DNA of 64,000 bases from an uncultured Thermococci archaeon (GCA_964595645.1 CAZQQT010000005.1:96001-160000); one strand, 5' to 3'; positions 1 to 64,000 are shown, numbered from the stretch's first letter. Notes: generated from the letters alone by a model not told the origin. Program-made: numbers and translations.

Positions 1-660
1 TTCTCGTATGTACAGTTCGGTAACGGCTTTCGATGCGACTTAAAAGAAATTAAAACGCTATGCAATGAGTACAATGCCTTTCTGTTTACCGATGCAATTC
101 AAGGGCTTGGTGCGGTAACATTTAATGTTAAGGAGATGGATATTGATTTTTTCTCAGCAGCTGCGTATAAATGGCTTATGGGCCCTCTAGGCGTTGGGAT
201 CTTCTACATCAAGAAGGAACATCTCGAACGGTTCGATCCGCCGTGCATCGGCTGGCACTCACTGAAAAGAGAAGAAGATCAAGAAAAAGTGGGACTGGAA
301 AGCATAGAATTTGCCGACTCTGCAAGAAAATTTGAGCCTGGAGGAAAGAGTTTCGCTCTCCTCATGGGACTTAAAAAATCGCTTGACATCCTCCTAGACA
401 TCGGAATTGATGCAATTGAAAAACGCGTACTGAACCTCTCAAAATATGTACTCGACAATGTTGAGGATACACAAACGCCTTCCGAAGAAGCGAAACGGGC
501 AGGTATTGTCAATATACCTCATCCCGATGCAGAAAAAACTGCAGAGCGACTGTGGGAGAAGAACATTCTCGTATCTCCAAGAATGAATGGAATACGTGTT
601 TCTACACACTTTTGGAATACAACGAGAGATGTGGATGCGCTTTTAGAAGAACTGCAGTGA
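1..660 (+). CDS. Class V PLP-dependent aminotransferase / cysteine-desulfurase-like protein (5' end outside window)
   Basis: Frame is open from base 1: FSYVQFGNGFRCDL...DAIQGLG...AAYKWLMGPLG (PLP lysine), C-terminal IRVSTHFWN. Confidence 0.85.
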   Translation, partial: FSYVQFGNGFRCDLKEIKTLCNEYNAFLFTDAIQGLGAVTFNVKEMDIDFFSAAAYKWLMGPLGVGIFYIKKEHLERFDPPCIGWHSLKREEDQEKVGLESIEFADSARKFEPGGKSFALLMGLKKSLDILLDIGIDAIEKRVLNLSKYVLDNVEDTQTPSEEAKRAGIVNIPHPDAEKTAERLWEKNILVSPRMNGIRVSTHFWNTTRDVDALLEELQ

Positions 661-665
661 ACTCA

Positions 666-2351
666 ATGCTCTTTGAACTTAAGGGGAAGGATGGTCTTGG
701 GAGAATAGGGAAACTCACCATCAATGGAAGAACAATTGAGACGCCGGCGCTTATGCCCGTGATAAATCCCAACTTGCCATTAATAACCCCGGAAGAGATG
801 AAAGAACATTTTGGTACAGATATTGTTATAACAAACGCCTATATTCTTTACAAGTCTTTTGACGTGACAGAGATCCATGATTTTTTGAATTTTGATGATA
901 TTGTGGTCACAGACTCCGGAAGCTTTCAATTAATGCAGTATGGAGATATTGATGTCTCGAATCGGGAAATCATCGAGTACCAAAATGATATAGGCGTTGA
1001 TGTTGCCACATTTCTCGATATTCCCACGAAACCAAATGTTCCCTATGATAAGGCAAGAGAAGAGCTGCATACAACGATAGAGAGAGCGGAAGAGGCGAGA
1101 ATTCTGCGAGATGGTGAATTAAACGGGACAGTGCAGGGTTCTACCTACTTCGATTTACGTGAGTACGCTGCTCGACGAATGAGCATGTACGACTTTGATA
1201 TTTATCCTATTGGTGCTGTCGTCCCGCTCCTCATGGAGTATGATTTCTCAACGCTCGTCCACATAATCCTCACATGTAAGAAACATCTCCCTATCCACAG
1301 ACCTGTACACCTTTTTGGCGCGGGCCATCCGCTGGTACTGGCACTCTCTGTGCTTCTCGGCTGCGATCTTTTTGACTCCGCGGCTTACGCATTATATGCA
1401 AAGGATGACAGGTACCTCACACCGTACGGAACAAAAAAGTTGAATGAAATGAAGTATCTCCCCTGCTCCTGTCCCATATGTTCACAGTACACCTTAGAGG
1501 AGCTAAAAATTTCCGAGGAAAAGATAAAGCTTCTAGCTCTCCACAACCTCTACGTGACCTACGAAGAGATTAATAAAATAAAAGAGTGCATCCATGAAAC
1601 AACCCTCTGGGACTTTGTGGAATCAAGAATACGGAATCATCCCCGGCTTTACTACGCGTATAACGAAATTCAGACGTACCAAGACTTTATTACTATGGTC
1701 GATCCACTTCTCAAGAAAACACCTCTTTCCTATACAGGCGAAGAAACGAAGAGGAGACCAGTTGTTAAAGAGATAAAAAAGCGGCTGGAGAGAGTTTCCA
1801 AAAAACGTGATGCACGCAACGATCTTTTTGAGTACCCTTCCGCACTTGCATTTACCTTTCCCTTTAACCTCGCGACAGATAGGTCCTCAGAGTTCGATCA
1901 GGACACCGAATCCCTCGAAATAATACTGGATTATCAGTTTGGCAACGGTACGGGAAAAGAGTTTTTGGAAGGAACAACAGTGCAAAGAAGCGCAAAAACA
2001 CAGAGAATTCGATATGTCTATGGAGACAAACTTCTAGCGACTTTGAGGGCACGGGACAATCTGTTTACCTTTACGCACATCGGCGCACAGCGGCTTCATC
2101 GTATTCTAAAATATCCATATTACAGAGTGATGGCATCCTATGAGGCGGCACCTTTTGTGAAGGAAGGAAGAGATCTCCTCACAAAGTTTGCTATTTCATG
2201 GGATACCCATCTGCGCCCCTATGAAGAGGTGCTGGTAGTGGATGCGGATGACACCCTTCTTGGTACAGGAACGCTGGTACTTTCACCTATAGAAATGGAA
2301 CGTTTTGAGAGAGGAGTTGCGGTAAAAATGAGAACAGGGGTAGAATTATAA
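666..2351 (+). CDS. tgtA: Archaeosine tRNA-guanine(15) transglycosylase
   Basis: GRIGKL..ETPALMPV, TDSGSFQ, HLFGAGHP, DLFDSAAY, Zn site CSCPIC..H, C-terminal PUA domain; start placed at ATG 666. Confidence 0.95.
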   Translation: MLFELKGKDGLGRIGKLTINGRTIETPALMPVINPNLPLITPEEMKEHFGTDIVITNAYILYKSFDVTEIHDFLNFDDIVVTDSGSFQLMQYGDIDVSNREIIEYQNDIGVDVATFLDIPTKPNVPYDKAREELHTTIERAEEARILRDGELNGTVQGSTYFDLREYAARRMSMYDFDIYPIGAVVPLLMEYDFSTLVHIILTCKKHLPIHRPVHLFGAGHPLVLALSVLLGCDLFDSAAYALYAKDDRYLTPYGTKKLNEMKYLPCSCPICSQYTLEELKISEEKIKLLALHNLYVTYEEINKIKECIHETTLWDFVESRIRNHPRLYYAYNEIQTYQDFITMVDPLLKKTPLSYTGEETKRRPVVKEIKKRLERVSKKRDARNDLFEYPSALAFTFPFNLATDRSSEFDQDTESLEIILDYQFGNGTGKEFLEGTTVQRSAKTQRIRYVYGDKLLATLRARDNLFTFTHIGAQRLHRILKYPYYRVMASYEAAPFVKEGRDLLTKFAISWDTHLRPYEEVLVVDADDTLLGTGTLVLSPIEMERFERGVAVKMRTGVEL

Positions 2352-3236
2352 AAGATCGCTCTCTTGGAGCACTTTCAATTCGTCTACAGTGAGTTTCTTT
2401 CCCCGCTTAAACTTTTCATAAATTTCTTCTCCATGCTTTTTGAGTTTTTCTTTTTTCTTTTCTTCTTTCTTTGCTCTTTTTCGTAGCTTTTTTACCTGTT
2501 TTTTCGCTTTTATTTCTTTTATTTTGTCGGATGTTTCGTTTATTTTTCTTATCGTTTCTCGCAACTCTTCATAGTATTCATCAAGCTTTTTATTCTCTTC
2601 AATGAGTTCTTCATGGTATTTATCTGCAACTTCTTTGATTTCCTTCGCCCTGTCAAAGTAGTAAATCATTCTTTCATGATGTTTTTTAGATTTTTCAGCT
2701 CTTTTTACTACTTCTTTGTGGCATTTGTTCACTCTTTTTCTCACTTTTTGAATATTTCTCTTTACATCTTTGAGTTTCATCTCTGCTTCCATGCCTTCTT
2801 CGCTTATCTTGTGTTTTTCCTTGAGACTTCGTATCTTGTCGACGATCTGTTTTTCCTTTTCGAGTTTCATTACCGTTGTTTCTAGTTTCCATTCCAATCG
2901 CTCTATCGTTTTTATTACTTGTTCTGGTGGCATTTTAAAGTCTTTAAAGCTTTTATTTCTCTTTTCCTTGAGTTTTTTCGCTTTTTCTTTGAGTTCATCC
3001 AATTTTTCTCTCTCTTTATCTCGTTTTTCTTTAAATTCCGCTACTTCCTCGTTTATGCGGTCCCTCTCTTTTTTTTCCTTTTTTCCCTTTTTTATGAGGT
3101 CGGAGAATTTTTTATTTTCTTTGTCTCTCTTTTTTTTGAGTTCCTTGGTTTCTTTCATTAAGTCGTCCTTTATTTTTTGCAATTCTCTTTCTTTCTTTTT
3201 AAGAGAGGCGAGTTCTTTTTTCAGCTGTCCAATCAA
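2346..3236 (-). CDS. Archaeal K/E-rich coiled-coil protein (COG1340-like)
   Basis: Heptad K/E-rich sequence, IERLEWKLET, ADKYHE, C-terminal YEKFKRGKKLTVDEL; TTG start at 3236 follows GGAGG. Confidence 0.8.
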   Translation of the reverse strand: MIGQLKKELASLKKKERELQKIKDDLMKETKELKKKRDKENKKFSDLIKKGKKEKKERDRINEEVAEFKEKRDKEREKLDELKEKAKKLKEKRNKSFKDFKMPPEQVIKTIERLEWKLETTVMKLEKEKQIVDKIRSLKEKHKISEEGMEAEMKLKDVKRNIQKVRKRVNKCHKEVVKRAEKSKKHHERMIYYFDRAKEIKEVADKYHEELIEENKKLDEYYEELRETIRKINETSDKIKEIKAKKQVKKLRKRAKKEEKKKEKLKKHGEEIYEKFKRGKKLTVDELKVLQESDLL

Positions 3237-3312
3237 CGTATCTCCTCCGTGCCTTTCACACAACCATTTAATGGGGTGGCATTTATAAAGTTTATCTGTC
3301 TAATACACTGGT

Positions 3313-3681
3313 GTGAAGAATGTTTTTATAAGGGTTTCGATCTTCAATACGGTATATTTTCTCGTAGGTGCGGCAATAATTTATATTTTAGGTCTTAGCC
3401 CATATTTTTTGGCACCTCTGGCAGTAGTTATATTATTTTGGGCTTATTACAGTTATAAGATGAATATTCAGGCATTAGAAAAAGCGGATGAACTGGGTAT
3501 GGAAGGGAAGAGAGCCATTGTAGTAGAGACGATCGATCCCTACGGTACAGTAAAAATTGGAAACGAGTACTGGAAGGCTTACGCAGATACTCCAATAGTC
3601 GAGGGAACAAACGTGAAAGTTATTAGGAGTGAGGGACTAACACTTGTCGTGGGCGCCGTGAACAACAGCTCAATCGATTAA
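3313..3681 (+). CDS. NfeD-like membrane protein (C-terminal OB fold)
   Basis: Two N-terminal hydrophobic helices, then G..AIVVETIDPYGTVKIGNEYWKA...VKVIRSEGLTLVV. Confidence 0.85.
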   Translation: MKNVFIRVSIFNTVYFLVGAAIIYILGLSPYFLAPLAVVILFWAYYSYKMNIQALEKADELGMEGKRAIVVETIDPYGTVKIGNEYWKAYADTPIVEGTNVKVIRSEGLTLVVGAVNNSSID

Positions 3682-3738
3682 AGAGAATTCGGATATTCGT
3701 TTAATGTAGTACATATCTCTCCCCGGATGGTTTCTTCG

Positions 3739-4592
3739 TCATTCACTTTGAATTTTGTCCAGCGCCTCTCGTGCCGCTTCCACATTGACATCTCCATCAT
3801 GGAGTGCGGACATCATTACAGAGATTTCATCTCCCACGCCGTACGCTGTAGCGATAAGCGGCCCAAGATATTTGAAATACAGAGAATCTTGTGTGAGTCT
3901 CTCTAGGGCTTTGCTGTAGAGGGTAAACTCACTCGGTTCCCCATAGGTGGTAAAGAACCATGGCGTACCACCATGCACTCTTCCTTCAAACAACGTTCCC
4001 TTTTCATTATATAAACTTAATTTACAGTTTATGTTGGTCCCATACGCATCAATGGAGGAGTAATACCCACCTTTTTCTTCCTTGTACTCTACTGTAAGTG
4101 TTGCATCATAGTCCTTATCCGAAACCTCAAACTCGATCCCTTCCAACCTCTTTTTCACCGCCACGTAGATATTATATGGTTCTTTTCCCTCCCTGCAGGT
4201 AGAGGAAGAGGTAACCTTGAGTTTAATTGTTACACCTATCGTTACAGCAATATGGACCTCATCAGTTCCCGACAATCCATCACTATCTACAACAGTCAGC
4301 GTGATAGTGTAGGGTCCTCCTTGGCATACACATGGGTCACCGTCTCCCCGGAAGCGGTGGTTCCATCACCGAAATTCCACTCGTACGAGACAATTGATCC
4401 ATCGGGATCAGCGGAGTCCTTCGCACTGAATATGATAACTTCGTTTATCGCTATTGAATCCGAGGAAACTCCTATTTGTGCAGTTGGTCACTCCTTCTCT
4501 GGAGGTTGCGGAGATTGTTCCATACATCCAGAGAACATGAGGAGGACCATACAGATCAAAGCCAGTGTGAGACTCTTGTGAAGAATACCCAA
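3739..4592 (-). pseudogene. Disrupted PKD-domain lipoprotein
   Basis: Hand translation: MGILHKSLTLALICMVLLMFSGC (lipobox) ..EKE*PTAQ..FSAKDSADPDGSIVSYEWNFGDGTTASGETVTHVY / GPYTITLTVVDSDG; in-frame TGA at 4488-4490 and 1-nt frameshift near 4320; continues into ORF 3739-4275. Confidence 0.85.
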
Positions 4593-4630
4593 TCCCCCTT
4601 ATTATCCTTTGTTCTAGGGTCCTTTGGTGG

Positions 4631-4864
4631 TCATTCCGTTTTCATGCCCACCTTAAGGATGACAGGTGCCAAGACTGCCATGAGTACCAGTACCCAGATG
4701 ACGCCGCCAATCAACGCCCATGAAACTTCGTTCAGTCCAAATGTTCCCTGCAGATCTGCAAAATACTCGCCGAGTGTAAGCACGTAAAGAGTCACCGCCA
4801 GCAACATACCTCCTATGCACAGAACGTATCCAAGCCCCGTGAGTTTTCTCCTTTTTTCTGCCAT
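4631..4864 (-). CDS. Small two-TM hypothetical membrane protein
   Basis: 77 aa, two hydrophobic segments, purine-rich SD-like sequence upstream. Confidence 0.65.
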   Translation of the reverse strand: MAEKRRKLTGLGYVLCIGGMLLAVTLYVLTLGEYFADLQGTFGLNEVSWALIGGVIWVLVLMAVLAPVILKVGMKTE

Positions 4865-4875
4865 GGTTCCCCCAT

Positions 4876-5583
4876 TTAAAACTCAAACCGAGGTCCCATT
4901 CCACTCCAGTTGCATTGGGTGCAGGTGTATCTGAAGGTGCTGGGCGAGCTCGTAGACGTCCAAGTCATGACTCCGTCACACCGTGTGTTGCCACATCTCG
5001 GTTTTGCCCATTCGCACTGGGTACAGTGGTAGGTGTTGATGTACGGGCTGACCGATGATCCCTTTAGTTCCTCTACAGAACTTCCACACTCAGGACATGT
5101 TTTATCAGTTTTCTTTCCAGGATAGTTCTCCCAGTTCTCATTGAGCAAGTTCTCAAAAATAGATTCATCCTTTGCAGTTTTTCTTAGAGCATTGATTCCT
5201 TTTAGAGCAGCATTCTTGGACATGTGAGCGGGAGTAGTGTATTCATCTCGCAGAGAACGGATCGCGTAGTCTATTCCATCTAACTCCCAGAAGGCCTTGG
5301 CGGCATTCATTCTGACCTCTCCGATACCATCTGCCAACCGATTTGCCAACTCGAACCATACACCAATAGCTCTTATCTCCTGCCGGACTACCGCAGATAT
5401 GATTGCATTTCTCACCTTATAATCCCAATGTTTTAGTAGTTCCATGGTCAGCTCTATCTTTTTTTCATCTGAGGCCTGTGAAAGTTGGGTGATTGCATCC
5501 TCGCCTGATTCAATCGTCTTTCTTTCCTTTTTTTCATCCTTCTTTTTAAATTTATCAAATATCCCTATTTTGCTCACCTCCAT
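4876..5583 (-). CDS. HEAT-like repeat plus multiple zinc-ribbon protein
   Basis: HEAT-like segments (WDYKVRNA, LADGIGEVRMNAAKAF) and Cys pairs CPEC, CTQC, CGNTRC, CTQC. Confidence 0.7.
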   Translation of the reverse strand: MEVSKIGIFDKFKKKDEKKERKTIESGEDAITQLSQASDEKKIELTMELLKHWDYKVRNAIISAVVRQEIRAIGVWFELANRLADGIGEVRMNAAKAFWELDGIDYAIRSLRDEYTTPAHMSKNAALKGINALRKTAKDESIFENLLNENWENYPGKKTDKTCPECGSSVEELKGSSVSPYINTYHCTQCEWAKPRCGNTRCDGVMTWTSTSSPSTFRYTCTQCNWSGMGPRFEF

Positions 5584-5977
5584 CTTTACTTCCTTTAGAA
5601 TTTAGGTAGACTTTCCTCAAGATAATCATCTTTTAATTATATATGCATTATCTTATAGGTGTACTTTATACTATACTATTTATGATAAAAATTGTTATAA
5701 ATACTTTTCTGTTTAATGAATATACCTTATCTTAAGTTTACTATAGAGTGCTTTCATTTGTTCATTCTTGAAATAAAGTTTTTTAAGAACATATAACAAA
5801 AAAAGAACTAAAATGATATTTTCATGAGCACCACTTCAATAGAAACTGATGATAGCAGTGAAACAAGGTATGAGATGATAACCTTAAATAGCCCTTTTGA
5901 AAAAGAGATATAATCATACGAAGGAAGAGGAAGGAGGAGTTAGACTACCACTTTGAGTTTCATTGTAGGTGTTGAGA

Positions 5978-6499
5978 ATGATAGAGGGTGAGAAGGTTGT
6001 ATTGAGAGCCTTGGAAAAGGACGATATCGAAAACTGCTGGAGATGGGTCAATGATCCGAAGATTACAGAAGGTCTCACCATGATTTTCCCCATATCAAAA
6101 TATGAAGAGGAACAATGGTATGAAGGCTATATCAAGAACAATAAAGATAAAATATTTGCTATCGAAGTAGAAGGTGAACATATAGGGAATATAGGACTCC
6201 ATGGCATCGACTGGGTAAATAGAAAAGCTGAACTCGGGATCATGATCGGTGAGAAGGAATACTGGGGGGAAGGATACGGTACCGATGCGATTACCACATT
6301 ATTACGATACGCATTTACTAGAATGAACCTTCATAGAGTACAGCTGCGGGTGTTTGAGTACAATGAACGAGCCATCCGGTGCTACAAAAAATGCGGCTTT
6401 ACAGAGGAGGGGGTCATGCGGGATGACAGGTTTAAGGATGGTATGTACCACAACACCATTTTTATGAGCATTCTTCGGAGTGAGTTCGATGAGATATGA
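5978..6499 (+). CDS. GNAT family N-acetyltransferase (RimJ/RimL/SpeG-like)
   Basis: IGNIGL..AELGIMIGEKEYWGEGYGTDA..N.RAIRCYKKCGF..EG. Confidence 0.9.
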   Translation: MIEGEKVVLRALEKDDIENCWRWVNDPKITEGLTMIFPISKYEEEQWYEGYIKNNKDKIFAIEVEGEHIGNIGLHGIDWVNRKAELGIMIGEKEYWGEGYGTDAITTLLRYAFTRMNLHRVQLRVFEYNERAIRCYKKCGFTEEGVMRDDRFKDGMYHNTIFMSILRSEFDEI

Positions 6500-7706
6500 G
6501 GATTTTGTTCATCCTGAGTATGAACCAGAGAATGATCTCATCTGTGAGTACGCCATAGAATCGAGCGAGCCTTTTAAAAGGGCAGCTGGTGCAGTGGCGG
6601 CGGAATCGAGCATAGGGACGTGGGATCCCAACCTCACCACAATGAAACCAAGAATTGAGAAACTTGGAGCCAAAGTCTTTGCAATCGATGGAGACACTGT
6701 GAAAATTGCGTACCCTTTGGATCTATTTGAACTTTCGAATGTCTCGCAAATATTCTCTTCAATTGCAGGAAATGTCTTTGGCATGGATGTTGTGGATAAT
6801 CTCCGTCTTCTCGATGTGACGATTCCCGATCAGATGTTGCAGAAGTATCGAGGACCGCGTTTTGGTATTTTCGGTGTGCGAAAGCTGCTGAACGTGAAAA
6901 AACGACCGCTCACCGGCACAATTGTGAAACCTAAACTGGGATTGAATCCTGAGGAACACAGCACTACTGCTTATAATGCGTGGGTCGGTGGCATAGATCT
7001 CGTGAAGGATGACGAAAATCTTACCAACATGACATTCAGTAAGTTTGAGGAGAGAGTGACCAAAACTCTTGAGATGCAGGATCGTGCGGAGGAAGAAACA
7101 GGAGAAAAAAAGGCGTATATGCCCAACATTACCGCACCATATAAAAAAATGAGAAAAAGAGCGGATTTCGTAGCTGATATGGGTGGAAAATATGTGATGG
7201 TGGATATCCTCACTGTGGGATGGTCCGCCTTCCAGGAGATTGCAAAATATACGAAGCTTGCCATCCATGGACATAGGGCGATGCATGCTACGTTCACACG
7301 AAATGAACTACACGGTATCCGGATGATTGTGATTGCGAAGTTTGCACGGCTTCTCGGTGCCGATCAGCTACATACAGGAGGAGTTGTCGGTAAAATGGAA
7401 GGAGAGAAAGAAGAAATTGTGGAGATCAATAACGCACTGTGTTCGGGGAGTATGAAGAAGACCTTTCCAGTAGCATCAGGTGGACTTCATCCTGGCTGCG
7501 TTGAAAAGCTTATCGACGTTCTCGGCACAGACATTGTGATTCAGGCCGGCGGCGGCATTCACGCTCACCCACAGGGAAGCAAACATGGAGCACGAGCGAT
7601 GAGACAGGCTGTTGATGGGGTGATGAATGGGTACTCACTGAAAGACTATGCAGCAGATCATGGAGAACTTCAGAGAGCCATAGAGCGATGGGGAGTGGTG
7701 AAGTGA
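6489..7706 (+). CDS. rbcL: Form III ribulose-1,5-bisphosphate carboxylase large subunit
   Basis: AAESSIGTW, GNVFGM, KPKLG, carbamylation motif DLVKDDENLT, HGHRAMH, loop 6 VVGKMEG, ASGGLHP, QAGGG; ~405 aa; no small subunit. Confidence 0.93.
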   Translation: MRYEDFVHPEYEPENDLICEYAIESSEPFKRAAGAVAAESSIGTWDPNLTTMKPRIEKLGAKVFAIDGDTVKIAYPLDLFELSNVSQIFSSIAGNVFGMDVVDNLRLLDVTIPDQMLQKYRGPRFGIFGVRKLLNVKKRPLTGTIVKPKLGLNPEEHSTTAYNAWVGGIDLVKDDENLTNMTFSKFEERVTKTLEMQDRAEEETGEKKAYMPNITAPYKKMRKRADFVADMGGKYVMVDILTVGWSAFQEIAKYTKLAIHGHRAMHATFTRNELHGIRMIVIAKFARLLGADQLHTGGVVGKMEGEKEEIVEINNALCSGSMKKTFPVASGGLHPGCVEKLIDVLGTDIVIQAGGGIHAHPQGSKHGARAMRQAVDGVMNGYSLKDYAADHGELQRAIERWGVVK

Positions 7707-8662
7707 AGGGTAAAATAAATCCTTCAAAGTTAAAAAATCTCGTGTTTCCTTACCTGGGTGCGAAGAATAGCAGCGTTGTTATCGGCCCAAAGATCGGCGA
7801 AGATGCAGCTGTCATAGATCTCGACGATATCTATCTTGCTGTCTCCTCTGATCCCATTACCGGTGCCAAGGATCGGATCGGGTTTTACTCTGTGCATATC
7901 AATGCGAACGATGTCGCCACCATGGGTGCGGTACCGCAGTACTTTTTACCCGTGATCATGTTGAAGGAGAACTCCGGTGAGGACGACGTGAAAACAATAA
8001 TGAAAGATATCGATTCAACATGCAAAAAACTCAACATTTCCGTGATCGGAGGACACAGTGAAGTAACCCCCAATTTGAAAGAACATATCGTTTCTGCATC
8101 AGTTCTAGGGACAATATCGAAGGATAAACCAGTGATTTCTTCATCAGGAGCCGCCGCTGGCGATGTTATCCTGCTTACAAAAGGAGCGGGAATTGAAGGG
8201 ACCTCGATTCTCGCTAGAGATTACTACGATGAGCTCAAGAAGACCGTAGATGCAGGCATGTTAAAGCGTGCCAGAATGTATATGGACCGGATCTCCGTGG
8301 TAAAAGAAGCACTAATTGCCCGAGAGTATGCTACAGCTATGCACGATCCTACGGAAGGTGGTGTACTTGGTGGCGTCCATGAGATCTGCGATGCCTCAGA
8401 GAAAGGGTTCTATGTGGGTAGTTCTACGATACCGGTGAATGAAGAAACGCAGGCAATCTGCGACGTCTTGGATATCAATCCTTTGGCGCTCATCGGTTCA
8501 GGCGCGCTTCTGATCACCTGCTCTGAACAAGATGCACCTACACTTATAAAAGAATTGGAGAAAAACGAAATACCAAGTGCGATCATCGGAGAGATCAGAG
8601 AAGACAGCAGTGACAGAAATCTGTCGCGTGTTGAAGAGGATGAGATCTGGCGGTTTGTGTAA
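7703..8662 (+). CDS. AIR synthase (PurM/HypE/ThiL superfamily) related protein
   Basis: GEDAAV, SSDPITGA, NANDVATMGA.P, GGHSEVT, AMHDPTEGG; GTGA overlap with the rbcL stop. Confidence 0.85.
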   Translation: MKGKINPSKLKNLVFPYLGAKNSSVVIGPKIGEDAAVIDLDDIYLAVSSDPITGAKDRIGFYSVHINANDVATMGAVPQYFLPVIMLKENSGEDDVKTIMKDIDSTCKKLNISVIGGHSEVTPNLKEHIVSASVLGTISKDKPVISSSGAAAGDVILLTKGAGIEGTSILARDYYDELKKTVDAGMLKRARMYMDRISVVKEALIAREYATAMHDPTEGGVLGGVHEICDASEKGFYVGSSTIPVNEETQAICDVLDINPLALIGSGALLITCSEQDAPTLIKELEKNEIPSAIIGEIREDSSDRNLSRVEEDEIWRFV

Positions 8663-8714
8663 TACCGATGAATAGCTTTTAAATACTTTAAAAATAAAAA
8701 AGAGGAGATGAGCA

Positions 8715-9665
8715 ATGATTAAAATTGGCATGTATTTACCTGTTTACGGTGGCTGGTTCCGTCACTCGACAAACGAAGAAGAGAAACCACCCACGTATCG
8801 TTATGTGAAACAAACTGCCATCGAAGCAGAAAAAATTGGTATCGATTCGTTGTGGATACCCGATCATATGTTAAACCCAATAAAAAATGATCGGACACCC
8901 TCGTTAGAAGCGTGGACTCTTGCCACAGCAATTGCGGAAGCGACGACGAAAGTGAATATATCTCACACTACGCTTTGTGAAGCATTTCGTTACCCCGCAG
9001 TATTAGCGAAACATGCAACTACCCTTCATGATATCAGTAATGGCAGATTCTGGCTCAGTATTGGAGCAGGCTGGTTCAAACGGGAATATCAAGCATATGG
9101 TCTGCCATTTTACCCGCATGATGAACGCGTAGCTCGAACAAAAGAGGCAATCCAAATCATTACAAAATTGTGGGAAGAAGAAAGCGTAACTTTTAAAGGT
9201 GAGTACTATTCGCTAAGTAATGGCATCCTTGAACCAAAACCAGATCCCAGACCCCCAATATGGTATGCCGGTATGTCTGAAGCCTCTCGCAGCCTTGTTG
9301 CCGAAGAAGCAGATGGCTGGCTAATGCGTGGGTGCAGTCTTGAAGAAGCACAGAGTAATATTGTCGATATGCATGAACGCCTCAAGAAAAAGAGGAGGGA
9401 TACCATAGAATTTGCCATTCCAGCACTAACATTTATCAGGGATACAGCTGAAAAGGCGGAGGAATACATAGAAAAGGTAACAGGAGATAACAAGGATGTC
9501 CCCGATCGTACCTTAGACACTGGACTTGTGGGCACTCCTGAGATGGTGGCTCGAAAGATAAATCAATTGGAGAACATAGGCATCGATCATGTACTATTAC
9601 AGCTCACTCCAACACTGAGAGAATTGCAGCAGGTAAGAAAAGTGCTTGATTGCCTTAAAAGCTGA
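8715..9665 (+). CDS. LLM-class (luciferase-like) flavin/F420-dependent oxidoreductase
   Basis: SLWIPDH, RYPAVLAK..TL..ISNGR..L.IGAGW..EY..YG, PKP..RPPIW; GAGGAG SD. Confidence 0.9.
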   Translation: MIKIGMYLPVYGGWFRHSTNEEEKPPTYRYVKQTAIEAEKIGIDSLWIPDHMLNPIKNDRTPSLEAWTLATAIAEATTKVNISHTTLCEAFRYPAVLAKHATTLHDISNGRFWLSIGAGWFKREYQAYGLPFYPHDERVARTKEAIQIITKLWEEESVTFKGEYYSLSNGILEPKPDPRPPIWYAGMSEASRSLVAEEADGWLMRGCSLEEAQSNIVDMHERLKKKRRDTIEFAIPALTFIRDTAEKAEEYIEKVTGDNKDVPDRTLDTGLVGTPEMVARKINQLENIGIDHVLLQLTPTLRELQQVRKVLDCLKS

Positions 9666-9816
9666 TTAAATCTGTTGTTGATCTCCACGAACTAGTATAA
9701 CTGAGAGCCTACCGAATATCGTCGATTTAGAGGGAATTATATTCATGTTCCTGCGGAATTTAGACCGATTAACTCACCAAAGTATGTGGAGTTCTTCTAG
9801 ATATGTCTGTGAAATC

Positions 9817-10275
9817 CTAGTATTTCTCTTCTACTTTCTCTGCAAACTCTCGTGCACCTTCTAGATCTTCTTCATTGGGTCTCCCCTTGTGGATTCCCCC
9901 AATAAGGCGGAGAAGGTTACTAGTGTCGTATCCTCGGCAGGAAAATGTCCCAATAACGATGAATCTCTTCTTTTCCAATTTTTTCTGTAACTTCTTACTG
10001 TACGCGTGAAATATTGGAATCTCTGGCAAACCGCTTGTGGAGAAAATAAACGCTTTTTTGGTGTTCATTTCAGATAGATCATCAATAAACTCTAGAATTT
10101 CCCGATGAAACGTTCCGTAGTAGATACCGGACCCAAACCCCACAAGATCGTACTTATCAAGTGACTCCACCTCGTGCGGTTCATAGAGTGGTGCATCGAG
10201 GACATCTGCGATCACTGAAGCAATTTTTTCAGTGTTGTCGTGGTGTACCGATTTGTAGATAACTACTGGCTTCAT
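9817..10275 (-). CDS. Flavodoxin family protein
   Basis: YKSVHHDNTEKIA, GFGSGIY, FSTSG, GRPNEEDL. Confidence 0.88.
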   Translation of the reverse strand: MKPVVIYKSVHHDNTEKIASVIADVLDAPLYEPHEVESLDKYDLVGFGSGIYYGTFHREILEFIDDLSEMNTKKAFIFSTSGLPEIPIFHAYSKKLQKKLEKKRFIVIGTFSCRGYDTSNLLRLIGGIHKGRPNEEDLEGAREFAEKVEEKY

Positions 10276-10312
10276 CAACAAGAAGTATATACATGTACCT
10301 TTTTATAGCATC

Positions 10313-10564
10313 GTGAAAAAATATTTTATGGAGCTTAATAACAGTACTATTTCTGTGATTTCTGTCCTTAGCGGAGTAATACTCATTTTTGTCGTGCCCA
10401 CAGCCCATGAGGGCCCACTGCTTATTTACATCAATGAACGTCATGCCATTCGGCTTGTAGACGCGCTGGGCCTTACACTTGCTGTACCGGGCTGGCTCTA
10501 CATCAACGTTCTTTTATTCCGGCGGTGGAGGAAGAGGCGTTCTCAAGAATATTATTTTAAATGA
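10313..10564 (+). CDS. Small hypothetical membrane protein
   Basis: Two hydrophobic segments flanking EGPLL..HAI..DALG; basic C-terminal tail. Confidence 0.55.
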   Translation: MKKYFMELNNSTISVISVLSGVILIFVVPTAHEGPLLIYINERHAIRLVDALGLTLAVPGWLYINVLLFRRWRKRRSQEYYFK

Positions 10565-10582
10565 GACCTCTATGTATTGTAT

Positions 10583-11620
10583 ATGCATGTACTTATTCTT
10601 GGTGGTGGATTCTGCGGCGCGCGCGTAGCGAAAACACTGGAAAATGACGTCAATGTTACGCTTATTGACAGCAATCCACAGTTTGAGTTCACACCCAGTG
10701 TACTCAAGTGTATTTTCGATCCACAATATTATAAGCAGATCGTTGTACCTTTCCGACAATTTCTGCATTCTACTCGAATAATAACAGACAATATAATCTC
10801 TATTACACCGAATTCGATAAAAACTAAAACAGCATCGTATACCTTTGATTATCTTGTTATTTCTACAGGAATTGAATATCCTATATTTCTTACCAATAAA
10901 AAAGATGTGTATACAGTTACTTCTGTCAACGAGGCACAGAACGTACATTCTGCTGTTCTCAGTGCTGATCGGATACTGGTTGTTGGAGGAGGACTTATTG
11001 GCACAGAACTGGCCGGCGAAATCGTTACAAAAATACCAGAGAAGGAGGTAATTCTCGTGCATTCACATCCTCGATTACTCGAAAGGAACCCTTTCAAAGC
11101 CTCAGCATACGCTCATCGTTTTTTGGAAGAGAGAAGAGTCAAGATAGTGTACAATGAAAAAGTTCGCGGAAATACAAATGGGAGCTATACAACAGACAAA
11201 GGACGGTCTATTGAGGCAGATGTTGGTCTTTGGTGTGCGGGTATTCGGTGGGACACCTCTTTCATGAACCACTTTAAAAGTTCTATTTTTGCAGAAAACG
11301 GTGCACTGCATGTGAATGAACATCTCCAACTAGTAGGATACCCAAATATCTTTGTAGGTGGGGATATCACTGCAATTCCAGAGGAAAAAACGGCACAAAA
11401 TGCTGAACGTCATGCGGATGTCATCGTTGAAAATCTCCGCAGAGCCGTGGAAGGTACTCCACTGTGTGTGTACACACCACGAACAGGACCTTTACTGATT
11501 AGTCTTGGCACATGGAGAGAGATCATGACTATAAAAGACCACGTTATTACAGGGGTAATACCTGGTATTCTCAAGCATCTTGTAGAATGGCGGGTACTGG
11601 GACAATACAGAGGATTCTAA
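10583..11620 (+). CDS. FAD-dependent pyridine nucleotide oxidoreductase (NDH-2/AIF-M2-like)
   Basis: Two Rossmann motifs GGGFCG and GGGLIGTELAGEI; FDYLVISTG; NIFVGGD. Confidence 0.88.
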   Translation: MHVLILGGGFCGARVAKTLENDVNVTLIDSNPQFEFTPSVLKCIFDPQYYKQIVVPFRQFLHSTRIITDNIISITPNSIKTKTASYTFDYLVISTGIEYPIFLTNKKDVYTVTSVNEAQNVHSAVLSADRILVVGGGLIGTELAGEIVTKIPEKEVILVHSHPRLLERNPFKASAYAHRFLEERRVKIVYNEKVRGNTNGSYTTDKGRSIEADVGLWCAGIRWDTSFMNHFKSSIFAENGALHVNEHLQLVGYPNIFVGGDITAIPEEKTAQNAERHADVIVENLRRAVEGTPLCVYTPRTGPLLISLGTWREIMTIKDHVITGVIPGILKHLVEWRVLGQYRGF

Positions 11621-11789
11621 AATAAAAATTGAAAAAAAACAACATGTTTTTATCTTTTACGAGAACACAGTACTGATATCCTGTGTATATATTCTGGAAT
11701 ATGTTTGTTCCATGAATAATTTTAAATAGATAAAATTCATAGTAAGAATAGGTAAAATAGGGTAACAACAAGCGTTCAACGGTGAATAT

Positions 11790-14150
11790 ATGGAAAGTGA
11801 TGCAAAGCCACAGGACACGCCCACGAAGGAATTATCCATTGTTTCAGAGGTAACATCGACACTGAATAGATGTGATACCCCTGAGGAAGTATACCGGGTA
11901 GTAGGCAGGGAAATATACGAGTTGAGTAAGCATTCATATGTAGTAGTGACCTCTCATGAAGGAGAAATGGAGACTATACGAATCAAAGAATATTTTGGAT
12001 TTGAGGGAGTAACAGAGTTATTATTGCGTTTGATTGGGAAAGATCCACGAGAAATGATTTTTTCCCCTGAAGACATGACAAAAGAGGAGTGGCAGATTTT
12101 TACTAGTGGGAAACTGGAATTACTTTCTGGAGGTCTTTACACTCTCATGACACGAAAGATCCCGAGAAGAGTGTGTGATGCCATTGAAGGAATTCTTGGT
12201 ATCGATCGGATCTACACAATGGGATTTAGTTTTAAGCAAATTCCTCACGGTGGTGTTATAATTATGGTAAAAAAGAATGAACAGCTACGTCATGTACACG
12301 TAATAGAAACAATCGTAAGCCACGCCGCCAATGTGATATACCGGAGAAAAACAGAGGAAGAATTAAGGATAACCAAAGAACGATTAGAGCTTGCCTTTAA
12401 AGGAGCAAATGAGGGGCTTTGGGATTGGAATATTACAACAAACGAGGTTTATTTTAGTCCAGAGTGGGCCAAGACGTTGGGATATGAGTCGGAGGAGATT
12501 GAGGGGGTGCTTGAATCATGGAAAGCACGTGTTCACCCAGAGGATATGCCCAGAGTTCAAAGGGCCCTTGATGATCATTTGAATGGGAAAACGCCCTATT
12601 ACAAAACAGAACACAGAATGAAATCAAAATCCGGCGAGTGGATCTGGATCCTCGACACAGGGAAAGTAGTTGAGTGGGACGAAGAAGGAAATCCAGTGCG
12701 GGCTGTTGGAACGCATAAAGATATCACCGCACGAAAAAAGATGGAAAAGGAGCTCCGAGAGAGCGAAGAGAAGTACCGATTACTCGCTGAAAATATGTCC
12801 GATGTAGTATTTATAGAGGACATGGAGTTTAATCTGCAGTATATAAGTCCTTCAGTTTCATCGTTGCTCGGTTATAGTATAGATGAACTCTTACGATTGG
12901 AAAAAAGAGAGTATATGAAACCAGAATCTTTTAAAAAGGCAAAAGAGGGTTTTCGTACCTGTATGGAGCTGGCTAAAAAAGGAGAAAATGAGGAATTTCC
13001 CCTCATGCGGTATGAGTACGTACGGAAGGACGGCTCTACCTTCTGGGGGGAGTTACAAGTAAAATTTCTGCGGGATTCAAAGGGCCATCTTACAGGAGTC
13101 CAGGGATCCCTCAGAGATATTACTGAACGAAAAAAGATAGAAGAGGAACTGCGGGAGAACGAACAGAAGTATCGCTCCATCGTAGAAAATGCTCATAGTG
13201 GAATCCTCATCGTCGATGAAAATTACACATGTACCTATGTGAACGACAAATTGTGTGAAATACTTGGATATTCTCAGAATGAGATCATCGGCCATGATTT
13301 TCGAGATTTCCTTGACGAAGAAAGTACACAGCTCGTAACGGATCGCTACATCCGACGGCAACGAGGAGAAGATGTTCCTTCAAAATACGAGTTCAATGTT
13401 GTCCAGAAGAGCGGTGAGAAAAGACGGGTGGAAATTAGATCCACGGTACTTAAAGATCCAGAGGGAAAACTGAGAACGGTGGCACAGATTCTGGATATCA
13501 CGGAAAGAAAAAAAGCAGAAGAAGCTCTCAAAAAACAGAAAGAAGAACTTTCTGAGTTTGCACATACTGTTTCTCATGATCTGAAGAATTATATCGGAAT
13601 AATCAAAAATAGAGCACAATTTACCCTTATAGAAAAGAATAAAGCTGAAGAAAACGTCAAAAAAATCATCGATACGACAGAAAAAATGGAACATTTTGTG
13701 AAAAAGCAACTCGAGCTTGCCGATGCAGGTAGAGCCATAGGGGAGATGACCTATACCGATCTTGCTACAGTACTTGGAAATGTAGCGGAGAATTATGAGA
13801 TTAAATTAAAACTAGAGGATCTGCCATCGATACGTGGTGATCCGGAGCGCTTAGAAGAGATATTTTCCAATCTCATTGAGAATGCAATTGTTCACGGTGA
13901 AGCAAGTGAAATAGAAATATGTTCGCGGAAAAAGGAAGGTTTTTGTGCAATTACTGTAAAAGACAATGGCAGAGGCATTCCTGAGGAAGAGATTGAGAAG
14001 ATCTTTGATACAGGATATTCAACGAGTGGGACGGGATTTGGTCTTTCTATCGTTCAGAAGATCGTTGAAGCGCACAATGGGAGTATTGTAGTGGATTCTA
14101 AAGAGGAAAAAGGAACAATTTTTGAGATTGTGTTTCCTCAAGAGAAGTAA
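11790..14150 (+). CDS. Cytoplasmic GAF-like / triple PAS sensor histidine kinase
   Basis: Three PAS/PAC units ending DIT.RKK; H-box FAHTVSHDLKN; N-box NLIENA; DNGRGI; GTGFGL; no TM segment. Confidence 0.92.
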   Translation: MESDAKPQDTPTKELSIVSEVTSTLNRCDTPEEVYRVVGREIYELSKHSYVVVTSHEGEMETIRIKEYFGFEGVTELLLRLIGKDPREMIFSPEDMTKEEWQIFTSGKLELLSGGLYTLMTRKIPRRVCDAIEGILGIDRIYTMGFSFKQIPHGGVIIMVKKNEQLRHVHVIETIVSHAANVIYRRKTEEELRITKERLELAFKGANEGLWDWNITTNEVYFSPEWAKTLGYESEEIEGVLESWKARVHPEDMPRVQRALDDHLNGKTPYYKTEHRMKSKSGEWIWILDTGKVVEWDEEGNPVRAVGTHKDITARKKMEKELRESEEKYRLLAENMSDVVFIEDMEFNLQYISPSVSSLLGYSIDELLRLEKREYMKPESFKKAKEGFRTCMELAKKGENEEFPLMRYEYVRKDGSTFWGELQVKFLRDSKGHLTGVQGSLRDITERKKIEEELRENEQKYRSIVENAHSGILIVDENYTCTYVNDKLCEILGYSQNEIIGHDFRDFLDEESTQLVTDRYIRRQRGEDVPSKYEFNVVQKSGEKRRVEIRSTVLKDPEGKLRTVAQILDITERKKAEEALKKQKEELSEFAHTVSHDLKNYIGIIKNRAQFTLIEKNKAEENVKKIIDTTEKMEHFVKKQLELADAGRAIGEMTYTDLATVLGNVAENYEIKLKLEDLPSIRGDPERLEEIFSNLIENAIVHGEASEIEICSRKKEGFCAITVKDNGRGIPEEEIEKIFDTGYSTSGTGFGLSIVQKIVEAHNGSIVVDSKEEKGTIFEIVFPQEK

Positions 14151-14326
14151 AAACTTCTATACATCTTATTTCATTATAATATGATTTTTAGTTCATTTAT
14201 AGTACTTATTTTTTAAATTCTCCCAAAAAATCACAGAAAGATTTAAAAAAATTGTGTATTTTCTTAGGGGGAGCAACGTATGTGATCCCCAATCTTTATA
14301 AACACCTCTCAAGTACACACCTCTCA

Positions 14327-16318
14327 ATGATGCTTATCCTCGCAGAGAAACCAAATGTCGCCAATAAAATAGCACTCTTTTTGGGCGATGCCACCCGAAA
14401 AAAGAACGGTCGTGTCAGCTATTACGTAATAGACGATAAAGACATTGTTGTCGCCTCTGCGGTAGGACATATTTACTCTCTTAGACAGACGAGGGCTGTG
14501 GACACCTATCCATTTTTTGAGTACGATTGGACACCTGTATACGACTACAATAAAAGCTCCAAGTATGTCAAAAAATATGAAACAACACTAAAAAAACTTT
14601 CTAAGGATTGTGATGAGTTTGTCAATGCGTGCGATTACGATACGGAGGGGAGCGTAATAGGATATAACGCACTGCGATTTGCGTGTGGTGCAGATCCCAA
14701 AAAAACAAAGAGAATGAAGTTCTCTACGCTCACAAAAGGAGATATTCAGGAGGCATTTGAGAATCTCCATTCTTTGAATTTTGCAATGGTGGAATCAGGC
14801 CTTACCCGACATGAAATGGATTGGATATGGGGGATAAGCACATCGAAGGCGCTTTCTTCCTCTGTGGAAACAGCGCTCGGACGGTTTGTTATGCTCTCTG
14901 CTGGAAGAGTACAAACACCAACGCTCTATTTTCTTGTCAAGCGGGAAAAGGAGATTGGTGCCTTTGAGCCGGAAACATACTATAAAGCCTATATTTTCTT
15001 TACTAAGGATGAGATCGAAGTAAAGGCGGTCCATTCCGGCAGATTGGAAAAGGATGAAGCCGAAAAAATAGAAAAAGACTGTAAAGGAAAGGATGGTATC
15101 GTCGATAAGGTTACACGGAAAAAAAGAACACGAAAACCCCCAATCCCTATGAATTTAGGGATTTTACAGTCCGAATGTTACAAAAATTTCCGATTTTCTC
15201 CAAAAAAGACCCAAAAAATTGCACAATCCTTGTATGAGTCAGGATTAATTTCGTATCCGCGTACGTCTTCACAACAACTTCCAAAATCCATTGATTTCAA
15301 GGGAATACTTACACGCCTGAAAAAACAGTACCCATTAGTAGGTGATATCCTCAAAAAGAAAAAGCTTGTACCGAGACAGGGAAAAAAGAAGGATCCCGCG
15401 CATCCAGCTATTCATCCTACTGGTGAGCTTGGAAAAATGTCTAAAAATGAAAAAAGAGTATACGATCTCATTGTTCACAGATTCATGTCACATTTTGCCG
15501 ACATTTCAGTCAAGGAAAGAATAAAGGTAGATATAGATGTAAATGGATATATCTTTCTTGCAAGAGGGACACAAACATTGAAACAGGGATGGCTCAAGTA
15601 CTATGGAAGATATACGAAGCAGAAGAAAAGAAAACTTCCAGATCTCAATGAAAATGAAGAAATTCCCATCGATAAACTGGAAATACAGGAGAAACAGACA
15701 CAGCCGCCTCCCAGATACAATCCATCTTCCGTGGTGAAGGAGATGGAGCGACTGGGCATTGGTACCAAGGCTACCAGAGCAAGTATACTCGACACACTCT
15801 ACAATAGGAATTACATCAAGGGAGGGAGGATAGAGGTTACCGAACTTGGGAAGAGAATCATTGGGACCTTGGAGAAGTACTGTGAGGACATTGTTTCTGT
15901 CGAGCTCACAAAGCACTTCGAAGAGGAAATGGAGAAAGTATACGAAGGAGAGACCAAAAGGGAAGAGGTAATTGAGGAAGCACGAACGAAGTTAGTAAAA
16001 ATTTTTAAGAAATTTAGGAAAAAAGAAAATGAGATAGGGAAAGAGATTGCAGATGCTTTTAAGATAACGCAGAGAAATAAACGAATTGTAGGAGAATGTC
16101 CAGAATGTGGTGGAGATTTAAAGATCGTCACCTCAAAGAAAACGGGGAAACGATTTGTTGGATGTTCAAATTATCCAAAATGTAACAATTCTGTCCCCTT
16201 ACCTCAAAAAGGAAAAATTTCCAAAACAAAAAAAGTGTGTGAGTGTGGCTACCCTGTACTGAGGATAGGACGATGGACGTTCTGTATCAACCCGAAATGT
16301 CCAAAAAAAGAAGATTAA
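14327..16318 (+). CDS. topA: DNA topoisomerase IA
   Basis: ILAEKP, Toprim DYDTEG, SAGRVQTP, catalytic ISYPRT, GIGTKATR, C-terminal C4 zinc ribbons. Confidence 0.95.
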   Translation: MMLILAEKPNVANKIALFLGDATRKKNGRVSYYVIDDKDIVVASAVGHIYSLRQTRAVDTYPFFEYDWTPVYDYNKSSKYVKKYETTLKKLSKDCDEFVNACDYDTEGSVIGYNALRFACGADPKKTKRMKFSTLTKGDIQEAFENLHSLNFAMVESGLTRHEMDWIWGISTSKALSSSVETALGRFVMLSAGRVQTPTLYFLVKREKEIGAFEPETYYKAYIFFTKDEIEVKAVHSGRLEKDEAEKIEKDCKGKDGIVDKVTRKKRTRKPPIPMNLGILQSECYKNFRFSPKKTQKIAQSLYESGLISYPRTSSQQLPKSIDFKGILTRLKKQYPLVGDILKKKKLVPRQGKKKDPAHPAIHPTGELGKMSKNEKRVYDLIVHRFMSHFADISVKERIKVDIDVNGYIFLARGTQTLKQGWLKYYGRYTKQKKRKLPDLNENEEIPIDKLEIQEKQTQPPPRYNPSSVVKEMERLGIGTKATRASILDTLYNRNYIKGGRIEVTELGKRIIGTLEKYCEDIVSVELTKHFEEEMEKVYEGETKREEVIEEARTKLVKIFKKFRKKENEIGKEIADAFKITQRNKRIVGECPECGGDLKIVTSKKTGKRFVGCSNYPKCNNSVPLPQKGKISKTKKVCECGYPVLRIGRWTFCINPKCPKKED

Positions 16319-16614
16319 GATTTATACGGAATTCTTCGTATATGACCACACTCAAGACATGTCATGACCTTTTTTTTGTTTCTGAAGCGTATCCGTAGAT
16401 TCTCTCCTGGCTTGAGGAATTTGTGGCAGTTTTTACAGTACATCCTTCTCCATTTTTTTGGGATCTGTACTCTACATCTCATGGAGACTCTCCTCGCTAT
16501 CCTCACGTACCTGTGTGCCAGTTCTGGGCGCTCGTCAAATACCTTTTCAGCTTCTTTGAACAGCCTGTCAATGCTTTTTTTCGCACGTCTCTTGATTCTC
16601 GACTTCCGCTTCAT
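16315..16614 (-). CDS. rnp4: Ribonuclease P protein component 4 (Rpp21)
   Basis: LAHRYV.IAR, CKNC..L.PG.N.RIR, TCLECG..RR.PY. Confidence 0.92.
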   Translation of the reverse strand: MKRKSRIKRRAKKSIDRLFKEAEKVFDERPELAHRYVRIARRVSMRCRVQIPKKWRRMYCKNCHKFLKPGENLRIRFRNKKKVMTCLECGHIRRIPYKS

Positions 16615-16658
16615 TGAGAAGAAAAAGGTTTTAAAAAATAAAAGCCTATGGGAGAAGT

Positions 16659-17543
16659 ATGCAAATGGTAGAATGTGTTCCAAACTTTAGTGAAGGGAAA
16701 GATACTCAAACGATCGATGCTATCCTCGATGCTATCACGAGTGTGGAAGGCGTGAAGATCCTAGACAGTGAACATGATAAGGATCACAACAGAAGTGTCA
16801 TATCGTTTGTGGCGGGTCCAGACGATGCTGTAGAGGCGGCCTTCCGTGGGTGCAAAAAGGCCTCAGAGCTGATAGATCTCAATACGCACGAGGGAGAACA
16901 TCCACGGATGGGCGCCACCGATGTGATTCCGTTTATCCCTGTCTCAGATGTAACGATGAAGGACTGTGTAGCACTTGCCGAAAAACTGGGTGAGCGAATA
17001 TGGAACGAACTGGAAATTCCAGTGTACCTCTACGAACAAGCGGCGAAAACACGGAAACGGAAGAATCTGGCGAATATACGGAAGGGAGAGTTCGAGTGGC
17101 TCAAGGAGAATATCGAGAAACGCCCCCCTGATTTTGGAGATGCAATTCACCCTACCGCCGGTGCTACTGCAGTGGGCGCCCGTGAGTTTCTGATAGCATT
17201 TAATGTGAATCTTGGTACGAATGATCTCGGCGTTGCGAAAAAGATAGCAAAGGCGGTGAGACACTCCAGCGGTGGACTACGATATGTGAAGGCCTTGGGA
17301 TTTGAGATAAAGGAAAGAGACATTGTACAAGTATCGATGAATCTCACAAACTACAAAAAAACACCGATATTCCGGGTCTTTGAGCTAATAAAAAGTGAAG
17401 CGGATCGATATGGTGTTCCTATTATTGGCAGTGAGCTGATAGGACTAGCGCCTATGAACGCATTTGTGGATGTAGCAGAATTCTACCTCAAACTTGAGGA
17501 CTTCAAGAAGGATCAGATATTTGAACGGAGGATATGGGAATGA
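16659..17543 (+). CDS. ftcd: Glutamate formiminotransferase
   Basis: VECVPNFSEG, DHNRSV, H.GEHPRMGATDVIPF, GAREFLIAFNVNL, VQVSMNL. Confidence 0.95.
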   Translation: MQMVECVPNFSEGKDTQTIDAILDAITSVEGVKILDSEHDKDHNRSVISFVAGPDDAVEAAFRGCKKASELIDLNTHEGEHPRMGATDVIPFIPVSDVTMKDCVALAEKLGERIWNELEIPVYLYEQAAKTRKRKNLANIRKGEFEWLKENIEKRPPDFGDAIHPTAGATAVGAREFLIAFNVNLGTNDLGVAKKIAKAVRHSSGGLRYVKALGFEIKERDIVQVSMNLTNYKKTPIFRVFELIKSEADRYGVPIIGSELIGLAPMNAFVDVAEFYLKLEDFKKDQIFERRIWE

Positions 17544-18079
17544 AGGAATTTTTGGACAGACTTGCGTCAAAAAGCTCCGTACCCGGTGGGGGAAGTGTCT
17601 CCGCACTTTCTGGTGCGCTTGCTGCGTCCCTTGGGTTGATGGTGTGCAATCTCTCTGACCTTCCCACTGTACGATTGGAAACACTGAAGGAAGAGCTTGA
17701 AAAGCTCATGAAAGAAGATGAAGAAGCTTTTAAAGAGGTAATGAAAGCATATAAGAAAAAAAACAAAGAAAAAAAGGAAGAAGCACTTAAAGAAGCCAGT
17801 AGGGTACCTTTGAGAACGGCAGAAAAATGTCTCGATGTGCTGAAAGAACTTAAACCGCTCAGCAAGGAAGGAAAAAAATCCGCGATCACTGACGTGGCAG
17901 TAGCCGCTGTGCTTGCGGAGTCTGGTATTCAGGGAGCAATTTTTAACATACGGATCAACCACAAGTATATTAAGGACGAAAAATTTATAAAAGACACCAC
18001 ACGATGGTACGAAGAGATAGTGAAGGAAGGAAAAGACCTCAAAACATATGTACTGTCTATTGTTGAGGAGTCGTTATGA
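17534..18079 (+). CDS. Formiminotetrahydrofolate cyclodeaminase / cyclohydrolase family protein
   Basis: LAS.SSVPGGGSVSAL.GA, D..AF..VM.AY, VPL, SAITD, N..IN. Confidence 0.9.
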   Translation: MGMKEFLDRLASKSSVPGGGSVSALSGALAASLGLMVCNLSDLPTVRLETLKEELEKLMKEDEEAFKEVMKAYKKKNKEKKEEALKEASRVPLRTAEKCLDVLKELKPLSKEGKKSAITDVAVAAVLAESGIQGAIFNIRINHKYIKDEKFIKDTTRWYEEIVKEGKDLKTYVLSIVEESL

Positions 18080-19659
18080 ACGATTACGAGATAGCACAGA
18101 ATGCTGAGATGCAGAGGATAGGTGAGATAGCTGAGAAAGTCGATCTCCCCATTGAACCATTGGGCTCATACAAAGCCAAAATTCCACTCCACAGCAGAAA
18201 TGCCCGGGGGAAGTTAATACTCGTCACCGCGAGCACACCTACAGCCATGGGCGAAGGAAAAACTACTGTGGCTATCGGCCTATCCCAGGCGCTCTGGAAC
18301 GTAGGGAAAAAAAGCATTGTGACAGTACGGGAACCCTCCCTTGGTCCTGTGTTTGGAATAAAAGGAGGTGCATGCGGCGGAGGTTACGCCCAGATCGTTC
18401 CCATGGATGATATCAACCTCCACTTCACTGGTGATATGCACGCAATCACCTCTGCTCACAATTTACTCTCTGCACTTATCTCTAACGATCTCTATCGTGG
18501 CAATACACTGAACCTGAAGACCGTGGAATGGAATAGAGTCATGGATATGAACGATCGTGCCCTTCGGAGAGTGATTGTTGGAATCGATTCGTATATGCAG
18601 GAAGATTCCTTTGCAATTACCGCTGCCTCGGAAATTATGGCGATTCTCTGTCTTTCACAAGATCGTGAGGATTTGAAAAGGAGAATAGCAGATATTATTG
18701 TAGGATACACCTTTGATGAAAAGATCGTGAGAACAGAGGATCTGAATGCGGAAGGGGCAATGGCTATTCTTTTAGAGGATGCAATTAAGCCCAATCTAGT
18801 GCAGACCCTTGAGAACACGCCTGCCATTGTGCATGGCGGCCCTTTTGCAAATATCGCTCATGGCACGAACTCTCTTATCGCCACAAAAATTGCGCTGCAG
18901 CACTCGGAGTACACCGTGACTGAAGCAGGATTTGGATCGGACCTCGGCGCTGAGAAATTCTTCAATATATTCTGTAGGGCTGCAGAAGAGACGGTTGACT
19001 GTATTGTTCTCACCACGACAGTACGTTCTCTCAAAGAGCAGGGAGACACACTGGAAGACGGCTTTGAGAATCTCAAACACCACATAGAGAATATACAGCA
19101 GTTTGGAGTACCATTAGTTGTGGCGATAAATCGGTTTCCAGACGATACGGACGATGAGATCGGACTGATCCGAACATTGTGCGTGAGAGAAGGTGTGGAT
19201 GCTGTTGAATGCAACGTGTATCAGAAAGGAGGCGAAGGGGGAACTGTCCTCGGTGAGAAGGTCATTGAACTCTGCGAAAAAAAGAACGACTTTGAATTTT
19301 TATATGATCCAAAAGAGAGTATTAAGAAAAAAATAGAGAAAATAGCGACGAATGTGTACGGTGCAAGCTCCGTGAGGTATAGGAAGAAGGCGAGGAATAT
19401 GATAAAGACACTCGAGTCACATGGGCTTGATGATAAGATGATCTGCATGGCAAAAACGCAGTACTCCTTCACCGACGATCCAAAAAAACGTGGTGCACCG
19501 ACGGACTTTTCCATCACCGTAAGGGATATGAAGCTCGCCAACGGCGCCGGATTCATCGTTCCTCTCTGCGGAAATATCATGACCATGCCCGGGCTCCCGA
19601 AGAAACCTGCTGCTATGGACATGAGTATTGCCGATGGAAAAATAGAGGGACTTTTCTAA
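18076..19659 (+). CDS. fhs: Formate--tetrahydrofolate ligase
   Basis: GEGKTT, REPSLGP.FG.KGGA.GGGYAQ, LHFTGD, HGGPFANIAHG, TEAGFGSDLGAEKF, TMPGLPK. Confidence 0.96.
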   Translation: MNDYEIAQNAEMQRIGEIAEKVDLPIEPLGSYKAKIPLHSRNARGKLILVTASTPTAMGEGKTTVAIGLSQALWNVGKKSIVTVREPSLGPVFGIKGGACGGGYAQIVPMDDINLHFTGDMHAITSAHNLLSALISNDLYRGNTLNLKTVEWNRVMDMNDRALRRVIVGIDSYMQEDSFAITAASEIMAILCLSQDREDLKRRIADIIVGYTFDEKIVRTEDLNAEGAMAILLEDAIKPNLVQTLENTPAIVHGGPFANIAHGTNSLIATKIALQHSEYTVTEAGFGSDLGAEKFFNIFCRAAEETVDCIVLTTTVRSLKEQGDTLEDGFENLKHHIENIQQFGVPLVVAINRFPDDTDDEIGLIRTLCVREGVDAVECNVYQKGGEGGTVLGEKVIELCEKKNDFEFLYDPKESIKKKIEKIATNVYGASSVRYRKKARNMIKTLESHGLDDKMICMAKTQYSFTDDPKKRGAPTDFSITVRDMKLANGAGFIVPLCGNIMTMPGLPKKPAAMDMSIADGKIEGLF

Positions 19660-19669
19660 CCCTTATTTT

Positions 19670-20200
19670 TTATTTTCCACACCTTGTTTTTTCGTCACAT
19701 GCCCTATTTTCATAGAGGGTCATGCCTCTTACCAGTGTCTTTTCGATTTTTCTCTGTACATTCATCCCGTCAAAAATCGTGACATGGGATTTGTGAACAT
19801 ATCCTCGTTTTTCAGCGTGTATGTCTTTTTCATATCTACAATTACGAGATCGGCATCCTCGCCCACAGAAATGTATCCTTTCTGCGGATAAATACCAAAT
19901 CGTTTTGCAGGTGAGCTAGATGTGACCTCTACAAGTCTTTTCAGCGTTGTTCTCTTCTTGTTTACAGCGTGAAGCATTAGAGGAAGCAGTCTCTACTCCA
20001 AGAGTTCCAGAGCCACACTCGAAGCTGCTGTTGTCGTACCATGTCATGTCTTTCTCTTCTTGAGTGTATGGAGAGTGGTCGCTGGCAACTATATCGATGG
20101 TTCCACTGTTCAAGGCATCCCACGTTGTAGCAACATCCCTCTTTGTTTGTAAGGGCGGATTTACTTTTGCCCACGGGCCGATTTTTTCCCGTAGTGTTTA
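19670..20200 (-). pseudogene. C-terminal remnant of a cyclic amidohydrolase (allantoinase/dihydropyrimidinase/dihydroorotase family)
   Basis: Pieces GPWAKVNPPL..DIVASDHSPY / PAKRFGIYPQKG.I.VG.DADLVIVD / TIFDG..TLVRG, separated by two frameshifts; N-terminal two-thirds absent. Confidence 0.85.
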
Positions 20201-20541
20201 ACTGCACATTGAATGCCACTATTGAAGTGATACCTCTAGAGGCAGTAACTTGTGTTCCAGTAATGAAATCTTCCCTATACGCGTAGGTTAGATCGAGTAT
20301 ATAGGTGTGTACATCTACTCCTCTAGGAATAACTATTTTCTTTGAGGCGTCTATTGTCTTCTCAGCTCGAGAGAGAACATTTTTTTATGAATCCCTACTA
20401 TTTTCCCTTTATCTATATTCAGATCCACCATGATTTCACCTTCTCTTCTCTCTATTCTTCTATTATTAAGATTTTTCATATTACTTTAGAAAAGTATTAT
20501 AATATGCTTGTAGAGAGAACAAATAAGCGAAGAGGGATATC

Positions 20542-20674
20542 ATGAGATTTGAAGAGTTGAATTTTGAAGAGGCACCAAAAATTATCACGGAACTTCTTGG
20601 AAAGAGAACTGGCAGACAAAGGAATAGGAAGAGTTGCGGAGGCTATAGAGGAGGTGGAGCGTAATGAAGGATAA
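20542..20674 (+). pseudogene. Deletion scar of a class III aminotransferase
   Basis: N-terminal MRFEELNFEEAPKIITELLG joined out of frame to C-terminal RELADKGIGRVAEAIEEVERNEG*; both resemble the ends of class III aminotransferases. Confidence 0.55.
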
Positions 20675-22040
20675 CAAAATGTACTCTGGTGCCTCACCGA
20701 TGGAGGTAAAGGAAGATCTGAAACTCCTCGTTGATTTCGAGGACGAGGGACTCACTCTCGATGAGCTTTCTTCACTTATCGAAGAGAGACTCGTTCCGCA
20801 TCTTATGCGGTATAATCTCCCTGGATTTCAATCAATGTTTAATATGGTGCCGGAGAAAGGAGCGAAGCTCGGTTCAAAGATTGCTCTTCAACATAATCAA
20901 GGAGTAACAAACTGGCAGGTATCACCAGGAGGTGCAGCGCTTGAGGAACTTTGTTGTGAGGCGCTGTGTGCCCTCTTTGGGTTTTCTTCTGGTGCTGACG
21001 CCACCTTCATGTACTCCGGTACCTATGCGAATCAAGAAGCCATCTATCTGGCGCTCCATCGGAAAGCAGAGGAACACGGATTTGATCTCGGAAAAAAAGG
21101 AATAAAAGGATTCTCAGATCCGAGTCTTCTAGCAGTAATAACCTCAAAAGATGCGCATTTCTCAGTAATCCATGCGCTTCGTATGCTGGGGCTTGGTGAG
21201 GAGAGTATTGTGTCTGTGGATCTCAATGAGAACTTTCGTATGGATCTTGATCATCTGAAAGAAACTATCGAGACGTGTAAGAATCAAGAGATTTTCTGTG
21301 TAGTTGCCACCGCTGGTACTACTTCTACAGGTGCTGTGGATCCAATAAAACCCATTGTATCTTTCTGTAAAGAAATTGGAGCATGGTTGCATGTGGACGG
21401 TGCGTATGGGCTGGCTTACAGTCTCGTTTCTGGATGGAAACATCTTTTTGAAGGAGTAACTGACGCAGACTCCGTTTGTTGGGATCCGCATAAACAGATG
21501 GGCGTTCCCATTCCATCTTCTGTACTTTTTGTCCGCCAGAAAGAAAATTTTCGAAGAATGACAGTGCACAGTCACTATTTTAACATATCTGGAGATCCTA
21601 GACCAAACCCCGGATTGAAGTCTCCTCCTTCTACACGCCCAATGTCTGCACTGCCACTGGTTGCGACTATTCGGCATCTCGGATTGAAGAAACTCATTGA
21701 GCGGCTTCAAACGCCTCTTAATGTAGTGAAAAATATAGCAGAGAAACTTAGAGAGTACAAAGATATCGAAGTGTGTCTCTCCCCGGATCTTGGCATTCTT
21801 TGTTTTCGTGTCATTCCGGAGGGAATTTCAGAAGAAAAATTGAATTATATACAACAGTATCTTTATCGTAGAGTCATGAGTGAGGGGAGACGTACTATCT
21901 CTCTCACAGAGTTGAATGGTAGAACGGTGTTACGACTTGTTGCAGTTTCTCCTTCTGTTACTGAGAAGACGTTGATAGGAACAATAGACTACGTCAGGAA
22001 CCTAGCCAAGGAGTATACAAGAAGAAAGGAGAAGAGATGA
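20664..22040 (+). CDS. Group II PLP-dependent decarboxylase (GAD/DDC family)
   Basis: SGT.AN, AHFSV, TAGTTSTGAVD, LHVDGAYG, WDPHKQM (PLP lysine). Confidence 0.9.
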   Translation: MKDNKMYSGASPMEVKEDLKLLVDFEDEGLTLDELSSLIEERLVPHLMRYNLPGFQSMFNMVPEKGAKLGSKIALQHNQGVTNWQVSPGGAALEELCCEALCALFGFSSGADATFMYSGTYANQEAIYLALHRKAEEHGFDLGKKGIKGFSDPSLLAVITSKDAHFSVIHALRMLGLGEESIVSVDLNENFRMDLDHLKETIETCKNQEIFCVVATAGTTSTGAVDPIKPIVSFCKEIGAWLHVDGAYGLAYSLVSGWKHLFEGVTDADSVCWDPHKQMGVPIPSSVLFVRQKENFRRMTVHSHYFNISGDPRPNPGLKSPPSTRPMSALPLVATIRHLGLKKLIERLQTPLNVVKNIAEKLREYKDIEVCLSPDLGILCFRVIPEGISEEKLNYIQQYLYRRVMSEGRRTISLTELNGRTVLRLVAVSPSVTEKTLIGTIDYVRNLAKEYTRRKEKR

Positions 22041-22044
22041 TCGC

Positions 22045-22695
22045 TTGAGAATATTCGTGATAAACCCCAATAGTGATCGGAGAATGACAGAGGCTATCTG
22101 TCGAACGGCAAATAGTTTCGCAGGGGATCATGAGATCATGTGTAGATCAGTGCCAGGGGCACCTACATTCATTGAAACGTATCGTGATGAAGTGGATACC
22201 GCCCCAGGAATGGTTCAATTGGTACGGGATAATGAAGACGATTACGATGCATTTATTGTTGCTTGTCATTGTGATCCTAACCTTGATCTGATGAAGGAGA
22301 TCACAAAAAAACCGGTAGTAGGTATCGGTGAGGCATCCATGAAGATAGCATCCATGTTAGGGCATCGATTTTCTGTGCTCTCATCTACTGCACACTCTGT
22401 TCCGAACAAAGAGGCTTTGATACAAAAGTATCATCTTCAGGGTCTCGTAGCTTCAGTAAGACCAGTAGAGAGCAATGAGAAAGAGAACTACTGCAAAACT
22501 GCGAGACAGGCAGTGAAAAAAGATAATGCGGAGGTAATCGTCTTGGGATGTGCAGGAATGACAGGACTGGACAGATGGCTGGAGAAACGAGTTAATGTGC
22601 CGGTGTTGGATGGTGTCGTATGTGCATTGATCATTGCTATAGGTCTCGCGAAATATGGTGTATCAACGAGTAAAGTCAGACGATATAGAGGCTGA
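22045..22695 (+). CDS. Hydantoin/allantoin racemase (Asp/Glu racemase family)
   Basis: INPNS...MT, ACHCDP, VVGIGEAS, IVLGCAGM, PVLDGV; two catalytic Cys. Confidence 0.9.
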   Translation: MRIFVINPNSDRRMTEAICRTANSFAGDHEIMCRSVPGAPTFIETYRDEVDTAPGMVQLVRDNEDDYDAFIVACHCDPNLDLMKEITKKPVVGIGEASMKIASMLGHRFSVLSSTAHSVPNKEALIQKYHLQGLVASVRPVESNEKENYCKTARQAVKKDNAEVIVLGCAGMTGLDRWLEKRVNVPVLDGVVCALIIAIGLAKYGVSTSKVRRYRG

Positions 22696-22772
22696 TCCAT
22701 TACCACAGTTGTTCAACAACCCTTACACTATTATACCAAAAAGCTTATATAGTCTCATACAGTATCCCATTT

Positions 22773-23600
22773 ATGATGCTTAGAGATCTCACCTTTTTCC
22801 AGCTCGAAATCTTAAAGGAATTAAAATTTGGGCCCAAATATGGACTGGAGCTTATAAAAACGTTAAATGTTTCTTCGGGAAGGCTCTACCCTAATTTAAA
22901 GCGTCTGGAAAAGTTGGGGCTCATAGAAGGAAAGAAACGAGATAACCGAATTTATTACTCCCTCTCAGAGGAGGGGCTTCAGGAATTTCATAACATTTTT
23001 CGCTGGATAGCAGATTATATTCTTTCCATCGGAGTGAGCATGCTGGATGATTACCTAAATTTTATTATTGGCGCTCTTGATCTTCATGAAGGCGAAAAAA
23101 TTTTTATCATGTCAAAAAAACGTCCAATGCATCCTTTTCTCATGCGCATGGGATTGCAGTTCATTCGAGAGATATTAAAAAAGGTCACCATCTCCGGAAG
23201 GATCTTCATGCTCAAGGGAACAGGAGTCCACGATGCTGATCTCCCTGACATAGAGGATGTAGATCTTTCTCCTGTGACGTTTGTGGAGGATTTTGAAGCA
23301 CTTCCAAACAATATTGTGGACAAATCATGTGTGCTGTTAATGGATCCTGATGAAGCAATCATCAAGGGATGTGAGAGGATCACACGTTCTGAAATAAAGA
23401 TCATCGGGAAGCTTTACAGTGATTTTTTCATTGAGCGATGCTTCCGGACTACACTTGATCAGATAAAACAGGAAATGATTCCTCCCTTCCTGATAGGATT
23501 TAAAAAGGAAGAACTCCTGAAAAAACTGGAAGAAATGGGGTATGAGAATGTAGGATTCTCGTCATGGGGAGGAGCCTTTGTTGCAAGCATCTCTCTTTAA
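22773..23600 (+). CDS. PadR-family regulator with C-terminal degenerate methyltransferase-like domain
   Basis: YGLELI..S.G.LYP.L.RLE..GLI...R.YY.LSEEG (PadR wHTH) plus ~190 aa extra domain. Confidence 0.8.
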   Translation: MMLRDLTFFQLEILKELKFGPKYGLELIKTLNVSSGRLYPNLKRLEKLGLIEGKKRDNRIYYSLSEEGLQEFHNIFRWIADYILSIGVSMLDDYLNFIIGALDLHEGEKIFIMSKKRPMHPFLMRMGLQFIREILKKVTISGRIFMLKGTGVHDADLPDIEDVDLSPVTFVEDFEALPNNIVDKSCVLLMDPDEAIIKGCERITRSEIKIIGKLYSDFFIERCFRTTLDQIKQEMIPPFLIGFKKEELLKKLEEMGYENVGFSSWGGAFVASISL

Positions 23601-23635
23601 GTAACATTTTTAAACCGATCCTCCAAGATGTACTG

Positions 23636-25543
23636 ATGTCATCACTGCTCGGTGTAGATGTAGGCGGGACGTTCACGGATTTTATTTTTATCAGAGATGG
23701 CAGAGTCGAGACGCTGAAAATTCCTTCTACACCGAAAAATCCTGCAGAGGCAGTGATTGAAGGAGTAGAACGGTTGGGGGGTGCAGAGAATGTTGCTCAC
23801 GGCACCACCCACGCAACGAATATTTTAATAGAAAAAAAAGGCGCAAAGATTGCACTGCTCACCACAGAGGGGTTTGAGGACGTGCTGGAAATAGGAAGAC
23901 AGAATAGGCCGGAACTTTACAATTTCTTCACAGAAAAACCAAAACCTCTCGTGGACAAAAAGGATAGATACGGTATTGAGGAAAGAATTAGTGCGGAAGG
24001 AAAAATAATAAAGCCGTTAAATGAAAAAATTCTGAAAAAAATGGATTTTAGTGAGTATGATGCGGTCACTGTGTGTTTTTTGTTTTCGTATGTGAATCCA
24101 GTACACGAAAAAGAGATAAAAAAGATACTTGATGTTCCTGTCTCACTGTCCTCTGAGGTACTCCCTGAGTTTAGAGAGTATGAGCGAATGTCTACCACTG
24201 TGGTAAACACCTACGTCATGCCTGCCATGCGTCGTTACCTTTCATTTCTTGAGGATTCGTTGGATGCGAAGCTCACTGTTATCCAGTCGAATGGGAATAC
24301 GATCTCCTCGGAAAACGCTCGAGCAGTCCCGGCGAAGACGATACTCTCCGGTCCGGCAGCTGGTGTGAGGGTCGCCATCTTCCTCGCAGAGAAGATAGGA
24401 TTTGAAAATGTTATTTCTATGGATATGGGTGGGACATCCTGCGATGTCTCACTCATCGAGAACGGAACTCCTACTCTCACGACCGAATCGATAATAGATG
24501 GATACCCTATTAAGTTCCCTTCAATAGATATCCATACCGTAGGTGCGGGTGGAGGGAGCATTGCGTGGGTGGATGAGGGGCTCTTGCGGGTTGGCCCTGA
24601 GAGTATGGGTGCAGATCCCGGTCCCGCATGTTACGATCTCGGCGGTGAGCGTCCCACTGTCACTGATGCCAACCTACTTCTGGGATACTTACCGAGAACA
24701 CTGGCTGACGGTACACCCTTAAACAAGGAGAAGAGTTTCCAGGCGATTGAGAAGTTAGGTGAGAGGCTCGATCTCGATCCAATTGAGACAGCGTGGGGCA
24801 TTCTAAAGGTAGCGGATTCCAATATGTCCAGTGCCATCAGAGTCGTCTCTGTACAGAAGGGTCACGATCCCCGAGATTTTTCCCTTTTTGTGTTTGGAGG
24901 TGCCGGACCATTACATTCAGGGAGAATTGCAGAGGATCTCGGTATCACTACAGTACTGATTCCCCAACATTCCGGTGTGCTCTCAGCCCTTGGCACCCTC
25001 GTCTCTACGCCTGCCTGCGATTTCGTTCGGTCTGTCGTCACACCATTGAGGGAGAGCGATTCGAAGGAACTGGAGGAGTATTATGAACAAATGGAAGAGG
25101 AGGGAACGTCGATTGTAGAAAATGTGGAGCGAATAGAGCTTTCCATGGATTTACGATACAAAGGACAGAGTTATGAGATTAAAGTTCCTGTGCAATCCTT
25201 CAATTTCGATGAAATAGAAAATAATTTTCATAGAGCACATAAAAAGCTCTACGGATACACGAGTGAGGAAGTGGAGCTTGTCAACCTCAGAAGTAAAGTA
25301 TTTGGAGAAAAACCTTCTATAGAGCTAAAGAAGGCTGAGAAAAAGAAACTGGAGAGCTACAGACGAGAAGCGTACTTTGGAGAGATGAAGAAAGTTCCGG
25401 TGTACCAATATGGAACACTTTCCCCCGAGATGACGGTAGAGGGCCCCTGCGTGATAGAAGGTACTGAAACAACAGTGCTGGTCCGTCCGCACGAGATGGT
25501 CCGTGTCGATCCGTATCTCAACCTTATTTTGAGGAGGCGGTAG
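23636..25543 (+). CDS. hyuA: ATP-dependent hydantoinase/5-oxoprolinase subunit A
   Basis: GVDVGGTFTD, HGTT..TN, EFREYER.STT, SGPAAG, DMGGTS.DV, GAGGGSI, FGGAGPLH. Confidence 0.92.
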   Translation: MSSLLGVDVGGTFTDFIFIRDGRVETLKIPSTPKNPAEAVIEGVERLGGAENVAHGTTHATNILIEKKGAKIALLTTEGFEDVLEIGRQNRPELYNFFTEKPKPLVDKKDRYGIEERISAEGKIIKPLNEKILKKMDFSEYDAVTVCFLFSYVNPVHEKEIKKILDVPVSLSSEVLPEFREYERMSTTVVNTYVMPAMRRYLSFLEDSLDAKLTVIQSNGNTISSENARAVPAKTILSGPAAGVRVAIFLAEKIGFENVISMDMGGTSCDVSLIENGTPTLTTESIIDGYPIKFPSIDIHTVGAGGGSIAWVDEGLLRVGPESMGADPGPACYDLGGERPTVTDANLLLGYLPRTLADGTPLNKEKSFQAIEKLGERLDLDPIETAWGILKVADSNMSSAIRVVSVQKGHDPRDFSLFVFGGAGPLHSGRIAEDLGITTVLIPQHSGVLSALGTLVSTPACDFVRSVVTPLRESDSKELEEYYEQMEEEGTSIVENVERIELSMDLRYKGQSYEIKVPVQSFNFDEIENNFHRAHKKLYGYTSEEVELVNLRSKVFGEKPSIELKKAEKKKLESYRREAYFGEMKKVPVYQYGTLSPEMTVEGPCVIEGTETTVLVRPHEMVRVDPYLNLILRRR

Positions 25544-25544
25544 G

Positions 25545-27071
25545 ATGGATCCCATTACTCTCGAAATTGTGAAAAACAAGCTGGTGGGCATTACGGAGGA
25601 AATGGGTGCGTCACTGGTAAGAACGGCATACTCTCCGAACATTAAGGAGAGACGAGATTGTTCATGTGCAATATTTGACAGACACGGCAGATTGATGGCT
25701 CAGGCGGAGCATATACCCGTCCATCTTGGTGCTATGCCTTTTGCAGTTAATAGCATTATGAACAAGGAGTTTAATGAGGGGGATATATTCATCTTAAACG
25801 ATCCATATCTCGGCGGAACACACCTTCCGGATATCACGCTTGTCTCTCCTGTATTCGAGAAAGAGCTCATCGGATTCGCTGTCAGCCGTGCACACCATGC
25901 CGATGTCGGAGGAAAAACACCCGGAAGTATGCCGTCGGATTCTAAAGAGATCTACGAAGAGGGAATCATTATCCCTCCAATCAAGATCGTCTCAGAAGGG
26001 ACCATTCAGCAAGATGTGATGGATCTTATCTTGAGCAACGTGAGGACAGAAAAGGAGCGGAGAGGGGATATCAAGGCGCAAATAGCAGCGAATACTATTG
26101 GAACCACGAGATTCCGAGAACTTTATAGGGCGTATTCCTCCTTCGATGCGTACGTAGAAGAAGTTCTCCGGTATTCAGAACGGATCATACGAAAAGAACT
26201 ATCTAAAATGCCCAAAATGAAAGTCAAGAGTCAGGATTACCTCGAATGGGACGAAAAGATAGCGATAAAGGTAGAACTGGAGAAAAAGAACGATGAACTC
26301 TACATTGATTTTTCTGGGACGGCAGAAGACATTCCAGGAAATTTAAACTCTGTAGAGTCAATTACTCTTTCTGCAGTGTACTATACGCTTGTAGGGCTGA
26401 TACAGCGGGATCTCATGATAAATGAGGGGTGTTACAGACCGTTGTACGTGACCGTTCCGGAAAAAACGATTGTGAATGCACAGAAACCCCGGGCACTTGT
26501 AGCAGGTAACGTCGAGACCTCGCAGAGGATTGTGGACGTTCTCATGAATGCTTTTTCACAGATAGTACCCGAAAGAGTAATCGCACAATCGCAGGGGACC
26601 ATGAACAATATAATCATTGGTGGGAGCTACAACGGCGAGAATTTTACGTACTATGAGACGATAGGAGGGGGTATGGGTGCATCCTCCTCGAAGGACGGTG
26701 AGAGTGGTGTTCACTCCCATATGACGAATACGCTCAACACACCTATCGAGGCGCTGGAAACAGAGTATCCTCTCTACGTTCGACGGTACGCTCTCCGTGG
26801 GGGATCAGGGGGTCCGGGTGGTCATAGAGGGGGCGATGGGATCATCAAAGAGATTCAAGTACTGACCGACTGCACAATGTCAATTATCTCGGAACGAAGA
26901 AAGATAGCACCTACTGGTCTTTTTGGAGGATTGGATGGAAAAAAGGGGGTGAATCTCCTGAACGGTGAAGAAATTCCCGGAAAATGCACACTAAACTTAA
27001 AAAAGGGAGATATAATCACAATAAAGACTCCGGGAGGGGGAGGGTACGGGAAGATGGGTGGTGTTACATAA
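25545..27071 (+). CDS. hyuB: Hydantoinase B / oxoprolinase subunit B
   Basis: MDPITLE, RTAYSPNIKERRD.S, NDPYLGGTHLPD, HHADVGG, QGTMNN, TPGGGGYG. Confidence 0.93.
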   Translation: MDPITLEIVKNKLVGITEEMGASLVRTAYSPNIKERRDCSCAIFDRHGRLMAQAEHIPVHLGAMPFAVNSIMNKEFNEGDIFILNDPYLGGTHLPDITLVSPVFEKELIGFAVSRAHHADVGGKTPGSMPSDSKEIYEEGIIIPPIKIVSEGTIQQDVMDLILSNVRTEKERRGDIKAQIAANTIGTTRFRELYRAYSSFDAYVEEVLRYSERIIRKELSKMPKMKVKSQDYLEWDEKIAIKVELEKKNDELYIDFSGTAEDIPGNLNSVESITLSAVYYTLVGLIQRDLMINEGCYRPLYVTVPEKTIVNAQKPRALVAGNVETSQRIVDVLMNAFSQIVPERVIAQSQGTMNNIIIGGSYNGENFTYYETIGGGMGASSSKDGESGVHSHMTNTLNTPIEALETEYPLYVRRYALRGGSGGPGGHRGGDGIIKEIQVLTDCTMSIISERRKIAPTGLFGGLDGKKGVNLLNGEEIPGKCTLNLKKGDIITIKTPGGGGYGKMGGVT

Positions 27072-27123
27072 TACATTTATTTCCTCTAATCTGTCAGCCT
27101 CACAGAGCAATAACTTTATATAG

Positions 27124-27141
27124 CTGTGTATGCATACACAG
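27124..27141. promoter_or_regulatory. Perfect 18-bp palindromic operator of the vapBC module
   Basis: CTGTGTATGCATACACAG lies between a TTTATATA box (~27115-27122) and the vapB ATG. Confidence 0.75.
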
Positions 27142-27145
27142 TTAC

Positions 27146-27364
27146 ATGGGAACAAAGACAATATCTATAAAGGAAAGCGTGTACGAGATCCTCAAACGAT
27201 CGAAAAGAGAAAACGAGAGCTTCAGTGATGTCATAGAGAGATTAGCGAGGAAAAAAAATATAGACTTAATGAGTTTTTTTGGGGAACTAAAGGGCAAAGA
27301 AGTGTTGGATGCTATAGAAGAGGATTCCAAGAAAATAAGAGAACTCTCAAAAGTGAGATCATGA
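27146..27364 (+). CDS. vapB: VapB-type antitoxin (DUF217-like)
   Basis: MGTKTISIKESVYE.LK..KRENESFSDVI.RL; ATGA overlap with the PIN gene. Confidence 0.88.
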   Translation: MGTKTISIKESVYEILKRSKRENESFSDVIERLARKKNIDLMSFFGELKGKEVLDAIEEDSKKIRELSKVRS

Positions 27365-27747
27365 TAGTCTTGGATACAAGTTTTCTCATTGATTTTTTTC
27401 GAGGGGAAGAAGGAACGTTACGCGTTTTCACCGACACGGAGATGACAACCACTGTGATTACATACTACGAAATCTTCTCCGGTGTATTTCACAAAGGAGC
27501 GAAAAGAGAAGAGAAATTTTTTAGAAGATTTTTTTCCGAGATACGGATCTTAAACTTGGATGCACGTGCAGCCGAGCACTCCAGTGAGATAATGGCAAGA
27601 CTCCTCAAGATGGGCGTTTCGGTAAACGCACTTGACGTACTTATTGCCGGTATCGCAGTAACTCATGGGGCAAAGACCGTAGTATCGAAAGATACGGATT
27701 TTTTGGAGATATCGAAGGTGACGGATTTGGACGTGAGTATCTACTGA
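27361..27747 (+). CDS. vapC: VapC PIN-domain toxin
   Basis: IVLDTSFLID, YEI, D.LIAG.A, VSKDTDF acidic PIN residues. Confidence 0.92.
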   Translation: MIVLDTSFLIDFFRGEEGTLRVFTDTEMTTTVITYYEIFSGVFHKGAKREEKFFRRFFSEIRILNLDARAAEHSSEIMARLLKMGVSVNALDVLIAGIAVTHGAKTVVSKDTDFLEISKVTDLDVSIY

Positions 27748-27786
27748 GAGGAAAGCTGATCCGTACAGTGAGCAGTATTCTTTGAG

Positions 27787-28986
27787 GTGCCTGTAACAAC
27801 CGAAAAGCAGCTTTTTTATGGGATATATACAGCATCTGGGAGATCTTTATATCTAAATTCTAAATACATAAATCTAAAAAATAACACAATTGCAGTTTAT
27901 ACTGCGAAGAAATCGTATCTTCCCGGAGAGACGGTAACTGTTTTTGTTGAAACAGGGACAGAAGGTACTCTGCACATTGAAGCTCCTGAGTATTCAGAGG
28001 ATTTTGATATAAATGGAAACATGAATTTCAGTTTTACAGCGCCAGATCTACCGTCTGGTAGTTATCCTATAAGGTACACTTTTACTTGTCCCGGTAAAGA
28101 GACAAAGGGAATATGTTACTTTGATATAGAGGGACTCGATATAAAGATACGTGAGTTGCAATTGAAAAAAAGAGATTACAAGCCTTTGGACACACTGAAA
28201 ATACATTCAAGTATCTATTCTAACCGCTCGTTTAATGCTACGTTTTCGTTTGAGCTCTACGATTTCAGCAATGAACAGATAGAAAAAATAGAGACGGAAA
28301 GAGTTTTAGATGTAGGTGAGAACACCCTTTCTTTCAAGATACCGTTCTCAACTCCTTCCTCAGGAATACACAAACTTCTTTATGAGATAGGGGATTTCTA
28401 TGGCACAGAGTACTTTGATGTCCGAGGACCTATTATCTATTCTATTACTACAAGTAAAGGTGTATATACTCCAGGAGAAGAAAAGTATGTCACTATAGAA
28501 ACGAGAGGGGAAGATATGGTACGAATATATTTAGATGGGAATGCGATATATGAAGGTTATGTAGATTCAGACGAATTAGTAGTTCCTTTATATACTGCCA
28601 GTGAAGGATTTCATAGTGTAAAAGCTAAAATTGTCTCGAACATTTCAAATGAAAAAAAAGTTGGTTTTTTTGTTTTTAAAACGTCAAAATCTGAGTCTCC
28701 AGAACGTTCAGAAACGTTCACTGCAAACCCTCTAGCTTATAAGTCCTTGGCCGAAGCAACGTTATCGAAGATTAATCAGGAGATGTTAGTAGTGGAAGGC
28801 CTTATTGAAGTTAAAAAGGATGAACTCGATCTAGAAAATATAGAAAAAACGTTAACTACGATTAAAACTTATATAGCCGAAGGAAAAAAGGCGATGGACT
28901 CTAGAAATTATATAACAGCCAATAGTAAGTTTAATACAGCACTTGACGAGATAGTGGAACTGGAAGACTATCTAATAAATGTATAA
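27787..28986 (+). CDS. Beta-rich (Ig-like) surface-protein-like ORF, probably 5'-truncated
   Basis: Repeated Y.PGE.V modules and a helical C-terminus; no signal peptide or clear SD; in-frame stops just upstream. Confidence 0.55.
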   Translation: MPVTTEKQLFYGIYTASGRSLYLNSKYINLKNNTIAVYTAKKSYLPGETVTVFVETGTEGTLHIEAPEYSEDFDINGNMNFSFTAPDLPSGSYPIRYTFTCPGKETKGICYFDIEGLDIKIRELQLKKRDYKPLDTLKIHSSIYSNRSFNATFSFELYDFSNEQIEKIETERVLDVGENTLSFKIPFSTPSSGIHKLLYEIGDFYGTEYFDVRGPIIYSITTSKGVYTPGEEKYVTIETRGEDMVRIYLDGNAIYEGYVDSDELVVPLYTASEGFHSVKAKIVSNISNEKKVGFFVFKTSKSESPERSETFTANPLAYKSLAEATLSKINQEMLVVEGLIEVKKDELDLENIEKTLTTIKTYIAEGKKAMDSRNYITANSKFNTALDEIVELEDYLINV

Positions 28987-29030
28987 ACCCTGATCCAAAC
29001 CTATATTAACCGACGTTCAGAACACCCTTT

Positions 29031-29831
29031 ATGCGAATCGGTGCTCATGTATCAATAAGAGGAGGACTTCCAACGATTTTTGATAGTATTAAATCACTCG
29101 GCGGTAACTGCTGCCAGATATTTTCCCATTCACCGAGAACGTGGCGATTCAAGGATGTGGAGGAGAGGGATATTGAAACATTTAAAGAACGGTACAAAGG
29201 AGAGGATATTGTGCCTATAGTAGTGCATAACTCCTACCTGGTGAATCTCGCCTCCCCTAAACGAGATCTCCATAAAAAATCAATGGATAATATGCGTCAG
29301 GAGTTTGAGACTGCAGAGATTCTCGGCATTGATTATGTGAATATCCATCCTGGATCGCATGACGATACAAAAGAGGGGATAAACAGGATAATTGAGTCAC
29401 TTAACACCATGGATACTGATGCCTACTTGCTCCTCGAGAACACAGCCGATAAAATAGGGGGTGAATTTGATCATCTGGCGTATATTATGGATCACATAAG
29501 AATTACCTGCGGTGTGACACTGGACACGTGCCACGCATACGACGCAGGACATGATATCGTCAACAACCTCGACAATGTACTGGATGAGTTTGATAATACT
29601 GTGGGGTTGAAGAACCTAAAACTGATACATCTCAACGATTCGAAGCATGGACTCGGCTCGAAACGGGATAGACATGAGCACATTGGTCTCGGTGAGATAG
29701 GGAAAGAAGGATTCAGGAATTTTATCAATCACCCAAAGCTGAGAGAGATCCCGATGATCCTTGAAACGCCAAAAGATGAACGTCGTGGATTTAAGGAGAA
29801 CATTGCAGTAGTGAAGGACTTGATTGAATAG
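29031..29831 (+). CDS. nfo: Endonuclease IV
   Basis: IGAHVSI, QIF..SPR.W, H.SYL.NLAS, HPGS, LLENTA, DTCH, HLNDSK..GS..DRHE.IG, ILETP. Confidence 0.95.
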   Translation: MRIGAHVSIRGGLPTIFDSIKSLGGNCCQIFSHSPRTWRFKDVEERDIETFKERYKGEDIVPIVVHNSYLVNLASPKRDLHKKSMDNMRQEFETAEILGIDYVNIHPGSHDDTKEGINRIIESLNTMDTDAYLLLENTADKIGGEFDHLAYIMDHIRITCGVTLDTCHAYDAGHDIVNNLDNVLDEFDNTVGLKNLKLIHLNDSKHGLGSKRDRHEHIGLGEIGKEGFRNFINHPKLREIPMILETPKDERRGFKENIAVVKDLIE

Positions 29832-29887
29832 TTATTTATTGCCACACGCTGATTTTTCAGCTCACGGTTTTTACAGGAAGGAGTAAC

Positions 29888-29895
29888 TTTATATA
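29888..29895 (+). promoter_or_regulatory. TATA box of the SRP RNA gene
   Basis: TTTATATA about 25 nt upstream of the predicted RNA 5' end. Confidence 0.6.
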
Positions 29896-29917
29896 TTCTC
29901 AGCTGTATAATTCCACT

Positions 29918-30222
29918 GGCTAGACCGGGAGGTTAGGCGTCTCCTGTCACCTAAGATCGTCTAGAGGTAGGGGTCGAAGTCCGAAGAGCGAGAGATAAAT
30001 CCAGTGGGAAGAGCTGCCTACGCCGATGAGATCCTGTCTCTCTTGATCGGCGTGGGGAGGGCCTCTTCTGGAGGGAAGAGGCTACTCCCCTAACTTCTGA
30101 ACCCCGTGAGGCCCGGAAGGGAACAACGGTAGGGAGGATGTCCGATGCTTGAGAGGTCGCAGGATTGAGAACGGGGCAGTTTCGACCCGTTGGAGGAGTC
30201 TTTCCATCTTCGGGCGTGCCAT
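29918..30222 (+). ncRNA. ffs: Archaeal signal recognition particle (7S) RNA
   Basis: ~300 nt GC-rich intergenic segment; Alu-like 5' end GGCTAGACCGGGAGGTTAGGCGTCTCCTG; helix 6 GCCTCTTCTGGAGGGAAGAGGC; helix 8 AGGCCCGGAAGGGA with GGAA tetraloop; ends approximate. Confidence 0.92.
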
Positions 30223-30234
30223 TCATCATTGAAC

Positions 30235-30503
30235 TCAGGAGAATTCAGTCCCACACATTGTACAGAACTTAGCTCTTTCTTTATTTGCAGACCCACAATA
30301 TCTGCAACGTTTGTCGTTCGGATGAGTTTTAGCCCGAGGTTTATATTGTAGCTGGGTACTACCACAATGTGAACATTGAGAGGATTTTGCAAGATACTAA
30401 AACAAATACAGAACTCCAAACAGCAAAAATGCTACGATATCAAATTTTTTTGTAGGCTCCACAATCGTTCACAAAATTTCACTGGGCCTTTAACTATAGG
30501 CAT
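30235..30503 (-). pseudogene. Disrupted small membrane-anchored zinc-ribbon protein
   Basis: MPIVKGPVKFCER / IVEPTKKFDIVAFLLFGVLYLF*YLAKSSQCSHCGS..RCRYCG..KFCTMCGTEFS; frameshift near 30465 and in-frame TAG at 30397-30399. Confidence 0.75.
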
Positions 30504-30569
30504 ATTCCCCCTCCTGCAGTATTCATATAACCACCTCGATCTTCTTTTCTCTTGGATCTTTAAATAGAT

Positions 30570-30595
30570 ATCGGAACAATTTATCGGAACAATTT
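30570..30595. repeat. 13-bp tandem direct repeat (ATCGGAACAATTT)x2
   Basis: Read directly from the sequence; intergenic, next to a TTTAAA box upstream of the zinc-ribbon pseudogene. Confidence 0.8.
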
Positions 30596-30649
30596 TAATT
30601 AAAAAAGAAAATACCTCTATCTTCCATACATTTCTCTGGAGAATGTTCT

Positions 30650-32029
30650 CTATATCTTCTTTTTCCACGTCGTTTTTTCCCCATCTTCAAGAATGATGCC
30701 GATGTCACGTAGCCGTGCTCTGATTTCATCTGCCGTATCAAACTCTTTTTTTTGCCGTAGTTCTTCTCTGATATCAATGAGGAGTTCAATCAGTTCTTCC
30801 TCGCGCCCTTCTTCTTTTTCTTCTCTCAACACTCCAAAAACATTTCCTATCTCTTCAAAAAGATTTTTTGCATCTTTGAGTTGAGATTTGTTTGCAGACT
30901 CCGTGTATTTATTTATTTTTTTAATGAATTCATAGTATGCAGCGAAGGCCTCAGGCGTGTTGAAGTCATCGTCCATCGCGGCCTCGAAATCTCTTCTCGC
31001 TGTTTTCACGGCCTCTTCAAGCTCGGTACTTCCTTTCCCAGGATTCTTAAGGGAAATTTCGAGTTCTCTTCGAGCGTTGTAGATTCTTTCAAGGGATCGT
31101 TCTGCAGATTTCACACCATCTTCGCTAAAATCCATCCTGCTCCTGTAATAGATAGATGCCAAATATAGCCTGAGTACCATGGGGTTGTACTTCTCGAGTA
31201 ATTCCCGAATTGTAGTGAAATTTCCCAATGATTTTGACATTTTTTCTCCTTCTACAGTCAATACACCCGTGTGAAGCCAGTAGTTCACAAACTGTTCATC
31301 GTAGTATGCTTCAGATTGGGCAATTTCGTTTTCATGATGAGGGAATGCCAGTTCTATTGCACCTCCATGGATATCCAACGGAACGCCAAGATACTTGGTT
31401 GACATTACGGAGCACTCAATATGCCATCCCGGTCTTCCCTCCCCCCATGGAGATTCCCAGAATATCTCTCCTTCTTTGGCTGTTTTCCACAGCGCAAAGT
31501 CTACTGGATTCTTTTTTGTTTCGTCGGGTTTCACCCGGGCACCGGAAAGGATATCTTCCACTGATTGATTGGAAAGCTTTCCGTACTCTTCAAAGGCACT
31601 GATATCAAAATACACATTCCCTCCTGACTCATACGCGTATCCTTTCTCTATGAGAACCTTGATAAACTCGATAATATCGTCAATGTGGTTAGAAACCTTG
31701 GGATAAAGATCGGCTCTCTTTATATTCAGGGCGTCAAACTCCTTCTGAGCCTCCTTAGAAAAACGTTCGGCGATTTCTAGGGGGTTTTCATCGATTTGTT
31801 TTGATCGATTGATGAGTTTGTCCTCTACATCGGTAATATTCTGGATATGAAAGATATCGTATCCTTTGTACTCAAGGTATCGTTTGATGACATCAAAGGC
31901 CACGTAGGTTTTTGCATGTCCAAGATGTGCATAGTCATAGGGTGTGAGCCCGCAGACATACATTCTCACTCTTTTTTCTTCTGGCTTAAATTCTTCTTTT
32001 TTTCTATGCAGTGTGTTGTATACTTTCAT
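30650..32029 (-). CDS. cysS: Cysteinyl-tRNA synthetase
   Basis: YVCGLTPYDYAHLGHA (HIGH), DFALWK, GRPGWHIECS, FPHHENE.AQ, KMSKS; true start MKVYNTL at 32029. Confidence 0.96.
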   Translation of the reverse strand: MKVYNTLHRKKEEFKPEEKRVRMYVCGLTPYDYAHLGHAKTYVAFDVIKRYLEYKGYDIFHIQNITDVEDKLINRSKQIDENPLEIAERFSKEAQKEFDALNIKRADLYPKVSNHIDDIIEFIKVLIEKGYAYESGGNVYFDISAFEEYGKLSNQSVEDILSGARVKPDETKKNPVDFALWKTAKEGEIFWESPWGEGRPGWHIECSVMSTKYLGVPLDIHGGAIELAFPHHENEIAQSEAYYDEQFVNYWLHTGVLTVEGEKMSKSLGNFTTIRELLEKYNPMVLRLYLASIYYRSRMDFSEDGVKSAERSLERIYNARRELEISLKNPGKGSTELEEAVKTARRDFEAAMDDDFNTPEAFAAYYEFIKKINKYTESANKSQLKDAKNLFEEIGNVFGVLREEKEEGREEELIELLIDIREELRQKKEFDTADEIRARLRDIGIILEDGEKTTWKKKI

Positions 32030-32155
32030 ACCAGCGTTTTTCGTTTTGATATTTAAATGCTTTATGAAAGAGGCAATGAATGATCGCATTTGTACATGGA
32101 TGGAGAGAATAAATTTAAAAAGTCTATTAATATACATTGACGAAGAGGTATTACT

Positions 32156-32428
32156 GTGACGAAGATAAAAATTACCGTAGAACGCATCGATGGATATTGC
32201 AATCTCCCCATGCTTGTAGGCGATCACTTCTTTGTGGAAAACTCCAAACTCTCGGTTCCTGAGGGAACATATATCTGCATCTGGGCACTTCAGAGTATGA
32301 TGCCCATATTTCCTATTCTCACAGAGAGAGAGCGACTGGAGAACGGTCACTGGGTAAAAACTGTGAAGCATTTCTCCTGTCCCGATCCGAAGGGGAAGGT
32401 ACTCTTCCGTTTGGAGGTCGAGGAGTGA
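32156..32428 (+). CDS. TIGR04076-like small Cys-containing protein
   Basis: KITV..I.GYC...VGD.F, ICIWAL.S..P, CPDP.G.V.F. Confidence 0.75.
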   Translation: MTKIKITVERIDGYCNLPMLVGDHFFVENSKLSVPEGTYICIWALQSMMPIFPILTERERLENGHWVKTVKHFSCPDPKGKVLFRLEVEE

Positions 32429-32432
32429 AGCC

Positions 32433-32927
32433 ATGATCCACGTGGATACTAGTAAATGTACGGGATGTGGGCGGTGTGAAACCGTGTGCGCTTTTTTCCA
32501 TACAGGAAAAATTAACAGAACACTTTCACGGATAAAGGTAATGCACCTCTACAATAGGGGGATTGACGGTCCTGTGGTCTGTACGCAGTGTGAGGAACGG
32601 TACTGTATGCCGTGTCCAGTCGATGCACTGTCTATCGGTCCGAATGGACAGGTAATAGTAACGCCCACAATATGTGAGCTTTGTGGTATATGCGAGGTGC
32701 GATGTCCCATCGGCGCTATCGAGGTTACAGAGAAGTTTGTCGTTGTCTGCGATCTCTGTGGTGGAGAGCCACGATGTGTGGATGCGTGTACGGAAAATGC
32801 CCTTACGTACCAGCCCGAGAAACTAGGCCCTTCATTAGAACAATACATGAAAAAGACCGACGGGATGAATACGAGTGAGAAACGGTATCTCTATATAAAA
32901 AAGAAAGGATCTTCTGGGAGGCAGTAG
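32433..32927 (+). CDS. 4x[4Fe-4S] ferredoxin-like subunit (AOR small subunit type)
   Basis: CTGCGRCETVC, CTQC..C..CP, CELCGICEVRCP, CDLC....CVDAC. Confidence 0.9.
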   Translation: MIHVDTSKCTGCGRCETVCAFFHTGKINRTLSRIKVMHLYNRGIDGPVVCTQCEERYCMPCPVDALSIGPNGQVIVTPTICELCGICEVRCPIGAIEVTEKFVVVCDLCGGEPRCVDACTENALTYQPEKLGPSLEQYMKKTDGMNTSEKRYLYIKKKGSSGRQ

Positions 32928-32928
32928 C

Positions 32929-34714
32929 ATGTACGGATACGGCGGTAAGGTGCTGTGGGTTGATCTCACCGATAGGGAGGTTCGCATCGAAACGGTGGCA
33001 GAGTCGTGGATAAAACCTGTTATCGGCGGCCGTGCTGCCAATACAAAGCGACTTATAGAAAAAATCGATCCCTCATGCGATCCACTAGGGCCTGAGAATG
33101 TACTCATCTTCGGAGTTGGTCCGCTTACCGGCTCGCTCCTTCCGGCCTCTGTCTACCATACCATTACTGCAAAATCACCGCTCACCGGAATACTTGGCGA
33201 TTCTGCGGCTGGCGGTCAGTTCGGTGCGGCAATGAAGCGCACGGGGTTTGACCAGATTGTTATCAGCGGGAAAGCAGAGTCTCTTAGCTATCTTCTGATC
33301 ACTGATGACGGCGTAGAGTTCATTGCGTGTCCTGAGTATGAAGGAACGTCGATTTTGGAAACCACACATCGTATTCGAAAGGATCAGCGCGATCATTCCA
33401 TCGAAGTGGCAGCCATTGGGCCTGCAGGAGAGAACGAAGTCCTCTTTGCTTCGGTTGTTTCCAGCGGAAACAGAGTGAATGGTCGTACCGGTATGGGTGC
33501 TGTGATGGGATCAAAAAATCTCAAGGCGGTGGCTGTTACAGGATCCCGTTCGGTGGAACTGGCAGATCCATTGCAGTTTTTCTCACTTGTCAGGGAGCTT
33601 GAGAAGAAAATCCGGAATCATCCCGAGTATGAGAAGCGGTACCATCTTGGGACTACGATGCTTATGAAAGATCTTAACAGCATCGGTATTCTTCCTACCA
33701 ATCATTTTCAAAAAGGGATCTGTTCCTATGTTGACAAAATTTCAGGAGAGACGCTCGCAAAGAAATTTAAAATGAAAAATAAATCTTGTTTTAACTGCAA
33801 CGTCCACTGTTCCCGTTACTATCGGTGCAACGGTCTGGAAGCAGAGGGACCGGAGTTCGAAACGCTCTGCAGCTTTACCTCACGTATAGGAAACGATAAT
33901 CTTGCCTTCGCCTTGGAGATGAACAGGTACCTCAACCAGATGGGTCTCGATTCTATCTCCACTGGTGAGATCATTGGGTGGATAATGGAGTGTCAAGAAA
34001 GGGGACTGATCGCACCGAAAGAGCTCGATGGGGTTAGTATTTCATGGGGAGAGAGAAAAGATCCGCGAGATCGTGAGGAAGATAGTACATCGGGAAGGTA
34101 TAGGCGATGAGTTAGCCGCCGGTGCAAGAAATTTTTCGAAATCATTCAGTAAAGAAGCACAGGAATTAGTAATGCATGTGAAGGGACTGGACGTGATCTG
34201 CGGCGATCCTCGAGGAATAAAAGCATATGGTCTTACCTACGCAATTGCTTCTCGTGGAGCAGATCACCTCCGAGCAGAACCGTATTTTGAGCTCACCAAC
34301 AGAAAAAAAGAGGCAAAAAGACGATTTGGTACAGAAAAAGCTGCCGATAGATTATCAGAAGAGGGAAAAGCTGCACTGGTAACGTATTCCGAGAAAATTT
34401 CGCTTCTCTGCGATTCATTAACGATGTGTAAGAATATTGGACTTTGTATGGACATCTTAGATTTTGAGAATGCTGCTTCCCTCTTAAAGGCGGGTACCGG
34501 GATTCACTACACACTAGAATATCTAAAAAAGACACTGGAAGAAGCTATCACGCGGGACCGAGAGCTCAATGGTAGGTTCGGGCTTATTGAAGAAGAGGAT
34601 ACCCTCCCAGATCGGTTTGTCCATGAGCCACTGGGAGAGGGAGCAACACAAGGCTCCGTAGTGGATATCGATAGGATGGTGGAGGAGTATTATAAACTCC
34701 ATGGATGGAAGTAA
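32929..34714 (+). pseudogene. aor: Tungsten aldehyde:ferredoxin oxidoreductase (AOR/WOR family) split by one frameshift
   Basis: KSPLTG, AIGPAGEN, GRTGMGAVMGSKNLKAV, CFNC..HC, EGPEFET, GLDSIS / REGIGD.LA.G, RGADH, DTLP.RF, YY..HGW; frame break at (GA)4, 34049-34056. Confidence 0.88.
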
Positions 34715-34726
34715 TTCTCGGTCTTT

Positions 34727-35534
34727 TTATTCCTTCGGTTTCCTTCTCAATGAAAATCCTGTCTTTTTCTTTACAAATTTGTATGCACTGTACAGAATTG
34801 CGGCCATGGCAGCAACAGGTACTGTAATGAAGAATCCGATGATTATTACTCTAATCGTTGCCATAAAAGCCTGTATTCCTGTTTCAAGAGCTCCCTTTAG
34901 TCCCCACTCATACGATATCGGTTTCGGCTCCGAGATGCGAATGGTGATTGTCGAGTACTCGACTCTGTTTTTCAGGTAGTTCATCTCTCCCTGAAGTCTT
35001 TCAATCGCTTCTCTTGTATCTGAGAGTCTTGATTCTATTTTGAGGATTTCTTCTACCGTGTCCGCCTTTTCAAGTATCTCGAGATACCGTTGTTCTTCAG
35101 CTTTCCTATTTTTCAACCGTGATTCAAGATCGATATATTGTTTTGTGACATCTTCTCTCCGTACATCAGTACTTTGTACCGTTCCCAGCAATTTTATTTC
35201 TTTCTACCACCTGCGAAAAGTGTTTTTCAGGTATTCGTAGGGTAACGTACCCTTCTCTATAGTTTTCCTCAGTTTCAGAGGATGATTGCGCGATGTATCC
35301 TTCGTATTTTTCTGTGATTTTTTCTATCTTCTTCAATGTTATCTCAAAATTTCCTGTCTCTATCTCTATCTGAGAGGCGGTAATCACTTTTCTCTCAGAG
35401 ATTGACTCTTCGGAAGTTGAGGTACTTGGCTCTTTCTCTCCTCCTGTTCCTTTTTGGAGGTCCAAAGCCTCCTCTCCACCGATGCATCCCACAAAAAGTA
35501 CAACAACCACTACTGCAAGTAAAATTTTTCTCAT
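34727..35534 (-). pseudogene. DUF4349-like lipoprotein split by one frameshift
   Basis: Lipobox FVGC; G..TLRIP / EDVT.QY.DLESRL, YLKNRVEYSTI; C-terminal TM; one extra A in GAAAGAA near 35201-35203. Confidence 0.82.
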
Positions 35535-35603
35535 GTAAAAGAGCCTGTCTCTATTTATTTATATTTTTTGGTAAAGTTCAATTTATATTGAACATTGACA
35601 GAA

Positions 35604-35867
35604 TCAGGTCTTTGCAACAGCTTTATTATTGTTCTCTGGAAGATCCATCCCTAACGTTTCATATATCTTCTTTTCAGTCTCTATCACAGCCTCTGCCTTT
35701 CCTACCAGTTCTATATAAATGCCAAGAGGAGATTTATAAACATTTGTTGTCATATCTTTGGGAATTAGATCGGACTCGAGGATATCAGCTTCTTCAGGAT
35801 TTATGAGTATCCTTGCTTTGTACTCATCTCTTACATTTCTTATTGCTTTCTCTATCAATTTTTTCAT
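35604..35867 (-). CDS. Hypothetical protein
   Basis: 87-aa ORF with AGGTGA SD and an upstream AT-rich promoter region. Confidence 0.7.
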   Translation of the reverse strand: MKKLIEKAIRNVRDEYKARILINPEEADILESDLIPKDMTTNVYKSPLGIYIELVGKAEAVIETEKKIYETLGMDLPENNNKAVAKT

Positions 35868-36028
35868 ATTACTCACCTATAAATTATTAAAAAAGGAAAG
35901 TTTAAAAAGTTTTCCAAGATCAAAGTAATATTTATCCCTTATGCTTTTTTTCCTTTAAATACAGTCTCATCAATATTTCTGCGATTGTCGAACACAACCT
36001 TTAAATTAGCATCTTCGTAGAACCCTGT

Positions 36029-36907
36029 ATGACTATGCATGAGATCCTTCATAAAGAAGAATTAAGTGATACCATTAAGCTTTTAGATGTGGAAGCGCCT
36101 TTAATTGCAAAGAAATTTGAGCCCGGACAGTTTTTAACAATTCGTATCGATGAAAAAGGAGAAAGAGTGCCGTTGACTATTGTAGATACCGACGAATACA
36201 AGGGGAGCGTCCGAATAATATTTCAAGAGGTAGGAAAAACAACTAAACAGCTGGGACTGCTCGATGAGGAAGATTTCATCGAGGACATCGTCGGCCCCTT
36301 AGGAACTGCTTCTGAGATAGAGAACTTTGGAAAGGTCGTGTGCGTTGGAGGGGGTGTCGGCGCTGCACCACTCTACCCTCAAGCTCGTGCCCTCCATGAA
36401 GCGGGAAATGAGGTTATTACTATTATAGGTGCACGAACAAAGGATTTACTAATATTGGAGGACGAGATGAAAGAGGTTTCTGATAGGTTCTATATCACTA
36501 CAGATGACGGTTCCTATGGGAGGAAGGGATTCGTATCCGATGTGTTACAGGAAATACTTGAGGAAGAGGAGATTAACAGAGTGATCACTATTGGTCCTGC
36601 GATAATGATGATGGTCACGGCAAGGGTAACCAAACCCCATGGCGTGAAAACAATAGCGTCCTTGAACTCCATTATGGTTGATGGAACAGGGATGTGCGGA
36701 GCATGTAGGGTGAAAGTAGGTGGGGAAACAAAGTTCGCCTGCGTTGATGGCCCCGATTTCGATGCCCATAAAGTTGACTTTGAGTTGCTCATGGAAAGAC
36801 AAAAAATGTATCTCGAGGAGGAAATTCGGGCGATAGAATCGTATGAAGATGAGCTATTCGAAAAACTAAGTGCTGTCCGTTCCCTCGTTAAAGAAAAAAG
36901 GAGATAA
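36029..36907 (+). CDS. nfnA: NfnA (SudB-like) small subunit, copy 1
   Basis: PGQF..GERVPLTI, GPLG, GGGVG.AP, IGP..MM, MVDGTGMCGACRV..CVDGP.FD. Confidence 0.93.
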   Translation: MTMHEILHKEELSDTIKLLDVEAPLIAKKFEPGQFLTIRIDEKGERVPLTIVDTDEYKGSVRIIFQEVGKTTKQLGLLDEEDFIEDIVGPLGTASEIENFGKVVCVGGGVGAAPLYPQARALHEAGNEVITIIGARTKDLLILEDEMKEVSDRFYITTDDGSYGRKGFVSDVLQEILEEEEINRVITIGPAIMMMVTARVTKPHGVKTIASLNSIMVDGTGMCGACRVKVGGETKFACVDGPDFDAHKVDFELLMERQKMYLEEEIRAIESYEDELFEKLSAVRSLVKEKRR

Positions 36908-36921
36908 AGGAGGGATCATGA

Positions 36922-38304
36922 ATGGTTGTCAAAGAAAAAACAAAAATAAAGGAACAGGATCCAGAAGAGAGAATCAATAATTTTTACGAGGTTGTACAGG
37001 GTTACAGCATTGAAGAGGCAATGAAAGAGGCTGAGAGATGTTTACAATGTAAAAATTCGCCGTGTGTAAATGGTTGTCCAGTAGAAATAGATATCCCTGC
37101 ATTTGTACAACTTATAAAAGAAGGAAACTTTGATGAAGCAATAGCAAAAATAAAAGAGAAGAATAACCTTCCTGGAATTACTGGTCGTGTTTGCCCCCAG
37201 GAGGAGCAGTGTGAGAAAAAATGTACCCTAGGAAAAAAATTTGAGCCTGTGGCAATTGGCAAATTGGAACGATTTGCAACAGACTGGGAAATGAAGAAGG
37301 GAGTAGCGCCACCAGAAGTACCGGAGTCTACGGGAAAAAAAGTTGCTATTGTGGGTTCAGGACCAGCTGGGCTTACCTGTGCAGGAGATCTCGCACGGAA
37401 GGGTCACGAAGTTACACTGTACGAATCACTCCATAAACCGGGTGGGGTGCTGGTCTATGGTATCCCAGAGTTCCGACTGCCGAATAAAACAGTTGAGGAC
37501 GAGATCGAATACATAGAGAAGCTTGGTGCCAAGATAAAGGTAAATCATGTGATAGGGAAAATACTCACCATGGAAGAGTTGCTGGAAGAGTACAACGCTG
37601 TGTTTGTTGGCACTGGTGCAGGCCTTCCCAGATTTTTGGGAGTTCCTGGTGAGAACCTTAATGGAGTATACTCCGCAAACGAATTTTTAACGAGAGTAAA
37701 TCTTATGAAAGCATATAAGTTTCCCGAATATGACACTCCGGTGAAGATAGGAAAGCGAGTTGCAGTGGTTGGTGCAGGCAATGTGGCCATGGACTCAGCG
37801 AGAACGGCGTTGCGACTTGGTGCTGATAAATCGTATATAGTTTACAGGCGGTCTGAGAATGAAATGCCTGCCAGAGATGAGGAGATCGAACATGCCCGGG
37901 AAGAGGGCGTTGAGTTTCTTCTCCTGACAAATCCAACAAAGTTTGTAGATGATGGTAGTGGATGGGTAAATAAAATGGAGTGTATCAAGATGAAGCTCGG
38001 TGAGCCCGATAAATCAGGGAGACCGAGACCGATACCCATTGATGGAAGCGAGTTCCCTATCGACGTTGATCTTGTGGTGATCGCTTGCGGTCAGAGACCT
38101 AATCCACTTCTTCCTGATGCAACGGAGGGTCTTGAGACTACAGAATGGGGAACGGTTAAAGCCGATGAGAATGGAAGAACTACACTCGATCGTGTGTGGG
38201 CTGGTGGGGATATTACCTCTGGAGCGGCAACAGTGATTGCAGCGATGGGTGCAGGAAAAAAGGCAGCAGCGGATATGCACGCATTCCTTACAGAGGATAC
38301 ATAA
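36922..38304 (+). CDS. nfnB: NfnB (SudA/GltD-like) large subunit, copy 1
   Basis: RCLQC..PC..GCP, GRVCPQE.QCE..C, GSGPAG, YGIPEFRLP, GAGNVAMD, YRR....PAR, GGD...GAATVI.AM. Confidence 0.94.
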   Translation: MVVKEKTKIKEQDPEERINNFYEVVQGYSIEEAMKEAERCLQCKNSPCVNGCPVEIDIPAFVQLIKEGNFDEAIAKIKEKNNLPGITGRVCPQEEQCEKKCTLGKKFEPVAIGKLERFATDWEMKKGVAPPEVPESTGKKVAIVGSGPAGLTCAGDLARKGHEVTLYESLHKPGGVLVYGIPEFRLPNKTVEDEIEYIEKLGAKIKVNHVIGKILTMEELLEEYNAVFVGTGAGLPRFLGVPGENLNGVYSANEFLTRVNLMKAYKFPEYDTPVKIGKRVAVVGAGNVAMDSARTALRLGADKSYIVYRRSENEMPARDEEIEHAREEGVEFLLLTNPTKFVDDGSGWVNKMECIKMKLGEPDKSGRPRPIPIDGSEFPIDVDLVVIACGQRPNPLLPDATEGLETTEWGTVKADENGRTTLDRVWAGGDITSGAATVIAAMGAGKKAAADMHAFLTEDT

Positions 38305-38410
38305 GAGTATTTTTCTCTTCTTTAATTTTAAATATCTTTTTTTATACCTTTTTTATTAGGGGGTATTTTTTGTTCCTATATATCCAAATTTTTCCTTTTT
38401 TATCACACAG
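38305..38410 (+). terminator. Oligo-T-rich terminator region after nfnB
   Basis: Several T5-T7 runs directly after the stop codon, typical of archaeal intrinsic termination. Confidence 0.5.
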
Positions 38411-38451
38411 TAAGATTTTTAAACCTCGATGTGGAATACAAAGCGATATAC

Positions 38452-38931
38452 ATGGGTAATCCTCCGGTGGAAGATGAGATAAGAAAGATTGTTCATGAAC
38501 ACGGTCCGCAACCTGAAAATCTGATCGCGATTCTGCAGGCATTGCAGGAAAACTACGGCTTTCTCCCTGAGAAAGCATTTCCACTTCTTGCAAGTGAAAT
38601 GGAAATTTCAGAGTCGAGAATATATGGGGTAGCTACCTTTTATGCGCAGTTTAAATTTATAAAGCCAGGGAAGCACGAGATAAAAGTCTGCATGGGAACA
38701 GCATGTCATGTGAAGGGATCAGAAACACTTCTTAATGCCATGAAATCAGAACTCGAAATAGAGCCAGGAGAGACGACTGAAGACGAGTTTTTCAGTCTGG
38801 AACGGGTAGCATGTCTGGGGTGTTGTGCGCTTTCCCCAGTAGCCATGATCGACGGCAAAGTTCACGCACGGATGACCCGACCAAAACTCATCTCATTACT
38901 CGATAGGTTCAACGAGGAAAGAGAGGGATAA
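38452..38931 (+). CDS. HydC/NuoE-like [2Fe-2S] subunit
   Basis: GVATFY.QF, CMGTACHVKG, ACLGCC.LSPV. Confidence 0.93.
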   Translation: MGNPPVEDEIRKIVHEHGPQPENLIAILQALQENYGFLPEKAFPLLASEMEISESRIYGVATFYAQFKFIKPGKHEIKVCMGTACHVKGSETLLNAMKSELEIEPGETTEDEFFSLERVACLGCCALSPVAMIDGKVHARMTRPKLISLLDRFNEEREG

Positions 38932-38932
38932 T

Positions 38933-40801
38933 ATGAACGAAAAATCTACTATTCTAGTGTGTAGGGGTACAGGGTGTACCTCATCGGATTCACCAAAGAT
39001 ATATGATGCGTTAAGGGAGAAGGTCTCCGAGGAGAATCTGGACAATGTTGAAGTGAAACAGACAGGTTGCCATGGATTTTGTCAGCGGGGTCCCATCGTT
39101 GTTATCGAACCTGAAGGCACATTTTACTGTGAGGTAACACTGGATGATGTTTCCGAGATTATAGAGTCTCATATCAAAAATGATACACCCGTGGAACGCC
39201 TGTTCTACCGAGAATCAGAACATAAGGAACCAGTACGCTTTTATGAAGACATCTCCTTTTATAAAAATCAACACAGGATCATTCTGCGAAATTGTGGGAA
39301 GATCGATCCTGAAAATATTGACGACTACATTAATGCAGGGGGATATGACGGACTCAATCAAGTGCTTTCCTCTATGGCACCTGAGAATGTGGTAAGTGAA
39401 ATAAAACGATCGGGTCTTCGTGGGAGAGGAGGCGCAGGTTTTTCCACTGGATTAAAATGGATGTTTTGTCGCGGCGAAGAGAGCGATGAGAAATACATTA
39501 TATGCAACGCAGATGAGGGCGATCCCGGAGCGTTCATGGACCGCAGTATTCTAGAGGCAGATCCACACAGTGTGCTCGAGGGGCTGACAATTGGTGGATA
39601 CGCAATTGGTGCGACACAGGGATATATCTACATACGTGAAGAGTATCCCCTTGCCATTCATCGAATAAAAATTGCCATCGAACAGTCGAGAGATCGCGGT
39701 TTTTTGGGTAAAAATATCCTTGATTCTGGAGTTAACTTTGATATTAAAATAAGCAAGGGAGCAGGTGCATTTGTATGCGGCGAAGAAACAGCACTTATTG
39801 CATCTGTAGAAGGAAAACGAGGGATGCCTCGTCCTCGTCCTCCTTATCCCACTCAAAAAGGATTATGGGGAAAACCAACAGTGATAAACAATGTGAAAAC
39901 GCTGGCAAATATTCCTATAATCATCACGAAAGGAGCGGACTGGTTCTCATCCATCGGTTCGGAAAGATCCGCAGGTACTGCTGTCTTTGCTCTCACAGGA
40001 AAGGCTACAAACAGTGGACTTGTAGAAGTCCCCATGGGAACGAGGCTTCAAGACATCATCTACAATATAGGTGGCGGGATTCCTGGCGACAAAATGGTGA
40101 AAGCTGTGCAGACAGGGGGGCCCTCAGGTGGCTGTATCCCAGCACACATGGTGGGTCTTACCTTCGATTATGAATCGCTCATACAAGAAACGTACATTCC
40201 AGCCAACTATGTGGATCTTCCCATTGACTATGAAACCCTCGCTAGAGTTGGTTCTATTATGGGTTCTGGTGGAATGGTGATAATGGATGAGGATACCTGT
40301 ATGGTTGATGTTGCTCATTTTTTTCTGAGTTTTACTCAGTACGAGTCCTGCGGAAAATGTCCTCCTTGTCGTGAAGGAACGAAGAAAATGAAGGATATCT
40401 TGGAGAGAATCATTGAAGGAAGAGGAAAGATGGGAGATATAAACCTCTTAGAAGAGCTTGCTATTACTGTGAAGAGAGGTTCACTTTGCGGGTTGGGTCA
40501 AACAGCGCCAAACCCCGTATTAACAACATTGCGATATTTCAGGCACGAGTATGAGGCCCATATAAAGGATAAACGGTGTCCGGCGAAGGCCTGCAAAGCG
40601 TTGATATGGTTTGAGATCGATCCAGACACGTGCATCGGCTGCACAAAGTGCGCACGGAACTGTCCGGTGGATGCTATTACAGGTGAGGCAAAGGAACCGC
40701 ATGAAATCGATCAGGATCCGTGCATAAAATGTGGAACATGTCTGGAGGTATGTCCTGTGAATGCTGTGGAGAAGAAGACTAACAAGCCCGGAGGTGTGTA
40801 A
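38933..40801 (+). CDS. HydB/NuoF-like FMN/NAD(H) subunit of the electron-bifurcating HydABC (Bfu) type
   Basis: N-terminal CRGTGC/CHGFC; SGLRGRGGAGF; NADEGDPGAFMDR; GAFVCGEET; ESCGKC.PCREG..SLCGLG; H..KRCPAKAC; two C-terminal [4Fe-4S] motifs. Confidence 0.93.
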   Translation: MNEKSTILVCRGTGCTSSDSPKIYDALREKVSEENLDNVEVKQTGCHGFCQRGPIVVIEPEGTFYCEVTLDDVSEIIESHIKNDTPVERLFYRESEHKEPVRFYEDISFYKNQHRIILRNCGKIDPENIDDYINAGGYDGLNQVLSSMAPENVVSEIKRSGLRGRGGAGFSTGLKWMFCRGEESDEKYIICNADEGDPGAFMDRSILEADPHSVLEGLTIGGYAIGATQGYIYIREEYPLAIHRIKIAIEQSRDRGFLGKNILDSGVNFDIKISKGAGAFVCGEETALIASVEGKRGMPRPRPPYPTQKGLWGKPTVINNVKTLANIPIIITKGADWFSSIGSERSAGTAVFALTGKATNSGLVEVPMGTRLQDIIYNIGGGIPGDKMVKAVQTGGPSGGCIPAHMVGLTFDYESLIQETYIPANYVDLPIDYETLARVGSIMGSGGMVIMDEDTCMVDVAHFFLSFTQYESCGKCPPCREGTKKMKDILERIIEGRGKMGDINLLEELAITVKRGSLCGLGQTAPNPVLTTLRYFRHEYEAHIKDKRCPAKACKALIWFEIDPDTCIGCTKCARNCPVDAITGEAKEPHEIDQDPCIKCGTCLEVCPVNAVEKKTNKPGGV

Positions 40802-40802
40802 C

Positions 40803-43001
40803 ATGGTCATGCTCACAATAAATAATAAAGAAGTGGAGGGCAACGAAGGAGATACAATTCTCGAAGTGGCAGAAGCAGCAGATATTTATATCCCCACACT
40901 CTGTAACCATCCACAGTTACCACCCTTCGGTAGCTGTAGAATGTGTCTTGTTAAGGTTCAAGATATGCAGAACTACGTCCCTGCATGCACCACCCCTATT
41001 GATGAGGGGATGGTAGTGTATACAGATATAGAGGAATTGAAAAGGCTCAAACGCAACATACTTGAGCTCATACTCTGTGATCATCCAAGTGCTTGCATCG
41101 TTTGTGATGATCGAGAACTATGTTTCAAGTATCACAAAGACCCTGAGAAAGCAGGTACAACGACCGGCTGTCGTTTCTGCCCGAACAAGGATGATTGTGA
41201 ACTTTACGAAATAGCGGATCATCTTGATATAAAGGATCTGCGTTTGGAGGTAAGGTACAAAGAGTTACCAATACATCGAGATGATTTCTTTATTGAGCGA
41301 AATTATAATCTCTGTATATTATGCGGAAGATGTGTGAGAGAATGTCGTGAGATCAGAGGTGTTTCTGCCGTAGCGTTTACGGAGAGAAGCCATAAAGCTA
41401 CGGTAGGAACGGCCTTCGATAAACCATTAATAGAGAGTGAGTGTATCTTCTGTGGGGCATGCATTGATGTGTGCCCCACGGGCGCACTGTCAGAGAAGGC
41501 GTTAAAGTGGGGAGGAAAAGCTGAAAAGATAACTTCTACTACCTGCATGCTCTGTCCCTTCGGTTGCAATATCAATGTGGAGTCGAGAAGAGAAAGGGTC
41601 ATGAATGTCTGGTCACCGAGAGAGAATATAAATGAGGGGCAGTTGTGCATGAAAGGCCGCTTCATTATACCACCCCTCATGAATTCTCCGAATAGAGCCC
41701 GGCATCCAATGATACGAAAAAATGGTACATTACAACCTGTGTCGTGGGAAAAAGCCATTGCTTACGCAGCAGAACATCTAATGAAATACAATGGAGGGGA
41801 AGTGGGTATTGGTGTTTCTTCGTGGCTCACAAACGAGGATGCATATCTCCTTCAGAAGTTTGCACGAGGTGTAATGGGTACCGACAACTTACTTCCGATA
41901 TCGTCCATGATACAGGGTGTTGCCCGCCCACTTGCCGAAAATTTTGGATTCTGCGGCCCTACAGGAACGATAGAGAAGCTCGATACCGCAGATACGATTC
42001 TTATCATCGGTACAGATCTCAATCTCTCGGCACCTGTGCTCCTCGTTCCTACATATAGGGCGAAAACAAGAGGTGCTACAGTCATCATGATCGGTACCAA
42101 TACAACGAAAGTCCCAAAGTATGTGGACACATACGTTTCTCCCAAAAAGTATAGATCATTTTTCACTGAAGTAATGAAAAAAATGGAGAAAGAAAAAGAA
42201 AATCCTGAAGGAGATAGTGGGAAGGTAGCCGAGGCGTTAAAGCATGGAAACACTGTGATTATCTTTGGTCCGGGTCTTACCGGTGAAGATGGTGCCGAAA
42301 CTGTAAAAATTCTTAGTGATACTCTCTCCCAGAAACATATCACTGTGCTACCGGCATGGGATGGCGGTAACCTGCAGGGAATACTGGATATGGGCGCCGT
42401 ATCGGGAATACTACCAGGACAGCACTCTCTTTCCTCTGAGGATGCAAAAACACGTATAGAACATTTATGGAATCTCCCGATAGCTGAAAGTACCGGAAAA
42501 CAGGAAAACATGAAGGTTCTCTATCTCACAGAACCTGTGTCGTCTGTTCCCGAGAATGTGGAGTTCCTCGTGCTTCATACTATCTTCGATACGGATCTCG
42601 CTGAAAGGGCCGATGTTGTCTTTCCCACTACTGCGTTCACAGAAATGGAGGGCACAGTAACGAATCTTGAAGGGAGGGTACAACGTGTTACTCAATGCAC
42701 CAACCCTCCTGCCATGGCGATGAGCCCCTGGAGGGCAATTACTAACCTCGCAGAAGCGATGGACGCTTCAGGATTTGAATATGAGGCTGTGAGTGAGGTG
42801 ACAGATGAGATATTCCAATGTATACCAGAAATGGATATAGGAATTTATTCCAGACAGAAGAAGAAATCGGAACAACTGAGTATCGGTGAAGATGAAATCC
42901 CTCCCCCCCATGGAGAGCTTGGATACGGAGGTACATATCTCGGCGATCTCGTAAAGGATTTTGATGCTATCGTTTCATACTGGAGGTCTAACAATGAATA
43001 A
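40803..43001 (+). CDS. HydA/NuoG/FdhA-like FeS subunit with degenerate molybdopterin-fold domain
   Basis: IPTLC..GSCRMC..C; H..C..C; CILCGRC..C; CIFCGAC..CP; CMLCPFGC..C; FDH-like scaffold (TNE..Y..QKFAR, EGT.TN.EGRVQ) without an H-cluster or Mo-ligating Cys/Sec motif. Confidence 0.85.
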   Translation: MVMLTINNKEVEGNEGDTILEVAEAADIYIPTLCNHPQLPPFGSCRMCLVKVQDMQNYVPACTTPIDEGMVVYTDIEELKRLKRNILELILCDHPSACIVCDDRELCFKYHKDPEKAGTTTGCRFCPNKDDCELYEIADHLDIKDLRLEVRYKELPIHRDDFFIERNYNLCILCGRCVRECREIRGVSAVAFTERSHKATVGTAFDKPLIESECIFCGACIDVCPTGALSEKALKWGGKAEKITSTTCMLCPFGCNINVESRRERVMNVWSPRENINEGQLCMKGRFIIPPLMNSPNRARHPMIRKNGTLQPVSWEKAIAYAAEHLMKYNGGEVGIGVSSWLTNEDAYLLQKFARGVMGTDNLLPISSMIQGVARPLAENFGFCGPTGTIEKLDTADTILIIGTDLNLSAPVLLVPTYRAKTRGATVIMIGTNTTKVPKYVDTYVSPKKYRSFFTEVMKKMEKEKENPEGDSGKVAEALKHGNTVIIFGPGLTGEDGAETVKILSDTLSQKHITVLPAWDGGNLQGILDMGAVSGILPGQHSLSSEDAKTRIEHLWNLPIAESTGKQENMKVLYLTEPVSSVPENVEFLVLHTIFDTDLAERADVVFPTTAFTEMEGTVTNLEGRVQRVTQCTNPPAMAMSPWRAITNLAEAMDASGFEYEAVSEVTDEIFQCIPEMDIGIYSRQKKKSEQLSIGEDEIPPPHGELGYGGTYLGDLVKDFDAIVSYWRSNNE

Positions 43002-43827
43002 AATAATCACTATAAAGGAAATTGTACCCAATGTTCATGAAATCACAGTAAAAGCTCCAGAAGTGGCAGTAAAGGCAAAACCCGGTCAGTTTGCAGTGAT
43101 CATCCCTGATAAAGTAGGAGAGCGGATTCCATTGAGCCTTGCGAATTGGGATACATCTGAGGGGACTGTTACTATGGATTTTTTAGAGGTGGGCGTGTCA
43201 ACAATGAAGCTCGCTAGGAAAAAGGCAGGCGACATGATAGATTTTATGGCACCATTAGGCGAACCTGCAACAATAAAGGAGTATGGTACAGTGTTTATTG
43301 GAGGAGGATGTTATGGGATCGGTGCAATATATCCTATTTTAAAAGCGATGAAAGAGGCAGGTAACCGTACGATTACAGCTATTGAGGCAAGGAGTGAGTA
43401 TTTACTCTACAATGAAGAACTGTTGAAGAATTATTCAGATAGATTTATCATTACAACGTCGGATGGAAGTAGAGGAGAGAAAGGAAAGGTAAAATCAATG
43501 TTCAACGCATTGATAGAAAGTGGTGAAAAAATAGACATGGCGTACTTCATGGGATGTACCTTTATGATGATGATATCCGCCGAGAGGGCAAAAGAGCACG
43601 ATATAAAAAATTTTGTGTATCTCAATCCACTAATGGTGGATGCCACAGGTATGTGCGGCGTATGCAGAGTGAATGTGGGAGGAAAGACGAAATTCGCCTG
43701 TGTTGATGGTCCAGAGTTCCCAGGGAACGAGGTAGATTGGGAAGAGCTGTTCACACGAAAGGATCAGTATGCAGTACATGAGAGAGAGGCGTATCAGCAC
43801 AAATGTAGGTTAGAGGGAGGTGAGTAA
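42994..43827 (+). CDS. nfnA: NfnA-like subunit, variant copy 2
   Basis: PGQF..GERIPLSL, GGGCYG, GCTFMM, MVDATGMCGVCRV..CVDGPEF. Confidence 0.88.
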   Translation: MNKIITIKEIVPNVHEITVKAPEVAVKAKPGQFAVIIPDKVGERIPLSLANWDTSEGTVTMDFLEVGVSTMKLARKKAGDMIDFMAPLGEPATIKEYGTVFIGGGCYGIGAIYPILKAMKEAGNRTITAIEARSEYLLYNEELLKNYSDRFIITTSDGSRGEKGKVKSMFNALIESGEKIDMAYFMGCTFMMMISAERAKEHDIKNFVYLNPLMVDATGMCGVCRVNVGGKTKFACVDGPEFPGNEVDWEELFTRKDQYAVHEREAYQHKCRLEGGE

Positions 43828-43829
43828 CA

Positions 43830-45308
43830 ATGCCGTACAAATACGAGGGAAAACAGCTTTCTCCTGAAGAAAGAAAAGAAAGAATGAAAAAATCCAGAAA
43901 AAAAATGCCCGAGCAAGATCCAAAAGTACGAATTACAAATTTCAACGAGGTAAACTTAGGTTACAATGCCGAAACAGCTATTAAGGAGGCGAAAAGATGC
44001 CTTCTCTGTGCGAACTCACCATGTGTGAGGGGATGCCCAGTCAGCATTAAGATCCCTGAGTTCCTTGATAAAGTAACGGAGGGTAAGTTCGTTGAGGCAC
44101 TTGAGATAGTAAAGGAGGACAATGTACTCCCCGCAGTTACTGGGAGAGTATGCCCACAAGAAATCCAATGTGAAGGAGAGTGTACCCAGGGAAAGGTCAA
44201 CGATCATCCTCTTGGGATTGGTTATCTCGAACGGTTTGTGGCGGATTACGAGCGTACTTCCTCCGAGTCGTGTTGCGTAGAGGTAAAGCCCTCTTCCGGG
44301 AAAAAGGTGGCTGTAGTAGGATCTGGTCCTGGAGGTCTCACTGTGGCAGCAGATGCAGCGAGAGAGGGGCATGAGGTGCATGTCTTCGAAGCGCTCCACA
44401 AACCAGGAGGTGTGCTCATCTACGGTATTCCAGAATTCCGGCTACCAAAGGATATTGTCGCGTATGAGATTGAAGGACTCCGTGAGATGGGAGTCACATT
44501 TCATACGAGCCATGTCATCGGGAGAATCTATACCATCGATGATCTTCTGGATAAGAAAGGATTCGATGCAGTCTATCTCGGCATTGGCGCAGGACTCCCT
44601 CGATTCATGAGGATCAGTGGCGAGAACCTCAATGGGATCTACAGTGCCAACGAGTACCTCACCAGATCGAACCTGATGAAAGCGTACGATTTTCCCGCTT
44701 ACGACACTCCAATTTTACGAGGAAGAAATGTAGCAGTAATCGGAGGAGGAAATGTTGCCATGGACTCGGTACGGACTGCCCTGCGGCTCGGAGCAGAGAA
44801 TGCGTATCTCGTCTACCGACGTGCCAGAAAACAAATGCCCGCGAGAGATGAAGAAATAAAACATGCAGAGGAAGAAGGGGTCGATTTTAGACTGTTAAGA
44901 AATCCTGTGAAGTATATTGGTAATGAAAACGGATGGGTGGAGCAGATGGAATGCATCAAGATGGAGCTCGGCGAGCCCGATGAGTCAGGGAGAAAGCGTC
45001 CTGTTCCTATCGAAGGAAGTGAGTTTACTCTCGATGTAGATCTCGTTGTCGTTGCCATTGGTACCGGTGCCAACCCACTATTGACTCATGCAACTCCAGG
45101 ACTTGAGACGGATGACTGGGGATATATAAAGGTCAACGAACAGTTCCAGACGGCAAAAGAGGGCGTGTTTGCAGGAGGAGATATTGTAAGGGGTGGAGCA
45201 ACGGTAATTCTTGCCATGGGTGATGGCCGCAGCGCGGCGAAATCCATAAATGCGTATCTTGAAACAGAAGGGTGGCCCGAAGAGATAACACCACAGGACT
45301 TCTGGTAG
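43830..45308 (+). CDS. nfnB: NfnB large subunit, copy 2
   Basis: RCLLC..PC..GCP, GRVCPQE.QCE..C, YGIPEFRLP, GGGNVAMD, YRRARKQMPAR. Confidence 0.93.
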   Translation: MPYKYEGKQLSPEERKERMKKSRKKMPEQDPKVRITNFNEVNLGYNAETAIKEAKRCLLCANSPCVRGCPVSIKIPEFLDKVTEGKFVEALEIVKEDNVLPAVTGRVCPQEIQCEGECTQGKVNDHPLGIGYLERFVADYERTSSESCCVEVKPSSGKKVAVVGSGPGGLTVAADAAREGHEVHVFEALHKPGGVLIYGIPEFRLPKDIVAYEIEGLREMGVTFHTSHVIGRIYTIDDLLDKKGFDAVYLGIGAGLPRFMRISGENLNGIYSANEYLTRSNLMKAYDFPAYDTPILRGRNVAVIGGGNVAMDSVRTALRLGAENAYLVYRRARKQMPARDEEIKHAEEEGVDFRLLRNPVKYIGNENGWVEQMECIKMELGEPDESGRKRPVPIEGSEFTLDVDLVVVAIGTGANPLLTHATPGLETDDWGYIKVNEQFQTAKEGVFAGGDIVRGGATVILAMGDGRSAAKSINAYLETEGWPEEITPQDFW

Positions 45309-45394
45309 TAGAGCGAATAATATTCACCACAAAATTTTTAAAGATTTTTAGGTTTTTTTGTGTAGATACAAGAGGACAGTAGAGGCGATTGAAT

Positions 45395-46744
45395 ATGAAA
45401 AAAACAGATGTTCTGGTAATAGGTGGAGGTCCCGCAGGCATTATTACAGCAGTAACTGCAAAGTCAAACTACCCCAAAAAAGATATTTTAGTCATTCGGA
45501 AGGAAGAGAAGGTACTTGTACCATGTGGTATTCCGTATATCTTCGGTACTCTCGAAAGTAGCGATAAAAATGTTATTTCAGATACAGTATTAGACAATGC
45601 TGATGTAGATCTAAAAAGTGATGAGGTAGTTTCTGTAGACAAGGAGGATAAGATTGTAAAAACACAAGATGGTACAGAGATACGCTTTGAAAAGTTGATT
45701 TTTGCCACAGGTTCCTCCCCATACTTTCCAAAGTGGTTGAAAGGTGCCGATTTGGAAAATGTTTTTACTATAAAGAAAAATAAGAGTTATTTGGAGAAGA
45801 TCAAGAAAAAGCTCCAGAACTGTAAAAAAGTGGTGGTGGTTGGAGGAGGATTTATTGGCGTTGAAGTATCTGATGAATTAAATAAGATGGGTAAAGAGGT
45901 AACTATCGTTGAGATCCTTCCTCATGTCTTAGGGCTTGTATTTGATGACGGGTTTGCGAGTACAGCGGAAGAAACACTTCGATCTCGAGGAATATCACTC
46001 AAGACCGGTGCGGGAATAAAAGAAATTTTGGGAGATAAGAAGGTAGAGTCTGTCTTGTTGGAAAATGGAGAAAAAATAGAATGTGATGTAGTGATTCTAT
46101 CAATGGGGTACCGTCCTAACTCTGCACTTGCAGAAGAAGCAGGGCTGAAAGTTGGAGAGAACAAGGGAATCTGGGTAGATGAGTATATGAGAACGGATCA
46201 TCTTGATATTTTTGCTGTGGGCGATTGTGCGGAGAAAAGATCCTTCATAACAAGAAAAGTAAGTAATGTAATGCTAGCCTCTACTGCTACTACTGAGGCA
46301 CGCGTAGCAGGAATGAATCTCTACAATCTCGAAATCTTAAAAACGTTCAACGGGACTATTAGTATCTTTTCTACTGCGCTAGGAGATGCAGGGTTTGCTG
46401 CAGCTGGAATAACTGAATCTCAAGCAAAAGAAAAAGGATTTAAAACTGTTACAGGTACTTTTGAGACGGTTGATAAACATCCCGGATCGCTTCCAAATAC
46501 TCACAAGCAAAAAGTCAAACTTATAGCTTCTAGTTCATCCGGCATAGTTCTTGGAGGGCAGATTGCAGGAGGCGAAAGCGTTGGAGAGCTCATAAATGTC
46601 ATTGGTTTGGCGATTCAGAATAAGATGAGTGCAACATCACTTCTAACGTCTCAGATAGGAACACACCCACTGCTCACTGCGCCTCCAACAGCGTATCCAA
46701 TTATAAAATGTGCAGAAATTATTTCTAAAAAATTGAGAAAATAA
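45395..46744 (+). CDS. CoA-disulfide/persulfide reductase or NADH oxidase-like flavoprotein
   Basis: GGGPAG, single redox Cys PCGIPY, ATGS, GGGFIGVE, FAVGDC, C-terminal dimerisation domain (THPLLT). Confidence 0.88.
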   Translation: MKKTDVLVIGGGPAGIITAVTAKSNYPKKDILVIRKEEKVLVPCGIPYIFGTLESSDKNVISDTVLDNADVDLKSDEVVSVDKEDKIVKTQDGTEIRFEKLIFATGSSPYFPKWLKGADLENVFTIKKNKSYLEKIKKKLQNCKKVVVVGGGFIGVEVSDELNKMGKEVTIVEILPHVLGLVFDDGFASTAEETLRSRGISLKTGAGIKEILGDKKVESVLLENGEKIECDVVILSMGYRPNSALAEEAGLKVGENKGIWVDEYMRTDHLDIFAVGDCAEKRSFITRKVSNVMLASTATTEARVAGMNLYNLEILKTFNGTISIFSTALGDAGFAAAGITESQAKEKGFKTVTGTFETVDKHPGSLPNTHKQKVKLIASSSSGIVLGGQIAGGESVGELINVIGLAIQNKMSATSLLTSQIGTHPLLTAPPTAYPIIKCAEIISKKLRK

Positions 46745-46781
46745 GTTTCTTTAAGTCGATCTGGAAGGAGGAGACAAAAAA

Positions 46782-48701
46782 ATGAAAGCTATACCAAAAA
46801 AAGAACTTTTTGCATTTGTTGATGCATTAATAGAAACTGAGTCAATGAACGTTGAGGGTCCAAAGGCGAAAGGCGAAAAATTTGTCTTCGGACCGCTCGA
46901 ATCAAGCAACGAACTTCGACTTGATTATGATGTGACTATTCTGCCGCCCAAAAAGTATTTTTTACCACAATATGAAGATATACTGAGCTACGATCTCTCG
47001 CAGCCATTTTCTGTTGAAAAAAAAGAAAAACGCACACCCACAGTAATTGTGGGGATGCATCCCTACGATATCGTGGCAATACAGCAGATGGATACGTACT
47101 ATTTCGATACCTTTGTGGACGATGCGTATCTTCAAAAGCGGAAAAATGCAATAATTATAGGATTAAACGTGACGAATGTTGCAGAAAAAGCATTTTTTGG
47201 AGATATGGGTACAGGGTCTGTCGATTCTGGATACGATCTGATGCTTACAGATTTAGGAGATACAATAGCTATTGAAGTAGGTACAGAGGAGGGAGAAAGC
47301 CTTTTGGACGAGTACGCATCTTCTGTACGTGAGGCAACACCTGAAGAAGTTCAGAAGGTGAAAAAACTCATAGAAAAAGCAAACAAAGAAGCAACGCGCG
47401 ATCTTGCCGTGGAACCATCAGGGTGGCACGATCTCTTAGAAAAAAATTATGATAGTGAGGTATGGAAGGAACAATCAGAGAAATGTCTCAGCTGTGGAAC
47501 GTGCACGCTCGTATGCCCCACCTGTTTCTGTTACGATGTGAATGATGAAGTGAACCTCGATCTTACCACAGGGAAAAGGATACGAACATGGGATGGATGT
47601 CTACTCAGAAACTTCACCAAAGTAGGCTCCGGTGAGGTCTTCCGAGAGGATGTGGAAGACAGATACAGGCACCGATACTACAGGAAGGGGAAATACCTTC
47701 CAGAGATGCTAGAGTTCGTTGCATGTGTTGGGTGTGGCCGTTGTTCCACACAGTGTATCCCTGATATCGCCGATCCCGTGGATGTAATAAATAAGATAGT
47801 TGAAGGATCCTCTCGTCTTGTTGAAGAGTCTGAAATCACCCCTCACACAACGATGAAGGCTCCGGGTACCGTTACAGCAGAAGAGCCCCTTTACAAACCC
47901 CAACCTGCCACTGTTACACGAGTTGAAGAACTCACAGAGCTTGAAACACTGTTTGAGATCGAACTTGACAGCGGCGATCCATTGGGGCACGAACCAGGCC
48001 AGTTTGTCGAAGTTTCAGTAATGGGCTACGGAGAGGCGCCTATCTCTGTGTCCTCTGCACCTGACGGCAACAGCTTTGAACTTGTGGTAAGGAGGGTGGG
48101 AGATGTCACTACAAAACTCCACACCATGAAATCCGGTGATAAAATTGGGATTCGAGGTCCCTTCGGAAATGGATTCGATGTGAATGCCTTGGAAGGTGAA
48201 AATATTCTCTTCATCGGAGGAGGTATTGGTATCGTCCCCATGCGGTCACTCATTAACTACGTACTGGACAATCGGGAAGATTTTAAAGATGTTACCATTC
48301 TCTACGGCTGTAAAAAACCGTGCGAACTTCTCTTTGAAGATGAAGTATCTACGTGGGGAGCTCGTGAGGATGTACAGTTCCTCAAATCTGTGGACAGATG
48401 TCCAGAAGGAGAGGAATGGGACGGTGAGATCGGTGTGATCACATGCCTTATCCCCAAAGCAAAGTTCGATCCGGAGAATACCGTTGCCATCGTAGTAGGA
48501 CCACCAATCATGTATAAGTTCGTTATCGGTGACCTGCTCGATCTGGGCATGCCCGAGGAAAACATCGTTGTGTCCCTGGAGCGGAGAATGAAATGCGGTG
48601 TAGGGAAATGTGGACACTGTCAGATCAATGGACTGTATGTCTGCAAAGATGGACCGGTATTCAATTATAAAGATATAAAGGATCTTCCGGAGGCGATCTA
48701 A
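46782..48701 (+). CDS. Fused beta-gamma subunit of a group 3b [NiFe]-hydrogenase (HydB-HydG / AsrA-AsrB-like)
   Basis: N-half PPKKY, CLSCG.C..VCPTC.C, WDGC, CVGCGRC...C; linker; C-half PGQF, GEAPIS, RGPFG.GF, GGIG..P, GPP.MY, ER.MKCG.GKCGHC..VC.DGPVF. Confidence 0.9.
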   Translation: MKAIPKKELFAFVDALIETESMNVEGPKAKGEKFVFGPLESSNELRLDYDVTILPPKKYFLPQYEDILSYDLSQPFSVEKKEKRTPTVIVGMHPYDIVAIQQMDTYYFDTFVDDAYLQKRKNAIIIGLNVTNVAEKAFFGDMGTGSVDSGYDLMLTDLGDTIAIEVGTEEGESLLDEYASSVREATPEEVQKVKKLIEKANKEATRDLAVEPSGWHDLLEKNYDSEVWKEQSEKCLSCGTCTLVCPTCFCYDVNDEVNLDLTTGKRIRTWDGCLLRNFTKVGSGEVFREDVEDRYRHRYYRKGKYLPEMLEFVACVGCGRCSTQCIPDIADPVDVINKIVEGSSRLVEESEITPHTTMKAPGTVTAEEPLYKPQPATVTRVEELTELETLFEIELDSGDPLGHEPGQFVEVSVMGYGEAPISVSSAPDGNSFELVVRRVGDVTTKLHTMKSGDKIGIRGPFGNGFDVNALEGENILFIGGGIGIVPMRSLINYVLDNREDFKDVTILYGCKKPCELLFEDEVSTWGAREDVQFLKSVDRCPEGEEWDGEIGVITCLIPKAKFDPENTVAIVVGPPIMYKFVIGDLLDLGMPEENIVVSLERRMKCGVGKCGHCQINGLYVCKDGPVFNYKDIKDLPEAI

Positions 48702-49477
48702 TGAAACCAAGAGTAGCATTCTTTGATTTCGCCAGCTGTGAGGGATGTCAGCTGCAGATAGCGAACCTCGAAGAAGCAGTGATTGATGTGACGAAGATAG
48801 TGGATATTGTCTCCTTCCGTGAGGTAATGAAGGAGCACAGCGACGATTACGATATCGCCGTAGTGGAAGGATCGGTAATGAGGCCTATGGACGAGGAACG
48901 GTTGAAAAACATCAGAGAAAATGCAGATATTCTCGTAGCGCTCGGGGCGTGTGCGTGCATAGGATGTGTACAGCGTATGCTCAATCAGTGGCCAATGAAG
49001 GAGAATAAGGAGGTTGTGTACGGTGAGGCTGATCCTTCTGACATTGAAGATAATCCCTACTTCGAAAATTTCCCCACAAAGGCACTGGATGAGATAGTGG
49101 AGGTGGATGCGTATATTCCCGGATGCCCCATCGATAGAGATGAATTCGCAAAAACACTCGTGGCCTTGGTTCAGGGTAAAAAACCACCCATCCCCGACTA
49201 TCCACTCTGTGTCGAGTGTAAGAAAAAAGAAAATGTGTGCGTATTTGAGCTAGGAATGGTATGTTTAGGACCTATCACACGGGCAGGATGCGGTGCTATC
49301 TGTCCTTCCTATGGGAACGAATGCGAGGCGTGCAGGGGGCTAATAAGTCACCCCGAGGAACGGGCGCATAAAGAGGTGCTGGAGAAATACGACCTTACAG
49401 TAGAAGAAATCTTGCAGAGAAAATCAATGTTTACCTACCGGCATGTAGAAGAAAAGGAGGCTGAAGACGATGAGTGA
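48701..49477 (+). CDS. hydD: Group 3b [NiFe]-hydrogenase small (delta) subunit
   Basis: SCEGC, EGS, LGACA, IPGCP, C.EC....C.....CLGP.T.AGC.A.CP..C..CRG. Confidence 0.92.
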   Translation: MKPRVAFFDFASCEGCQLQIANLEEAVIDVTKIVDIVSFREVMKEHSDDYDIAVVEGSVMRPMDEERLKNIRENADILVALGACACIGCVQRMLNQWPMKENKEVVYGEADPSDIEDNPYFENFPTKALDEIVEVDAYIPGCPIDRDEFAKTLVALVQGKKPPIPDYPLCVECKKKENVCVFELGMVCLGPITRAGCGAICPSYGNECEACRGLISHPEERAHKEVLEKYDLTVEEILQRKSMFTYRHVEEKEAEDDE

Positions 49478-50768
49478 GATCAACATCGATGTGGAACATT
49501 TAACGCGAGTAGAAGGCCATGGTAATGTAGTATTCAACGCAAAAAATGGCGAGATAGAGAAGGTGCAGTGGCAGGTGTCCGAGGCGCCGAGAATGTTTGA
49601 ATCTTTTGTTCGGGGGAGACCATACCATCAGATGTCACATGTGACCTCCCGAATCTGTGGTATCTGTTCTATTGGACATGCGCTCTGCTCACTAAAAGCT
49701 ACGGAGAACGCAATGGACATCGATGTCACGGAACAAACCGTGAAGCTGAGGAAGATCGCGCTTCATGCAGAGAACATGCAGAGCCATATCCTCCATGTAG
49801 GGTATCTTGTGGCACCGGATCTCTTTGGTGCAGGGAGCGTCTTCCCTATGATCGAGACACACAAAGATGCAGTGCTCAAGATTATTAAAATGCACAGACT
49901 CGCCAACGAGATGTCGGCGCTGATGTGTGGACGAACGACACACCCCATTACATTAATACCGGGAGGATTCACCCAGATCCCGTCCGAACGACAGCTCAAA
50001 AATCTCAGAAAGCGGTTGGAGGATATTATTCCTGTATGCGACGATGTTGCGCAGATAGTACTCGACAACGCTGATGCACTCCCCGCTTTCAGTAGAGAAA
50101 CGGAGTATGTCGGGCTCACGACAGCGGAGGAGTACGCACTGTACGATGGAGATATCGGGTCGACAGATACGGGGATACATCCTGTTGAGGAGTACAAATC
50201 TGTGACGAACGAGTTTGTGGTGCCCTACTCTACCGCCAAGTTCACGAAGCATGCACGAGATTCGTATATGGTTGGTGCGCTGGCACGATTCAACCTGAAC
50301 TCGGATCAACTGCGTCCATTAGCAAAGGAATGCGCTGAGAAGTTTGGATTAAAGGCAATAAACTACAACCCCTTCATGAACAACATTGCACAGCTGGTGG
50401 AGTACTACCATTCCGTAGAGGATTCAATCGCATTTATCGATGAGGTCCTCGAGAAGGGCCTGAAGAAAAACGACAATACCGAGTACGATGTGAAGGCAGG
50501 GCGAGGCATTGGTGCTGTAGAGGTTCCACGAGGAATTCTCTTTCACGACTACACGTACAATAGTAATGGTATTTGTACAGAGGCAAATCTCGTGATACCC
50601 ACGAACCAAAACCACAATAACATCAACAAAGACATGGAAGCATTCGCACCGACGCTTCTGAACAAACCGGAGAAAGAGATCGAACTGAACCTCGAGATGC
50701 TCGTGCGTGCGTACGATCCTTGTATCTCATGTTCGACACACTATCTGAATGTCGAGTTCAAAAAATAA
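49470..50768 (+). CDS. hydA: Group 3b [NiFe]-hydrogenase large (alpha) subunit
   Basis: TRVEGHG, EAPRMFE, L1 SRICGICS..H, VG.LAR, EVPRG.L.H, L2 RAYDPCISCSTH followed by a cleavable tail. Confidence 0.95.
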   Translation: MSEINIDVEHLTRVEGHGNVVFNAKNGEIEKVQWQVSEAPRMFESFVRGRPYHQMSHVTSRICGICSIGHALCSLKATENAMDIDVTEQTVKLRKIALHAENMQSHILHVGYLVAPDLFGAGSVFPMIETHKDAVLKIIKMHRLANEMSALMCGRTTHPITLIPGGFTQIPSERQLKNLRKRLEDIIPVCDDVAQIVLDNADALPAFSRETEYVGLTTAEEYALYDGDIGSTDTGIHPVEEYKSVTNEFVVPYSTAKFTKHARDSYMVGALARFNLNSDQLRPLAKECAEKFGLKAINYNPFMNNIAQLVEYYHSVEDSIAFIDEVLEKGLKKNDNTEYDVKAGRGIGAVEVPRGILFHDYTYNSNGICTEANLVIPTNQNHNNINKDMEAFAPTLLNKPEKEIELNLEMLVRAYDPCISCSTHYLNVEFKK

Positions 50769-50798
50769 CCTTTTCTTTTTTTAATTTTCATTGAATCA

Positions 50799-51290
50799 AT
50801 GAGCGAATCCCAATCTGGTCAGCGAAAGAGAAAAGATATCGGGGTAATTGCTGTGGGCAATGAGCTGATGGGGGACGATGGTATTGGTCCGGCGGTGTTA
50901 GACGCTCTCAAAAGGGAACAGCTACCGCGCAGCGTTGACTTGGTTCACGGTGGAACGGGTGGTGTTTCACTACTCCACACTATAAAGGATTACTCCACAG
51001 TAATTTTCATCGATTCCGCTGATTTTGGTGGTGATCCTGGAGAAATAAAAGTTTTTACTCCTTCAGATGTTGCATCGACGAAGGAGGTAACAGGGCTCTC
51101 ACTGCACGAAACAGACCTTATAAAGGTTATTCGCCTCTCACAGGAACTCGGAGAAGCCCCCGAAACTATCGTGATCGTAGCAGTCCAGCCTAAACAGATA
51201 ACAATGAAGGATTCACTTTCACCGGAAGTCGCTAGTGCAGTGCCTCACGCGGTAAAAAAAGTACTGTCACAAATAGAGCAAGTGGGATAA
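50799..51290 (+). CDS. Hydrogenase maturation protease
   Basis: GNELMGDDGIG, GGT, IDSA..G..PG, SLH, LS.EV. Confidence 0.92.
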   Translation: MSESQSGQRKRKDIGVIAVGNELMGDDGIGPAVLDALKREQLPRSVDLVHGGTGGVSLLHTIKDYSTVIFIDSADFGGDPGEIKVFTPSDVASTKEVTGLSLHETDLIKVIRLSQELGEAPETIVIVAVQPKQITMKDSLSPEVASAVPHAVKKVLSQIEQVG

Positions 51291-51297
51291 CGGGATA

Positions 51298-51978
51298 TTA
51301 TTTTTTCGTGATAAGTATTCTCAATCTGTGGGCAGCCGCCTCTGTCTTGTCGGAAATATCAGAGCTTATATCAATAATTTTTGTTGTGTAGTAAAGAGAC
51401 ACCGGCGAGATGTCCTTGAATTTAAAGAAAGAGTTTCGGAGGGAGAACTGGATCCTGTCAATCTTCCCTTCCAACTTTTCTACCGTCTGGATATGGTTCA
51501 TCACATCAGTTATCTCTTTTTTCATGAAGACTGTGTCGATCACATCCTGAAACTCTCTCACAGCGTTTGCGTATGCTTTTACAATCTTTACGTTCGTTTT
51601 CATGATTTTTTCCATATGTTCTACCATTTCTGAGGGTATACTCTCCTTTTCTTCAATAAGAAGCCACTGTGCCAGATTTTCCGCCTGATCCGCTACTTTG
51701 TCTTGGTGATTTATTAGATCGAGGATGTCCTCTCTGTTTACTGGCATGAATATTCCAGAAGGCAGATTTTCTCTCACTTCTGCCTTTACAGTATCTGCTT
51801 CTGTTTCGAGCTCTATAACCTCCTTACACAACTCTTCCATTTTGGGATATTCCTTTTTAAAAAAGAGGATAAACGCTTCATTGAGTTTTTTAACAGCTAC
51901 CTTCGTTGTCTCTGCATGGGTCACTATTGGTTCGAATGGGGCCTTTACAAACAGTTTCGTTAGAGGATTTGTTGTCAT
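51298..51978 (-). CDS. DUF47 / TIGR00153 phosphate-transport regulator
   Basis: LE.EAD..K, P...F.P..RED...L...D.VAD, E...D, DISD..E. Confidence 0.9.
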   Translation of the reverse strand: MTTNPLTKLFVKAPFEPIVTHAETTKVAVKKLNEAFILFFKKEYPKMEELCKEVIELETEADTVKAEVRENLPSGIFMPVNREDILDLINHQDKVADQAENLAQWLLIEEKESIPSEMVEHMEKIMKTNVKIVKAYANAVREFQDVIDTVFMKKEITDVMNHIQTVEKLEGKIDRIQFSLRNSFFKFKDISPVSLYYTTKIIDISSDISDKTEAAAHRLRILITKK

Positions 51979-51986
51979 CGTATCTC

Positions 51987-53201
51987 CTATCCTATATTTA
52001 TGAGTACCTTATATATAAAAATTGTCGTTAGTGCGGTTGTGGGGATTGTTACCGCCCATGAGACCACTATCTTTTTAATGATACCCAGATCGATAGCTTT
52101 TAGTCCACGCGCGATACCAACACCTACAACACTTCCGACCACAGCGTGGGATGTTGAGATAGGTAGTCCGATCTTGGACGCGAGCAGGACGGTGGTGGCA
52201 GCCGAGAAATCGATAGTGAATCCTCTGGTGTTTGTCAGTTCCGTGATTTTCTCTCCCACAGTTCCGATTACCTTGTAACCCCATGTCGAGATACCAAGCA
52301 TGATGCCAAAGCCTCCAACGCCTAATAGGAAGATCGGCACCTCGACCTGAGAGCAAATTTCCTCTGTTTTTGAGATAGTATAGACGGTGGCTACAGGACC
52401 TATTGCGTTGGCAACATCATTCGCACCCTGAGAAAATGCGACATAACATGAGGTAAATACCTGTACCCATCGAAATATGGGTTCCACGCTTTCGATTTTC
52501 GATGACGCTCTATAAAATTTTTTTATGAGAAAGTAACTTCCAATTAGCGCAAAAAATCCTATAGCTCCCGCGTAAATAAACGCTCCCGACTCAGAAACTT
52601 TTAAGATGTCTCCCAAACGGGTCTTGAACAGGAAGGAGAGAGCAATAATAAAGAAAGCGAGCCCAATAAAGGGAGGAGCAACGACTTTTCCTCGTTCGAT
52701 TGGATCTTGTGAACTGAGTATAGAGTGGTACAGTATTTTAAATACGATAAACGCGAGCAAACATCCAAATATAGGTGAGATTATCCATGCTGCCGTTACT
52801 TCTCCAACCTTCGTCCAACTAATTGTTCCTCCGGCCACGAGGCCAAATCCGAGAAGACCACCGACAATGGAGTGGGTAGTGGACACAGGAAGTTCCTTCC
52901 ATGTAGACAGAGTAATCCATAGACTCGCTGCGAGGAGCGCTGAGAACGCACCATAAACCACGAGTGTGGGATCGGGGATACTTGTTGGATCTACAATTCC
53001 CTTTCGTATTGTCTCTGTGACGTGTCCTCCCACCAATACAGCTCCCAGAAAGTTCAGTATCCCCGCAATGAATATTGCCTGTTTCAGTGTTATCGCCTTC
53101 GCTCCAACGGCGGAAGCCATGGAGTTTGCCACGTCGTTGGCCCCAATATTCCATGCCATATAGAGACCTACGGCGATTGCGAGGATAACCCAAATGAGCA
53201 T
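51987..53201 (-). CDS. pit: PiT-family inorganic phosphate transporter
   Basis: Two GANDVAN signatures, PVSTTH and PISTSH, multiple TMs. Confidence 0.94.
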   Translation of the reverse strand: MLIWVILAIAVGLYMAWNIGANDVANSMASAVGAKAITLKQAIFIAGILNFLGAVLVGGHVTETIRKGIVDPTSIPDPTLVVYGAFSALLAASLWITLSTWKELPVSTTHSIVGGLLGFGLVAGGTISWTKVGEVTAAWIISPIFGCLLAFIVFKILYHSILSSQDPIERGKVVAPPFIGLAFFIIALSFLFKTRLGDILKVSESGAFIYAGAIGFFALIGSYFLIKKFYRASSKIESVEPIFRWVQVFTSCYVAFSQGANDVANAIGPVATVYTISKTEEICSQVEVPIFLLGVGGFGIMLGISTWGYKVIGTVGEKITELTNTRGFTIDFSAATTVLLASKIGLPISTSHAVVGSVVGVGIARGLKAIDLGIIKKIVVSWAVTIPTTALTTIFIYKVLINIG

Positions 53202-53269
53202 AAAATGTATCAATAGTACAATATAAAAAATCTTGGTCCGAAAGGATCTTTCACATGTGATGGAGCATC

Positions 53270-53830
53270 TCACTCATACTTGTAGCCACCAGGCTGCTCT
53301 TCCAGCTCAACACCGAGGGCTAGTACGATTCTGTTCACGAAGTTGAAGTAGCTTACTACAAGCGTGGCATCCAGTACTGCCCTATCTAATAATCCCACTT
53401 TCTTTAATGCGTTAACAAGGTTCTTTTTATCTACTGATTTTGGATTTTTTGTGAGGTGCCACGCGTACTCACAGAGTGTACGGTCAATGTCATTAAGCTC
53501 TATTTTCCTATAATCTTCTTTCAGCTGCTCCACTTTCTTTTTGTCCTTCCAGAAGTGCTGTACTGCTTCCGCGTGGTGAGTGATACAATACTCACACCCA
53601 TTTGCTTTTGACACAACAACAGCCATCATCTCTCGTTGCGCTCGTGTAAGTGGAGATTTCCCGAACATCACAGTCATGTAAAGATTCATATGATTTTTGA
53701 TTGAAGGAGGATTGAGACTCTGTATTTTATGTATTTCTGCGATCTTTCCTCTTTTTTTGCGAAGATCATCATATATTTCTCTAAGCTCCCCTTCTGCATT
53801 TTCCGGTTCTATTGTTTTTATTTTCGTCAT
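53270..53830 (-). CDS. AhpD/CMD-family peroxidase-related protein
   Basis: REM.AVVVS..NGCEYC..HH, YFNFVNR. Confidence 0.88.
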   Translation of the reverse strand: MTKIKTIEPENAEGELREIYDDLRKKRGKIAEIHKIQSLNPPSIKNHMNLYMTVMFGKSPLTRAQREMMAVVVSKANGCEYCITHHAEAVQHFWKDKKKVEQLKEDYRKIELNDIDRTLCEYAWHLTKNPKSVDKKNLVNALKKVGLLDRAVLDATLVVSYFNFVNRIVLALGVELEEQPGGYKYE

Positions 53831-53937
53831 GAGATCATCCCTTTTCTCCATAAAGAATCTTATCCTTTTAACTGTTTGTCAGACAGAACACACCGTACAA
53901 TACCAAGATTTTTATACGCTCACTCTATCCAAAGAAC

Positions 53938-55230
53938 ATGAAAAAGTTGGCGCTGATACTTATAGTCGTCATGATGTTTCCCAGTGTTTTCACTCAGGAA
54001 ACTGTAATAACGGTTGATTATTACTACGTAGATGGTTGTCCTTACTGTGAAGAGGTGGAAAATATCATTGATGATATAGGAGACGAGTATTCCACCGTGA
54101 AAGTTGTGAGAATGAACGTATACGAATCTACGGTGTATATGGAAGAGTTTACAAGTTACGGATTCTGGAAGGTACCGGCTGTTGTGATTAATGGGAAGGC
54201 TACATTTCAGGGAGAGGAAGAAGTCACAGAAGAAAATATTCGAGAGACAATTGAGGAGTATCAGCACTCATACACTCAAGGAAACTCTTTTTTTGAGCAA
54301 GGAAAAGAATATTATACTAATAAAGAGTATAAGAAGGCCCAGATATATTTAGGAGAGGCTAAAAAGCTCTTTGACAAAGGAAATTTTAATACAAATGCAA
54401 CGGTAGCAATGCTCGAAGACTGTAATAGTTGTATAGGAGCTGATAGACTTATTTTTGCAGGAGATACATTTCTTGAAAATGGATATACTGGGAGAGCGAA
54501 GGAAATGTACTCCCAGGTAGCATGTGAAAGTCTTGATGAGATAGCAGCAACACGGATCGAACATATTGCTGTGTACGAAGAGACTCTTCAAAAGTTTGAT
54601 ACAGCAGTTGAATACTACGAGGAAGAAAAGTACTCTCAAGCGCTCACAGTATTTAATTCTATCGAAAGTATCTTGGTGGGAGAAAAAAAGGAAAAATGTA
54701 AGGACTACATAGAAAAATGCGGTAAATATGAAGAGGTAGGGGGTCTCTATAGTGAAGCAGTAGCTATGATTTTTACCGATCCCATTGTTGCACAAAAAAA
54801 ATTCTTAGAAGCAGGAAAAATCCACGCGTTGTTGGGAAATCACGTAGAGAAATACAGAACGTTTGCCGACGCGTCCCTCCATTTTTACCTCGGAAAGGAA
54901 TTTATAGAAGTAGATGCAGAGTCTGCGTCTTACCATTTTGAAGAGGCAAAAAAAGACTTCGCATCGCTACATTTTCAGAGAGGTGTAGAAAAGTGTGAGG
55001 AGTATATAGAAAAATCTAGAACTAATAACATGCTCTACTGGATTTCCTTTATCTTAGTTCTGATTTTTGCATTCGTTCTTGCGTATTTCTTTTATTTTAG
55101 AAAAAAAAAGAAAGAAGAGAAGAATAAAAAGGATAATAAGGGCGAATTGAAAGATCTGATAGAAAAATATGCAAATGGAAAAATGTCATTAAAAGAGTAT
55201 GATAAGAAAAAGAAGAGAGTGATTAAATGA
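53938..55230 (+). CDS. Exported thioredoxin-fold / TPR-like membrane-anchored protein with SHOCT-like tail
   Basis: Signal peptide; CPYC; VPAVVING; helical TPR-like repeats; C-terminal TM, K-rich linker, KYANG.MS..EY..KK. Confidence 0.75.
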   Translation: MKKLALILIVVMMFPSVFTQETVITVDYYYVDGCPYCEEVENIIDDIGDEYSTVKVVRMNVYESTVYMEEFTSYGFWKVPAVVINGKATFQGEEEVTEENIRETIEEYQHSYTQGNSFFEQGKEYYTNKEYKKAQIYLGEAKKLFDKGNFNTNATVAMLEDCNSCIGADRLIFAGDTFLENGYTGRAKEMYSQVACESLDEIAATRIEHIAVYEETLQKFDTAVEYYEEEKYSQALTVFNSIESILVGEKKEKCKDYIEKCGKYEEVGGLYSEAVAMIFTDPIVAQKKFLEAGKIHALLGNHVEKYRTFADASLHFYLGKEFIEVDAESASYHFEEAKKDFASLHFQRGVEKCEEYIEKSRTNNMLYWISFILVLIFAFVLAYFFYFRKKKKEEKNKKDNKGELKDLIEKYANGKMSLKEYDKKKKRVIK

Positions 55231-56378
55231 ATGAGGAAATAAAGGAATTAAAACCGTTGCTCTATTCTGTTAGTAAAGAAATTTTTGAAAATCCAGAGCT
55301 CGCATACAAAGAGTACCAAGCATCTAAGTTACTAACGAAAACACTCAAAAATGAAGACTTCAAAGTAGAAAAGGAAATATGTGGGTACGAGACATCCTTT
55401 AGAGCTCAATATGGAAATGGAAATACAAAGGTCGCTTTTTTAGCAGAGTATGATGCACTACCGAAGATAGGGCATGGTTGTGGCCATAATATCATTGCAG
55501 CTGCAGCGTTAGGAGCGGGAATTGCTTTAAAACGAAGAATAGAAAAGGACAACCTCAACGCTACTGTGTATGTGATAGGTTGTCCTGGTGAAGAGGCAGA
55601 GGGTGCGAAGGTTAAATTTGCAGAGGAAGGCGTCTTTGATGACATCGATGTAGCGATGATGATCCATCCCTCAACAAGAAACCTTACAGAACGAGGATCC
55701 CTTGCGATCAAAGAGATGCGATTCAAGTTCCATGGAAAACCTACCCACGCAGCAGCATCTCCAGAACATGGAATCAATGCGCTCGATGGTGTTATTCTCA
55801 CATTCAATAATATCAATGCATTAAGAGAGCATCTGCGAGAGGATGTGAGGATTCATGGCATTATCACTCATGGCGGGGATGCACCCAATATCGTACCAAA
55901 ATATGCGGAAGCATACTTTTTTGTTCGAGCCATGGACAGTGAATATCTCATAGAAGTATTAGACAAGGTGAAAAACTGTGCGAAAGGTGCGAGTACAACC
56001 ACGGGAGCAGATGTGGAGATTGAGGTGGGGAAAGGGTACAAGGCCTTTAACCCAAGCGGCCCTCTTGCAAAAACATTTAGGGAACATCTTCAGTCCCTCG
56101 GCATCAAGTTGGACACTCCAAAGAAGTATGGCGGGATGGGATCCAGCGATATTGGCGATGTGAGCTGTGTTGTGCCGTGCATCCACCCTTACATCAAGAT
56201 CGCTGAAGAAGACGTGAAAGGACATTCCGAAGAGTTTGCCCAGGCAGCTATATCAGAAAAAGGTAATGAAGCTATTGTAATTGGTGCGAATGCGATGTTA
56301 GGTACTGCGCTTGACGTGATAGAAGATTCAGAACTTTTGAAAAAGATAAAGGATGTGTTTGTACCGCGTGAATTATGA
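55227..56378 (+). CDS. M20 family amidohydrolase
   Basis: NPEL...E, AEYDALP..GH.CGHN, PGEE, M.HP, GSSD.GDVS, H...F. Confidence 0.92.
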   Translation: MNEEIKELKPLLYSVSKEIFENPELAYKEYQASKLLTKTLKNEDFKVEKEICGYETSFRAQYGNGNTKVAFLAEYDALPKIGHGCGHNIIAAAALGAGIALKRRIEKDNLNATVYVIGCPGEEAEGAKVKFAEEGVFDDIDVAMMIHPSTRNLTERGSLAIKEMRFKFHGKPTHAAASPEHGINALDGVILTFNNINALREHLREDVRIHGIITHGGDAPNIVPKYAEAYFFVRAMDSEYLIEVLDKVKNCAKGASTTTGADVEIEVGKGYKAFNPSGPLAKTFREHLQSLGIKLDTPKKYGGMGSSDIGDVSCVVPCIHPYIKIAEEDVKGHSEEFAQAAISEKGNEAIVIGANAMLGTALDVIEDSELLKKIKDVFVPREL

Positions 56379-57496
56379 AACGAAGAATGCTCTATACGAC
56401 GTTTTTGGCCCATATGGTTGATGATGGGTGCGAAATGGTGTTATTCCCGCTATTTCCATTGATCGGAAAAGAATTTTCATTCTCAGAGGCACAGATAGGG
56501 CTTCTTGCAGGGACATTGGCAATTACTGCAGGTTTTTTTCAGTTTATCACAGGGTACCTCTCAGATTACCTCGAAAGAAAAAAGGATCTTGTCAGCGTGG
56601 CGTTTTTCATCTTGGCGTTATCTTTTTTCTTTGTGTCGTTCGGCGATTCTTTTTATACCATCTTTATTGCTGTGTGTTTGGCAGGATTTGGCCTTTCATT
56701 TTATCATCCCATCGGTATCTCAGTAATTACAACACATTTTCGAGCGGAACGAGGAAAGGCTATTGGTGTTCACGGGACGGGAGGCGCAGTAGGGTTATTG
56801 GTGTTTCCTACATACAGTGGATTTCTCGCCGATATTTTTGGATGGCGTCCCGTACTGTGGATTACGGCTGCGATTTGCATAACTATTGCAGTACTCTACT
56901 ACGTTTTTGTTACCGATGTTCCATTCAACCGCTCGAGAGGGAGAATCACGGTGCTCCTCTCTATTACAGCGATTCTCGTGATGATTGTACTTGGAGTCAC
57001 GACAATGTGCAGCAAGGGATTTTCTACCTTCTTTCCCGTACATCTCGATAGGTTAGGATACAGCTCTGGATTTTACGGTTCACTGCTCTCAGTGTTTTTA
57101 GGCATGGGTATTTTCGGGCAGTATGTAGGCGGATCACTTGCAGATGAGATTTCTCCCAGGAAAATTGTTTCTTCTTCCCTCATTCTCACCGCCGTATTTT
57201 TTGTCTTGCTCCTCCAAACAGAAAATAACTATCTGCTGTATGCGTACGCAGCACTCTCCGGATTGTTCATGTCGATCGTGTGGCCAGCACTTTTTGCGTA
57301 CGTAGCAAAAATTATGCCCGAGAACATGCACAGTCGGGGACTCGGTGTGTTTCTCACCGTGTCGGCAGTGATGGGTGGCTCTTCACCCATTTTTATGGGA
57401 TCGATAGCCGGCATGATCGGTCTCGAGACAACACTGTTCATACTTCCCCTCCTTGCTCTCCTGGGTGCTGTAATCATGCTCGGCGTGCGAAAATGA
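56375..57496 (+). CDS. MFS transporter
   Basis: About 12 hydrophobic segments, GYLSD, YHP, RG.A.G, GG.LAD. Confidence 0.9.
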   Translation: MKRRMLYTTFLAHMVDDGCEMVLFPLFPLIGKEFSFSEAQIGLLAGTLAITAGFFQFITGYLSDYLERKKDLVSVAFFILALSFFFVSFGDSFYTIFIAVCLAGFGLSFYHPIGISVITTHFRAERGKAIGVHGTGGAVGLLVFPTYSGFLADIFGWRPVLWITAAICITIAVLYYVFVTDVPFNRSRGRITVLLSITAILVMIVLGVTTMCSKGFSTFFPVHLDRLGYSSGFYGSLLSVFLGMGIFGQYVGGSLADEISPRKIVSSSLILTAVFFVLLLQTENNYLLYAYAALSGLFMSIVWPALFAYVAKIMPENMHSRGLGVFLTVSAVMGGSSPIFMGSIAGMIGLETTLFILPLLALLGAVIMLGVRK

Positions 57497-57545
57497 AAGA
57501 TAGTTGCATATAAGAAGTGAATACCTCTCTTTCATATGTTGGGGG

Positions 57546-57962
57546 TCATTGCAAAGAGTATTCAAATTTTTCTTTAAATAATAGATCAAGATCCTTATCA
57601 TGTACATAAAGTGTATTATTTACGTCCCAAGAGATTAATTCATTATACCTAATTTCGTCATTACTCAATTTAATATCTCCTAACTTTATCTCTTTCACGT
57701 TACTGTCAACCTCAATTGAAAGAGGGCTTCTAAGTGACGCAGCATTCGATATTATAATTCTTGAATCAAAAGTTCCATAAATTAACTCTTTTTTATCTTT
57801 ATTTCCCATTCTACTAAGAAAATTCCCAGTCATGGTAGTAGTGATGTTTATATTTTCTAATAATATAGGGAAGGATGAAGATGTATACAAAACAATAATT
57901 CCCATGCCACTTATAGTTAGTAAAACTAATACGATCCGCCCTACAAATCTGAAATATCCCAT
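57546..57962 (-). CDS. AT-rich hypothetical protein with N-terminal TM (possibly a remnant)
   Basis: 138-aa ORF, N-terminal hydrophobic helix, visibly lower GC than flanks. Confidence 0.45.
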   Translation of the reverse strand: MGYFRFVGRIVLVLLTISGMGIIVLYTSSSFPILLENINITTTMTGNFLSRMGNKDKKELIYGTFDSRIIISNAASLRSPLSIEVDSNVKEIKLGDIKLSNDEIRYNELISWDVNNTLYVHDKDLDLLFKEKFEYSLQ

Positions 57963-58056
57963 ATTCTACCAAGTGAGTCCTTATATTTATATTTTTTCAT
58001 TAAACCGATTAATATATATTACCAGTGAAAAAAACTGAGGGTCTTAAATTGCTCTT

Positions 58057-59214
58057 TTACTTCATATGAAGTTCGACAATATCGCCATCCTCTACCCTGT
58101 GGTCTGCACCCGCCTGCTGACCATCATACTTCACTGAGTCACCCCATATCTTCGCATACTTGAAATTTCTATAGAATTGTTTGTGGACTCCTCTGGCAAC
58201 ATCCAGTACTGTGTCTCCTTTTTTCATTGCGATAGGAGGATAATCGGGATCGGACCCTGGTGATTTTGTGAATACTCGCACGATATTGAGTGTATCATAG
58301 ATTTTTCGCTTTGTTTTCTCAATATTTATCTCTTTCTTTGCAGAGAGAGGAACGATATCGAACGCCGGATATGTTTCTTTAAGACGCTTCAAATTTTTCT
58401 TGCTCTGTCCGAGATCCCCTTTGTTTCCGAGGATAAAGGCTTTTTTATAGGTTAAATTCCTATTTAAGGAGTCTAAAAAGTCTTCAAGTGTTATTTCTTC
58501 TTTAATAATTACAAGTGCATTGGGTATTTTATGTTCCACCAGCATCTGTCTGATCTCACTTACATCGGGAACGTATTTCTTCCCTCGAACTTCTATTCCG
58601 CCTGTAGATTGCCTCTTTATTTCTATTTCAGGCCTTTTTTTATTGATTCTAAATCCTGATTTGTGCAGTTCGTCGAGCAGAATGTCCATCTCGTTTACAG
58701 GGTCCCTGCTGAGGTCTACTACAAAGGCGAGACAGTCCGCATTTCGTATGGCGCTGATGAGCTGAAATCCAAATCCTTTTCCCACAGAGACCCCCTCGAT
58801 TATCGCCGGCATATCAATAATTTGGATCTGGATATCCTTGTATTCCAACATCCCGGGGGTAGGAAGTGTGGTGGTGAGCGGGTAGGCCGCTATCTCTGCG
58901 TCCGCGTGAGTAAGAACGTTGAGAATGGATGATTTTCCTGTATTTGGAAGGCCTACCAACGCTACTTGGGCCGTACCTTCCTTTTTTATGGAGAAACTCG
59001 GTCCTCCCCCCTTTTTGGTAGCCTTCGTTTTCTCCAGTTCCTCCCGATACTTGGAGAGTCTCTTCTTGATGTGCAGCCTCATTTTTTCAGTACCCTTATG
59101 TTTGGGTATTGTTGAGTACATCCTTTCCAAGGCCCTCACCTTTTCCGCAGGTGTCTGCGCCTTTCTGTACTCTTCTTCTGCTACGAGGTATTCTTTTGTC
59201 ACGTTGGCAGGCAT
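58057..59214 (-). CDS. DRG/OBG-family GTPase with TGS domain
   Basis: PKHKGTE, GLPNTGKS, Y.LTT..P.PGM, D.PA, NKGD, C-terminal TGS (D.D.VE.H). Confidence 0.93.
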   Translation of the reverse strand: MPANVTKEYLVAEEEYRKAQTPAEKVRALERMYSTIPKHKGTEKMRLHIKKRLSKYREELEKTKATKKGGGPSFSIKKEGTAQVALVGLPNTGKSSILNVLTHADAEIAAYPLTTTLPTPGMLEYKDIQIQIIDMPAIIEGVSVGKGFGFQLISAIRNADCLAFVVDLSRDPVNEMDILLDELHKSGFRINKKRPEIEIKRQSTGGIEVRGKKYVPDVSEIRQMLVEHKIPNALVIIKEEITLEDFLDSLNRNLTYKKAFILGNKGDLGQSKKNLKRLKETYPAFDIVPLSAKKEINIEKTKRKIYDTLNIVRVFTKSPGSDPDYPPIAMKKGDTVLDVARGVHKQFYRNFKYAKIWGDSVKYDGQQAGADHRVEDGDIVELHMK

Positions 59215-59294
59215 ACATCTACTATCCTGAAAAATTTAAAAAAGGTAACTGATAGATGAAAAAGTATTTAAAGATAGAACTATAAAAATGGACT

Positions 59295-59561
59295 ATGGAT
59301 GAAGACATAGTGAATCTATTTTTTAAAGAAAAAACTTTAAAAATATTTCTCCATACAAAAGAAGAGGAATATGCAACTAAAATAAGGGATAAAGCTGTTT
59401 GTATGTACAGTTATGTAATAACGACGCTACGAAAGTTTGAGGAATTAGGGCTCGTTACTTCAAAAAAGGAAGGAAGAATTAAGCGGTACTCCCTGACGAA
59501 AAAGGGAAAAAAATTGGATAAAAACCTGAGAGATTTACTTGACACTACAAAAAACACGTGA
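59295..59561 (+). CDS. Small winged-helix (MarR-like) regulator
   Basis: YATKI...YSYV...L...EELGLV...KEGR.K...LT.KG. Confidence 0.8.
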   Translation: MDEDIVNLFFKEKTLKIFLHTKEEEYATKIRDKAVCMYSYVITTLRKFEELGLVTSKKEGRIKRYSLTKKGKKLDKNLRDLLDTTKNT

Positions 59562-60810
59562 TATCTTCACCAGCGTACATAGTGGACGGCTCTTCTCCTA
59601 TTTTCAGTAGTCTGTTGTATTTGGCCACTCTTTCTCCTCTGCATGGTGCTCCCGTCTTGATTTGTCCAGCGTTGAGTGCTACGCTTATATCTGCAATACT
59701 TGTATCTTCTGTTTCCCCGGATCTGTGCGAAACAACTACGTTGTAGTTATTTCTCAGTGCAATTTCCGCTGCTTCTATTGCTTCTGTGATCGTCCCTATT
59801 TGGTTTATTTTTAGTAACAATGCGTTGCACATCCCTTCGTCTATACCTTTCCACAGAAGCTTTGGATTCGTTACGAAGATATCGTCGCCTACTATCTGTA
59901 TATCAAGCTCTTCAGTAATCGCTTTAAATCCGTCATAATCATCTTCATAGAACGGATCTTCAATGGATATGATATCGTACGTAGAAATGAGCTCCTTGTA
60001 CTGTTCAAGAAGTTCCATGTTTGTGTATTCTTTGTTCCCAATGGCATATTTCTCTGTTTTTTTATCATAAAAATATGAAGGAGCTGCATCGATAGCAAAC
60101 TTGATATTTTCTCCATACCCGAGGTTTTCTCTCGCTTTTGCTATTACCTCAAATGGTTCCTCGATATCTTTCATGGCGGGTGCAAACCCACCTTCGTCTC
60201 CAACATTCACTGCACTTTTTCCATAGTCCTCCTTTAACACGGTTTTTAGTTCATGGTACATTTCACTCCCAATTCTGAGAGCTTCTTTGAACTCCTTGAC
60301 GTTTACTGGCAGTATCATGAACTCCTGGAACTCCAGATCATTCCCTGCATGCTCACCGCCGTTGATAATGTTCATCAAAGGTACCGGAAGGATAAAGCTG
60401 TTGGGATTGAGGTATTTGTATAGTGGGAGGCCCAAAGAACTGGCTGCAGCCCTGGCACATCCTAAGGAGACACTCAGCATAGCATTCGCCCCAAGGTGCG
60501 ACTTATTTTCAGTACCATCCATCTCAAGCATCAAAAGATCAATTTCTCTCTGGTTCAGTATATTTTTTCCGATGAGTGCCGGTGCAATTTTTTCGTTCAC
60601 ATGCGTTACAGCTTTCTGTACCCCCCTTCCTTGATATCTCTCTTTACCATCTCTTAGTTCTAAGGCTTCTTTTTCCCCTACAGAAGCTCCAGATGGCACC
60701 ATTGCATATCCAAAACCGTATCCTGTCTCTACCTCACATGCAATTGTTGGGTTTCCTCTCGAGTCAAGAATTTCTCGTGCCCTTATATATGTTATATCAA
60801 TCTCATTCAT
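59545..60810 (-). CDS. eno: Enolase
   Basis: REILDSRGNPT, VPSGAS, GDEGGF, VGDD.FVTN, LLKINQIGT, VSHRSGETED, QIKTGAP.R.ER..KYN. Confidence 0.97.
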   Translation of the reverse strand: MNEIDITYIRAREILDSRGNPTIACEVETGYGFGYAMVPSGASVGEKEALELRDGKERYQGRGVQKAVTHVNEKIAPALIGKNILNQREIDLLMLEMDGTENKSHLGANAMLSVSLGCARAAASSLGLPLYKYLNPNSFILPVPLMNIINGGEHAGNDLEFQEFMILPVNVKEFKEALRIGSEMYHELKTVLKEDYGKSAVNVGDEGGFAPAMKDIEEPFEVIAKARENLGYGENIKFAIDAAPSYFYDKKTEKYAIGNKEYTNMELLEQYKELISTYDIISIEDPFYEDDYDGFKAITEELDIQIVGDDIFVTNPKLLWKGIDEGMCNALLLKINQIGTITEAIEAAEIALRNNYNVVVSHRSGETEDTSIADISVALNAGQIKTGAPCRGERVAKYNRLLKIGEEPSTMYAGEDITCFL

Positions 60811-60904
60811 AGCATTAGATTGAGAGCACAAGTTAAAATATTTTTTCATGTCATATCCAACCGAAAATCGCAATGTATAAATATTTCTCTCCCAGTACGA
60901 AAGC

Positions 60905-61288
60905 ATGCAGCAGTTTACCGTGAGTACAAAAGGAGAGACCGATCTGATGAATATCACACGAGAAATTGAACATCGTGTGGAAGGTACCGGTGTAATTGCA
61001 GTGTTCACTCCCCATACAACATGTTCATTACTGATCAACGAGGATGAATCTGGACTGCGCGAGGATATTCTAAATTTTTACTCAGAACTGGCACCTAAAG
61101 GAGCTTACAAACATAATAGAGTAGACAACAACGCACATGCACACCTCAGATCCCTTTTTAATACAGGACTCACGATCCTTGTGGAAAATGGGAAATTAGC
61201 GTTGGGAACATGGCAGAGCGTATTTTTAATGGAGAGTGATGGACCGAGAACAAGAAAGGTTTATATTGCGATGATCGGTAAAAAGTAA
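60905..61288 (+). CDS. yjbQ: YjbQ / UPF0047 family protein
   Basis: HTT..L.INE.E, Y.H...NA.AH, LGTWQ..F..E.DGPR.R. Confidence 0.92.
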   Translation: MQQFTVSTKGETDLMNITREIEHRVEGTGVIAVFTPHTTCSLLINEDESGLREDILNFYSELAPKGAYKHNRVDNNAHAHLRSLFNTGLTILVENGKLALGTWQSVFLMESDGPRTRKVYIAMIGKK

Positions 61289-61340
61289 GAAGACCAAAAA
61301 AATAATAAATAAAGAAAAGAATCAGGATGTAGGTGAGGTC

Positions 61341-62000
61341 ATGGAAGAAGAGAATGAAAACGAGATAAAAGAAGAAGAGGGATTTTGGACGCTGAAGAAG
61401 ATTATAGGTGTAGTCCTGGCTGTACTAATAATCTCATTTGTGTTGATGGGTACAGCTGTATGGAGAGGGCTGAGAGATATTGCAGACGATGAGAAAATAC
61501 TGACGGTTGTGGAGCAAGGTGATGTTGCAAAAGCAGCATCTATTTATGATACCCCTTCTGGTGAGGGAAAAGCAGTCAATGTAGAGGTGCTTCCTGCACT
61601 GAGCAATATCGAAACGTTCTATAACGCTGTTGTGGATGAGTATGGGCATATTGATAGGATGATAATTGCCGATACCGAAGCAGTCTACACGCTTAGTCTG
61701 GATCCTTCCATTTCGTTTAGAGGTACAGATGTTGACAGAAATACACTGGTCGAATGGGTGGTGGGACGAGAGTACCCGCCGGAGAGTGTCCAGCAGGGTC
61801 AGGTAGCCTGGGAGTTCAGGGCTGACCTTCTCAACGAGTGGTTCGACTACTACTATGACAGACTTGATCAGGGAAAGTACAGGCAGCCATTAATTGAGAA
61901 TGTAATGGACCTCTATAGAAATGATCATGTCACTATCTACAAATCGAATATGGCGTTGACACTGATGAAGTACCTTTCGATCGAAAAAATAATTCCTTAA
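61341..62000 (+). CDS. Hypothetical single-TM membrane protein
   Basis: GGTGAGG SD; acidic N-terminus; one TM; ~170-aa extracytoplasmic domain. Confidence 0.7.
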   Translation: MEEENENEIKEEEGFWTLKKIIGVVLAVLIISFVLMGTAVWRGLRDIADDEKILTVVEQGDVAKAASIYDTPSGEGKAVNVEVLPALSNIETFYNAVVDEYGHIDRMIIADTEAVYTLSLDPSISFRGTDVDRNTLVEWVVGREYPPESVQQGQVAWEFRADLLNEWFDYYYDRLDQGKYRQPLIENVMDLYRNDHVTIYKSNMALTLMKYLSIEKIIP

Positions 62001-62014
62001 TTTTTCTTTTTGGC

Positions 62015-62086
62015 GGGCTCGTAGCTCAGTGGAAGAGCACTGCCTTCGCAAGGCAGGGGCCGCGGGTTCAAATCCCGCCGAGTCCA
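62015..62086 (+). tRNA. tRNA-Ala(CGC)
   Basis: Acceptor stem GGGCTCG/CGAGTCC with G3-U70; anticodon arm CTGCC-TTCGCAA-GGCAG; T-loop GGTTCAAATCC; CCA not encoded. Confidence 0.96.
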
Positions 62087-62278
62087 TTCTTTTTTTCCTG
62101 AAGATGCAGAACTTTATGGGGTTTCTACTTTCACCATATTCTGCTGACATGATCAACACAGAAAAATTTGTACGAAAGATAGTGCCCATAGAGTTTTCTC
62201 ATATTCTTAGAAAAGATGAATATTTTTTCATCGAAACCTTTTTATGTGTATCACAGTCATCAGTGATAGGGTGAAATC

Positions 62279-63619
62279 ATGCCTGAAGAACTAAACCCGT
62301 TTAAGATAGCACAGAAACAGCTGGATACTGCAGCTGAGGTAATGGAGCTCGATGAGGATGTACATGCGTACCTCAGAGAACCCAAACGATTTTTACGGAT
62401 CACCGTGCCGGTGAGAATGGACGATGGTTGTACAAAAACATTTATTGGATTTCGCTGTCAGTACAACGATGACCGAGGACCGACGAAAGGAGGACTCAGA
62501 TGGCACCCCGAAGAGACTGCAGATACCGTGAAAGCATTGGCCGCGTGGATGACGTGGAAATGTGCTGTAGTGGATGTACCCTACGGTGGGGGGAAAGGAG
62601 GAGTTATCTGCAATCCCAAGAAAATGAGCGATGAAGAGAAAGAACGGCTGGCACGAGGCTATATACGTGCAGTCGGTGAGTTCATCGGTCCTGAAAAGGA
62701 TATACCTGCGCCTGATGTGTATACGGATCCTCAAATCATGGCCTGGATGATGGATGAGTTCAGTACAATTCGAGGATACTATACTCCTGGTGTCATTACA
62801 GGTAAACCTGTTAGTGTGGGTGGCTGCAAAGGACGAGGGGATGCCACCGCTCGAGGGGGGATGTACGTCTTGAGAGAAGGTGCCAAATCTGTGGGCCTCA
62901 AACTGGAAGAAAATGCTAAGAATGTGTACAAACCGTATGAAGAACTGAGAAAGATAGAGGATCCCACTCCACCGAAGGATGCGTTGACTGTTGCGATACA
63001 AGGCTATGGAAACGCAGGTCAGTATGCACACTTGCTGTTAACTAGACTGTTCAAGAACGTAAAGGTTGTAGCAGTAAGTGATTCTAAAGGTGGGATATAC
63101 AATGAAGACGGATTAATGTTCAATAAGACTGTTGATGTTAAACAGAGCACTGGCACTGTTACAAACCATAAAAATGCCAAAAAGATATCAAACGAAGAAC
63201 TTCTCGAGTTAGATGTGGATATTCTTGTCCCGGCAGCATTAGAGAATGTTATAAGAGAAGATAACGCTGGCAATATACGAGCGAATATACTTTTAGAGTT
63301 GGCAAACGGCCCCACAACCCCAGACGCTGACAATATACTGCATGAGAACAATGTACTTGTGCTACCTGACTTCCTGGCAAACGCTGGTGGTGTAACTGTG
63401 TCGTACTTTGAATGGGTACAGAACAACTATGGTTACTACTGGGAGTTTGAAGAGGTGTATGAGAGGCTCGATAAGAAGATGAGTCAGGCCACCTGGGACG
63501 TACTCAATAAACAGGAGGAGTACCAAGATAAGGGGAAGGATATTCATACGAGAACAGCAGCGTATATTGTAAGCGTTGGACGAGTTGCAGAAGCAGTAAC
63601 GACAAGAGGTATCGTGTAA
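62279..63619 (+). CDS. gdhA: Glutamate dehydrogenase
   Basis: [63 protein letters not shown]. Confidence 0.96.
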
Positions 63620-63677
63620 CTCTTACTCTTCTTTCCTTTATTTTTTTCACTCTTCTAAAAATCAAAAAAATCTGTGT

Positions 63678-63908
63678 TCATTCATTATGGTTTGGAGGTC
63701 TACGTTTTATTTCTATTCCCCCTCGTTCCGGCCAGTTCTCTGCCTTCTGTATAATAATCATATTCTCTCTCACGCGGACAAATACTTCATCTCCTATTTT
63801 GAATCCTGCTGCCTGCAGCTCGTCTTCGTTCAGACTTAAGTGAGCATTGTGATATTTTCCATCTTCGCCTTTTCTTCCACTCGGACTTAGTTTCTTTTTA
63901 CGAACCAT
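63678..63908 (-). CDS. Small AbrB/SymE-like swapped-hairpin protein
   Basis: L...L.AAGF.IGD.V.VRVREN.III pattern. Confidence 0.6.
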   Translation of the reverse strand: MVRKKKLSPSGRKGEDGKYHNAHLSLNEDELQAAGFKIGDEVFVRVRENMIIIQKAENWPERGGIEIKRRPPNHNE

Positions 63909-64000
63909 TCGATTACCCTTATGTTGTAGGAGAGTTACACTCTTCTTTATATTTCTTTCTGTTATTTATTTGGGATTTTTAAATCTTCTCCCATAATAGA

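What the first reader, a model, noticed from the sequence alone, without database searches (positions are those of the whole stretch)
38452..45308. Candidate new electron-bifurcating complex: catalytically empty HydABC core coupled to a variant NfnAB (a 'split Stn/NfnABC')
Seen: five genes are packed with 1-2 nt gaps or overlaps (38931/38933, 40801/40803, 43001/42994, 43827/43830). HydB carries the full bifurcating-type cofactor set: N-terminal 2Fe-2S, FMN/NAD site, the C/H..CP..C site and two C-terminal 4Fe-4S clusters. Known: Sporomusa StnABC and Thermococcus sibiricus NfnABC put a GltD/NfnB-like NADP(H) domain inside the large HydA/NuoG-like subunit. Here that subunit has no GltD insert and no catalytic centre, while a free NfnB and an altered NfnA follow it. 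Inference: a five-subunit assembly could join two different bifurcation chemistries (HydBC FMN/FeS and NfnB FAD) to link NADH, NADPH and ferredoxin.
Basis: partly seen in the sequence, partly recalled or inferred. Interest (0 to 1): 0.85.

Follow-up and report, generated by a model that had tools for sequence, protein, structure and literature searches.

The report
Bfu core wired to variant NfnSL
Five tightly packed genes encode a known electron-splitting core (BfuBC), a catalytically dead connector subunit and a modified copy of a second electron-splitting enzyme (NfnSL); this set recurs across more than ten phyla, often with two of its parts fused, and no paper I could search describes it.

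Summary
bfuC-bfuB-bfuA*-nfnS*-nfnL* (38452-45308, + strand) are translationally coupled, with gaps of 1, 1, -8 and 2 nt. BfuB and BfuC carry every bifurcating-type cofactor motif. BfuA* is a NuoG/Fdh-like Fe-S subunit with no Sec/Cys-His active site, no C-terminal pterin domain and no H-cluster.

The gene order is conserved. Of 80 genomic loci found with BfuA*, 66 have nfnS directly downstream (median gap -1 nt). They span Thermoplasmatota, Asgard archaea, Aminicenantota, Bacteroidota, Planctomycetota, Chloroflexota, Desulfobacterota and others.

The adjacent NfnS forms its own clade, which I call S*. C106, Y/F107, E/D131 and C188 are invariant and replace the canonical pyridine-nucleotide motifs. 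NfnL* is a standard bifurcating-type NfnL.

In metagenome contigs picked by NfnS similarity, 11 of 11 S* genes with readable upstream DNA follow a BfuA-like gene, against 1 of 40 canonical ones. The 120 best longer homologues of S* are all natural BfuA-NfnS fusions, so the two proteins very probably touch.

Most likely this is a five-subunit Bfu-type enzyme that links NADP(H), NAD(H) and ferredoxin, with S* as the adaptor. The activity and stoichiometry are untested. Published Bfu classifications do not list this type, so I rate it a new variant of a known kind. The 40 nearest relatives searched lack it.

The parts
38452..38931 (+). bfuC (HydC/NuoE-like, one 2Fe-2S cluster C1); alternative GTG start at 38431
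   Evidence: PF01257, E 1e-46. CMGTAC...CLGCC motif. An AT-rich TATA-like TTTTTAAAC lies about 30 nt upstream of ATG 38452, which suggests a leaderless archaeal transcript (inference).
38933..40801 (+). bfuB (HydB/NuoF-like bifurcating subunit: FMN/NAD(H) site and clusters B1-B5)
   Evidence: Pfam Complex1_51K, NADH_4Fe-4S, Fer4 x2 and N-terminal 2Fe-2S_thioredx. Best solved relative is A. mobile NiFe-HydB 7t2r_B, 842 bits. All bifurcating-type motifs are present.
40803..43001 (+). bfuA* (NuoG/Fdh-like Fe-S connector with no catalytic centre). Clusters: A1 C34/45/48/62; A2 region with a 25-aa Cys-rich insert (H94, C98, C101, C107, C123, C126, C132); 2x4Fe-4S C171-C181 and C214-C224; A5 C248/251/255/282.
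   Evidence: There is no PF01568 and no Sec/Cys-His.
42994..43827 (+). nfnS* (variant NfnS/NfnA). FAD motif GERIPLS and the Asp+3Cys 2Fe-2S site are kept. The nucleotide motifs are remodelled: GGGCYGIGAIYP, AIEAR, MGCTFMM.
   Evidence: NF004862 318 bits, against 422 bits for the canonical copy. No PF00175 hit, unlike NfnS1. PDB 5jca_S 241 bits, against 339 for NfnS1. Clade and signature.
43830..45308 (+). nfnL* (NfnL/NfnB: NADP(H)/FAD site and two 4Fe-4S clusters)
   Evidence: T. maritima NfnB 4ylf_B 568 bits. CLLCANSPCVRGCP and CPQEIQCEGEC (Glu ligand); EFRLP Arg; PARDEE Arg (Pf R333 equivalent); long N-terminus.
36029..38304 (+). Canonical nfnS1-nfnL1 pair directly upstream. It is not part of the unit; it serves as the internal control.
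   Evidence: Canonical GGGVGAAP / GPAIMM motifs. It groups with NfnS of same-genus and same-family relatives, 78% identity.

Best explanation
The five genes encode one soluble complex of the Bfu family. BfuB and BfuC form the conserved FMN/Fe-S 'flavobicluster' core that binds NAD(H) and ferredoxin. BfuA* is a catalytically dead NuoG/Fdh-like subunit that serves only as an Fe-S wire. A dedicated NfnS*-NfnL* pair stands in for the missing catalytic domain. NfnL* supplies the NADP(H)/FAD site and keeps every feature of a bifurcating NfnL.

NfnS* is the adaptor bolted onto the C-terminal side of BfuA*. Its FAD and 2Fe-2S are kept, but its pyridine-nucleotide pocket is rebuilt (invariant C106, Y/F107, E/D131, C188). 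The high-potential branch of NfnL* therefore probably exchanges electrons with the BfuA* cluster chain instead of with free NADH.

The net chemistry is an NADP(H) : NAD(H) + ferredoxin oxidoreduction, that is, an Nfn-type transhydrogenase.

Shown: the gene anatomy, the cofactor motifs, conservation of the unit, the S* signature, and the BfuA*-S* fusions. Inferred: that all five proteins form one complex, the route of electrons, the substrates and the stoichiometry.

The lineage appears to descend from formate-dehydrogenase-type clusters (FdhA with S*L*, with or without BfuBC) by loss of the Mo/W site.
For: Translational coupling holds here and across loci, with median gaps C>B -4, B>A -1, A>S -1 and S>L +18 nt.

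Of 80 loci, 66 have nfnS and 60 have nfnS-nfnL directly after bfuA. No other gene family occurs in more than 17 of 81 loci.

Of about 55 loci with a degenerate active site, all but four carry nfnS. One of the four, L002, ends at the contig edge; the others are L003, L051 and L071.

NfnS next to degenerate BfuA* forms one clade of 51 rows (SH-aLRT 97), apart from canonical NfnS. C106 and C188 occur in 51 of 51 of these and in 0 of 24 canonical copies.

Reverse test: 11 of 11 S* genes follow a BfuA-like gene, against 1 of 40 canonical ones.

Fusions: the top 120 of 686 longer homologues of S* all combine BfuA domains with NfnS and carry the S* signature. One is from cultured Desulfogranum japonicum. 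L066 is a 1100-aa fusion. The fused forms sit in the order BfuC-BfuB-[A*~S*]-NfnL.

Pairwise distances of A and S correlate at r = 0.87, against 0.76 for A and B.

The window also has a separate canonical NfnSL, so S*L* is not redundant.

BfuA* has no third-substrate site of its own.
Against: There is no biochemical, proteomic or transcript evidence. No multimer model could be made with the tools at hand.

NfnL* keeps its ferredoxin-type clusters and both Arg residues, so an NfnS*L* pair could in principle work alone.

The invariant acidic residue at 131 is typical of NADH-specific FNR-fold sites. S* may therefore still bind a nucleotide.

About half of the genuine Fdh-type clusters also carry NfnSL, some with canonical-type NfnS. 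Adjacency alone could reflect metabolic coupling through shared NADH and ferredoxin pools rather than a complex.

The fusions prove contact of A* with S* only, not with L* or BfuBC.
Confidence: 0.7

Rival explanations
1. Two independent enzymes are co-transcribed because they share substrates: a BfuABC-type enzyme with an unknown partner, and a free NfnSL-type transhydrogenase.
For: NfnL* is indistinguishable from canonical NfnL. Some Fdh-type clusters carry canonical-type NfnS (L024, L047). Operons often group enzymes of one redox node.
Against: Hundreds of natural BfuA*-NfnS* fusions exist. The S* signature is tied to a BfuA-like neighbour, 11 of 11 against 1 of 40. BfuA* has no catalytic site, so BfuA*BC alone would lack a third substrate. 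The genome already has a canonical NfnSL next door.
Confidence: 0.12
2. A non-bifurcating-FAD version, functionally identical to Stn/NfnABC. NfnL* only oxidises NADPH and passes both electrons through its 4Fe-4S pair into BfuA*. NfnS* is a structural remnant.
For: In Stn/NfnABC the homologous NfnL-like domain wires FAD to the BfuA chain through its two clusters and does not bifurcate. The Cys-rich insert of BfuA* lies exactly at that domain's insertion point.
Against: S* keeps its FAD and 2Fe-2S motifs under strong conservation (E43, R44, P46, D216 and the Cys ligands are invariant). S*, not L*, is the part fused to BfuA*. L* keeps the Arg residues linked to bifurcation.
Confidence: 0.13
3. 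A formate-dependent Fdh-Bfu enzyme; the large subunit is a working formate dehydrogenase.
For: NCBIfam and PDB similarity to Fdh alpha subunits. Relatives with a true HCARL[C/U]H site exist in the same gene context.
Against: The window's protein has no Cys/Sec-His at the active-site columns. It has no PF01568 domain and only about 80 residues after the PF00384 match.
Confidence: 0.03

Closest known systems
Nfn-Bfu / StnABC (NfnABC) of Sporomusa ovata, Caldicellulosiruptor saccharolyticus and Thermococcus sibiricus
   Same: A BfuBC-type core plus a NuoG/Fdh-like BfuA plus an NfnL/GltD-type NADP(H)/FAD module with two 4Fe-4S clusters. The same three substrates are expected. BfuB scores 709-753 bits to the B subunits of these enzymes.
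   Different: There, the NfnL-like domain is inserted inside BfuA and no NfnS exists. The FAD does not bifurcate because the Arg is displaced. Here BfuA* has only a 25-aa Cys-rich insert at that spot. NfnL* is a separate, fully canonical subunit, and a remodelled NfnS* is present and is the part that fuses to BfuA*.
NfnSL (NfnAB) of Thermotoga maritima and Pyrococcus furiosus
   Same: NfnL* scores 568 and 547 bits to the solved large subunits, with all cofactor ligands and both Arg residues. NfnS* keeps the FAD motif and the Asp+3Cys 2Fe-2S site. The gene order is S then L.
   Different: The NfnS* nucleotide motifs are replaced: GGC[YF]G for GGGVG, GCT for GPA, and an acidic residue at 131. 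It is always next to, or fused to, a BfuA/FdhA-like protein. It forms a separate clade.
Type 3 Bfu enzymes, e.g. Acetomicrobium mobile NiFe-HydABCSL
   Same: An ABC core with extra S and L subunits that carry the third-substrate site. BfuA has A1-A5 clusters and no catalytic site of its own. This is the closest solved BfuB, at 842 bits.
   Different: There the extra subunits are a NiFe hydrogenase, unrelated to NfnSL. Here the extra subunits are themselves a bifurcating-type flavoenzyme.
Fdh-Bfu (Type 1 formate-dependent Bfu) and related FdhA-NfnS*-NfnL* clusters
   Same: The same BfuA fold and cluster set, including the Cys-rich insert. NfnS next to these enzymes forms the grade from which the S* clade arises.
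   Different: They keep the HCARL[C/U]H active site (10 loci with in-frame TGA, read as Sec) and the C-terminal pterin domain. The window's protein has lost both.

Membership tests
Bfu (BfuABC) family, Schut et al. 2022 | BfuB with FMN/NADH motifs of the bifurcating kind (GDPGAFMDR, GAGAFVCGE) | tested here: met
   CNADEGDPGAFMDR at 191-204 and GAGAFVCGEETAL at 276-288, compared with Suppl. Fig. 10.
Bfu (BfuABC) family, Schut et al. 2022 | BfuB clusters B1-B5, including B2 (3 Cys + His), two C-terminal 4Fe-4S and an N-terminal 2Fe-2S | tested here: met
   C456; CGKCPPC; SLCGLG; H543/C549/C554; two CxxCxxCxxxCP motifs; C10/C15/C46/C50 (Suppl. Fig. 9).
Bfu (BfuABC) family, Schut et al. 2022 | BfuC with a 2Fe-2S cluster, and a BfuA homologue with at least 2Fe-2S and 4Fe-4S domains, encoded together | tested here: met
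   PF01257 in BfuC; Fer2_4 and Fer4 in BfuA*; gaps of 1 nt.
Bfu (BfuABC) family, Schut et al. 2022 | Tightly coupled reduction of NAD+ and ferredoxin by a third substrate | not testable with these tools
   This needs an enzyme assay.
Nfn-Bfu / StnABC (NfnABC) | NfnL/GltD-like NADP(H) domain inserted within the BfuA polypeptide | tested here: not met
   BfuA* is 732 aa with no Fer4_20 or Pyr_redox_2 domain. Csac NfnA residues 101-567 have no counterpart in it.
NfnSL (NfnAB) | Large subunit: two 4Fe-4S (one Glu-ligated), FAD/NADPH folds, Arg near FAD N5, Pf-R333 equivalent, long N-terminus, nfnS gene upstream | tested here: met
   with the criteria taken from PMC12221290.
NfnSL (NfnAB) | Small subunit: FAD motif and Asp+3Cys 2Fe-2S | tested here: met
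   GERIPLS at 42-48 and DATGMCGVCRV...FAC at 216-236.
NfnSL (NfnAB) | Small subunit: canonical NAD(H)-binding motifs (GGGVG..P; GP..MM) | tested here: not met
   GGGCYGIGAIYP and MGCTFMM; no PF00175 hit. C106/C188 occur in 51 of 51 S* and 0 of 24 canonical copies. Whether any nucleotide still binds is unknown.
Mo/W formate dehydrogenase (Fdh-Bfu) | Sec/Cys-His active site and C-terminal molybdopterin-binding domain (PF01568) | tested here: not met
[FeFe]-hydrogenase HydABC | H-cluster domain in the large subunit | tested here: not met
   No Fe-hydrogenase large-subunit domain. Only the N-terminal Fe-S part matches HydA chains.

The most novel reading that the evidence does not exclude
The complex runs two different bifurcation centres in series. 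The BfuBC flavobicluster replaces NADH as the partner of the high-potential branch of NfnL*-FAD, by way of BfuA* and the remodelled S*-FAD, while ferredoxin still serves the low-potential branch. That would change the stoichiometry from 1 NADH + 1 Fd(2e) per 2 NADPH to about 1 NADH + 3 Fd(2e) per 4 NADPH, giving a stronger drive on the NADPH pool. The two invariant cysteines of S* (C106, C188) would form a new redox or metal site at the BfuA*-S* interface.
Probability: 0.25. Interest if true: 0.9.

Novelty: new variant of a known kind. Interest (0 to 1): 0.72.

Why it matters
Bfu enzymes and NfnSL are two of the few known families of electron-bifurcating enzymes, and they have been treated as alternatives that do the same job. 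[quoted passage not shown]

This unit joins the two physically. It is widespread in uncultured anaerobes that dominate sediments: Aminicenantota, Asgard archaea, Thermoplasmatota, Dehalococcoidia, Desulfobacterota and Planctomycetota. Automatic annotation probably labels it 'formate dehydrogenase' or 'molybdopterin oxidoreductase' plus 'glutamate synthase / sulfide dehydrogenase', as the source names suggest.

It gives a concrete test of whether two bifurcation centres can work in series. It supplies a simple sequence signature (GGC[YF]G ... GCT) for finding such enzymes. It points to at least one cultured host of the fused form, Desulfogranum japonicum. It also suggests how Stn/NfnABC may have arisen, by insertion of NfnL at the Cys-rich loop of BfuA.

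Tried and rejected
- The 40 closest relatives have no BfuA* at E<=1e-50, and their only NfnS matches at E<=1e-30 are canonical copies. Vertical conservation therefore could not be used. The unit looks horizontally acquired or patchily kept.
- I tested whether the downstream CoA-disulfide-reductase-like gene or the group 3b hydrogenase is the real partner of BfuA*. I rejected this because neither recurs in other loci.
- I looked for residues that separate NfnL* from canonical NfnL. Only two weak positions appeared (V172, Y276), so L* is not diagnostic.
- I tested whether the Cys-rich insert of BfuA co-varies strictly with the S* cysteines, which would suggest a shared inter-subunit cluster. It does not. 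The insert also occurs with GP-type NfnS (L022, L031, L043) and in loci with no NfnS at all.
- An AlphaFold2 model of a natural fusion (P0229; pLDDT 79, pTM 0.68) and a Foldseek search only confirmed the two folds. No coordinates are returned, so no inter-cofactor or Cys-Cys distances could be measured.
- Seven literature searches found no description of this unit. Subscription-only papers were not searchable.
- One mis-specified Pfam call and one invalid 'of' argument (82) were corrected and re-run.
Full report
**1. What is in the window**

Eleven co-oriented genes lie between 36029 and 51290:
- a canonical nfnS1-nfnL1 pair (36029-38304);
- the five genes of the finding (38452-45308);
- a CoA-disulfide-reductase/NADH-oxidase-like gene (45389-46744);
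- a group 3b 'sulfhydrogenase' with fused beta-gamma, delta and alpha subunits (46782-50768);
- a HycI-type maturation protease (50799-51290).

The junctions are TAA-T-ATG between bfuC and bfuB, TAA-C-ATG between bfuB and bfuA*, an 8-nt overlap (ATGAATAA) between bfuA* and nfnS*, and TAA-CA-ATG between nfnS* and nfnL*. Each internal start follows a GGAGG-type ribosome-binding site. The unit is set off by a ~147-nt AT-rich spacer upstream and an 80-nt spacer downstream.

**2. The proteins**

BfuB (622 aa) has every feature that Schut et al. 2022 use to separate bifurcating BfuB from non-bifurcating NuoF/HoxF-type homologues (PMC9304861). These are the GDPGAFMDR and GAGAFVCGEETAL motifs, the B1 and B2 ligands including the His, two C-terminal 4Fe-4S motifs and the N-terminal 2Fe-2S. 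Its best solved relative is the B subunit of the Acetomicrobium mobile NiFe-HydABCSL (842 bits). Other bifurcating B subunits follow, including Csac, Tsib and S. ovata NfnB/StnB.

BfuC has the single 2Fe-2S motif.

The large subunit is not HydA-like. It has Fer2_4, a ferredoxin-like two-cluster domain, Molybdop_Fe4S4 and a Molybdopterin (PF00384) domain. It lacks PF01568 and any H-cluster domain. In an alignment with 80 relatives, true formate dehydrogenases (Fdh) read HCARL[C/U]H at the active site, ten of them with an in-frame TGA that I read as selenocysteine. The window's protein reads ISSMIQG there. It is therefore a catalytically empty NuoG/Fdh-like wire, which I call BfuA*.

NfnL* is an orthodox NfnL, at 568 bits to T. 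maritima NfnB. It has both cluster motifs (one with the Glu ligand), the Arg of EFRLP, the equivalent of Pf Arg333 and a long N-terminus. These are the criteria of PMC12221290.

NfnS* keeps the FAD motif (GERIPLS) and the Asp+3Cys 2Fe-2S site, but its nucleotide motifs differ from those of NfnS1 in the same window. GGGVGAAP becomes GGGCYGIGAIYP, IIGAR becomes AIEAR, and IGPAIMM becomes MGCTFMM. It also loses the PF00175 hit that NfnS1 has. An earlier first-stage note (e1-5615458) had pointed to these changes. I tested them across families, as described below.

**3. Is the unit conserved?**

A profile of BfuA* relatives retrieved 80 loci from species-representative genomes.

tblastn and ORF calling gave these results:
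- 66 loci have nfnS directly after bfuA, and 60 also have nfnL. Several of the rest end at a contig edge.
- Median gaps are C>B -4, B>A -1, A>S -1 and S>L +18 nt.
- No other gene family occurs in more than 17 of 81 loci, so the conserved module is exactly these five genes. The hydrogenase and the CoADR-like gene are peculiar to this genome.

Carriers with a degenerate BfuA* include Thermoplasmatota, Thorarchaeota/Promethearchaeota, Aminicenantota, Bacillota-labelled MAGs, Bacteroidota, Planctomycetota, Chloroflexota, Thermodesulfobacteriota, Deferrimicrobiota and WOR-3.

BfuA falls into two classes. About 24 loci have a genuine Fdh site, and roughly half of these carry NfnSL. About 55 loci have a degenerate site, and all but four carry NfnS; one of the four ends at the contig edge.

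**4. NfnS* is a distinct subfamily tied to BfuA**

In a maximum-likelihood tree of 89 NfnS sequences, the 51 copies next to degenerate BfuA* form one clade (SH-aLRT 97). This clade is nested in a grade of copies that lie next to genuine Fdh-type BfuA. Canonical NfnS lies outside. The outside group includes the window's NfnS1, which sits with same-genus and same-family relatives at 78% identity.

C106, Y/F107, E/D131 and C188 are invariant in the 51. Neither Cys occurs in any of 24 canonical sequences. NfnL* shows no comparable signature.

I then ran the test in reverse, on an independent set of 80 metagenome contigs chosen by NfnS similarity. All 11 S*-type genes with readable upstream DNA follow a BfuA-like gene, against 1 of 40 canonical-type genes.

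**5. Evidence for physical contact**

A search for longer relatives of NfnS* returned 686 proteins at E<=1e-20. All 120 listed combine BfuA domains (PF13510, PF22117, PF10588, PF00384) with the NfnS Fe-S domain. Most are about 830 aa and a few about 1135 aa.

All 120 carry the S* signature. Of these, 104 also carry the full BfuA cluster set, including the Cys-rich insert. One comes from cultured Desulfogranum japonicum.

L066 (Ca. Deferrimicrobium) is a verified 1100-aa fusion. Three fused examples fetched with their flanks sit in the order BfuC-BfuB-[A*~S*]-NfnL.

An AlphaFold2 model of the D. japonicum fusion (pLDDT 79, pTM 0.68) matches Pf NfnI-S in its C-terminal part (TM 0.89) and NuoG / NiFe-HydA / FdsA in the rest.

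Pairwise distances of BfuA correlate with those of NfnS (r = 0.87) at least as well as with those of its undisputed partner BfuB (r = 0.76). This is a descriptive figure only, because the sequences are related to one another.

**6. Relation to Stn/NfnABC**

In Csac NfnA and S. ovata StnC, the NfnL-like domain is inserted between the first Cys of the A2 motif and the C-x5-C-E-L part. The query matches 2-98 and then 126 onward, while the chains jump from about 100 to 568.

At exactly this place BfuA* carries a 25-residue insert with three extra Cys (C101, C107, C123). The insert is present in most relatives and absent from a few plain Fdh-type proteins.

The 'split Stn' picture is therefore apt for BfuA* and NfnL*. 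NfnS*, however, has no counterpart in Stn/NfnABC, and it is NfnS*, not NfnL*, that fuses to BfuA*.

**7. Likely mechanism**

Shown: all cofactor sites needed for NAD(H) and ferredoxin (BfuB) and for NADP(H) (NfnL*); no other substrate site; and contact between A* and S*.

Inferred: one complex that links the three carriers, with S* as the adaptor whose FAD/2Fe-2S branch talks to the BfuA* chain instead of to free NADH.

Two sub-models remain open. In the first, both centres bifurcate in series, which would change the stoichiometry. In the second, NfnL* acts as a simple NADPH dehydrogenase, as in Stn.

The invariant acidic residue 131 leaves open that S* still binds a nucleotide.

Three loci have genuine FdhA-S*-L* with no BfuBC nearby (L026, L074, L077). 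This shows that S*L* is a module that serves FdhA-type subunits in general. It also suggests that the present unit arose from a formate-linked ancestor by loss of the Mo/W site.

**8. Novelty**

The Bfu classification lists no ABC + NfnSL type, in either the main text or Supplementary Table 1. The Stn and NfnABC structure papers state that Stn has no NfnA homologue, and they treat NfnSL and NfnABC as alternatives. [quoted passage not shown] Targeted searches found nothing.

Sewell et al. 2017 noted conserved nfnBA genes in Dehalococcoidia but did not describe this complex.

Such clusters may have been counted as 'Fdh' in earlier surveys because of the PF00384 domain; that is my inference.

Limits: only open-licence papers were searchable, and no experiment exists.

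**9. Origin in this genome**

The genome is 1.97 Mb in 14 contigs and 99.96% complete. It has one BfuB and two NfnL genes. None of the 40 nearest relatives searched has BfuA*, and their only NfnS matches are canonical copies. This includes a same-genus genome that is 94% complete.

NfnS* groups with Thermoplasmatota, Asgard and Desulfobacterota copies, whereas NfnS1 groups with kin. This points to horizontal acquisition, or to loss in the relatives.

The class-level relatives look like Thermococcales: complete 1.8-2.2 Mb genomes with two or three Nfn copies each.

Noticed in passing
window 32433-34714: An aldehyde:ferredoxin oxidoreductase (AFOR_N + AFOR_C) is split into two overlapping ORFs (32929-34110 and 34028-34714). 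This suggests a frameshift or a sequencing error. A small 4Fe-4S protein gene (32433-32927) precedes it.
   Followed up: partly
window 34727-35534 (- strand): A DUF4349 gene is likewise split into two overlapping ORFs (34727-35191 and 35166-35534).
   Followed up: no
window 46782-48701: The beta and gamma subunits of a group 3b (sulf)hydrogenase are fused in one 639-aa ORF (Fer4_22 + FAD_binding_6/NAD_binding_1 + DHODB_Fe-S_bind). Delta, alpha and a HycI protease follow. An earlier scan note also reported this.
   Followed up: partly
L022, L030, L031, L043, L062, L078, L204: In several Dehalococcoidales and related loci, BfuB is fused to an extra NfnL/GltD-like domain (ORFs of about 1030 aa). 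It lies between bfuC and bfuA, in addition to the downstream NfnS-NfnL.
   Followed up: partly
L026, L074, L077: Three-gene modules of genuine FdhA (Cys type) with NfnS* and NfnL, with no BfuBC upstream; the neighbours are regulators or housekeeping genes. These are a candidate NADP-linked formate dehydrogenase built on the same S*L* module.
   Followed up: partly
L007 3412-4575 and 16 other loci: An AlaDh/PNT-type gene (alanine dehydrogenase or transhydrogenase alpha-like) recurs upstream of the cluster in 17 of 81 loci.
   Followed up: no
L009, L029, L031, L033, L043, L045, L047, L048, L053, L079: Fdh-type BfuA genes with an in-frame TGA at the CARL-U-H active site, which I read as selenocysteine. 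ORF callers would cut these genes in two.
   Followed up: yes
window 36029-38304; L016, L017: A canonical NfnSL pair sits directly upstream of the Bfu-NfnS*L* unit in the window. Two Thermoplasmatota loci show the same arrangement (in L017 the canonical pair is a single fused ORF), so both Nfn types coexist side by side.
   Followed up: partly
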